Program-made: the position numbers and the translations under genes
In this document: piece by piece, positions 1 through 64,000 of the stretch
Position numbering within the stretch: the first letter of the stretch is position 1
Layout of the letters: the number at the start of each line of letters is the position of its first letter
The notes under the pieces: model-generated
Database searches by the model: none
The model's input: only the letters and a program-made list of their open reading frames with translations
What the model was told of the DNA's origin: nothing
From: Zootoca vivipara
Lineage: Eukaryota
DNA length: 64,000 nucleotides
Assembly: GCF_963506605.1 (NCBI RefSeq)
Contig: NC_083277.1
Span: 17,794,001-17,858,000 of the forward strand
Direction of reading: 5' to 3'

Positions 1-18066: not shown

Positions 18067-21000
18067 TTAGGGACACAGTCTGAGCCGGGATCGGAGCCCT
18101 ACCCACATCCAGGGATGAATTATTTCCCCTGCAAAGTGGCTGGATGGAAAGGTGAAGATCAAGTCTTCGTTCTCTGCATCAAAAAAGGTCACCTGACCTG
18201 CTTCGTAGTCTAGATGCACTTGGATTCTTTTGTAGGCCTTTCTTAGGGGCAGCGAGGTTGGAGGGGATGTCAAAGCTCTGTAATGATTGGCTCCCAAATG
18301 CTCCAAAGCCCAGACCCCATGTCCAGGCCGGAAATTGAGTTTCCTCTTCCTTTTCACAGACACTCGGGCTACACCCACAGCCCAACTTCCACCTGCCTCC
18401 ACCTCAACCACCCAGGAGTGCTTCCCCGAGGCAAACCCTTCGCAGCCCAGCACACAGGGGTACACGTTAAGCTGGTTCCGAGAGCTGGCACATTTCTGAC
18501 GGGTGTCTCCCAACCACACACTTTTCCCATCCTCAGAAAGGATGAGGGACGGGCCTGCTGTGCTCGGATCCAGGGTCACACTGGCTGTAAATAGAGAAGA
18601 GAGGAACAGAGGGTTAAGGCGTGCCACTAACATCTCCTGTTTACCTCAAGGTGGCATATGAGCCTTACGGTGGCTGTTCTGAACCACTTGCCCAAAGGAG
18701 TGCTCTTGGGAGTGGTTGGATGCAAGTATACCGAAGGGTGCCAAAAACGCCAGAGTGAGAAAATACAATTACAATGTACAGAGTAGGAAGGGATCACGAG
18801 GGTCATCTAGTCCAACCCCCTGCAATGCAGTAATTTTTGCCTACAACCTACAACTCTGAGATCAAGAGTCTCATGCTCTACCAACTGAGCTATCCCTCTG
18901 TGTGTTCAGTCCCAGTGCTTTATTAAATAAAGGTTTAAGCTTAAAGTCTGCCAGGTCTCCTAGCCATTAGACATTTAGGGTGGGCACCACAGCAAAGAGA
19001 TGGATTATCTGCACCCAAGCACACACACATACATTATTTATACACTTTGTCTAGGACTTCCCAACGCTTCACCTGCCCAGAGGAGGGTATGGGTGGCAAA
19101 TATCCAAGTTTTACAGATTGTTCCTCTTTTCTGGGCTCAGAGTCCAGCACCCCAAGCTTCCCAGATAAGGGTAACGTATCAAAGCAAATCTATTAGCTCA
19201 TATCAAAGCAAGTGAATATATGAGCTCATTGCTACAGCAACTACAGATTAGTTGTGGGTTTATCTTGACTACCAAGATGGCATAAGCAAAACCTCCGGAA
19301 CAGTTCCCCTTTGGGTTCAACACAGTGGCTTCCAGTCTCAGCTAACCTCCCTGGCCAATCCACCATTGGGGGAAAAAGAATCGGGATTCAGAACTGCAGT
19401 GGGTGAGGCTAAATAGGTAAGAGAGAACAACTCAATATTGCAACTGGAATGAATTGAAGGCTGAGACACAGTAAAAGGACTGTGGATAAAAAATCAAGGC
19501 AACTAGTGAAGCAAGAAGGGTTCCATGCAACTACCAGTATATCACTGTGTGCACAGACTGACTTCCGTAAGTACAGCAGAACTGCCTGTCTCTCTCCACC
19601 ACTCACAGCACCCCAAAATCTGCTCTGTAGTGTGGTGAAAACTCAGAGCAGGTTTTTTTGGGGGAGTCAAAGGGTAAACGGGAGCTCTGTTGTGCTTGTG
19701 GCAACTGTTCTGTACATGCAGTGATTTAGTTGGCTACAACCAGAAAATCTAGTCGCACATCACAGTATGTTACAAATAACATCTTGCAATGCTCCCTGCA
19801 GCCCACCTACTTGAAACCTAAAAGATTACTGACCCAGAACTCTAGGTTTCTCAGCAGTTACTAGCACCTAGGTCTGTTAGCATCAGTGGTCAATTCAGTC
19901 ACTCCCCCCCCCCAAAAGAGAGAGGAATATAACCTCCCCCACTTCTCCCTTTTAAAGTCACCTGAGGCAAAAGCAAACCTTCCCACTTTGTTTACCCACA
20001 ATAAATGTCAAAACAAACGTCACTTTGGCACCTCTCCCAGTCTTGCGGTGTCAGCACTCACTGCGCCAGGAACGCAAGGGAGAAACGTGCTAAGAGGAAG
20101 GCACGCTTGGCAAATCCACACCGTGATCAGCTCCCGCCTGGAAACTGTGGAAGGACGTGTGGATCCAGAATTGGCCTCCACAGTCACTTACGGACCCATT
20201 GTTCAAATCATGTTTATGGAAGACAATCTTACTCGGCTACGAGTGATCGCCAAAGAAAGAAGAAGCGTCAGGAAACAATGCCTTATCAGCCAAGGCCTCG
20301 CGCACCTGCGCAGCCTTCTCTGTACAGTACAGCAAAGATTTCACAATGCTTTCCGCTGCCGTCACCCATTAGCTCATCCTGGGGTTCACTGAACCCTGTT
20401 GTCTTTCAGGCCCGGCAGAGATAAGACTGACAGGAGCCACATTTAATCTGACTGCACCCACTGGCCATTCAAAGCTAGGAACCAGCGTGGCGGGGGTGGG
20501 GAAGTTCTGGCCCAGGCCCCAAATGCAGCCCGACAAACTTCTCTACCTGGCCTTTGCGACTCTTCCCCAAGCCACTGGCCCTGCTTTGTGTTTATACTTT
20601 GAAAATTTATCAGTGCGAGTGGTGAGCAAAGTAGCCATCTTGTTTTTAATGCCACGGGGCCCCAACATTGTGTACTTGTGCTTTGTCAAGTGCCCCTGCT
20701 CATACCCTCCAACATTTCTCTGATGAAAATATTCTTATTCTTACGGTATTATTATTCCCTGCCCATCTGACTGGGTTGCCCCAGCCACTCTGCGTGGCTT
20801 CCAACATATATAAAAACACAAGAAAACCTTAAACATTAAAAGAAACAACCCTTCCCTATACAGGGCTGTCTTCAGATAACCCTCGGGGGTTGGATAACCC
20901 TCCAACATTTCTCCAATAAAAATAGGGGGGTGGGGGGGGAGAGGGACATTTCAGGATCAAATCAGAAACCGGGATGGCTTCTGTAAATCCGGGACTGTCC

Positions 21001-21694
21001 CTGGGAAACAGGGGCACTTGGGAGGGTCTGTAAGCTTCTGGGGAGAAGGGAGGCATCCATATGCAGCGGCATGGAAAGGCAGCGACACTCAGCGGAGGAG
21101 GACCAGGCAAAATAGATGCAGCCACTATCTTAATGTCCTTGATGGAAGAAGGCACAAAGGGGCAGACGGCAGCTTGTTCAGGGACTCCTCCGCCCTGGCC
21201 CTGCTCCCACAGTAGCTAGTGCTTTTCACAACAGCACACACCACAAGAATGTATTTGTATTTCCTGCAAAGTTCCTTCCTTCCCTGCTGCAGACGTTTAT
21301 CCTTGCTTAGCAAATTCAGAGCCCCAAATGTGTGTTGCTGTAGGGCTGCATTCAACTTACTTTTACTCAGAGTTGATCCATTGAAATTAATGACTGTGTG
21401 ACTGACCAAAAGCTAGCTGCATGCAACCCCATAACCACTTTTTCAGCCAGAGAACAGATTACATGGGGGAAGCTCTTCTTTCTTTAGACGAAGCATTTTT
21501 ATACCGTTTTGCTCTGGTTTTATTAGTTTTTTATTCCATGGGCCACCACACAGATTATATTTGATTTTTATATAGTCGGATCATTAATATTATCGTTTTC
21601 TGAATTGTTTTTCTACACACCTATTTCTAAAGACTTCTTATCGTCTTCTTTCTCTTGGAGTTCAAGTAATAAAGACTCTAGAGAAAAGGGGGAA

Positions 21695-21746
<52 letters not shown>

Positions 21747-24700
21747 TTATTTATACCCCGCCCTCCCCAGCCAGGACCGGGCTCAGGGTGGCTAACACCA
21801 AATATAAAACAGTTAATTAAAATACAGCTTAAAAACAAGATTAAATACAACATTTAAAATGCAGCCTCATCAGAAAAGGAAAAAGGGGGAGGGGATCAAG
21901 TTGATTCCTGGCCTTTACAACTCTGTCTTACAGGCCTGCGGAAAGAAATCAAATCCCGCAGGGCTCTAGTCTCATGAGACAGAGCGTTCCACCAGGCCGG
22001 AGCCAATGTTGAAAAGGCCCTGGCTCTGGTTGAGACTAATCTGACTTCCTTAGGGCCTGGGATCTCTAAGGTGTTGCTATTTACGGACCTTAAGGTCCTC
22101 CATGGGGCATACGCATGGAGAGGCGGTCCTGTAGGTACGAGGGTCCTAGGCCATGAAGGGCTTTAAAGCTCAAAACCAGCAGCTTAAATTTTGGATTATG
22201 CGGAATGCTTTATCTGAGTGGATGTAGCAACCGAGTAATTTTGTTGTTCCCTCAAGGGGACAATGACAATAAAGATATCTTATCTTAAATCTGACCCTGT
22301 ACTCCACCGGGAGCCAGTGCATAATATGACATAAGGCTTCCTATTTCATACTAAATATTGGAGAAAGAAGCTGAAGTTCAGAGACAGAAGGAGAATCTAG
22401 AATCCTACGTGTCAAATACCAGGGACTGAGGTGCAGAATCAATGTGCAAAATTATTATTCTCCCTTTGCCTAAGGTTCCTGATGGAAAACAGATTTCTCT
22501 GTACTGTTTAATGTTGATACTCAAGTATAGGAGGTTTAGGAGAGTCTTTTCTGCACACTTCTCTCAGTTCTTTATTCTCCCCACTGACAAAACCAGATAC
22601 ATTCCGAATACACTGAAGGAGGAAAGTGTAGGACCGTCAGGAGAAAAACCCAGTAAGAAAGTTGGAAAGGCCACAGCAAGAAATGATAGAGAAACAGGAC
22701 TTTGGCCAATTGTCCTTTACCTTTGACTCTTTTCAGGGTTTCTACTAGGGAAATGTTTTTCTGAGCAAATGCACTGAGCTTCTCTCTTTGGTCTGGAGAA
22801 ATATCCTCCAAAGGCAAATGAAATGGTCTCTTCTTAGACCTAGCAGAGGAAAACTCAAACTGAAATTATTCTGGATTAAGGAGCAGACACAGCCTAGGAA
22901 CTAGGTTTTCTGTAGGCTTCCCTTGCTGCACCTTATCAAAATGCTTTCTGGCATCCAATGCTCTTTTGATCGGACTTCTTACCATCAATCCCTTTTCCAC
23001 TGTCTTGATCAGTTCCTCTGATCTGTTCTTGTCATCTCCCACATTTCTTCCCTTTTCTGCTCTCTGCATTGACTCTTAGGGCTCACCCATACTTTCTTCT
23101 GCTCCTTCCAGGCACAGTCTGAGCTTTAAAGCTCCATGTCTGAGCGACCTTTTTTTTCTTTTTTGCTCCAGAGCTTTCACCACAAAAAAACTGCTCTTTA
23201 ATGCTTCTTTTTAATTATTTTTCTATTATTTTCTATTATCTTAATTAGTTCTCCTTTGTTCTTTTTTCTCTTTATATTTTTTTATATAATTGTGTTTTGT
23301 AAGGATAATGAGTATTCTATTTTATATTTTCTCTCTCTTTTTCTTCGATATAATGCATTTTATTATCTTTTTATAACATGCTTGGATTTTAGTGCTCAGT
23401 GTGTTAAAAACCTTCAATAAAATCATTTTAAAAGTTCTTTAGCTTCTCAACTTTTCTCTCTTTCACTCTTTTAAATCATTTCCTATTCCTTTTTCTCTAT
23501 CTCATCCTTTCTCTCTTTCCTATTTCCTTTCTCTTTTTTGCCTTTAGATTAATGTTTTAGTTTGTACAAAAAAAAATTCGATAATTATCCTTGTATTTTT
23601 CTTTTTAAACCCTAATAAAAATCTATTTGAAAAAAGAAAGCCCACTCTTTAAAGTTCACTTGGAAGAAATAGCAACCCACGGAAAGCCCAAACTGACATT
23701 TGCTCCAACTGAGAGCTAAAGAGCGGCTTTCACAGGGGAAGTTCCAGGACAAAAAAAGGGGAAATGCTTGGACAGAGAGCTTTTAAGCAGAGACCTGCGC
23801 CTGGAAAGTGTGGTGTGGATAAGCCCTTCACACATCCTGTTTATTTAAACTTCTTCTGGCACTGCGGAACTGAAAGCTGAAGAACACCAGAGCAAAGAGA
23901 TGGCTAGCCTAGCCCCAATCACTGGCCACAAAAGAAGTCGCTGTAGGGAACTTACTTCCTATCCTTCCGGAAATCTACTCAGCTCTGGGACTGCAGAGCC
24001 AAAGAGAAGCCTACTCTTCCACCATCCATCAGCCAGGGGACTCAGGACTGCTAGATTGTGTGGGTTTGTGCATAAGTATCACAATCTATTGTAAGCATCC
24101 TTTAGGGTCATTTCACGCTACATCTGCTGTGCCCCAACTCCAGCCTGTTCTTCGTTGATTCGTCACCATTTCAAGTCTTTACCGACCAACATCCAACCAG
24201 CTCCTTTTGTTTTCAGCAGAGCCAATGCACATATTTAGCCGTAAGTTATCATGCATTCAGTGCTCAGATGATGGACCTAGAATTATAGCGTTGCAGAGCT
24301 GGAAGGGAGGGTCATCTAGTCCACCCACCCACCCACCCCGGCAATGCAGGAATCTTTTTGCCCGATGCAGGGCTTGAACCCACAAACCCAGAGATTAAGA
24401 GTATCATGCTCTACCAACGGAGCTATCCCAGGACCCAGGACATGCACATATGAAGTCAGTCCTCAAATCCTTTATAGGAGGAGGAGATGGAAAGGACCAT
24501 GTACATACCTGCTCAAAGTGTCCTTGACATTCTAGAAGGGTGAAAAAGTAGAGGAAAATGAAATTCGCATGATGGACATAAAATCCTTTCCAAGGCCGTT
24601 CAGCTTCCTTCGGCTAATCTTAAGAGCAGACATGCTGATGATCACAAAATCCATATTTAAGCAACCCCTTTATCAGGCCAACCCAAACATCATATGGTAG

Positions 24701-27700
24701 CTGCAAGCTTTCAAGGTCTCCAGAACTCTTCTTCAGGCTAGATGGTAAAACATAGCAAGGAGGAAGCGTGGGAAGGGAATGGCGTGGGAAGGGAATATGA
24801 AAGAAACCTTTCGAGATGAAACATGGAAGGAAGTTGGAGACATGCAAATGAGGGTCTCTGATAAGTGCTAAATGGGCTTAGGGTTATACCAAGGCCCTCC
24901 AGGAAGGAAATTCATTTTGTCAGGTTTTTTTATGGACCAATATGGCTACGCTTACTTTTTCCATATTACTGAAACATAGAACCTGACAATCTATTAACCA
25001 GAGCCATGTTAGCAGCAGTGGCTTGCATATACCTGGCAATGCTGCCATATAACACTAACTCTTAGACAACCAAATTTTGAACTGAAACAGTATCTTGTAA
25101 AATCTTAAAGACAACGTGAAACAGTTGAATTAGAATTCTGCAAGAAGTTCAATACCATCACTTGTGGATTTAATCAAGACAAAGGTTTGCTATCACACAT
25201 GTGTTATTAGCTTTCCAATGCTAACCATAATCTGTGCTACCCTGTTTCCCTGAAAATAAGACATACCCATAAAATAAGCCGTAGCAGGATTTCTAAGCAT
25301 TTGCACAATATAAGCCATCCCCCCAAAATAAGACATAGTGATAGGCGCAGTTCTGGAGGGCACCAAGGAAGAGGCTAGGCTGGATGCGTAATAAAAATAA
25401 GACATCCCCTGAAAATAAGCCATAGTGTGTCTTCTTGAGGAAAAATAAATACAGTATAAGACAGTGTCTTACATAGCTGCCAAGTCTCCTGTATTCCCCG
25501 GGAAACCCCCATTTTTCCAGCAGTTTCCCGCTGGCAGCCCGGATTTTAAAAAACCCCGTAAATCCCCCGGATTCTTACTGGCCTGGGGAGGCTCCTTCTG
25601 CGCATGTCTGGAGTCTCTGGACATGCGCAGAAGCGATTTCTGGCTCTGCAGCCATTTTTGAAATGGGCAGAGCATGCGTAGAAGCAACTTCCGGTGCTGC
25701 TCTGCCCAGTTCCAAAATGGCCGCAGCGCGACTTCCGGTGCTGCGCCGCGCCGATCCCAGATTTTTCAATCTGGGAGTTGGTACCTATGATGTCTTATTT
25801 TGGGGGAAACACAGTATCTATTGCTTTCTTGTGAATGGCTCCCTAACTACAGATGTCAAAACTATAATTCAGCAATTACCACCAATCTGCTGCTGTAAAA
25901 GCTTTAAAGTGTGCTCATTTAACATATTTAAGCTCTCATTATCACAGACTGTAAATTTTGCACCTCACTGCCATTTCACTTACAATTTTCTCATTTATAT
26001 ATCTGCTGACTAAGATTTCACTTCACGCCTCTGATGAAGTCTGCAAAAGCTTATGCCCCAATATATTTTCTTTGCCTATAAAATAACCCACGAATTTTAT
26101 TATCGCCCACCAAATCTGGGACTTGCAGGACTCCACATACTTTAGTCTTGAGTCAAAACCTCTTGACAAATTCATGTTCTCACCTGCAGGAATTCATTAT
26201 CCGGCTGCCTACATTTCTCCTCCATCTCATTGATCAGGTCCTCAAGGACAGAAACTGCCTTAGAGAATTTGGCAACATTTTCCTCCTGCCCATTCTTAAT
26301 CTCCAGCTCTAGCTCATTCAGTTGATCCAGAATGGGCTGTTCCAGTTCTTCAAGAAATTGATGCAACAGCTCAAATGCAGATGCTACTCTCCTTCTTTCA
26401 GCACCCAACTTTTCCTGTAATTAAAAGACCAGAGGAGGAAGGGTAAAGTACTAACAATGCAGTCCTGTAAACACTTAGGCCTGGATAGAATGGACCATAT
26501 ACTGCCTTTTGAATGTGCCCCTATATAAAATACTTCATGTCACATACACGTACGTCCAAGCAAGTGTGGGAAACAATTCAGGGTGGCTTATGCATTGGCT
26601 TCCACTGAAGCAATGATCAGACCACGCGCACACTAAGCTTCCTGCTTTAGCAATGCTGCAACACCGGGTTCTCTGGGCAAGCGAGAAGTCTCTTCACCCC
26701 CATTCACTTTAGCTATGAACTAATTTGATATGAACTAGAAGAAGGGGACGACAGAGGACAAGATGGTTGGACAGTGTTCTCGAAGCTACCAACATGAGTC
26801 TGACCAAACTGCAGGAGGCAGTGGAAGACAGGAGTGCCTGGCGTGCTCTGGTCCATGGTGTCACGAAGAGTCAGGCACAACTAAACGTACGTGAGCCATT
26901 TAGGAAAAATGCTACATAAATGCCAGATTTTCTTATATATTTCGAACATTGTTCAAGGTACAGAATGAGGGATGGGGTGGGGGTTTTTTTTTGCACCAAA
27001 TACTTGTGAGTATAAGATGTGACCATTTGTATGTTGCAACAGCAGCCAGAATAGGCCACACTGATAAATAAGGACTCCTACATATCACAAAAGACTGCAA
27101 GGTCAGAACTGAAGTACTGTACCATGATTAAGAAATCACTTAGTCCCAGAGCAGTTTGTGAACAAATGCAGGAAGATAATGAAAATCATCGTCAATCTTC
27201 CCAGTGGATATTATTCATTCCACAACTAACTTTCAAGATTGTTCTCACAACCCCCGCCCCGCAAAGTTTGGGTTAGCGCTCATTAAAAGAGGGACTTACC
27301 AGATTTTCTTCAGTTGTCCTCTTACCGGCCTGTTTAAGCTCCTCCAGGTTCTCTCTCTCTTGCTTAAGACTCTGTGATTGAGTCTGAATTTGTTCCTGGG
27401 GAAAAAAACTTATTTTCACTAGGACAGAAAGATCAGATGCTATTCATACTATTAACAACGGTATGAATGTTTTATTTTAAAAAGTAAATTCTGATTAGTG
27501 GCAAGCGGCTTTTGCACTGCAGTCTACAGACTGCAGCACGGGTGGCGCTGTGGGTTAAACCACAGAGCCTAGGACTTGCTGATCAGAAGGTCAGCGGTTC
27601 GAATCCCCGCGATGGGGTGAGCTCCCGTTGTTCAGTCCCAGCTCCTGCCAACCTAGCAGTTCGAAAGCACGTCAAAGTGCAAGTAGATAAATAGGTACCG

Positions 27701-30700
27701 CTACAGCGGGAAGGTAAACGCCGTTTCCGTACACTGCTCTGGTTCGCCAGAAGCAGCTTTATCATTCTGGCCACATGACCTGGAAGCTGTACGCCGGCTC
27801 CCTCAGCCAGTAAAGCAAGATGAGCGCCACAACCCCAGAGTCAGTCACGACTGGACCTAATGGTCAGGGGTCCCTTTACCTTTACCTACAGATCTAATGC
27901 ATCTGCTGGCTGTGTACACCAAAAGCACATTCAAAGCATATTCATTCCTTCAAAATTCTGGGTTCTGTCGTTTGTTTTTAGGGCTGCTGGAAATTGTAAC
28001 TCTGTGATTGGTAAACTACAGCACCCAGAATTCTTTGAGGGAAAGGATGCAGACGCTGTACATTTGAAGCACACGCCTTCCCTCAGAGCTTCAACGTTTA
28101 ATAAACTACAATGGTCCAGAGTTTTTAGAGGAAACAAGCATGATTTAAAGGCACACACCCAAAGTTATTGCCGAATTCTTCACGAGGAACTGCTTCACTA
28201 AAAGGAAAGACGAACTCAAACCTGCTTATGTCCACAGTGCTCTTGGCTGGAAGTTGTTTGGAAAAGTCCCACCAAAAGAAAACCTACAGAGAGACTCTAA
28301 AATAATTCAGCAGAAGTCAGCTTTCTCAGTGAGGAAGTGCAAAGCAGAGGGAAGGAGCCTCACCAACTCCTCGCTCAATCAGGGCCAGCTGAGCAATTAA
28401 TTAGCCTCTCCCAGAAACAGCTGGGAAGGGAGAAGGGGAGTCTAAGGATTTTTTTAAAATTACTTTTTAAAGTTGTGTGTCTTTGTTTCTCAATTTGATC
28501 CTTTTGCATGGTTTTGTATGTATTTCTGTGTTTTCTGTGTTTTGCCTTGCAGTTATTTTCGTTGATCACAGTTTGCTCATTACTTATTGCAATTGTTAAG
28601 AGTGAATTTCTGCTTAATTATCACTTGCCGATATTTTAAGAGTTACTTTTATTGCGTGCAATTTTAACCTAATAGATAACTGAGTATTACTTTATTTGAT
28701 ATTATTATTATTATTAAATTATTATTAAATTTGTATACCGTCCTATACCCGCAGCTCTCAGGGCAGTTACAACATAAAATCGCAATATAAAAACACAAAA
28801 CTGAAACAACCCAACCGCCCCCCTCCAACAAATTTAAAACGGGCATTGGATGTTGTTCCATTTTAAAGTTATGCTTTATTATGACTGTTTGCACTGGATC
28901 AGGTTATTGTAAGGTGTGTGGAGTTTGTTGCAAACCACCTTAGAAAACCACCATAGAAAAGTGGTATACAAATCAAAAGTGACATGAAAATGAACGTTAT
29001 CATTTTGGACTTTCTTCGTGGAAATCGACTCTTAATACTAAATCCCCTGGAATTTCTGCTGTGTGCATTTTCCACCAGTAAACGTGTACAAACCATGCAT
29101 TTACAGCACATCCTGTCCTCAGACCTTAGGAACGGTGGTTTGTAGCTCTGCAAGGTGCAAACCACAGTCCCCAGGATTTGGGGGGGGGGAGGTGTGTGTG
29201 GTTAAAATATATATAGCATGCGCACAATCCAATTTGCCACCAACACTGTCCCAGTCAGGAAGGTTAGCTGCCAGTACAAATCCAAATGAAACCTGGGTCA
29301 TGGACGGGTGAAGAAATACCAAAGAATCTACAGAGGCTGTTTATGTATGCTACCACAGCTGCTAGAATGTTATTCGCCCAAAAGTGGAAAGAAGAAGGCA
29401 TACCAATGAAGGAAGAATGGATAATTCAAGATGATACAAGTATGCCGAAATGGCAAAACTTACCCTGAAGATCAGGCATCAAGAAGAGAAGAAATGTAAG
29501 CAAGATTGGGGGGGGGGAATAATGTTAAGGAACATTGTAAATATGTTAAAACATTAGCAGGATTGATGTAGCATTTTGTGCCAGATTTACATACGGTACT
29601 GTATTAGCTAAACAAGCTATAGCTTAGGGCCCCTCTCTTGGGGTCCCCCCAAAAAATTAAACGGGAAAAAACCTGGATGTACATTTCCAAAATATAAGAT
29701 AAAAAACAAATTAAATAAAACCTGCACTACAGCAAAAGTGTTTTGTGTTGTGTAGGCTCCTATGATGTAAGTGATGGGCCCCGCATGCTCCCTAAAATAT
29801 CACTGGTTTGCTCATTTCTATATACAGTATATGGTGACTACATTCTACATGGACTGGTGGCATGGCAACATGTGCAAATGGCTTTAGATACCTATTAGAT
29901 CCACAAATTACCATACAGCATATATTCAACACAAAAGACAGCGGCAATTTGTTGTTGACAAAGGACAGCTGGACATATAAAGGGCCCCATTACCTTCAGT
30001 AGCTTTGGGCCTCATCCAACCTAAATCCGTCCCGGAACATTTATGAAGTATTTTGATAATTTAGCTAAAAATAAGAACCGAAAACGAATTGGATAAAAGT
30101 AATTCTATGCAAGGGAAAATAAATGTGAAACTTGGAAATGTGGGGTTTGGGGGGAAGTCAGACAAGATGAATTTGGTGTTAAGATGAATGGGGGAAAATG
30201 TTGATTTAAAAAATCTTGGAACATATTTAAAGATATATATAAAAAAGCAAGATACCTGGGTCATGGGCAACTGCCTTCTTACCTTATAGTCCAGGGCAGC
30301 CTCCTTGACAGGGAGCACTGCATGAGCTCTGTGCTCCCTGGATCTATCGCAGACCACGCAGATCAGGCTCTGGTCATCTTGGCAGAAGAGTTTCAGAGGT
30401 TCCCGGTGCTTCTCGCACCTGCCCATCATCCCTCCCGGCGCTTCTTCCATCTGGCTCTTGAACCGCTTGGCAATCTCCACCATCTCCGCCAGTTCCCGGT
30501 TAGGCCTGAAATCTTTCCTGCAAGACCTCCTGCGGCAGTGAGGGCAGGAGAAGCGGGTCCTGGCGTCCTCGCAGCACTGGCTGATGCAGGCCAGGCAGAA
30601 GTTGTGCCCGCAGTCTATGGACACCGGGTCTTGGAAATACTCCAAGCAGATGGAGCAAACGGCAGCCTTTTGCAAGCCTTGCATGGGATCCTCCTCCCCT

Positions 30701-30708
30701 GCATCCAT
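18067..30708 (-). CDS. TRIM27/TRIM39-like class IV TRIM ('TRIM-B'), complete. Exons 30708-30283, 27395-27300, 26414-26184, 24531-24509, 22839-22721, 21677-21621, 18584-18067
   Basis: [22 protein letters not shown]-box [15 protein letters not shown], coiled-coil exons of 96/231/23/119 bp, 57-bp linker exon, terminal PRY-SPRY exon ([31 protein letters not shown]). All GT-AG and in phase; extra micro-exons cannot be excluded. Confidence 0.88.
18770..18897 (-). mobile_element. tRNA-Lys-derived SINE with CR1-like 3' tail (second copy ~24277-24430)
   Basis: Minus strand GGATAGCTCAGTTGGTAGAGCATGAGACTCTTGATCTCAG... followed by CATTGCAGGGGGTTGGACTAGATGACCCT tail. Confidence 0.75.
20066..20265 (+). 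mobile_element. RTE-type LINE 3' fragment (longer copy ~37520-38040)
   Basis: Encodes [19 protein letters not shown]-terminal motif; ends in a (GAA)n tail; the two copies are near-identical. Confidence 0.7.
21696..22320 (-). mobile_element. L2/CR1-like LINE 3' fragments with (TTA)n tails (related: 43513-44100; another family 20750-20880, 31170-31345, 44330-44640, 47270-47630)
   Basis: (AAT)n microsatellite followed by a shared TTTATACCCCGCCC... sequence in several copies. Confidence 0.6.
25240..25814. mobile_element. Mariner-like MITE with nested CpG-rich hAT MITE (25472-25789)
   Basis: Outer inverted ends CCCTGTTTCCCTGAAAATAAGAC / GTCTTATTTTGGGGGAAACACAG with TA flanks; inner CATAG...CTATG ends with TSD GTGTCTTA/ATGTCTTA. 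Confidence 0.65.
26737..26886 (+). mobile_element. BovB (RTE) 3' fragment
   Basis: GGAGTGCCTGGCGTGCTCTGGTCCATGG..CACGAAGAGTC..CACAACTAAAC, same as the 3' end of the 50455-51018 element. Confidence 0.75.
27535..27886 (+). mobile_element. Sauria SINE (other copies ~62080-62446 and 62891-63238)
   Basis: GGGTGGCGCTGTGG..GGTTCGAATCCC head, AAAGTGCAAGTAGATAAATAGGTACC core, (CCTTTA)n tail. Third copy has TSD TGCCTATAAAAC/TGCCTGTAAAAC. Confidence 0.85.
29310..30246 (+). mobile_element. L1 3' fragment interrupted by a hAT MITE (~29578-30034)
   Basis: [18 protein letters not shown] matches the C-terminus of the L1 ORF2 at ~41670; the MITE is the same family as 52043-58290. Confidence 0.7.
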
Positions 30709-33700
30709 GTCGAGCTGCGCCTGCAAGCACACGGAGGTGGGAACCAAAGTTGTGAGTCTTTGCCTGCAGGATCAAAGGGAGCAACTTCCTTCTCTAATCC
30801 GATTGGCTGTTGTGCAAAGGGGCAGCATTTTTTTAAAAAAAATATTTTCATTAAATATTTTCTTGGTTTACAAAAGTCCATGCCTTGTCTCTCTCTCTTT
30901 TTAGCTTGTGCAGTCCTTACAAATCAGTTACATTTGTTGTGAGACCTTAGTGTTGAGTACAGATAAAGTTGGGGAAGAGAGAGGGAGGAGAGGAGGGGTG
31001 AGGTGGTGAGGCTTATATTATTTTATATAGTGTAGGTGTGGGGGTTTGTTATATATGTGTGTGTGTCTATCTGTCTATCTATCTATCTACAGCGTGTGTG
31101 TATATAATTTTTATTAAATTTTCTGTTTTCCAATTCAAAATACTCATTTTGCATCCTTAAGATATCAATAATAATAATAAGAATAATAATTAATAGTAAT
31201 AATAATTTATTATTTATACCCCGCCCATCTGGCCAGGTCTTCCCTGCCACTCTGGGCGGCTTCCAACACACATCAAACTACATTAAAATATCACAGACTA
31301 AAAACTTCCTTAAACTGCCTTTAGGTATTTTCTAAATGTCAAGTAGCAATGACTTCCCTTCTTCTCTGATTTTACATATCATAAATCCCTGCACATTTTA
31401 CAAAAACTATACCATTCAGTATTCCATTATTGCAGCCATCAAAACTTATTTACACTGTTGAATTTATTTTAATGCTGCCAGTGTTTTTAGCTACAGGTAG
31501 GTAGCCGTGTTGGTCTGAGTCGAAGCAAAATAAAAAAAATCCTTCAGTAGCACCTTAAAGACCAACTAAGTTTTTATTTTGGTATGAGCTTTCGTGTGCA
31601 TGCACACTTCTTCAGATAGACTTGAAACAGAAGTGTCAGACCCTTATATATATACAGAGGGTGGTGGGGGTGGGTGGGAATGGGTGATGGGCTGTACATT
31701 AGCTGTACAGTACACAATTATTTCCCATATATTCAATAAACGTTTTCCAATCTTCTTTATCCTATGTTCTTCTTGTTCTTTTATTATATCTGCTAAGTCT
31801 GCAAGTTTTACATATTTAAGTTGCCATTCGTCTTTGGTTGGGACCTCACTCGTTTTTCATTTTGGGGCTTACCTGTGGGGTTTTGCGTCAGCGCCAACTG
31901 GGTAGGTTCTTGTTATGCATTGAAGTTCTCACCCTAGCCACCAGGGGTATTGTATATATAGTTTTCACTCAGGTCCAGGTCAGTTAATTTAGGCAGGAAG
32001 CCCTGGGCTGCTGTTTGCAAGGAGGCAGGTCAGAACATCAAAAGCAGCGTGCAATTCTAGTGCAGACAATTCTGTGGTGTCTGTAACGGAACATTTGAAA
32101 TGGCTGCAAGGGTAGTTTGCACGACACTTGACTTTTATTTGGTGCACTCAATTGTTTCTCTAGAGAAAGGAGATTTTTATTTACTGCTGCGCAGAGAGAG
32201 GCATGAACAGTTAAGAGTAACGGAACATGCAAATCTCCATCAGTTGGCCGCTTCTACCCAAGCTTCTACCCATGGATCTGCACATCAACAGCAACACACA
32301 CTGTTCGATCACTGTATTATTGCTCCGGCCCTGCCAAATGAATTATTTTATTTATTTATTTCAATTTTTTATCATCTTTTTTCCCCTCCAAGGAGCTGAT
32401 ACATGCTTCTCCCATTCCTTATTTATTTTCCACAACACTGTGAGGTAGGTTAAGGCTGCAAGTTAGTGACTGGAGCAAGTGTGAGCCGAGTGGGGATTTG
32501 AACCCTGGTCTCTGTAGGTCCTAGTCCAACACTCTAACCACTACACCACACTGGTTCATGTGCGTAACAAGGGGTTTTTTTTTGTTTGGGGGGGGGGCAG
32601 AGCCGATGTGATTGGTCAGTTAGTTAAGTATTTTTATTGTTTTCTTGATCTGGGAGGAGCAGCTGCTTCCCCCCCCCCGGCTACGCCCATGCAGTGGTTC
32701 AGGAGGAAAACAACAACATTTGTCTAGGAAATCAGGAAGAACACCAGGCTGCAAACCTCCTCTAACACCTAGCTTTCTCTATGCAGGAAAACTTTTTTAT
32801 TTTATTTTATATTTATTTTATTTGCTTTAGCAATCAGACCTGAGTCTGTTAAGAACTTGGGTGGGAGATCTCCTGGAGATATGGCACCTTAGGCTTTACG
32901 ATGGAAGAAAGGTGGGGTATAAATGTAGGGAAATAAATTAAGGAGAGCTCCCAGCTCATTAAGAAACCAATTTCCCCCACACCTGTGAGGGTACTATCAC
33001 TTTAAGTGAACCAGATGAGCCTGGAACAGGCCTTAGGGTAGGAGAATGATTCAGCGATAGAGAAGCTATGGCTTCCTTTAAACATAGATGACCCATTTGT
33101 TGTTATTATTATTTTTAAAAGCAGTTTCATAAAGTTTGTCTTATGTTTATGAACATCTGGACTTCTGCAAGTTATTACGGTAATAGAATAGCAGAGTGCC
33201 TGCTGCTCTTGAGAGCTAGGTCAAAGAAAGAGAGTGCAAGCCTGGACAAAAGTATTTATGGTGTAGCTCTAGCATCACCATCAAGTTTATTTCTACGCTG
33301 CTTTTCCAAATTCTGCTCCAAGCAGCTCATGACAACCGTCATGGAAGAGGCAGAGGCACTTGTAAAGGGACCTGCAAAACCTCACCATTTTTATTAGGCA
33401 ACAATCCTCATAACACACTATTCAGGACCACCAGTGAATGTCAAGATACTATACCACTGAAAAAGCATTTCCATCTTGTTGCCTCTCGTTTTCTTATCGG
33501 CTTAAGTAAAGCGTGCCAAGGGCTGACTGACCTTCATCAGAAGACTGGGGGCTGGCTTCAAAGCCATCAGAACAATAATTTCATTGGACGCCCAGACATT
33601 CTTCATGTAACAAGATAACACTGGCAGAGAAGTGCGATATTCTGCACGGGACAAATCTGTAACTTTGCTTAAAGATATGTGTTGCTATGGCTTTGTGTAG

Positions 33701-33757
33701 TACATAGGAGCATGTCTTGAGGATGCATAGAAGCAGCCAGTGAGGATGGTTTAAGTC

Positions 33758-34059
33758 AGGGGTCTCCAAACTAAGGCCCGGCCCGATCACCTTCTAAATC
33801 CGGCCCGCGGACGGTCTGGGAATCAGTGTGTTTTTACATGAGTAGAATGTGTCCTTTTATTTAAAATGCATCTCTGGTTTGTGGGGCCTGCCTGGTGTTT
33901 TTACATGAGTAGAATGTGTCCTTTTATTTAAAATACATCTCTGGGTTATTTGTGGGGCATAGGAATTCGTTCATTTTTTCCCCAAAATATAGTCCAGCCC
34001 CCCACAAGGTCGGAGGGACAGTGGACCAGCCCCCTCCTGAAAAAGTTTGCTGACCCCTG
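33758..34059. mobile_element. hAT-Charlie-like MITE (copies 46226-46481, 48504-48758)
   Basis: CAGGGGT...ACCCCTG termini, shared internal TTTTTACATGAGTAGAATGTG; 8-bp TSDs matching 7/8 for the latter two copies. Confidence 0.75.
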
Positions 34060-36574
34060 GTTTGTTTCTGTCATAATTGCATTCCTTCCTGTAATATTAT
34101 TAAAGCTATGTGTACCCTTTGTTTGGGGGTTCCAGCTTTTCGGAGATATCCACTGTGGTCTCTAGATTTACTCTTCAGCAATAAATTTGAACTCTTTCCA
34201 CGCGCTGAGTTTGTCTTCTTTTGGCTGAAGGGTCATCGTTCTTATCCCACCATCCTTTGTAGGGTAACACAAGTTCAAAAGAGGTTTTAGCAGTTCTCAT
34301 TTTTATATGTAACCCGCCATGAGTCCCTTCAGGAAAAAGGCAGGATATATATAAATACTGTTGTGAGGGTGTTTTTTTGGGGGGGTTAGGCTGTATGGGG
34401 CCCGAGTCCCTTCCAATTCCTGGATCTAGCGAGGATTACATTGCTGGCATAGCCAGGCTAGCTTCCTGGTATGGTAGTGGCTTAAGTGCGAGTCGTTAAA
34501 ATAACAAAGGAAGTGGCTTTGTGCCAGAGGACAAATAGTGCCCCCCCTCCTCACCTGGCTGGTAATTTAGAAGGACTAAAGACTAAAGACACTGTTGTAT
34601 GAGTTGGAAGCTAGGAGAAGGCAAGCTGAAGCCTGTGAGGGAGAGACATGCTTGATTTCTGCTGGAATCCAAGGCTGTGGTTATGGGAGAAGCAAAACTT
34701 TATGGGGCGTTAATGCTGTGAGACCTGTAGAACTCGAAGTAGCAGGGTTGCCCAAAACAAGTTTTTGCGCAAAAACATAATCAGTCCACAGCCTCAGCCA
34801 CCACTGCATCACCAAAAGTGGAGTGTTTTGTGCACAGGACAAGAAGTTTGAATGTAATAGTGTAGCCACAGTGCGGGAAGAAGGGTTTCTGTGGAATAAG
34901 TGTGCATGCTCCACCCCACTGCCAAGGGTGGATGGCGATGGAGGCAACCAGAAAAGCAGACTATTTAGAACTAGGAAGAATGAATGGGAAAACTGGGGTT
35001 TTCAGGAGTCTTCCCCCAAGTTAAACCAAAGGTAAAAAGTACCTGTGGGAATGGCCAACGCCGGACCAAACTAAAAATGGAACAACTAGATCCACACTTA
35101 AGAGTGTGGATCAGCCCCAATTTTTCATTTTCCCATGATCAGCCTGGCAGCAGATCATTTTATTTTCCCATTTCCTAACTGGCCAGTCGATCAACCAATC
35201 TCTGCCTTCCAGGAAGGGTTTTAAAAGCAGGCATAAGAAAATGATAGGCTTCTGCTCACCTCCATGCTATGAAAAGCTTCTCATGCCTGCAGATCAAACT
35301 GTAGTAGTTCATCGCGCATGAAAGCAGGCTAGATGAATATTAAATGCACCCAAACTTGAATGAAAACAGATTCATATTGTTTATTCTGAATAAAATCAGA
35401 GCGGCTTGAAAAAATGTTGCGCTTCAATAGTATCCATTTCCAAGTTCTTGAGGGAGTCCGTCCGTTCCACCACCAATTTCTACACACAGCCACAGTCCAG
35501 TTTTCTCACCCTTTCCTCCATCCACCCAGTTAGCAGGCCATGTGTAAGGGAATGAACCCTGGTAAAAAGTAGGGGAGGGGCGATATGGGGTCATCCCCAC
35601 CCCAGAAAAGGGAGAAAGAGGGGAAGGTGTATTTCTCACACTGCCTGCTTGCTTGGTCCTCCCTCATTTTGTCTTGTCCTTTTTGTCTTGTCCTTGCCAG
35701 CCAGGCAGCCATCAGCAGCAGTCTCTGTGACATCATTTTTTTAAAAAGCAACTTTTTACAGGCACCTGCTGGTCTTCTTTCTGTGAGGCCCAGAGGCACC
35801 CTGCAGAATTAAATGGGAGGTGGGAATCAACTGTGGAGAGCTTTGTTCTGGCTGCATTGCGCTCACAGTGAAGCGTTGTTGTTTTTCAAAGGAAGGTGTT
35901 GTGGGTACTGACTCATGGCACCAGCCATCTGCAGCGAGGGGCAGGGGATGTGCCTAGCAGCCCAGGCCTAACGGTGCCACTCCTTTAATATAAAACCTCC
36001 AGACGGTGTTGTACTACAATTCCCATCAGCCTCTGCCAGCAGTCAGGGGTGATGGAAGTTGCAGTCTAGCAACATCTAAAGCAGGCATCACCAAACTGCA
36101 GCCCTCCAGATGTTTTGGCCTACAACTCCCATGATCCCTAGCTAACAGGACCAGTGGTTGGGAAAGATGGGAATTGTAGTCCAAAACATTTGGAGGGCCG
36201 AAGTTTGGGGATGCCTGATCTAAACGGCACCATGTTGGCTATCTCGACCTTATATGATGCGTGTATTCTTTTAACATCGGCTGTGTTTAAAAGAGTTGAA
36301 ATCAGTACAACGTTTGTGTAATTTAAAACTGATATGCACAATACAATTTGCTAGGCGGTTTTTTGGGGGCACAAAATGTCGATTTTTTGCTGAAGGAAAT
36401 TTGGGATTTGCTTCACACTAGGATCCTTGCCTTGCAAGTGGGACATGGCCTGTAAAGCCACTCTTCCTGTGCCGTAGAGAAGACAGCTACCCAAACCTAG
36501 ACAAGCGATTTTTTGCATGTGTGTTACTCAGTCTCGCTGCAGTTAGCCCAATACACTGACATCAAAACTCGCTG

Positions 36575-39500
36575 CTAAATCCTCAGCTCGGTTCCAGGCC
36601 AGACCCAGAGCCAAGGGAAGATTCTCTCCTGACTGAACATCGCTGGTGAGAAAACGTAGATTAACACTGATGTATCGGCATCAAAAAATGCCACTCGTTC
36701 CTCTTCATAGTCCAGAAATACCCAGACTCTCCTGGGGCAGTTGCGCGATGGCAAGATAGTCGGTGGATAGGTAAGAGCTTCAAGGAGATCCCCACTTTGT
36801 TGTAGAGCCCATATCTGCTCCTCGGGGCTAGGGGTGATCTGTCCTTTCCTTTCAACAGATTCTTTTGCAAAGCCCACGGCCCAGTGCTTCCCACTGGCCA
36901 CTTCGACTTCCCAATAATGCCTCCCCGACGTGAGTCCCTCGCAGCCCAGCACACAGGGGTAAGTATCAAATCTCTCGGGGTTGTCATCTACATCCTGCCA
37001 TGCATCTCCGAGTCTCACACTCTTCTGATCCGCTGAGAGGACGAGGAAGGGGTTTGCAGTGTCTCGATCCAGAGTCACGTTCACTTGGGAGGGAGGGAGG
37101 AAAAAGAGTGTGTGTGTGTTACAGACAGAACTGGTTCCCTAATATAATGCATCTGTGTATGTTATTTTCTCTAATACAGTGGTACCTCTGGTTGCGGACA
37201 CGATCTGTTCCTGTGCCATTCGCACCCCGAAAAGTCCGTAACCAGAGCGCGCTTCTGCACATGTGTGAAGCGCAATAGAGCGCTTCTGTGCATGCAGCGA
37301 AACCCGGAAGTAAACACTTCCGGGTTTGCCGTGTTCTTAACCCGAAAAAAATGCAACATGAAGCGTTCACTAGAAGAGGTATGACTGTACTGTATTTTTA
37401 TGCACGCTTTCCCCCGATATACATATTTTTGTGACACATTATTTGTTGCTATGGAAAACTGCACTGGAACATTAAAAGAAGAATGAGTTTCAAAAGGTAG
37501 CTGTTTTGATTTGTCCGAAAAAAATTACACTTCACTTGGGAAGACAGGCGAACTAATACCAGTGTATTGGAAGAAGCAAAGATCACCAGTTTCAAAGCAA
37601 TGATTCTTCAACTTCATTGGCATGGTCATGTTGTCTTCCAAAGCAACTACTCTATTCCGAACTTAAAAATGGAAAGCATAATGCTGGTGGTCAACAAAAG
37701 AGATTTAAAGACTATCTCAAGCAAAATCTTTAAAAATGTAGTATAAACACCGACAGCTGGGAAACACTGGCCTGAGAGCGCTCCAATTGGAGAACAGCCT
37801 TTACCAAAGGCGTCATGGGCTTTGAAGAAACTCGATCTCAGGACGCAAGGGAGAAACGTGCGAAGAGGAAGACATGCTTGGCAAATCCACACCGTGATCA
37901 ACTCCTGTCCGGAAGCCAATATCCCCACTGAGGAAGGACATGTGGATCCAGAATTGGCCCCCACAGTCCCTTACGGACTCATTGTTAAAACCGTGTTCAT
38001 GGAAGACAATCTTACTCAGCTACGAGTGATCGCCAAAGAAGAATTATTATTCCAGAGTCAGAGAGTGAAGAAGAGGAAGAAGATAAAGATTTAAGTAAAG
38101 AACCCGACCAAGACTAGATAAAATCTTATCTTCCTGATATTAGGAAGTAAAATGGCATCATTGAAGATACATACTTGGAATGTACATGGATTGAATAACA
38201 AAGTGAAAAGAAATAAAATTGATCATATTTTGAAGAAGAAAAATTTGGATATAATCTGTCTTCAGGAAACACATGTGGCGAAAAAACACAATTATATTCT
38301 TAGAAATAAAAGGTTGGGTAAAGAATTTATAAATTCAGTAGAAAATAAAAAGAGAGGAGTGGTTTTGTATATAAAAGACAAATTGGATCCAAATCTGATG
38401 TTTAAAGATGAAGAAGGAAGAGTGATAGCGGTCCAAATATCGACCCAAGGAGAAAAAATGCTGGTGGTGGGAATCTATGCACCGAATGAGAACAAAGCGG
38501 AATTTTACAAGAATTTGGAAGAAAGGTTAGCAGAGTATATGGACCAAAAGATAGTGCTTATGGGCGATTTCAATGGAGTGACAGTACCAGAATTGGATAG
38601 GACAAAGAAAAGGAAGAATGAAGGCAAGTTACCAAAATCCTTCTTTGAATTGGTAGAAAACCTGGGCCTAGTGGATATTTGGAGGTTAAAGCATCCTACG
38701 CTTAAACAGTTTACATTCTTTTCAGAACCAAATCAAAGTTCTGGAAGAATTGATCATATATGGATCTCCAAAGAACTAGTACCCAGGGTGAGTAAAATAG
38801 AGATAATACCACGAACATTATCAGATCACAATTCAATATTTATGGAAATGAAAAGCAAAGATCAGAATTCCTTTAGGTGGAGAATGAATGAGGAGCTTTT
38901 CGAAGATAAAGAGGTGGTAGTAAAAGCTAAGAATATCCTGAAAGATTATTTTCATTGGAATCTACATAAAGACACTGGACTTGATATGGTATGGGACGCA
39001 AGTAAAGCAGTAATGAGAGGCTTTCTAATACAGCAAAATAGTTTCCTGAAACGAAAGAAAGAAAAGAAGAAGGAGGAAATCCTGAAGTGTCTCATGGAAA
39101 ATGAGAAAAACCTGATAGATAAACCAGAGAATCAACAAATCAAACATAACATAAAGATGTTACAGACACAATTCTCTATGTTGATCAGTCAGGAGATAGA
39201 ATGGAAAATAAAGCAGATGAGACAAAAAAATTTTGAATCAGCGAACAAAACAGGAAAATTATTGGCATGGCAATTAAGGAAACGTCAAAATCAAAATATG
39301 ATAGTGAAGATAAATATGGAAGGAAAAGTGACTGAGGAGCCAAAGGAAATAAAGAAAGCCTTTCAAAAGTTTTACAAAGAGTTGTATTGTAAAAAGAAAG
39401 AAGAGGAGAAGAAGATCAGTGATTATTTAAGCAAACATGGACTGAAACAAATCCCAGAAGAGGAAAGAAAGAAACTTAATAATAGGATAACAAGGCAAGA

Positions 39501-42500
39501 AGTACATCAGGCAATAACGAGAATGAAAGTAGGAAAAGCCCCAGGACCAGATGGATTATCAGCAAAATACTATAAAGTTTTAAACGGACAGCTGATACCG
39601 ATTTTAGAAGAAGTGATGAATGATATTCTTGCAGGAGGAAAGATCCCAAATACATGGAAGGAAGCGTATATTACATTGATTCCAAAACCAGGAGCGGATG
39701 GCTTAGAAGTCAGAAATTATAGACCAATTTCTTTATTGAACAACGATTATAAGCTTTTTGCAGACATTATGTCCAAGAGATTGAAAGAAGTTTTGAATGA
39801 AATGATACATAAGGATCAAGCTGGTTTTCTTCCTGGTAGACAGTTAAAGGACAACGTCAGACATATAATAGATGTAATAGAATATCTGGAAACCAAGATA
39901 GATAAGCCAGCAGTATTAATGTTTGTGGATGCAGAGAAAGCATTTGACAATATATCTTGGCAGTTTATGAAGAAAAATCTGGAATCGATGGTTGGCAAAG
40001 ATTCTTTTTTGAATGGGATTGAGGCAATATAGTCAGAACAAAAAGCAAGATTGATAATTAATAACACATTAACGGAATATTTTGACATCACAAAAGGAAC
40101 TAGACAGGGGTGTCCCTTATCCCCTTTATTATTCATCATGGTCCTGGAAGTACTATTGAATAGATTAAGAGATCTTTCAACTATTAGAGGAATTAAAGTA
40201 GGTGCAAAGCAATTTAAAGTGAAAGCCTTCGCGGATGATTTGGTCTTAACTCTAGAAAATCCTAATGAAAGTGTTGCAGCGGCTATAGAAGAAATTGAGA
40301 AATTTGGACAATTAGCAGGATTTAAATTAAATAGACAGAAAACAAAGGTGATGGCAATGAATATGACGAAAGAGGAAAAGCAAGAGCTACATCTAAAATA
40401 TGGTTTTGATGTGGCAAAAAAAGTAAAATACCTTGGAATATGGATGACAGCAAAGAACATTAACTTATATAGTGACAATTATGAACCAGTATGGAGAGAA
40501 ATAAAGAAAGACCTGGAAAGGTGGACTAATATGAACATGTCATTCTTAGGAAGAATAGCAGCAATTAAGATGAATATCCTACCTAAAATGTTATTCTTAT
40601 TTCAAACTATACCTGTGGTGAAGGGTACAAGACAATTTCAAGAATGGCAAAAGATTTTGTCAAGATTTCTCTGGCAGGGGAAAAAACCTAGAATAAAACA
40701 TAAAATCTTGGTAGACAGAAAAGAAAGAGGTGGTTTCTCCCTGCCAGATTTAAGACTTTATTATGAAGCGTCTTGTATGTGTTGGATTAAAGAGTGGATA
40801 ACGTTGAAGAATACTGACCTGCTAGATTTGGAAGGTTTTAACAATAGATTTGGGTGGCATGCATATTTATGTTATGACAAAAAGAAGTCTCATACTGGGT
40901 TTACCAATCATGTGATAAGAAGATCTCTGTACGAGGTGTGGGAAAGAAATAAAATGCTGTTAGAGACCAAAAAACCATGGTGGGTTTCACCAGCAGAGGT
41001 ATTAACAGTGAAGAAAGTAAATATGGAGGGGAGGTGGGCCACTTATGAGGAAATTTTGATAAGAACTGATAAAGGATGGAGACTTAAACCCTATGAAGAA
41101 ATTAAAGGAGTTTTAACAGGATGGATACAATACCATCAAATAAATGATGTTCTTAGGGAAGACAGGAAAATAGGTTTTGAGGACAAAAGGTCCAAATTCC
41201 AAATAGAAGTGCTAGAAGGCAAAACAAAGCTTCTGTCAAAAATGTACAATTTGTTATTAGAATGGTATACGAAGGATGAGTTGACAAAAGAAGTGATGAT
41301 CAAGTGGGCAAAAGATTTTGGGCACAATATTGATTATGACGCGTGGTTGAAATTATGGACTCAAACGTTGAGATTTACAGCATGTACTGCTTTGAAAGAA
41401 AATGTGTATAAGATGATGTATAGATGGTATTTAACACCAGTTAAATTAGCCAAAATGTATAGAATGAGTGACAAAACTTGCTGGAAATGTAAAGAGAGAG
41501 ATGGTGAATTTTATCATATGTGGTGGACATGCGATAAGGTAAAAAGATTTTGGGAGATGTTATATAATGAGCTGAAAAAGATGTTTAGATATACTTTCCC
41601 AAAAAAACCTGAAGCATTTTTACTAGGAATAATGGGAGGAGAGATTAGAAAAGAAGATCAAGTATTGTTTATGTATGCGACAACCGCGGCTAGGACTTTG
41701 TTAGCCCAAAAATGGAAATTACAAGAAATTCCAACGATTGAGGAGTGGCAGATTAAAATGATGGACTATGCTGAACTCGCAAGGATGACTTGCAAGATCC
41801 GCGACCAGGGGGAGACAAGGTTTCAAAAAGACTGGAGTAAATATGTGGATTATATGGAGAAAAATTGTAGATCTTTAAAAACACTTGCAGGATTGAAATA
41901 AATCCTACGAATTGACCAAACAGTTAAAAAGGAACTGCAAAAATGTAGTAAACAAGAAACCCGCATGAAGGGAGGGGGGGAAGTCGTAGCTCGGCAGAGC
42001 AAAATGTTAGATGAAAATTTATAATGTTGTGTATAAAAGAATGTTTTTTTTTATTATTTTAATTGGATAAATTGGAAATTGAATAAAAATTTATTTAAAA
42101 AAAAAAAAGAAGAATTATTATTCCAGAAAGTCCTAATTAAGTAGATTTGCCTTTCCCTGGGAACTGAATTAAAAATCTCCCCTGTCCCTACGGCTGCAAC
42201 ATACTCAGAAATTGTGTAACCGTTACTGAGCCCCAAAACTACTGACCTCTTGTGCCTCTTTTCTTCACTTCGGCATAAGGCAACTCAAATAATCTTGTCC
42301 TGCCTTTCCGGACTCCTAGTTCCTCTTTTGACAAATATATGCTCTCCAGTTCAACTGACACAGCAGCTAGAGTAAGAGAGGAGAAAAATGGAGATTAGAT
42401 TCCACAAAGCTGGTGCGCTTGGGCCAGTGGTTTTCAGAATTATACATTCAAGGAACTCTTCCCCCTTCAAATTATATAATGAGGAGCTCTGGTGTGACTG

Positions 42501-43589
42501 CCAAAGAGAAACATGATCTAGGGCAGGGGTGGGCAGCAGGTAGACAGGGCACTGGTAGAGCTCAGGGTATTTTGAAGTGGATCAGCAAGAGTTGTTTATT
42601 GACTCTAGGTTGTCCATATTTTGCAAGACGGATTCAAGAGCATATGGGAAAATTTAGCTTTACAAAATTATTTTTTTATTATTATTTATTAAATTTGCAT
42701 GCTGCCCTATATCCTGTAGACCTCAGGGCTGTTCACATTAAATTACAACATGAAAAACACAAAATACATAAAGTGGATCTGTTGCCCTGGTGCTCCAAAT
42801 TCACTTTTTTAAAAAAGACTTTTTGCAGTTAGGAAAGTAATGGGGAAACGCATCGAGAAGTATGGGATGGACAAATACCGGTACCCTGGCAGGGCAGGCT
42901 GGTTCTGTCAGCGTGCCCACCTCTCCATTCCCCTGACTTATCACTGCGCTGTCCAGGTATAAAGCAGCAATAGTGCTGGTCAAAAGGGTGGTACTACGGC
43001 ATTGCTCCACCATGTGGGCCACTCCTGATCACCAGCTGGGGACCCGATGTCAGTGGCGAACTTTGGGCTTTCAAATTTCAGCGCGCCCTGTGCATCACCA
43101 AAATACCCTCCCTGCCTGCTTCCTTGTTGTAGCGCCTCCTGCAGCATCCTCTTGGCTCGGCACCCAGTGCAGGTGAACTGATCACGGTCCCCTAAATCGC
43201 CCTTTGCAATAAGCCAGGAGTACAACTTATCTTGTCGTTAAGTTGCTTTGAGACTATATATATATATATACACATATATACCAACGAATGTTAAAAATTA
43301 CTATTTTACTGTTTCTAATGATAATAATTCCTCCCTTCCCTCCCACCCCCACCTTGGCACCTTTGAATTTCTTTAAGATCTCTTCCAGGTGCATCCTTTT
43401 CTCGGAAAACACATTCAGCCTCTTTTCCAGATCTTGAGAGCAGCCCACTGGTTTCTGGGTCTTCTGATCATCGCATCTGGAAGGGGAAAAGGCTCTCCTT
43501 AACCAAGGGCTTGGGAATTCTCTAACCCATGTTCCTTGCCTCTGCCTCCAGCTTGGGAGTTAGTGATTCCCAGAATAATAATAATAATA

Positions 43590-43633
<44 letters not shown>

Positions 43634-46600
43634 TTTTATTTATACCCCTTCCTCCCCAGTCAAAATCTGGCTCAGGGCAGCTAACACCAATAAAATTACA
43701 ATAAGACACAAAAGAAAAGAAAACAATAAATTAATATACAGATTAAAATACAATATTAAAATTTAAAATGCAGCCTCATTTTAAGTAGTCCATAAATCAA
43801 AACCATGAGGGAGGAAAACACAGGGGTCAGACTGAATCCAACTCAAAGGCCAGGCGGAACAGCTCTGTCTTGCAGGCCCTGCGGAAAGATGACAAATCCC
43901 GTAGGGCCCTGGTCTCCTGTGAAAGAGCGTTCCACCAAGTTGGGGCCAATACTGAAAAGGCCCTGGCCCTAGTTGAGGCCCATCTAGCCACCTTATTGCT
44001 CGGGATCTCCAGAATATTGTTGTTTGTGGACCTTGAGGTCCTCTGCAGGGCATACCAAGAGGGGCATACCAGCATATCCGCCCCACCCCCAAACCAGTGA
44101 TTGTGTGTAAAGTGGATCAAGGCCTCGCATAGTGGTTTGACAGGTAGTGTGTTCATAATGAAAGTTGTGATAAGCCACCTAGAGAATATTGTGGATGGGC
44201 ATAAATGTAAATAAGCAAGTGGAGATTTATAAAGCCAGCATGGTGGATGAAGGGGAGAGCAGAGAAAGGGAGTGAAGGAAATTCTCTCTTTGGCTCACCC
44301 CTCCCATGGTGATGTCTCCCCATGCCCAGTATCTCCTCAGCTGAGTTTCCCCAGCCACTCTGGGCAGCTCCCAACAGATTAAAAACAGAATAAAACATCA
44401 AATATTAAAAACTTCCCTAAACAGGGCTACCTTCAGATGTCTTCTAAAAGTCAGATAGTTGTTTATTTCCTTGACAATCTGATGGGAGGGCGTTCCAAAG
44501 GGCAGGTGCCACCACCAAGAAGGCCCTCTGCCTGGTTCCCTGTAACTTTGCTTCTCGCAGGGAGGGAACCGCCAGAAGGCCCTTGGCGCTGGACCTCAGT
44601 GTCCGGGCTGAGCAATGGGGGTGGAGATGCTCCTTCTGGTAAGGTATCTCTTTGCTCCCCTCCTCCCTCCATCCTATCTACTGTGTCATGTCCCACCAAC
44701 CGGAGAAAAGGTACATCCTTGGAGAAGGAAGCAGAGTCAATGTGACCCTTGCACCTTGCACAGATCCTGCAACCTTCATGCCTGTCTTTAATACTGGTCT
44801 GAATGCATGAGAGAACCGTACCTGCTCAAGGTGTTTTTGAGATCCTAGAGATGGGAGAGAGAACAGAAAGTTAGATCAGGCTAATCAGACATACATAGCC
44901 CATTGTTCCACATTGTTCAAGTTCCATATTCCTGCATTGCAGGGGGTTGGAAAATATGACCCTCTTGGTCCCTTCCAGCTCCACAATTCTCTGATTTTAA
45001 GAATTTCTACTCTTAACTTCTCTCATTGCAAGGTCTCTCCGGATACTTTGCCTGAAGCAGAGGGACAATGCTTGCATCTTTTCTCTGCTTAAGCGTCTTA
45101 ATATTTATTCCCAGGTGAAAACACACTTTAAATACTTGTAACGTCATCTGTTTGCAGTCGTTACTTCTGCCCTGCCAGTCCTTTTTCTCCCATCTTCCTT
45201 TTGTTATTTCCCCCCCAAAGGCTTTTTTATTTTGAAAAGTAAATAAATAAAAAGGTTTTCATCTGTTCAAACAACAAAGAGATAAAAGAAATAACAATGA
45301 GTACTAACCATCTCTCTCTCTCTCTCTTTGGCACGTTCATCAGCTGGCCAAACTCTGACATCACTCTGATGCAAGGTGATTGACAAGTTGGAAACCCCAC
45401 CCACTTTTCATGCAGCCTCCAGGAGTATGGGGAAAATAATGACCCGGCCCACTGGACAGATCCCCTACTCCTGCTTTAGAGAGTCTATGGTGTTTTTGTA
45501 ATATTTGCTTTTCTTAAGCAAGACGAATGCCTCGTGCAACGAAAAACTCACTAGATGAAAGCGTCTAGTGATTCTTTGCTGCCTCGCAAGACGATTTTTG
45601 GGGCCTTTTTTATTATTGCTGTCTGCCCTTTGTTTCCGCAAGACGAAAATTTTCGTAAGACGGCACGACCCACGGAACAAATTATTTTCTTCTTGCGAGG
45701 TACCACTGTATACAGGAAGAGCCTGAAGGTGCTGTTGCTAAACATCAAATCTGCAGAGAGATCCTGCAACCGCAACATGCTTTCAGTCCCTCAATTGAAG
45801 TCACATGCTCACTGTTAGAATCATAAAATCGTAGTCACCTAGTCCAACTCCCTGCAGTGCAGAAAATCTCAACACTTGGTTTCCCATCCGATTTGAAACC
45901 ATAGCGAACCCTTCTTAGCTTTGTGCTAGCAGTTTTGTTGCTACACCGCTGATTTGCCAATGTTGTGTGACTAGCCCTTGAATTGGCTCCCTCCAGGAAA
46001 TTCAAGCGAGAACACTAAGCCACATGTGAAGACCAAAAAAAGCCCAGTTCACTGCTCCATTCTAGATCATCAGACCTTTTCCAGCCCCGTACATGGTAGT
46101 GAGTTAGGTCCTGAATACAAGCAGGAGCTGTCCTCCAAATAAACATGTGGGAGGACAATTCCCCCCATGCTAGATCTAGATTTACCCCATGCCTGTCTAA
46201 ATTTAGTAGCCCTGAGGCCCCAGAGCAGGGGTAGGCAACCTAAGGCCCGGGTGCCGGATGTGGCCCAATCGCCTTCTCAATCCGGCCTGCAGATGGTATG
46301 GGAATCAGCGTGTTTTTACATGAGTAGAATGTGGCCTTTTATTTAAAATGCATCTCTGGGTTATTTGTGGAGCATAGGCATTCATTCATTCCCCCCCCCC
46401 CCAAAAAAATATAGTCCGGCCCACCACATGGTCTGAGGGACGGTGGACCAGCCCATGGCTGAAAAAGGTTGCTGACCCCTGTCCCAGAGGAAGGATCCCT
46501 GCTCTCCTTACCTTGAGGAATTCACTCACAGGTTGCTTACATCTCTCTTCCACATCACGGACAAGGTCATGAAGGTTGGAAATCTCTGATGTGGCGGTCT

Positions 46601-49186
46601 TCTCCTCCATTATCACTTCCTTCTGCAGCTGTTCTAGCCTGGCCAGCAGGAATTCTTCTTGATCCTCTAGAAACTGATGGAGCTGCTCAAATTCAGACAC
46701 AATCTTCTTCCCTTCGGAGTCTAACCTTTCCTGCAAAGAGCAGGTCAAAAGGAAGGCAGGGAAGGTCAACAGAAAATGTTACGGTATAGAGTTGTGGCAT
46801 TATCACCTGAACCACCGACTTTCCCCATCACTCAGCATTCACAGAGGAAAAGCACTACTTGCTGATATTTTTCTTGTTATGCACCTATTAAAGACACAGA
46901 AGCCGGGGGGGGGGATGGGCAACTTGGACTGCTTTCATCCACCTGGCAGCCCTCCACATGTTTTAAACTCCAATCAGGTGTTAAGTCTGAGAACTGCTGA
47001 CTTACCAGACGTTTCAAGCTTCTTCTCGCTTCAGCTAATTTCAGGGCCTGGAGTTCCTCTGTCTTTTGCTTCCAGATCTTCAGTTGCATCTGAAAGTGTT
47101 CCTTTTCAACAGAGAAATTATAAGCAGGCTTTTGGGGCATGGAGGTGGGAGTGGGGAACCTAGTAGCCTATAGTAACATAGGAAGGGGGAAGTGCTTTTT
47201 GTTTTTATTATGTATTTTGTGTTTTTATGTTGTGAACCGCCCTGAGATCTATGGATAAAGGGTGCTATACAAATTTAGTAGTAGTAGTAGTAGTAGTAAT
47301 TTATTATTTATACCCTGCCCATAATAATAATAATATATTATTTATACCCCGCCCCAGCCACTCTGGGCGGCTTCCAACAAAACATTAAAATACAGAAATC
47401 CAACAAACATTAAAAGCGTCCCTAAACAGGGCTGCCTTCAGATGTCCTCTAAAAGTCTGGTAGTTGTTGTTCTCTTTGACATCTGGTGGGAGGGTGGGTG
47501 CCACTACGAAGAAGGCCCTCTGCCTGGTTCCCTGTAACTTGGCTTCTCACAGCGAGGGAACCGCCAGAAGGCCCTTGGCACTGGACCTCATGAACAATGG
47601 GGTTGGAGACGCTCCTTCAGGTATACAACAACAACAACAACAACAACAACGGGGAGGTAACTTATGAGTCTGAGCAACCTGTGTGGGGCTTAGTAAGTCA
47701 CATAATTCTCACTTGAAATAATCAGCAAAAGGGATAACGTGCTTCCTGCCAGTTCTACATATGGCAAGAGTCAACACACTTGAATAACTTGACCACATTC
47801 ATGGCATGTATTTAAATTGCTATTATCACTTTAAACAGTCAAGGCTTCCCTGAAAGAATTATGGGAACTGTAGTTTGTTAAGGGCACTGAGAGCTCCCCT
47901 CGCAGAACTACACTTCCCAGAGCAGCTGAAGAATCAGCCCCCCTTCACAGAGTGCTCTGGGGATTGTAGCTCTGTGAGGGAAATGGGGGGGGGGGTCTCC
48001 TAACACTTCTCAGCACCCTCAACAAACTACGTCTCCTAGAATTCTTCGGGGGAAGGTGTGACTGCTTAAAGCGGCGCCATAGCACTTTAAATGTGTGGTA
48101 TGAATGTGACCATAGTCATGTTCATTAATTTCAAGGGGTCTACGCTGAGTAAATCACATGTAAGAAGCTACCTTATACCAAGCCCATCTAGCTGTGTATT
48201 GTTCACACGAGCGTTCACACGTATTGTTCACACGATCGTTCCTCAACCTTAGGCCCTTCATATGTTGTTGGACTATAACTCCCATCATCCCTAGCTAGCA
48301 GGACCAGTGGTCAGGGATGATGGGAGTTTTAGTCCAACAACAAGGTAGAGAAAGGCTGGTTTACACCGACCAACCCATAGCAGCTCCCCAAAGGCAGGAA
48401 ACATTCCCTGTCTCCCCTGGAGATACTAGGGATTGAACCATGGATGTTCTGCAAGCGGTCCAGATACTCCACCCTGCCTGAGCTACGCCCCTTTCCCCAA
48501 AACCAGGGGTCAGCAACCTTTTTCAGCTGTGGGCCACTCCACCATCCCTCAGACCATGTGGTGGGCTGGACTATTTTTTTTTGGGGTGGTGGTGGTGAAC
48601 GAATTCCTATGACCCACAAATAACCCAGAGATGCATTTTAAATAAAAGCACACATTCTACTCATGTAAAAGCAAGCTGATTCCTGGAGCGTCCGCAGGCC
48701 GGATTGAGAAGGCGATTGGGCTGCATCCGGCCCACGGGCCTTAGCTTGCCTACCCCTGCCCTAAACTACCTTGTAATCCTGAGCAGCTTCTTCTATCGGA
48801 ACGACAGTGTGATTTTGATGCTCGTTGGAAATAGTGCACACCAAGCAGATGGGCATCTTGTCGTCTTTGCAGAAGACCTTGAGGTGTTCCAAGTGCTTCT
48901 CACAGACTCTCCCCTCTTCCAGTGCTTTGGCAGCTTCCAGATTCAAGCATTTGACTATCTCCACGATTCTCGCCAGATGCTGGTTCTCTCTGAAGCTCTT
49001 TTGGTGGCTGCTTTCCCCACACCGGGGGCAGGACACGCCAGTCTCCTGCCCCCACCAGCACTGAGTGATGCAGGCCTGGCAGAAGTTGTGCCCACAATGT
49101 ACAGACACCGGCTCTTTGAAATACTCCAGGCAGATGGAGCAGGAAGCTTCCTTGCTCAGGTTTCCTAAGAGAGCGTTTGCGTCCAT
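36575..49186 (-). CDS. TRIM27/TRIM39-like class IV TRIM ('TRIM-C'), complete. Exons 49186-48770, 47101-47006, 46730-46512, 44844-44822, 43476-43361, 42366-42247, 37083-36575
   Basis: RING CSIC..CGHNFCQAC..CPRC, B-box CEKHLEHLKVFCKDD, exons of 96/219/23/116/120 bp, PRY-SPRY exon NVTLDRDTA..DNPERFDTYPCVLG..YWEVEV..LDYEEERVAFFD; all GT-AG and in phase. Confidence 0.88.
38057..42108 (+). mobile_element. 5'-truncated L1 LINE: end of ORF1, full ORF2, 3'UTR, poly(A)
   Basis: TSD GAAGAATTATTATTCCAGA (38038-38056, 42109-42127); AATAAA at 42082 and A-tail; ORF1 tail SESEEEEEDKDLSKEPDQD*. Confidence 0.93.
38152..41901 (+). pseudogene. L1 ORF2 (APE endonuclease + RT + C-terminal Cys motif) with a single in-frame TAG at 40030-40032
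   Basis: WNVHGL, LQETH, GDFN, SDHN (EN); KAPGPDG, YRPISLLN, DAEKAFD, GTRQGCPLSP, FADD (RT); CWKC..HMWWTC. The two ORF-track pieces are in the same frame. Confidence 0.92.
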
Positions 49187-49206
49187 GATTCCCTAGTCAG
49201 AAGTGA

Positions 49207-49219
49207 AGTTTCACTTTCC
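49207..49219 (-). promoter_or_regulatory. ISRE / IRF-binding element at the TRIM-C 5' end, with CCAAT (~49261-49266) and CRE-like TGACATCA (~49273-49280)
   Basis: AGTTTCACTTTCC fits AGTTTCNNTTTCC exactly; about 20 bp from the ATG. Confidence 0.6.
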
Positions 49220-50082
49220 TCTGCTCGCTTGGGCGAGTCATTAACTGGCTCCAGCTCCCGGATTGGCTGAGATGACATCAGGCTGCCTTGGAGACAGTAA
49301 ATTCCTGTGAACTGTAATAAGGAAGTCGGATTGACGTTGAGTCCAAGTATTATTTTGCCAAAACAAATTAAGGCTTAATACTGAAGGCAGGCCCCAAACA
49401 GCAGTGGAGTCTGCTTTTAATGTTTCAGTAAGGAGCTTCCAGAGCTTTCTGATCAACATTTTTGGTGTGCGCTTGTGTCTGTAAGCTATTTTTATTTATT
49501 TCAATTAAAGCTTGAAAACACACACAAAGAAAACACAGTATACAGAAATAAACATAAAATACCAAGCATTTTTAACCTAAAAAGCAGAAGAAAAGAGATA
49601 AAGGAAATGAAAAAACCTCCACCCAGAGAGGAGTGCTGGGCTGCAACGCACTAAGGTTGCCCCCCTCAAAAAATTGCAGCCAGGGCTATGGACCCCCTGG
49701 CATCCCCCATATCACAAAAAATTGTGTTTTAGATATTGCAAAAGAAGCTGGACAGCTTCGATAGCCATTGTGGAATGACACTTCCATCCGACTACTGTAC
49801 ACCCAATGACCCACAACTGGGATTGCTTCAGTAATATTTCCCTTTTGGGTGATGCCTCTGTACCTGTTGTGCTATTGTTTGCTTGCTTGCTTGCTTGTTG
49901 GTGTTGGTGTGCATGCATTTTAAAATTAGTTTTTATTGAAGTTATTTTTTTGTGATACAAACCAAACAAATAACCTACGTATGGCGTCCCTGCTTTCAAA
50001 TCATAGTCTTTTGAGCACTGTTTGTTTGCATTCAGTATGAGACACTATTTTCCTAGGGTTGGGGGGGGATAATGATTGTTGT

Positions 50083-50420
50083 CAGGGCCGGATTTAGGTT
50101 TGATGAGGCCCTAAGTTGTCCCGTTGTCCTTTGTCAACAACAAATTGTCGCTATTTTTGTGTTGAATATACTGTATGCTATATGGTAATTTATGGACCTA
50201 ATACCGGTAGGTATCGAAAACCATTTGCACATAACAAATAGGAGGCTACACAACACAAAACACTGTTGCTGTCTGTAGGATTTATTTTATTTGTTTTTTA
50301 TCTTATATTTTGGAAATGTACATCCATTTCCCCCCCTTTAATTATTATTTTTTGGGGGGCCCCCAAGAGAGTGGGACCCTAAGGAGCTATAGCTTGTTCA
50401 GCTTATATGTAAATCCGGCA
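50083..50420 (-). mobile_element. hAT MITE, same family as 52043-58290
   Basis: CAGGGCCGGATTTAGG terminus and reverse-complement internal similarity. Confidence 0.7.
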
Positions 50421-50454
50421 ATAACAACAATTTGCTGTTGGGTATTGCAGTCCG

Positions 50455-51018
50455 GCCCTTTCACGGATCACTGCATTGTCGTGGCGAAGGGGCTTGAATA
50501 ACTCGAAGAAGCTATGAGCTATGCCATGCAGGGCCACCCAAGATGGACAGGTCATAGTGGAGAGTTTTGACTAAACGTGATCCACGTGGATCAGGAACTG
50601 GCAAGCTACTCCAGTATCCCTGCCAAGAAAAATCCATGGACAAAGACAACAGGCAGATAGAAGTTATGAGGAGACTCTTGAGAGCCCCATGGACTGCTAG
50701 AAGATCAAACCTATCCATTCTGAAGGAAATCAGCCCTGAGTGCTCACTGGAAGGACAGATTGTGAAGCTGAGGCTCTAGTACTTTGGCCACCTCATGAGA
50801 AGAGAGGACTCCCTGGAAAAGACCCTGATGTTGGGAAAGATGGAGGGCACAAGGAGAAGGGGACGATAGAGGACAAGATGGTTGGACAGTGTTCTTGAAG
50901 CCGCCAACATGAGTCTGACTAAACTGCGGGAGGCAGTGGAAGACAGGAGTGCCTGGCGTGCTCTGGTCCATGGGGTCACGAAGAGTCGGACACGACTAAA
51001 CGACTAAACAACAACAAC
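50455..51018 (+). mobile_element. Internally deleted BovB (5'UTR fused to 3' end)
   Basis: TSD ATTGCAGTCCG (50444-50454, 51019-51029); BovB-like 5' sequence; RT C-terminal fragment; GACACGACTAAACGACTAAAC(AAC)n tail. Confidence 0.8.
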
Positions 51019-51513
51019 ATTGCAGTCCGAAACAGCTTCAGGATGCCAGGTTGGTGGAGCGCAGAAGCGCAGATTTGTTATTATCTCCTTTTTATCTAAT
51101 TCGTTTGAAACTGAAAATCAATAAAACACAAATGGGGGGAAAAAGCCACCCACTTTTCAGAAGACGCATAGAGAGGACTGGGCTGGAAACCAGCTATTTC
51201 CCATAACGCGGCCTTCCCCATCCTTGTGCCCTGCAGACGTTTCGGACTACAATACCCATCACGCGTGCACGCTGGCAGGGGCTGATGGGTACTGTAGTCC
51301 GAAACGTCTGCAGGGCACAAGGTTAGTGGAGCGCAGAAGCGCAGATGCTCCGGCGCCTCTTGGGCGCGCAGAGCGTTACGCTCCCCAACTGGAGGAGTCC
51401 TCAGTCCTAATCCTCTCCCTGGCTCGGCCTCTCAGCCTGAGCTACGGAGCGCCATTGAGCCCGGAGGACCAGGCACTGCTACTGTTTCTGCTATTGCCGC
51501 CGCCGCCGCCGCC

Positions 51514-54500
51514 ATGGAGAACCCGGTGGAGAGCCTGCACAAAGAAGCCACTTGCTCCATCTGCCTGGAGTACTTCCGCGACCCGGTCTCCATCCCTTGC
51601 GGGCACAGCTTCTGCAGGTCGTGCATCGCGCAGTGCTGGAAGGAGCGCAGCACCGACTTCTCGTGCCCTCAGTGCCGGGTGGTGTCCCTGCAGAGGAATT
51701 TCAGGCCCAACCGCGAGCTGGGCAACGTGGTGGAGATCGCCAAGAGGCTGGGCTCCGGCGCCGAGCAGGAGGAGCCGGGAGGCGGCGGCGGGAGGCAGGT
51801 GTGCGAGAAGCACCGCGAGGCGCTGAAGCTCTTCTGCAGCGAGGAGGAAGACCTCATCTGCTGCATCTGCCGGGAGTCCCGAGCGCACAGGAGCCACGCT
51901 GTGTTCCCCGTGGAGGAAGCGGCCCAGGATTATAAGGTGAATAGTGGGGGGCACACGCGCGCACACTTGACTGGTGCTATTTGGCGCCCTATTGGGGCAC
52001 CCCCTCCTCAGAATGGTGGAACATAGGAAAGTGCCTCCCACCCAGTGCTGGATTTACTTATAAGCTAAACAAGCTATAGCTTAGGCCCCCAAAAATTTGA
52101 AGGAAAAACAAACAAACCTGGATGTACATTTCCAAAATATAAGATATAAAATAAAATAAAATAAAACCTACATACAGCAAATGAAACAAGAAGTCAACAA
52201 GGAATGCATTTAAGGAATATTTGAGAAACAATAACATAAAAGAAACCCCTTTGGAAGAGCTAGACTGAACCTTGTACAGTATATTATAAATCTATATTAC
52301 AAATGTTTAAATATATGAATAAGTAAGGGGAAGGTAATATGTATACAAAACTGTGTGAAAACATCCAAATAATAGACAAAATACAGCAAGTTTAATTGGA
52401 AGTCATTTTAAAATTAAGGCAAGAGAATATAAGTTGGAAAGTGATAGAATAATTGGTTTTATGTTCATTGTTTTGTTATTTGTTACTGGAACGTATAATT
52501 TATGTTTGTAAGTATATGTATGTAATTTGTTTGTATGTAATTTGTTTGCAATATAATTTTTAAATAATAAAGATCTATACATAAAAAACACTACATACAG
52601 CAACAGTGTTTTGTGTTGTTGTGTAGGCTCCTATGTGTCGGAGAACCAGCCGACTCTTAGGTGCGAGGAAATCATGAGACGAGAGTCAGGAGTTTCAGAT
52701 AGAGAGCATGAGCAGAGTGCTGAGCGAAGTGCGCTGAGCAGAGTGCTGACTGCCTCTCAGCCTCAGCTCCTTTATTATGGATGGTTTCCTTGTAAAAAAC
52801 ATTAACCTTTAACCTATACATGACTCATGCAAACAAGGAAGATGTGTAAACAGACAGGCTGGCGCCAGTGGTCACTTGATTGATTACCCCCAATAAACCT
52901 GTGCCTTACACAGAGAACTCCATTTGTACATTCCCACAGAGTGTTTCCTGTGTACATTCCCACATCACCTCTTTCTTTTTATTTTTAAGCAACAGGGTAA
53001 ATTAACACGTGGGAAGCCAGATAGGGAGTCGCTGATACCTCGCAATGAAGGCTCCACGTGAAATTCCAGTGGAGGGGCGTGCAGCCTGAAACCAGGTCAT
53101 GCATTGACCAAAGAGGGAGGGTAAACATTGAATGCAGCAACATAACATAACCAAGCCACAGGCTAATCCCATAACCGTCAAAAGTGTTTTCCTGATCCAG
53201 GCACCGTTAGGCAACCAAGACAGCAGCCATTCCCATGGATCAAAACCCACGGCAGGTTGCAAGGGCTGTGCAGCCACCAAGTTCTCCATTTCTTGTATAG
53301 TATGAGTAATGTTAGGACCATTATCTTGCACATACATGCAACAATGACTATGTATTAAGGCACATACGCCTCTTTTCGAGGCTAAAATCACATCCTGTAA
53401 TTCTGTATTGATCAATTTCATGCCTTTAACTGTGTCATTGAACAAAGCCTCTGTCCAGTTAGCTAAGTGATGCAAATCTCTATAATTCATTTTGCTACTC
53501 CTAATAATGGCAAAATACTACGAGCTATCTGAGTATCAGTATATTGTGTTATAGGGGCATTGACTTCGTGTTTATTGCGCAAGCGGGTGCGAGGAAGAGC
53601 ATCTAACTTATACACCAGTGGTATCACTACCCCTAGAGTGCAAGTCCCTGAAAAAGCAGAGGGAATCTCTTTGTATGCATTCTTACCACACAAAAGCCAC
53701 AGATTTGATTGTAACACGCATGTGGATCTCCAACTCTTCTTCATCCAATCAAACCATGAATAAAAAGCACGGCATGTAGCCTGTTGGTAATATGTCATGT
53801 ATCTGGTAACATTATTAATTGTTACCTTGGGCCTACCGCTTTGGGTAGTGACGTTAAGAAAACAAGAGCTACCATTAACATATAAGTCCAATTACAATAA
53901 GGATAATGACCTAAAAATCTGCTACTATCGTGATTAAAACGAAAACATCGTGGAGCTACTTCTAATAATGATAATATAACAGGGGGTGAACTAATACGAT
54001 TATCTCTCATATTATTACTAATTCTAAAAGAATCATTAATAGGAATACCATGCAGTAATATCCCCTGAATGACTTGACTGTGAGGGAATATGTAAGCAAA
54101 TCCAACAATCAGAATAGTTAAGCAATTTCGCAAACTGAGAAATATCCTGTACATAGGTATTATTATTCCATATGGAATGATAAGAGTCATGTCTTTGATA
54201 CTTCTGTAAAATGGCAGCACGCCTAGAGCGATTATGGCTTGCAGATCGAATAAATGGAAGGTGATCTTGACGGAGTGCAGCCATATTTAGAGCACGATGC
54301 CGCCAGGTGCAATGGTGTTTCAGACCGGGTGACAGGTGCTGTCCTCCAGAAAGAGTGTAGAAAGGTCTGCCTCCTCCCTCAGCGGCATCTGCGACTGAAT
54401 GGGCTGAAGAAGAAGCTGTAGATGATTGCCAGGGTCGTACACAGCGTGCTGGCACCCACAGAGGGTCCCCATCGATGGCATATCCATGTCCCCAGGCAAT

Positions 54501-57500
54501 CAGCAGTACAAGGCCACGCCATGCTGGATCCGGATGTTTCCTGAAAGACACAAGGGAGCGAGGCAGCTCCTCCTCTTTTCTAAAATGTAATTCTGCAGGA
54601 GTATGCTGCTTATTATGCGGGTATAAAAGATAAAAAAGCACTTGATGCACAATATAAGATATTTCCGCAATAGGAGCGTTCTTTCCACTAAGTTGTGGAA
54701 AAAGCAGAGATTTAAAAGTTGAATGCTCAGCAATTGCTTGTCCTGTAGAATTAAAAGGAATACCATGAGTTAATTTCACATTCCACAATGTACAGAAATC
54801 AGAAAATCGCTTAGAAATATACGCAGGGCCATTATCCGTTTTGATGCTGCTAGGCTTTCCCATGACCGAAAAACAGCGCAGAGTGTGCTGTATTACGTGC
54901 CTGGCTGTCTCCCCTTTTAAGGGCGTCGCCCAGATGAAGCCCAAAGACGTGTCCACCGTGAGGTGCAGTCTTGAAAAAAGAGGCTAACAACGGGGTGAGA
55001 GTGACATCCATTTGCCAAATTGAGAGAGGGGCAATCCCTCTGGGATTGACAGCATCAAAAGGAAACATGGTAGGGGCTTTAGAACAAGAAAAACATTGCG
55101 AGACAATGTCTCGTGCCTGAGAAATTGATGTTTGAAAAGACTTGGCTAGAACCCTGGCAGATTGATGAAAGGTGGCATGGCTCAGCAGAGGGTCAAAAAA
55201 CAAAGAAAAGACCTGCTCTTGCTTCAAAGCAGCATCTGCTACAGCATCTTGTAGCAGACGCTGCAAAGAGAGAAACAATTGCAACAAAATCATCATCCAG
55301 AGCAGGATAATGTATGCCACTGACAAGAATGTCAAAAATCTGGAGACATACTGAATATCAACAATCAGGTTAAACTTCACATTCTGAAACAGATCAAAAG
55401 CCAAAATCACCACAGCCAATTCAGAACGCTGAGCGGATTCCTGCTCCGTTGTAAATCTTGTCTTCCAGGCCCCCTCCTCCCTCCACACAACCACCCCCCT
55501 TGTCTTGGTCCCATCTGTGAAGAGGGTGAGAGCAAAGGGGATAGGGGAGGGGGAGCACAGGGAACGGAGGTAATAGGAGACAGAGGAAAGAAAGATCAAT
55601 GCCACAGCACATTGTCTTCCCTTGATAACAACGTCCATAACAGCTGCTGGAGAAGTATGTACGTTCTGCAGTGATGCATGGGGCAAGTGTAGCCATTCAA
55701 CAAGACAAACGCGAGACTGAGAAAATTCTGCAGGCTGGTAGAGAACAGCTGTGGGCAGCAATTTTGTGGCAAAAACAGCCAATGACAATAGTCCTGTGGA
55801 ATCCAGGCGATCCACCATAGATTTTTGCAAATGGTGATTAATCGTTGCCAGGGCTGATTCCATATCCAGTATGATGTCTGCCGGTTGCTTATGTCCTTTC
55901 AGGGCATTGTACAAAGGTGATAGTACACACGTTGGCAAGTCTATGTATGATTTTGCCCAATTCGAATGTCCTAACAGCAGTTGTAGATCCACCAGCCAGA
56001 GTACCGCTGGAAAATGCAGCTGCAGTATCAGGGGTGCTGCTGCTTGTTGCGTATCCTTGTGTTCCAGGTATGTGATAGGCAGGGTGCGTTGAATTTTTTC
56101 CAGGGCGATTTTAAGCCCTGCAGAGGTGAGATCCTCTGTCAGCTGGTGCACCCATGTTTCAGGAATGTCTTTAGCGGCAAGCAATTTTGCTGTGTGGGAT
56201 TCAGAGCCGATTGATTGACAGGCTTTTAACATGTCGGCTATTGCCACATCAGGTGTAGCCACCAGCGGGCGCAAAGATTGTTTACAGTCTTCATTGGCAT
56301 TATCAAAGGCTAATTGTCTGATGATTACTCCTTGCGCTGCTGTATCTTGAACCTGGCGTCTAAGGGTATTGTACAGTCTATTTATGAAAGCGCCATAAGG
56401 TTCAGTGGGTCCTTGCTGCACGCTCCCCCATCGCTCCCCTTTTTTTAACTTCACAGGAGGAACAGACATCAAAGCCTCCTGGGCAGCTGAAATTGTGGCG
56501 TCCCAGTACTGAGGATCCAGAGCCAATTGCTGCGCAGTTGTTAAAAAATTCCCAGCTCCTGTGAGACCATCCAGGACGTCTCCAGGTGTTAACATAACAG
56601 GGGGAGGGAGGGGGGGTGCCCCTGCTGCCAAGGCTGCAACGGCATTGGCATGTGCTGCCTGTGCAGCATTATTCAAATTTGTTTGGATATCATGGACCCG
56701 GCGTTGACAAGCCCAGGTCCAACTTTGCATAAAAATTATCATTTGATTTGGCTTGAGCACTGTTCTAGCCAGTAATTTAATATCCTCTGGCAATAATTGC
56801 TGTTGAAAAATAGTGCCAAAGAGACCAAGAGTATACGGGGAATGCAATCCATTGTCTCTTACTGACTGATACAATTCTTTGATGTATCGGAGTTGAAATT
56901 GCTCGTGCCGTGGTGCCCCGCCCCCAGGTCCCGCAGGCACAATCACAGTAGACTCAAAAGCCAGCAAAGGAGCTGCTGCTTTAAGAGATTCCTGGAGCTT
57001 TGTAGTATTCCCCCCCTCCTGCTTCACAGTGGGCATGGTACTTTGAAATGCAGGCAAAACCTGAGAGACATAAGCTGGAGGGGGTGGGGTGGCAGACAAA
57101 GAAAGTTGCTGTTTTCCTGGCGGAGTTAAATTAGGTGGGTCCGGACCAGGAGGGATGGGGGCAGGCAATGCCGGAGAAACAGAAGGCTTCAGTGGGGGAG
57201 GCATGCATGCGGGTGGTGCAGAGGGGAGGCTTGAAGCAGCTGCCAGAAAGATATTCTTTGGCATGACTAGTGCCAAGCATGCTCTTATTTTCCCCCACGT
57301 AATTAAGACACGTACTCCAATGCTGGGATGAGCATGAAAATGTTCACCAAGTTTGTCCCAAAAATCTAATTCCCAAGTTCCATCCTCCGGAAACCATGGA
57401 CAGTGCTCATAAGCAGTATGAATAAAAGTAATAAGATCGTCTTCTGAGGCATGCTGATTGTTAGAAGTCAGCAGGTATTTTAAGTCTTTAAGAAAACGTT

Positions 57501-60500
57501 TCTGTGGCACAGAAAGCGAAGTGCCCATTGTAAATGCAGGAAGAGAAAAATAAGCAATAGCTGGGAGCCAACTCACCGGGGATCCTAAGATGAGGTAGAC
57601 GTCTGAACCCTTGCCGGGCGGGTGAGTAGCTGATGCAGGACCACGACGTGCGTCCTTTCAACAATGGCGTAGAACTTTTTAGCCTCACACGGGGCACCAC
57701 TTGTCGGAGAACCAGCCGACTCTTAGGTGCGAGGAAATCATGAGACGAGAGTCAGGAGTTTCAGATAGAGAGCATGAGCAGAGTGCTGAGCGAAGTGCGC
57801 TGACTGCCTCTCAGCCTCAGCTCCTTTATTATGGATGGTTTCCTTGTAAAAAACATTAACCTTTAACCTATACATGACTCATGCAAACAAGGAAGATGTG
57901 TAAACAGACAGGCTGGCGCCAGTGGTCACTTGATTGATTACCCCCAATAAACCTGTGCCTTACACAGAGAACTCCATTTGTACATTCCCACAGAGTGTTT
58001 CCTGTGTACATTCCCACACCTATGATGTAAGTAATAGGCCCCGCCTGCTTGCTAAAATATCACTGGTTTTCTCTTTTCTAGATATAGGGTGCCTACATTC
58101 TGCATGGACTGGTGACATGGTAACATGTGCAAATGGCTTTAGATACCTATTCAGTCCATAAGTTACCATATAGCATATATTCAACACAAAAAACAGCGAC
58201 AATTTGTTGTTGACAAAGGACAGCTGGACATATAAAGGGCCCAATTACCTTCAGTAGCGTAGGGCCTCATCAAATCTAAATCCGGCCCTGCTCCCACCAA
58301 GTCAGAAGCATTGGTCCATTTTGCTTGGTAATGACAGTGGTTCTCCAGGATTTCAGGATGGAGTTTCAGCCTAGGGCTGCCACATTTCAAAAAAGTAAAA
58401 ACCAGGACACCCTGAGCTGTTGACTCCCAAATTGTTAATTTTTTTTAAAAAAATGCCGAAAAACCACAATTTTTCTATTATTATTATTATTATTATTTGA
58501 ATTTATATACCGCCCTATACCTGGGGGTCTCAGGGTGGTTCACACAATAAAATCAAGATATAAAATCAAATACATAATAAAAATAAAAACAACAACCCAA
58601 TAGCTCCCCCCTCCAAATTGCATTCTCTAAGATCCAGGACAGCGCACTGCCTTTTGGAAATTCCCCAGACGTTGATTCTGCAGACATATGGCAGCCCTAG
58701 TCTCAACCAACTTTACCATGGATGGTTACCCGTAATGAATGCTTTACTTGAGATTCCTGGAATAGATGGCCCTTGGGGTCCATTCCAATTCTAGATTTGT
58801 ATGATTCTACCTGGAGATGTCGGGGATTGAACTTGGGTCCTTCTGCTTGCAAGGCAGATGCTCTACCACCAAGCCACGGACAGGCCCATTCTTGTTGCGG
58901 TATAACAGGCATCCCCAAACTTCAGCCCTCCAGATGTCTTGGACTACAACTCCCATCTTCCCTGACCACTGTCCTGTTAGCTAGGTATCATGGGAGTTGT
59001 AGGCCAAAACATCTGGAGGGCCGCAGGTTGGGGATGCCTGCGGTACAACCTTGCATAGACACTGAACCTCAGAGGAAGGAAGCCGTTATTATCATAATAG
59101 TGAAAACGCTGATAATAATAATGCAACATTATGGTGTTGATGATGATGACATTGAGACCAACCTACCAATATTATTAGTGCTAGTAGCAGCAACTGTAGT
59201 ATTGTTCCTTCCCATCTGAAGAATCTTGTCGGTTAGTCCCCTCCCCCCTTGCCTTTGAAACTATGTGTGATGTTGAAAGTATGTTTGAAGTTGGAGAAAT
59301 AAAATGCTGGGTTAATGCCATAATATTTTATTTCCATTGCTCCATAATCTGGGTGGGTTTCTTTTGTTCCCGTGTTGATTATGGAATATCAGTAATTTTT
59401 TTTTGTATTTCACTATCGGTTAAATTGGATGTAACCTGTTGCTTGTGTGTGAAGCAACATGGGGCATTAGTTACTAACGACAACACTATTTCAAAATAAG
59501 TTTCTATTTGTTTAGAAAGAAATCCAGAGCCGTCTGCAGAGCTTAAAGGAAGAGAAAGAGAAACTCCTGGGGTTAAAACTGGCTGGAGAAAATAGACACC
59601 AGGAATATCTGGTTAGTATAGAATCCTGTGGTATAGCCTAGCAAGGAATGTGGGCATTAGTTTATCTTTATTTAATGTGCTTTTACATCCTGGAACTTGA
59701 AGATATAATCCAGGGCTTTAATCAGCAGACCAAGCAGGAAACAGTGATGGCCGCCAACTTGGAAGGCTTTAAAAGTGGGCTAACAAAATTCACGTAGGAT
59801 AAGACTATCAGTGGTTGGCATCACTAGGGAACAGGGAGGATATATAGACCTTGTAGTGTTCCAAATGCAGCTCTTTTCCCATGGCAACATTTCACTACAC
59901 GTATAAGGAGGGCCATGCTGGATCAGACAAAAGACCTATCCTTTCTACCAGGCAGGTTCTCTGATGTTCTACGGTAGTTGCTTCTGAATTTTAGCTTTTC
60001 ATTTTGTTGCTTTGATTATATTTGCATTTTGATCTGTGCAATCCCCTGCCCCAAATGCAGATGACACCAAATTGAGAGGGGTAGTTAATGCCATGGAAGA
60101 CAGAATCAGGGTTCAAGATGACCTTAACAGATTGGAGAACTATTGGGCCCAAACTAACAAAATGAATTTGAATAGGGACAAATTTAAGATTCTACACTTA
60201 CGGTAAGCAGAAAGAACCAGCTGCACAAATATAAGATAGGGGACACCTGGCTTACTAGCAGTACATGTGAAACGGATGTAGGGGTCTTAATAGACCATTA
60301 GCTGAACATGAGTCAACAGTGTGATGCAGCAGCAAAAAAAGAAAAGAAAAAAGAAAGGCTAATGCTATTCTAGGCTGGATCAACAGAAGTATTGTGTCCA
60401 GATCAAGGGAAGTAATCTCTGTTCTGCCTTAGTCAGACCACACCTGGATTACAGTGTCCAGTTCTGGGTACCACAATTTAAGAGGGATGTTGACAAGCTG

Positions 60501-63434
60501 GGACATGTGCAGAGGAGGGCAACCAGAATGATCAAGGGTCTAGAAACAAGGCCTTCTGAGGAACAGTTGAGGGAGTTGGGTATGTTTAGCCTGGAAAAGA
60601 GGAGACTGAGAGGAGATATGATAGCCATCTTCAAATATCTACCGGTAAGGCGCTCTCATGTTGTGCCTTCAAATTGCGCTGCTGACTTTTAAAAATCAAA
60701 ACTTAGTATATTTTGGTTTTCCAAAAGAGTTCCAGTATTTCAGATTAATTTCTGCTTATTTGAGGGGTGTTTGCTGATCTTCCCAATGCCCTGACCCATC
60801 TTTCTCCCACTTTCCTCCCTATGTTACAGAAGCAAACAGAAGCCGAGAGGCAGAAATTGATGTCCGAATTTGAGCTGGTGCATCACTTTCTGGAGGAGCA
60901 AGAAAAACTCCTGCTGCATCAGCTGAATGAGCTGGAGAAGGAGATTATGAAGCATCAGAAAGAACATGGGGGAAAGTTTTCTGATGAGATTGTCTCTCTC
61001 AGTGCCCTGATAGATGAGATAGAAGAAAAATGCACACAGCCAGACAGCGAATTCTTGCAGGTGAGATGAGGTGGTTGTTGGGTGGGGTAGAACTGAAAAA
61101 AGGACACAACAAACTGAAGAATAAGCCTAAAGCTGTCCTTAACATAACCAAATCCTTATACTTATTGCCCAGTAAGTAATACACAGGGTCCAGCTGAGTG
61201 TATGGTACTTCATGCAGACCAGAAAAGAGCTATACAAATAGCAAACACTATTGTTAGAGGTATCTTTCTACTGCAGTTGGAATGGCTTGCTCAGTAATGC
61301 CTGTCTCCCTGTCTCAGCAACTGAATGCATAATTTCATTCCAGTTAACTCATTTCCCCACTGCCCTGCTTTCTTCTCCCAACGATTAGAAGGTGCGCAGT
61401 TTCTAAACTACGCTGTCTCTGTTTCTCAGATATAAGTGGCTATAATGAGAATCTCCTGTTATGCTCATGTTGATGCAGAGTTCCTGTCTTTCTCTTCCCT
61501 GTCCACCTACGCTCCTCTCTCTCTAGGATATCAGAAGCACCTTGGGCAGGTATGTGGCACTGACATCCACTGAAGGCATGCATTTGCATATATATATATA
61601 TATATGCCCTCAAGATTGTGCTGCTTCATTCCGGTTTGCAGATAGTTTGCTTTTTCAAAATATTAAAGCTGTGGTATACTGTGACAGACCATCTTGCCCA
61701 GAGATGGGGAACCAGGTGTTGCTGGACTCCAGCTCCCATCAGGCCCAGCCTGTGTACCTAACTGTCGGGGATGATGGGAGTTGTAGTCCAGCAACATCTG
61801 CAGGACAACATGTTCCACCATCCCTGATCTAACCAGGACTGTCAACTCTGAATGTGAAGGGTTGCCCAGGATCTCAGGCAGAGTTCTTTCCCGCGATTGC
61901 CACCTGCGACCCTTTAAGTGGAGATGCCATGGGCTGGGCCGGGTCTTTTGTACATGTGGATCTCTGGCCCTTCCCACTTTTGTTAGCAGCTCCTCCCAGT
62001 CTCCAAGCTGAGATGGGCTTTCTATTTCTTCCATATTCATACACACTTTGGATACTCTTGGACTTTGGTTTGTATCACTGTGATGCGGGTGGCGCTGTGG
62101 TCTGTACCGACCGGAAGGTTGGTGGTTTGAATCCCTGCGGCGGGGTGAGGTCCCGTTGCTCGGTCCCTGCTCCTGCTAACCTAGCAGTTTGAAAGCACGT
62201 CAAAGTGCAAGTAGATAAATAGGTACCGCTGCAGCGGGAAGGTAAATTGCGTTTCCGTGCGCTCTGGTTTCCGTCACTGTGTCCCGCTGCGCCAGAAGCA
62301 GTTTAGTCATGCTGGCCACATGACCCGGAAAACTCTCTGTGGACAAACGCTGGCACCCTCGGCCTGAAAGCAAGATGAATGCCGCAACCTCATGGTCGCC
62401 TTTGACTGGACTTAACCGTCCAGGAGTCCTTTACCTTTTTTTACCTTCCAGGATGCCTTTTTAAACAATGGACAGAGGCACTGTGCTCTCTCTTAACAGC
62501 TTCACAAAAGACTGTTGTGGGGAGTCCAGGATATGCTTTTCCTGGCATAGCAATAATAACAAGCAAAATGTGGGATTTAGTCTCTTATGTGGCCTTTTGC
62601 AAAATCACATTGAACAGAATAGTCATAAGACCAATGAATGCACTGAAGAAAAACATTTCCCCAGGTACAAAATCCTGCAATATCACTTATCAGAAAATAG
62701 GATGCTCTTACAGAGAAACTGCAGTCATCTCACTGCTTCTCCCAGGGAGCTAAATGTACTCATACTGTACAGCTCCACCTCTGAGAGACACATACTACTA
62801 TTTCACCTGTTTTATCACAGGGCCAGCTTCCAGGGCTGAATCTTGGATCAGCACTGACTCAGATTTAAGTACAACTTTTGCCTATAAAACGGGATGCAGG
62901 TGGCGCTGTGGATTAAACCACAGAGCTTGGGCTTGCCAATCATAAGGTCGTCGGTTCGAATCCCCGCAACGGGATGAGCTCCCATTGTTCGGTCCAGCTC
63001 CTGCCAACCTAGCAGTTCGAAAGCACGTCAAAAGTGCAAGTAGATAAACAGGTACCGCTCCGGCAGGAAGGTAAACGGCATTTCTGTGTGCTGCTCTGGT
63101 TCGCCAGAAGCGGCTTTGTCATGCTGGCCACATGACCTGGAAGCTGTACGCCGGCTCCCTCGGCTAATAAAGCAAGATGAGTGCCGCAACCCCAGAGTCG
63201 TCCGCAACTGGACCTAACGGTCAGGGGTCCCTTTACCTTGCCTGTAAAACCAAGTGTCACGCAGCCTTAATTGGGCATCTGCAGAATGGGGGGGAAACTG
63301 ACACATTTCTTTTCCAAGGTTTGACAAGGAGCCCTTTCAGTCACCTGAAGAGATGCCATCCAAGGTGGAAAAAAGACTCGGTGAATTATCGGAGAAAAAC
63401 AGCGTGCTCACAAATATCCTGAACAACTTCAAAG
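51514..63434 (+). CDS. TRIM27/TRIM39-like class IV TRIM ('TRIM-D'), partial (3' exons beyond window). Exons 51514-51936, 59516-59611, 60830-61060, 61527-61549, 63319-63434
   Basis: Kozak GCCGCCATGG in a CpG island; [21 protein letters not shown]; B-box [15 protein letters not shown]; exons of 96/231/23/116 bp, GT-AG and in phase. Confidence 0.88.
52181..52590 (+). mobile_element. Short L1-like 3' fragment
   Basis: 13-bp TSD CTACATACAGCAA (52168-52180, 52591-52603); [10 protein letters not shown] terminal peptide; AATAAA plus A-rich tail. Confidence 0.7.
52636..52964 (-). repeat. ERV 3' LTR (329 bp)
   Basis: Preceded on the minus strand by the PPT; contains AATAAA, an AP-1 site TGACTCA and a duplicated TGTGGGAATGTACA. 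Confidence 0.95.
53002..54220 (-). pseudogene. env: ERV env (gamma-type), frameshifted
   Basis: SU CWIC; [15 protein letters not shown]; degenerate furin site RNKH; [13 protein letters not shown] (CX6CC); hydrophobic anchor; at least two frame breaks. Confidence 0.85.
54036..54956 (-). pseudogene. pol: ERV integrase core/C-terminus (frameshifted from upstream ORF) running into env SU N-terminus
   Basis: [24 protein letters not shown]; WVPARCVRP; then [10 protein letters not shown]. Confidence 0.85.
54850..57528 (-). CDS. gag-pol: ERV Gag(MA-CA)-Pol(RT thumb/connection, RNase H, IN N-terminus) in-frame deletion fusion, 892 aa
   Basis: MG myristoylation start; beta-type [11 protein letters not shown]; PSAP and PPAY late motifs; [17 protein letters not shown]; then [41 protein letters not shown]. 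No CCHC knuckles, protease motif or YxDD. Confidence 0.85.
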   Translation of the reverse strand: MGTSLSVPQKRFLKDLKYLLTSNNQHASEDDLITFIHTAYEHCPWFPEDGTWELDFWDKLGEHFHAHPSIGVRVLITWGKIRACLALVMPKNIFLAAASSLPSAPPACMPPPLKPSVSPALPAPIPPGPDPPNLTPPGKQQLSLSATPPPPAYVSQVLPAFQSTMPTVKQEGGNTTKLQESLKAAAPLLAFESTVIVPAGPGGGAPRHEQFQLRYIKELYQSVRDNGLHSPYTLGLFGTIFQQQLLPEDIKLLARTVLKPNQMIIFMQSWTWACQRRVHDIQTNLNNAAQAAHANAVAALAAGAPPLPPPVMLTPGDVLDGLTGAGNFLTTAQQLALDPQYWDATISAAQEALMSVPPVKLKKGERWGSVQQGPTEPYGAFINRLYNTLRRQVQDTAAQGVIIRQLAFDNANEDCKQSLRPLVATPDVAIADMLKACQSIGSESHTAKLLAAKDIPETWVHQLTEDLTSAGLKIALEKIQRTLPITYLEHKDTQQAAAPLILQLHFPAVLWLVDLQLLLGHSNWAKSYIDLPTCVLSPLYNALKGHKQPADIILDMESALATINHHLQKSMVDRLDSTGLLSLAVFATKLLPTAVLYQPAEFSQSRVCLVEWLHLPHASLQNVHTSPAAVMDVVIKGRQCAVALIFLSSVSYYLRSLCSPSPIPFALTLFTDGTKTRGVVVWREEGAWKTRFTTEQESAQRSELAVVILAFDLFQNVKFNLIVDIQYVSRFLTFLSVAYIILLWMMILLQLFLSLQRLLQDAVADAALKQEQVFSLFFDPLLSHATFHQSARVLAKSFQTSISQARDIVSQCFSCSKAPTMFPFDAVNPRGIAPLSIWQMDVTLTPLLASFFKTAPHGGHVFGLHLGDALKRGDSQARNTAHSALFFGHGKA
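57682..57699 (-). other. ERV primer-binding site complementary to elongator tRNA-Met
   Basis: TGGTGCCCCGTGTGAGGC is the reverse complement of GCCTCACACGGGGCACCA, the 3' end of vertebrate tRNA-Met(e) as recalled. Confidence 0.85.
57702..58018 (-). repeat. ERV 5' LTR (317 bp)
   Basis: Direct repeat of 52636-52964, differing only by a 12-bp indel. Confidence 0.95.
60050..60640 (+). mobile_element. CR1 LINE RT fragment
   Basis: GCAGATGACACCAAATT (ADDTK) and [32 protein letters not shown] motifs. Another CR1 3' piece at ~15800-16100. Confidence 0.8.
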
Positions 63435-64000
63435 GTACCGATGATCTGCTTTAAAAGTTGCAAGTAGAACTTGGGGCTAAAGGGTGCAATGTAAAGCGCT
63501 CCTGTTCAGGATTCCTGTCAGCCACGCCCACTTCCAGAATACTCCAGGCTGCCCACCCCCAGTTTTCCATCCCCCACAAAAAAAGACATTCAGCATTCCG
63601 TGGCCATGAGTACCATACCTCACTGGGCTGTTTTTTGGTGTGGGAGTGCCCCATTAATTCACCTGCCCCCTCTCACTATCCCTTGAAACATTGGATTTCC
63701 TCCTGAGCTTGTTGATGCCTCCCCTGTTATTTTGTCTCCCCTATGTTTCTTAGTCACCTTATTTGGGTTGAAGTTCTGTCAGTTCTTGTCAGCTGAGTTT
63801 GCTACCAGAGTGAATGATCGAAAAAGTATAAATCCATTCTCAGTTGGAAGGTATTTTTAAAAGTATGTATTGCAAAGTGTCAAAAAGTGCATTCTGTGTG
63901 CATTTATTTTTAGATCCTTTCTGAGCTTTTCACAGATATGACTGAGTTTATTATTCAGTCTACCTTAATTTCTCTTTTTCTGGCAATCCTGTCCATTCCC

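Follow-up and report, generated by a model that had tools for sequence, protein, structure and literature searches.

Structure of the provirus and its insertion site

The window, by which we mean the whole 64,000-nt stretch of Zootoca vivipara DNA analysed here, contains an endogenous provirus on the minus strand that sits inside a host DNA transposon. The latter (52043..58290) is non-autonomous and high-copy, with terminal inverted repeats and an 8-bp target duplication, from which we take it to be hAT-type. On the two sides of the provirus lie exons of a host TRIM gene, with the RING/B-box exon at 51514..51936 (plus strand), the coiled-coil exon at 60836-61060 and the PRY-SPRY exon just beyond the window end; the provirus is thus intronic and antisense to this gene. 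The middle TRIM exons escaped a crude exon scan of the sequence up to 64 kb and were recovered by tblastn. The intronic position, like the retained gag-pol fused frame and the recombination reported below, adds to a preliminary description of the locus.

All features of an integrated orthoretroviral provirus are present, namely TG...CA LTRs, a short target duplication, a primer-binding site and a polypurine tract. The 5' LTR (57702..58018, minus strand, 317 nt, TG...CA) and the 3' LTR (52636..52964, minus strand, 329 nt) align with 317 identities, no mismatches and a single 12-nt gap, which represents an additional short-tandem-repeat unit in the 3' LTR, 3' of the poly(A) signal. The primer-binding site (57681..57699, minus strand) is a 19-nt complement of the 3' end of the host tRNA-Met(CAT), and the polypurine tract occupies 52965..52986 (minus strand). 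An initial tRNA pattern match for the primer site was discarded as a chance match with no tRNA behind it. The 6-bp target-site duplication (left copy 52630..52635, right copy 58019..58024) is genuine: in each of 11 inspected paralogues of the host repeat the hexamer occurs a single time, unaltered in 7 and with one base changed in 4. The earlier reading of LTRs that differ by a 12-bp indel alone, flanked by a perfect 6-bp duplication, therefore stands. By itself, the absence of mismatches in 317 nt only bounds the insertion age at about 1-5 million years if 4e-9 to 1e-9 substitutions per site and year are assumed, and the youth of the insertion is better shown by its family.

Inside the LTRs, gag and the pol remnant form one stop-free frame and not separate wrecks. 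This fused gag-pol frame (54850..57528, minus strand) runs for 935 codons from stop to stop, or 892 aa counted from the gag ATG, and encodes, in order, MA, CA, RT thumb/connection, a partial RNase H, the IN zinc finger and the start of the IN core. MA begins with an N-terminal myristoylation-type motif, and PSAP and PPxY late motifs also lie in the frame. Pfam matches in the window provirus pass from MA, CA-N and CA-C directly to RT thumb, partial RNase H and IN zinc finger, with no match to a zinc knuckle, protease or RVT_1, all three of which were found in a long relative. The cause is a 1,483-nt deletion (junction at 56173..56174, minus strand) that removed the end of gag with NC, the protease and the RT fingers/palm, and left the RT thumb in frame directly behind capsid. 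Further in-frame deletions at about 55869, 55595 and 55247 (within 55240..55875, minus strand) are all shared with sibling copies. The rest of the integrase (core and C-terminal part; 54036..54983, minus strand) no longer shares the frame of the fused ORF after a break near 54.98 kb that is common to 22 of the 23 core copies defined below.

The env remnant (53002..54284, minus strand, its start coordinate read by eye) loses its frame at three points (near 54.07, 53.88 and 53.49 kb); its basic furin motif, near 53.57 kb, is gone, and a 39-nt loss near 53.40 kb covers the immunosuppressive domain. According to PMC9967133, a gamma-type Env is recognised by an immunosuppressive domain followed by CX6CC; the long relative has both, and the window copy keeps CX6CC with the domain deleted. 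An Avian_gp85 match to env was weak (E 0.011). Comparison with the long relative thus bears out the preliminary account of an interior devoid of NC, PR and the RT catalytic region, of frameshifts in IN and env, and of an env with a dead furin site and no immunosuppressive domain.

Judging from similarity, the element appears to be a class II (beta-like) ERV: its RT and CA are nearest to beta/ERVK proteins, the target duplication is 6 bp, and gag, pro and pol occupy three separate frames in the long relative. Among the matches listed, the best named ones for the long relative's RT were bird ERVK-type pol proteins at about 47-58% identity, and its best solved-structure match was 7sr6 (E 4e-90), which we take to be HERV-K RT, far above lentiviral RTs. 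CA matched 6hwi and HERV-K Gag. No match exceeded 63% identity among the 120 matches listed out of 461, and the lizard element differs from HERV-K(HML-2)-like and avian class II ERVs in its gamma-type env. No dUTPase domain was reported in a domain search of the long relative.

A family of recent insertions sharing one deletion

We delimited 29 two-LTR relatives in this genome, the 23 closest of which form a core set. The 1,483-nt junction is identical, base for base, in 25 of the 29, all of which also lack the env immunosuppressive domain, and these 25 proviruses have 25 different 6-bp duplications (24 called by script, that of L053 by eye). Within the core, the LTR pairs show 8 mismatches in 7,532 nt, one of them a boundary artefact, and 19 pairs have none, yet the interiors are 1.4-5.1% apart (median 3.1%). 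A shared deletion at separate target sites, with near-identical LTR pairs and divergent interiors, means that the damage predates the insertions, as had been proposed for the window copy, and that siblings with the same deletion do exist at other loci. It also follows from the sharing of this deletion across different sites that the lineage is unable to copy itself. These observations show that an ancestor lost the 1,483 nt and the env immunosuppressive domain, and that at least 25 insertions descend from it with cis signals kept.

The same data bear on whether the window holds an old single copy with LTRs homogenised by gene conversion, or whether a collapsed assembly or a segmental duplication lies behind it. 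One 317-nt pair would be compatible with an age of a few million years, and the LTRs do differ by the 12-nt indel. Against this, the junction recurs at 25 loci, each with its own target duplication and LTR variant, as neither a single copy with private deletions nor a collapsed assembly would give, and a contig of an independent DNA run spans it at roughly 20x the depth of unique flank, depth being a rough guide. We regard such an origin as scarcely credible.

The deleted lineage retains its LTRs, tRNA-Met primer-binding site, leader and polypurine tract, the primer-binding site being altered in three core copies (L053, L055 and L056). Core interiors are recombinant mosaics: all four gametes were seen in 57 of 66 pairs of indel markers, and in 19 of 21 pairs among markers of at least 4 nt. 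The LTR of full-length L036 belongs, like that of the window copy, to the starred 21-row clade, while L060, its sister by interior sequence, groups with other deleted copies. Divergence from the long copies is non-monotonic, at about 8-10% beside the junction and 2-4% across much of 5' gag and env.

The deleted region persists in just two family members of the assembly, the long relatives, each of which has a broken frame and both of which have an open env frame. Of the claim that this non-autonomous lineage was mobilised in trans by an intact helper, the mobilisation in trans holds; the helper itself is one we infer, because in none of the copies in this one haploid assembly are all four frames open. 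Another class II family (L078, L079), 67% alike in RT and with no LTR match, was considered for the role of helper and judged unlikely. The founding deletion removed NC, protease and the RT core, and the env immunosuppressive domain was lost too. The deleted RNA would then have been packaged, reverse-transcribed and integrated by the proteins of a full-length relative, and co-packaging with sibling and helper RNAs would have produced the mosaic copies, an account for which the case is strong. Altogether, the window copy very probably entered the germline recently, as one insertion of a non-autonomous lineage of class II, with a beta-like pol and a gamma-type env, that was mobilised in trans.

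By which route the copies arrived is a separate matter, compatible with this explanation. Rather than jumping in germ cells, deleted RNA may have travelled in particles of an exogenous helper or of one replicating in the soma, in the style of a defective-interfering genome, and re-entered the germline repeatedly. LTR pairs are identical, yet any two core copies are at least 1.4% apart, and by our own arithmetic each carries about 16 private variants where about 2-3 would be expected to arise after insertion; late motifs and the membrane-targeting start are retained, env is open in both long relatives, and the assembly contains no open helper. However, unsampled donor loci and recombination would yield private variants too, the env of the deleted lineage decays freely, and CpG sites show an excess of private transitions (40 on 240, versus 89 on 1,902 other C/G sites), which fits donors residing in methylated germline DNA. 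We consider repeated re-entry unlikely.

Family RNA was present in one run, where stranded reads fell on the provirus sense strand; the reads came mostly from other copies, 70 of 767 matching at 99% or more. No RNA holder appeared among the indexed runs listed. In a look for the empty site, the listed rows of public contigs gave neither a joint nor a loose end at position 52635. Alleles private to the window copy were absent from three DNA runs at the 6 listed of 11 private sites, an absence that we rejected as evidence, as alleles common to 10-12 assembly copies were missing as well, so contigs drop variants.

Possible maintenance of the fused frame

The MG(S/T)SLS start is kept in 29 of 29 copies, and the fused frame is open, at 802-1,027 aa, in 17 of the 23 core copies. 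Separate deletions in L060 and L061 likewise leave CA reading in frame into the gene that follows; another in L059 is not in frame. We asked how shared indels absent from outgroup copies are distributed, with the core set and fused-ORF end picked after the data had been seen and overlapping deletions merged by judgement. Eight of nine inside the fused ORF are in frame, versus none of five in env (Fisher p 0.003, or 0.035 once the IN break and the loss of the immunosuppressive domain are included). Against this, in-frame indels also occur past the IN break.

The frame may nonetheless be accidental and slowly decaying, the RNA being an ETn- or VL30-like passenger that is mobilised in trans and for which only cis signals matter. 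Consistent with a passenger, amino-acid changes within the deleted lineage look neutral: variants that arose there and are shared give dN/dS of 1.26 in gag, 0.76 in the pol remnant and 2.32 in env, with gag singletons alone falling below 1 (0.55, p 0.016). Pairwise piN/piS was set aside, since variants shared with the long relatives dominate it and it is below 1 in all regions, broken env included. Six of the 23 core copies, moreover, have a broken frame, as have the two older ones (L057, L058); one frameshift is common to L031 and L040, and the IN break is nearly universal in the core. On the other hand, all seven long shared indels are in frame (chance 5e-4), the fused ORF has a single shared frameshift over 2,537 nt where env has five over 1,274 nt (p 0.018, or 0.046 if the IN break is counted), the fusions of L060 and L061 are independent, and five of the six breaking indels sit in runs of a single base and could be terminal changes or errors of assembly. 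We see the passenger explanation as possible, if somewhat doubtful.

A third possibility is that the host has kept the NC-less Gag fusion as a restriction factor that poisons helper particles; enJS56A1 and Fv1 are precedents for Gag-type restriction of this kind. MA-CA is intact with a membrane-targeting start and an open frame, and family RNA is present. Yet the family consists of many young dispersed copies with no single conserved locus, shared gag variants are neutral, and the frame-keeping indels have been passed on from one replication cycle to the next, a sign that selection acts on the element. Host restriction is accordingly improbable.

Selection on the element would be explained if the deletion, by fusing capsid in frame to the pol remnant, allowed readthrough to aid the RNA's own mobilisation in cis, as reported for mouse IAP I-delta-1, a reading that we hold with moderate confidence, at about an even chance. 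The benefit might lie in RNA stability, or in a membrane-targeted, NC-less Gag fusion co-assembling with helper Gag, and selection would target the open frame and not most residues.

Relation to known defective retroelements

The lizard family resembles mouse IAP I-delta-1, the most active of the defective mouse retroelements, and differs from it in host, in its independent origin, in keeping a decaying gamma-type env and in its tRNA-Met primer. IAP Gag is ER-targeted, whereas the lizard Gag has a myristoylation-type start. The IAP family proper is a rodent lineage in which most copies have no env, so that a lizard element with an env remnant falls outside it. The two are alike (PMC6466679, PMC7411935) in being class II elements with a single internal gag-pol deletion (1.9 kb in mouse, 1.48 kb in lizard) that yields a gag-pol fusion frame, in needing Gag/Pol in trans and in outnumbering full-length copies among recent insertions; the cis effect is experimental for IAP I-delta-1 and inferred from indel patterns in the lizard.

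PMC10924933 documents trans-complemented ERV morphs from mice, cattle and koala, and possibly from humans. There, as in the lizard, the defective form outnumbers the competent one in cattle ERVK[2-1-LTR] C/D, MusD/ETn and KoRV/RecKoRV (85% there; 25 of 29 here), with pervasive recombination between forms and trans-complementation; those pairs had a central segment swapped for foreign sequence, their D-types having no intact ORFs, whereas the lizard has a clean deletion with the fused frame kept. The python PyERV is also a squamate ERV, described in PMC3230843 as B/D-type related, with affinities to C types. PMC10435555 screened 2,004 vertebrate genomes for ERVs that are currently invading, the criteria being identical LTRs, intact genes and insertions polymorphic between individuals; the lizard core has the identical LTRs (19 of 23 pairs) without all genes intact, and lineages of its type, here 25 of 29 proviruses, fall outside that screen by design. 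In the supplementary files searched, lacertids appear in the genome list only, and a full-length form of this family may already have been described. A literature search that covered mostly papers outside subscription listed no such lineage for a lizard.

Both the cis-translation idea and the prediction that defective forms displace competent ones could be put to a natural test in this family, whose young insertions can also serve as markers, one of them lying in a TRIM intron of an immune-type gene cluster. Tentatively, we put forward that an IAP I-delta-1-like parasite evolved independently in a lizard and is still spreading, with three NC-removing in-frame capsid fusions and a readthrough of about 900 codons that may be under selection while its amino acids drift. 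If so, the family would provide population-genetic evidence outside mice, in an env-bearing virus with a membrane-targeted Gag; cis translation would decide which defective retroviral RNAs win the helper machinery, and the deleted lineage may be pushing its helper to extinction.

Structure and insertion site of the provirus

The provirus extends from 58018 to 52636 on the minus strand. Its two LTRs, both with TG...CA termini, are identical at all 317 aligned sites and differ, as the preliminary description had judged by eye, by a single 12-nt gap, which is an additional unit of a short tandem repeat. The six-base flank at one end is repeated at the other, and because this hexamer occurs once in each of the 11 inspected paralogues of the host repeat (11/11), the perfect 6-bp target duplication described earlier is genuine. 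That host repeat (52043-58290), which has its own 8-bp duplication and is high-copy in the same genome (2,979 candidates, 40 scored), is intronic in a plus-strand TRIM gene, with a RING/B-box exon on one side and a coiled-coil exon on the other. An empty allele of the site was neither sighted nor ruled out in public contigs. The primer site (57681-57699) matches host tRNA-Met over 19 nt; in the corresponding tRNA gene the acceptor stem starts with G and the T-loop is normal, features which we take to mark elongator tRNA-Met. A literature search found no paper on a tRNA-Met primer in reptile ERVs.

Pfam placed MA, CA, the RT thumb, a partial RNase H and the integrase (IN) zinc finger in one stop-free frame and the IN core in the next, with weak matches in env. 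We mapped lesions on the coordinates of L036, a 7,225-nt relative with zinc knuckles, protease, RT and env domains. Relative to L036, the window copy is missing a 1,483-nt stretch that begins where CA ends and stops shortly beyond the RT catalytic motif. It also carries additional in-frame pol losses and one frame break in IN; its env has three frame breaks, no basic furin motif and 39 nt missing over the immunosuppressive domain. The crippled interior reported from the sequence alone, with NC, PR and the RT catalytic region gone, is thus borne out. Since gag, pro and pol occupy three separate frames, this 3n+1-base loss joins gag to pol in frame, yielding a fused product (54850..57528, minus strand) of 892 aa counted from the gag ATG.

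Genomic surroundings

The window holds a TRIM gene cluster comprising TRIM41, a C2H2 zinc-finger exon and several RING/B-box and PRY-SPRY exons, at 5808-7136 (-), 12528-13667 (+), 18067-18645 (-), 30061-30771 (-), 36575-37138 (-), 48698-49162 (-) and 51514 onward (+); it is presumably reminiscent of the TRIM cluster next to the chicken MHC. The TRIM41 exon is closest to a lacertid lizard protein (95%), with the next relative at 70-74%. The strong skew between 38 and 42 kb is due to a LINE at 38122-41901 (+), probably young, whose endonuclease and RT domains lie in two long stop-free stretches (636 and 622 codons) that follow one another. The DNA-transposon family to which the host repeat belongs has a second copy, inverted relative to the first and across a TRIM exon from it; this copy and short hairpin MITE-like repeats lie at 50083-50420, 51019-51346 and 58906-59040.

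A family sharing the same lesions

We searched the same genome with the LTR, the junction region and env, scoring 40 of 71, 32 of 32 and 31 of 31 candidates respectively; this delimited 29 two-LTR proviruses, including the window copy. The siblings with the same deletions at other loci that the preliminary description had proposed seeking do exist: the deletion junction is common, base for base, to 25/29, no two of which have the same target duplication. A common junction at many distinct insertion sites means that the damage is older than the insertions, as had been supposed. The 39-nt env loss recurs in 24 of these 25 copies, the remaining one having a longer loss across the same place. An assembly artefact is excluded: one contig assembled from an independent DNA run spans the junction, and in three samples, each from a different study, the interior is covered many times more deeply than the unique flank.

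Statistics were computed on 23 core copies, leaving out L057 and L058 as earlier branches; these two, with L036, L059, L060 and L061, served as outgroups. Core LTR pairs show 8 mismatches in 7,532 nt (19/23 pairs have none), and core interiors are 1.4-5.1% apart. For the 19 mismatch-free pairs, substitution rates of our choosing (1-4e-9 per site per year) give an age bound of about 0.06-0.24 million years, and for the window locus by itself one of 1.2-4.7 million years.

Two solo LTRs (L048, L050) were found among the fetched loci, a lower bound because 31 of the 71 LTR candidates are unscored. L049 is one LTR with a primer-binding site that then breaks off, L063 a 3' half and L062 an older partial copy. 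The basic furin motif is kept in three core copies (L044, L046, L056) and lost in the other 20; L056 also lacks the IN break, giving a 1,027-aa frame. Early branching or recombination likely explains these states.

The fused frame

Of the 23 core copies, 17 keep the fused frame open, over 802-1,027 aa. Shared indels absent from the outgroups are in frame in 8/9 cases inside it versus 0/5 in env, a contrast that weakens (p 0.035) when the IN break, where the frame terminates, and the loss of the immunosuppressive domain are counted in; those of at least 9 nt are all in frame (7/7). Separate deletions in L060 and L061 each fuse CA in frame with the next gene; the one in L059 is not in frame, and the fused frame is broken in L057 and L058. 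Two single-base indels at 55289-55307, 19 nt apart, compensate for each other and so preserve the frame; every one of the 25 deleted copies has the pair.

Lineage-new substitutions behave neutrally, with shared dN/dS of 1.26 in gag and 0.76 in pol, which counts against a functional protein; piN/piS is below 1 even in the broken env. The pattern may reflect selection on translation through the frame rather than on residues, a reading we hold at close to even strength because the boundaries of the indel test were fixed after the data were seen.

Helper, recombination and expression

The deleted region was found in two family members only, L036 and L060 (6,517 nt, without NC), and, at 68-70%, in three distant elements. 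As L036 and L060 each have a broken frame, this one haploid assembly contains no competent helper. Of the proposed mobilisation in trans by an intact helper, the non-autonomous lineage stands; the intact helper was not found in that assembly. The helper may sit at a locus that is polymorphic, be exogenous, have been lost, or be provided in pieces.

In the LTR tree (bootstrap rough), L036 groups in the window-copy clade and L060 with other deleted copies; their interiors are sisters, so that the split placements indicate exchange with long forms. Among deleted copies all four gametes occur in 57/66 indel-marker pairs, and across 304 informative sites incompatibility is 0.43 within 100 nt versus a mean of 0.53 in 1,000 permutations; single-base incompatibilities could stem partly from recurrent mutation. 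The LTR placements and marker comparisons indicate a lineage that recombines with siblings and long forms, and co-packaging with template switching would account for the mosaic patterns.

About 6% of one raw RNA run yielded 767 reads on the window. First mates over the provirus are mainly plus strand, which would imply provirus-sense transcripts, provided that the library follows the usual stranded design. Most reads are only 90-99% alike to the window and hence derive from sibling copies.

Relation to known elements

By similarity the family's pol is class II, and its env is gamma-type on the criteria in the available text of PMC9967133. Env types described as related, and an unclassified ERV, are reported from squamates in PMC13568524 and PMC3230843. 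The screen in PMC10435555 covered lacertid genomes and, in the portion available, required intact genes. Our literature searches found no published description of this lizard lineage. A separate young class II family is represented by L078 (G000:C7:53.58 Mb) and L079 (G000:C3:79.14 Mb), 99.9% alike across 8.4 kb, with long frames and LTR pairs identical across the fetched parts. L080 (G000:C13:19.96 Mb) carries a third class II-type pol, with a long retroelement frame in opposite orientation beside or inside it.

Altogether, we are highly confident that this ERV lineage is real, young, multi-copy and non-autonomous. Trans-complemented morphs include cattle D-type, ETn and RecKoRV elements (PMC10924933, available text). 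The nearest working model is mouse IAP I-delta-1, which likewise combines a gag-pol deletion (1.9 kb) with a fusion; as the accessible text of PMC6466679 and PMC7411935 has it, the fusion protein acts in cis, Gag and Pol are required in trans, and the element is the source of most new insertions. By analogy, the lizard gag-pol fusion probably works like that of I-delta-1, a parallel to which we give about half our confidence.

Follow-up and report, generated by a model that had tools for sequence, protein, structure and literature searches.

An open Gag–Pol fusion frame in a young, non-autonomous class II endogenous retrovirus family of Zootoca vivipara

A 5,383-bp class II provirus in a Zootoca vivipara window (the whole stretch analysed, 64,000 nt of contig NC_083277.1) harbours an 892-codon Gag–Pol fusion ORF. 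We consider it probable that this is a young non-autonomous insertion whose frame has been kept free of early stops during helper-driven copying while its amino acids drifted. Selection would thereby act on the frame and not on the protein, most likely in cis during that copying. Long open frames of young endogenous retroviruses (ERVs) are often taken as host co-option; the family-level test described here separates selection on the frame from selection on the protein, and places it on the element and not on the host.

A deleted provirus within a TRIM intron

Paired TG...CA LTRs, a 6-bp target-site duplication, a primer-binding site and a polypurine tract delimit the provirus, which, on its domain content (Gag_p10 matrix, p24 capsid and RVT_thumb) and similarity matches, is assigned to the class II (beta-like) ERVs (Table 1). 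A 12-nt tandem-repeat indel distinguishes the 3′ LTR, which contains AATAAA at 52771–52776, from the 5′ LTR. The first-pass annotation had placed the ORF inside a TRIM gene; it does lie within one, but only in intron 1 and in antisense orientation. A TRIM–Gag fusion was ruled out because the provirus is intronic and on the opposite strand. The insertion sits within a TRIM immune-gene cluster. In an empty-site comparison, contigs of one run joined the right flank to letters resembling the left flank, but both flanks are part of a high-copy repeat, which confounds the result as to polymorphism.

Table 1 Features of the provirus and its host gene within the window
Feature	Position	Strand	Detail
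Host TRIM coding exon 1	51514..51936	+	RING, B-box; provirus in the next intron
Target-site duplication, left	52630..52635	.	CCTATG, 6 bp
3′ LTR	52636..52964	-	329 bp, TG...CA
Polypurine tract	52965..52981	-	Adjoins 3′ LTR
env remnant	53005..54579	-	Several small frameshifts and shared stops; gamma-type TM (TLV_coat)
Integrase core and C-terminal remnant	54323..54983	-	Out of frame with fusion ORF
Gag–Pol fusion ORF	54850..57528	-	892 aa, ATG 57528 to stop 54850; without NC, protease, RT fingers/palm
Integrase zinc domain	54853..55203	-	Reaches first catalytic Asp; shifted by +1 at 54981 into 43-codon out-of-frame tail
RNase H remnant	55204..55548	-	−1/+1 pair 55306/55289; 72-nt His-loop deletion at 55247
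RT thumb/connection remnant	55549..56172	-	In-frame deletions of 9 nt and 144 nt
CA-to-RT junction at LLAA	56173..56185	-	1,483-nt deletion, 11-of-13-nt microhomology
Capsid NTD and CTD with MHR	56173..56913	-	Nearest solved relatives are HERV-K Gag/CA
Proline-rich region	56914..57243	-	PSAP and PPxY motifs
Matrix	57244..57528	-	aa 1–95, MGxxxS start
Primer-binding site	57682..57699	-	Complementary to host tRNA-Met(CAT)
5′ LTR	57702..58018	-	317 bp; 0 substitutions versus 3′ LTR
Target-site duplication, right	58019..58024	.	CCTATG, 6 bp
Host TRIM exons 2–4	59516..61549	+	96, 231 and 23 bp; AG/GT borders; frame open with exon 1

The same annotation had described a fusion in which matrix (MA), late domains and capsid (CA) with its MHR look intact, the frame jumps at LLAA into post-YxDD RT, and further deletions preserve the frame. 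This description was borne out: the ORF is real, and MGxxxS, PSAP, PPxY and the MHR are all present. Pfam recognized Gag_p10, Gag_p24 N and C, RVT_thumb, a weak RNase_H and Integrase_Zn in the 892-aa ORF; matches to a zinc knuckle, protease or RVT_1 were absent. In longer relatives from the same genome, gag, pro and pol occupy separate frames and the RT has YMDD; compared with these, the 1,483-nt deletion fuses the end of CA to the codons directly after YMDD. This main junction lies at a microhomology of two LLA codon runs, to which its in-frame state may be mechanistically due. The frame is also kept across the 144-nt deletion (at 55596) and the loss of the RNase H His loop, and the −1/+1 pair, six codons apart, scrambles residues and restores the frame. 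The fusion ORF terminates within integrase through the +1 at 54981; the ORF-shortening +1 is present in 22 of the 23 closest copies. The suggestion that such a Gag would be uncleavable was not established, as cleavage in trans by the protease of a helper would be possible.

A dispersed and recently active family

The window copy and 28 others make up 29 family loci in the genome, 25 of which have the CA-to-RT junction; the NC–PR–RT stretch is found at high identity in only 2 of the 29. With essential enzymes absent and a common deletion in many independent insertions, the copies sharing the junction form a non-autonomous ERV subfamily. Segmental duplication was ruled out as their source by their separate target duplications. 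The search of assembly GCF_963506605.1 for a helper with every frame open yielded none. Among the 23 closest copies (hereafter the clade), LTR pairs are free of mismatches in 17, and the window ORF differs by 2.1% from its nearest sibling. Because the ORFs of the 17 copies with matching LTR pairs are nevertheless 1.3–6.2% apart (median 3.6%), the sequence variation is older than the insertions. Recombination between copies is dense, all four gametes being present at 2792 of the 3859 site pairs more than 1 kb apart, a pattern implying that family RNAs would be co-packaged.

The family is transcribed from the sense strand, as seen in two raw RNA runs with the same species label, of each of which 6% was covered. 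Five alleles private to the window copy were unseen among the variants listed for these runs, and the individuals sampled may lack the insertion. RefSeq LOC118085516 (Zootoca vivipara), annotated merely as uncharacterized, encodes an 892-aa protein identical to the window protein at 858 of 892 positions, with the same domain order and junctions; it is another family copy and exactly matches none of the open copies analysed here. The nearest proteins come from lacertid lizards and other reptiles, placing the element outside the rodent IAP lineage. The copies document a very recently active retroviral family in a lacertid genome. A search of the open literature found no earlier description of it among the papers listed; in Wang and Han 2023, Z. 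vivipara is among the screened species, without the asterisk borne by Lacerta agilis.

Stop codons, indels and amino-acid constraint

The open frame had been taken to suggest selection for translation; on both stops and deletions, it is kept beyond chance. Among clade-born substitutions at aa 1–849 (23 copies), non-synonymous, synonymous and stop changes numbered 220, 83 and 1, against 215.0, 74.3 and 14.7 expected (P = 3e-6) under a null that allows for a filter removing more synonymous than other changes. Stops were lacking in gag (0 versus 6.1 expected) and in the pol part (1 versus 8.6), whereas distal IN and env had no deficit (7 versus 8.9). With the window as context, there were 2 stops where 11.1, 9.6 or, under the strictest null, 8.0 were expected (P 0.0008–0.008), and the other five reading frames showed no stop depletion in this test. 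The deficit is limited to the fusion frame and region.

Shared indels within the ORF comprised 12 that were net in frame and 2 shifts, compared with 5 and 7 downstream (p = 0.038, tallied by hand), and deletions of 144, 72, 111 and 18 nt kept the frame in four of four cases (p = 0.012); downstream indels of at least 3 nt, too, often kept it, in six of nine (also a hand tally). Two frameshifts are compensated, one by the −1/+1 pair and one in an independent deletion (copy L058), where an out-of-frame bridge is read through to give a single 711-aa frame. Copy L057 has its own, in-frame deletion; the sole out-of-frame deletion (L056) occurs in a single copy, the one with the oldest LTRs. The fusion frame is open in 16 of the 23 copies. 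Six of the seven frameshifted copies are broken at G or C runs, two having one +1 in common, and these frameshifts may be assembly errors. Older LTRs accompany four of the seven broken frames versus 2 of the 16 open ones (p = 0.045).

By contrast with pairs among longer or outer copies (control dN/dS of 0.17–0.26), the clade-born substitutions gave a dN/dS of 0.92 (0.72–1.19). Of the outcomes that the first-pass annotation had listed as telling against its reading, dN/dS near 1 was thus observed for clade-born changes; neutral-rate stops and absent expression were not, given the stop deficit and the transcription of the family.

A protein-based account would have the fusion protein act in cis, as reported for mouse IAP 1Δ1: nascent MA–CA would join helper Gag while the pol tail tethers its own RNA on the ribosome, replacing NC, so that the tail needs length alone and MA–CA weak conservation. 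This account, which we judge possible but unlikely, predicts the stop deficit as well, and reviews have the 1Δ1 fusion protein acting in cis (PMC6466679, PMC7411935). Consistent with it, dN/dS over all pairs within the clade is 0.46 (0.34–0.64) for gag and 0.75 (0.52–1.08) for pol, with MA (0.40) and CA (0.41) below RNase H (0.86) and IN-N (1.08). Our reading is that these low values stem from alleles that the copies inherited from functional virus or acquired from it, although weak selection on MA/CA fits too; likewise, the clade-born value for MA and CA, 0.76 (CI 0.50–1.30), leaves room for weak constraint. However, among shared clade-born MA and CA changes dN/dS is 0.95, and conserved MA/CA positions changed at the rate expected by chance (37 times versus 36.0 expected; shared changes 16 versus 19.3). 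G2, CPWFP and the MHR core are retained in 23 of 23 copies, but retention of a few codons is expected anyway at such divergence; charge-changing substitutions occur in the CA linker of 22 of 23, and the MHR also varies.

It is improbable that the deleted element is under no selection, its copies being simply young, its junctions in frame via microhomology and its stops purged by recombination with functional virus. The microhomology at the main junction, the dense recombination, the mostly synonymous outer-shared alleles and the seven broken copies would all suit this explanation. Yet imported functional alleles would show dN/dS of about 0.2, whereas the 304 clade-born alleles show 0.92 and still lack stops; env also recombines, yet its stops are as frequent as expected and two of them occur in 10 and 15 copies; and the 144-, 72-, 111- and 18-nt deletions, which could not have come from a working virus, all kept the frame. 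The stop tests already largely refute it.

Very improbable is the proposal of the first-pass annotation that the host retains the locus as a capsid-type dominant-negative restriction factor of the Fv1 or enJS56A1 kind: the copy retains MA, CA and the late motifs, its frame is open, the family is transcribed and an NC-less Gag might in principle disturb assembly, but the window copy has no special status as one of 25 dispersed young copies with a close sibling and intact, substitution-free LTRs, clade-born changes show no amino-acid constraint and do not spare conserved MA/CA (weak constraint being allowed by the all-pairs values), broken frames are enriched among older insertions, the private alleles were absent from the RNA variants listed (from donors that may lack the insertion), and a ratio of about 25 to 1 over the helper would be surprising for an element that poisons it. 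Of the selection for translation proposed there, the option of avoiding nonsense-mediated decay fits best and that of a host protein function is not supported.

Frame-only selection and comparison with known systems

Under our preferred reading of selection on the frame, an RNA would have to be translated deep into the deleted pol to survive for packaging and copying by the helper virus, whose Gag, RT and IN would act in trans. With the 1,483-nt deletion, the gag stop was probably lost together with any stability element behind it, so that an early stop would leave an untranslated tail of 3–5 kb and trigger nonsense-mediated decay; the present stop, about 2.1 kb ahead of the poly(A) signal, would be tolerated. 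Such selection would work on the element in replication and not on the host after insertion. In Rous sarcoma virus (RSV), unspliced RNA falls when gag carries an early stop or when 400 nt downstream of gag are lost (PMC2925335), an effect that would account for the frame-only constraint in the lizard element. RSV is, however, an exogenous alpharetrovirus, whereas the lizard element is endogenous and its stability element only supposed. Co-translational export or tethering, instead of decay, could also produce frame-only selection. Weighing against the preferred reading, too, are the spread of the ORF-shortening +1, the microhomology at the main junction, the seven frameshifted copies, the frequent frame retention by downstream indels and the failure to find a fully open helper in this assembly.

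Fv1 and enJS56A1 are particular loci kept by their hosts, and the Fv1 ORF has been conserved over the long term. The lizard copies resemble them in being endogenous loci with a defective Gag that keeps CA; unlike them, the family is dispersed, still spreading and without amino-acid constraint.

The most active insertion mutagen of the mouse is IAP 1Δ1. A 1.9-kb internal deletion fuses its gag to pol in one ORF, it needs Gag and Pol in trans, and it surpasses full-length copies in number or performance (PMC6466679, PMC7411935, PMC7060167). The lizard element is likewise a class II ERV with a deletion of similar size (1.48 kb) and a single gag–pol ORF, and its in-frame fusion is retained across copies. 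It differs in its lizard host, unrelated virus lineage, tRNA-Met primer, retained broken env and further nested deletions; and whereas those reviews credit the fusion protein in cis, the lizard sequences point to the frame over the residues. Outside mammals, the family provides an independent counterpart of IAP 1Δ1, in which the question of protein or translation can be tested on natural alleles. We give roughly even chances to the broader proposition that the lizard element converged on the 1Δ1 design, its 2.7-kb ORF serving as a translation decoy selected only for the absence of early stops, and that deleted class II elements in general gain the ability to spread by fusing gag to pol in frame, because their RNA survives or is tethered to the ribosome and not because the protein functions.

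The antisense provirus and its fused frame

The 892-codon Gag-Pol fusion described in the first-pass annotation proved to be an open reading frame on the minus strand of a class II provirus, whose primer site is complementary to the host tRNA-Met(CAT). The ORF encodes matrix, a proline-rich region (PSAP and PPxY), capsid, RT thumb, a weak RNase H and the integrase zinc domain, and a domain and motif search of its 892 aa detected no NC, protease or RT core. Its best solved relatives are HERV-K Gag, CA and Pol, and the nearest named protein is a Zootoca vivipara entry identical at 858 of 892 residues. The LTR pair is equal at 317 of 317 aligned bases, the sole difference being one 12-nt indel. 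The provirus was also said to lie inside a TRIM gene, which is correct as to the gene; however, because the host TRIM is on the plus strand and its exon coordinates flank the provirus, the insertion is in intron 1 and antisense to the exons. Read depths place it within a high-copy repeat. The surrounding TRIM cluster includes several RING-B-box and PRY-SPRY exons, and one of its TRIMs has a long acidic insert in the RING, as in TRIM41.

Features of the window, in window positions
Feature	Position	Strand	Remarks
Provirus	52636-58018		5,383 bp; CCTATG on both flanks
Gag-Pol ORF	57528 (start ATG) to 54850 (stop)	minus	892 aa
Hydrophobic stretch	55279-55338	minus	aa 731-749
+1 shift	54981
Host TRIM coding exons	51514-51936, 59516-59611, 60830-61060, 61527-61549	plus
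High-copy repeat	52591-52635, 58019-58290
TRIM gene cluster	5805-7136, 18067-18645, 30061-30771, 36575-37138, 46386-46778, 48761-49192, 51514-61549
C2H2 zinc-finger exon	12528-13667
LINE ORF2-like frame	38122-41901	plus	636 + 622 aa, single stop between; within TRIM cluster

A dispersed family of deleted copies

A junction-region probe of the lizard's own genome gave 29 loci, the window included, after all 31 of 31 candidates were scored; a second probe recovered the identical 29 loci and two weaker matches. All 28 other loci were retrieved, with siblings picked on DNA similarity and frame status not a criterion. The CA-to-RT junction is found in 25 of the 29 loci: the window and 22 close copies (together, the clade) and two with divergent gag. 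In the latter family copies, L053 and L054, the window's junction is combined with a divergent gag allele, which, judged from sequence, would reflect either a recombinational gag swap or two origins of the junction. The clade copies carry separate 6-bp target duplications. The LTR pairs show no mismatch in 17 of 23 copies (12 mismatches over 7,551 bp in total) and the ORFs diverge by 1.3-6.2% (median 3.6%); nearly all variation is therefore older than the present insertions. Linkage falls off within ~100 nt, and four gametes occur in 2792 of 3859 site pairs more than 1 kb apart, as would be expected from co-packaging and recombination of different RNAs. Two copies, L051 and L052, have a changed PBS, yet their LTR pairs differ by 0-1 mismatch. 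With the missing NC-PR-RT stretch as query, the genome gave five matches, two of them close; because pol is split in one of these and gag broken in the other, no helper with all frames open was seen in this assembly. In a related family, the Podarcis muralis protein matches P0004-P0008 (~411 aa) all lack the same part of the N-terminal domain of CA, without loss of frame; they may belong to another subfamily with a deletion, or the gap may be an artefact of the gene models.

The apparent deletions do preserve the frame, as the first-pass annotation held: relative to longer copies in the same genome, the window has lost 21, 1,483, 9, 144 and 72 nt and gained 9 nt, every change being frame-preserving, and a -1/+1 pair with six codons between likewise restores the frame. 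This pair yields a hydrophobic stretch of 19 residues (mean hydropathy 2.5) that, on sequence grounds, could anchor or destabilise the protein. The 1,483-nt CA-RT junction coincides with an 11/13-nt microhomology between two LLA codon runs, and the mechanism of deletion may therefore explain in part why the frame was kept there. The +1 shift is carried by 22 of 23 clade copies, and the ORF terminates 43 codons on, ~2.1 kb ahead of the poly(A) signal. The ORF spans at least 876 aa in 16 of 23 copies; seven carry a frameshift, six of them at G or C runs, where assembly error may be responsible, and in none is a stop the first lesion. LTR mismatches occur in 4 of 7 frame-broken versus 2 of 16 open copies (p=0.045). 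Three copies have independent large deletions: in frame in L057; with an out-of-frame bridge after which the frame is regained in L058, leaving a single 711-aa frame; and out of frame in L056, which has the oldest LTRs. By our own tally of indels common to at least two clade copies, the net frame is kept by 12 and shifted by 2 within the ORF, versus 5 and 7 downstream (p=0.038), although downstream indels of at least 3 nt are in frame in 6 of 9 cases.

For expression, 6% of each of two raw RNA runs with the same species label was read. Provirus reads lie on the strand opposite TRIM exon 1 reads, that is, in proviral sense, with depth 0-16 across the ORF and up to 86 close to the 3′ end. Three reads connect the LTR to the primer site, and contigs of two runs presumed to be RNA cross the CA-RT junction. 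Of the 21 window-rare sites, five are among the variant rows listed, and at these five all or all but one of the RNA reads carry the other allele; the sampled individuals may be without the window insertion.

Stops and amino-acid changes in the clade

Clade-born alleles, defined as those in the clade and not in the six outer copies, were compared with a null that retains mutation type and filter. Across aa 1-849 the null predicts 215.0 amino-acid changes, 74.3 silent changes and 14.7 stops; the clade-born alleles comprise 220, 83 and 1 (P=3e-6), which bears out the earlier proposal of frame retention beyond chance. The deficit covers gag (0 versus 6.1 expected) and the pol remnant (1 versus 8.6); distal integrase and env have 7 stops versus 8.9 expected, including two env stops common to 10 and 15 copies. 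With the window as context, 2 stops were found against 11.1, 9.6 or 8.0 expected under successively stricter nulls, the last at the trinucleotide level (P=0.0008 to 0.008), and this test revealed no deficit in the other five reading frames.

In the internal region of the family copies, clade-born changes are also skewed on the RNA strand, both for non-CpG C>T (87/1022 versus 42/874 for G>A) and for A>G (79/1163 versus 45/1329 for T>C). The direction is the reverse of APOBEC3-type G>A, and RNA-level deamination or transcription bias may be the source.

The comparison of MA/CA with pol remnants suggested in the first-pass annotation gave near-neutral values for clade-born changes: the dN/dS-like ratio is 0.92 overall (0.72-1.19), 0.76 in MA+CA (0.50-1.30) and 1.06 in the pol remnant. 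Conservation in MA/CA was taken from 11 related Gag proteins (11 of 13 matches, P0005 and P0007 excluded as near-duplicates; the pol set used 18 of 20, excluding P0014 and P0026), and at the conserved positions 37 amino-acid changes occurred versus 36.0 expected. Control pairs of longer and outer copies gave 0.17-0.26; strong constraint is therefore detectable by the method. One result speaks against this main reading: when all pairs of clade copies are compared, so that alleles occurring in outer copies too are counted, dN/dS is 0.46 in gag and 0.75 in pol. Because most of the alleles shared with outer copies are silent, in gag and RT alike, and their distribution is a patchwork, we read them as probably inherited or imported; weak selection on MA/CA may nevertheless act.

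Possible causes of the open frame and known counterparts

In this dispersed, recombining, enzyme-less family, early stops have been cleared from the one long frame but amino-acid changes have not. We infer that selection would act in cis on RNAs en route to copying by a helper. The simplest cause would be RNA survival, the 1,483-nt deletion having presumably taken away the gag stop and the sequence behind it, and we regard RNA survival as the probable, if far from certain, reason for the stop-free frame. In Rous sarcoma virus, unspliced RNA is reduced by early gag stops or by losing 400 nt behind gag (PMC2925335). Selection for a protein that acts in cis, the role given to the fusion product of mouse IAP 1Δ1, or for a tether to the ribosome is possible but rather unlikely: the all-pairs gag value leaves room for it, whereas conserved MA/CA positions changed at the chance rate. 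That no selection acted is improbable, the clade-born alleles being nearly free of stops at a near-neutral ratio. A host restriction factor, the capsid-type dominant-negative role originally proposed, is very hard to credit given the near-neutral ratio and the conserved positions changing at the chance rate. The observation of the ORF is real, and it is most probably not a defence gene; judged against restriction factors derived from Gag, such as Fv1 and enJS56A1, it does not show in its clade-born changes the amino-acid constraint on MA/CA that was looked for.

Our literature searches listed no earlier description of this lizard family; PMC10435555, with 12 of its 14 supplements covered, mentions Z. 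vivipara just once in kind, among the genomes screened, and the other two supplements may bear on the family. The frame-versus-protein signal is unusually clean here. The mouse IAP 1Δ1 subfamily is likewise non-autonomous, having lost 1.9 kb of gag-pol, and its fusion product is credited with cis action (PMC6466679, PMC7411935, PMC7060167). The lizard family, although not an IAP, is of matching design and, as far as its sequence tells, would work alike.
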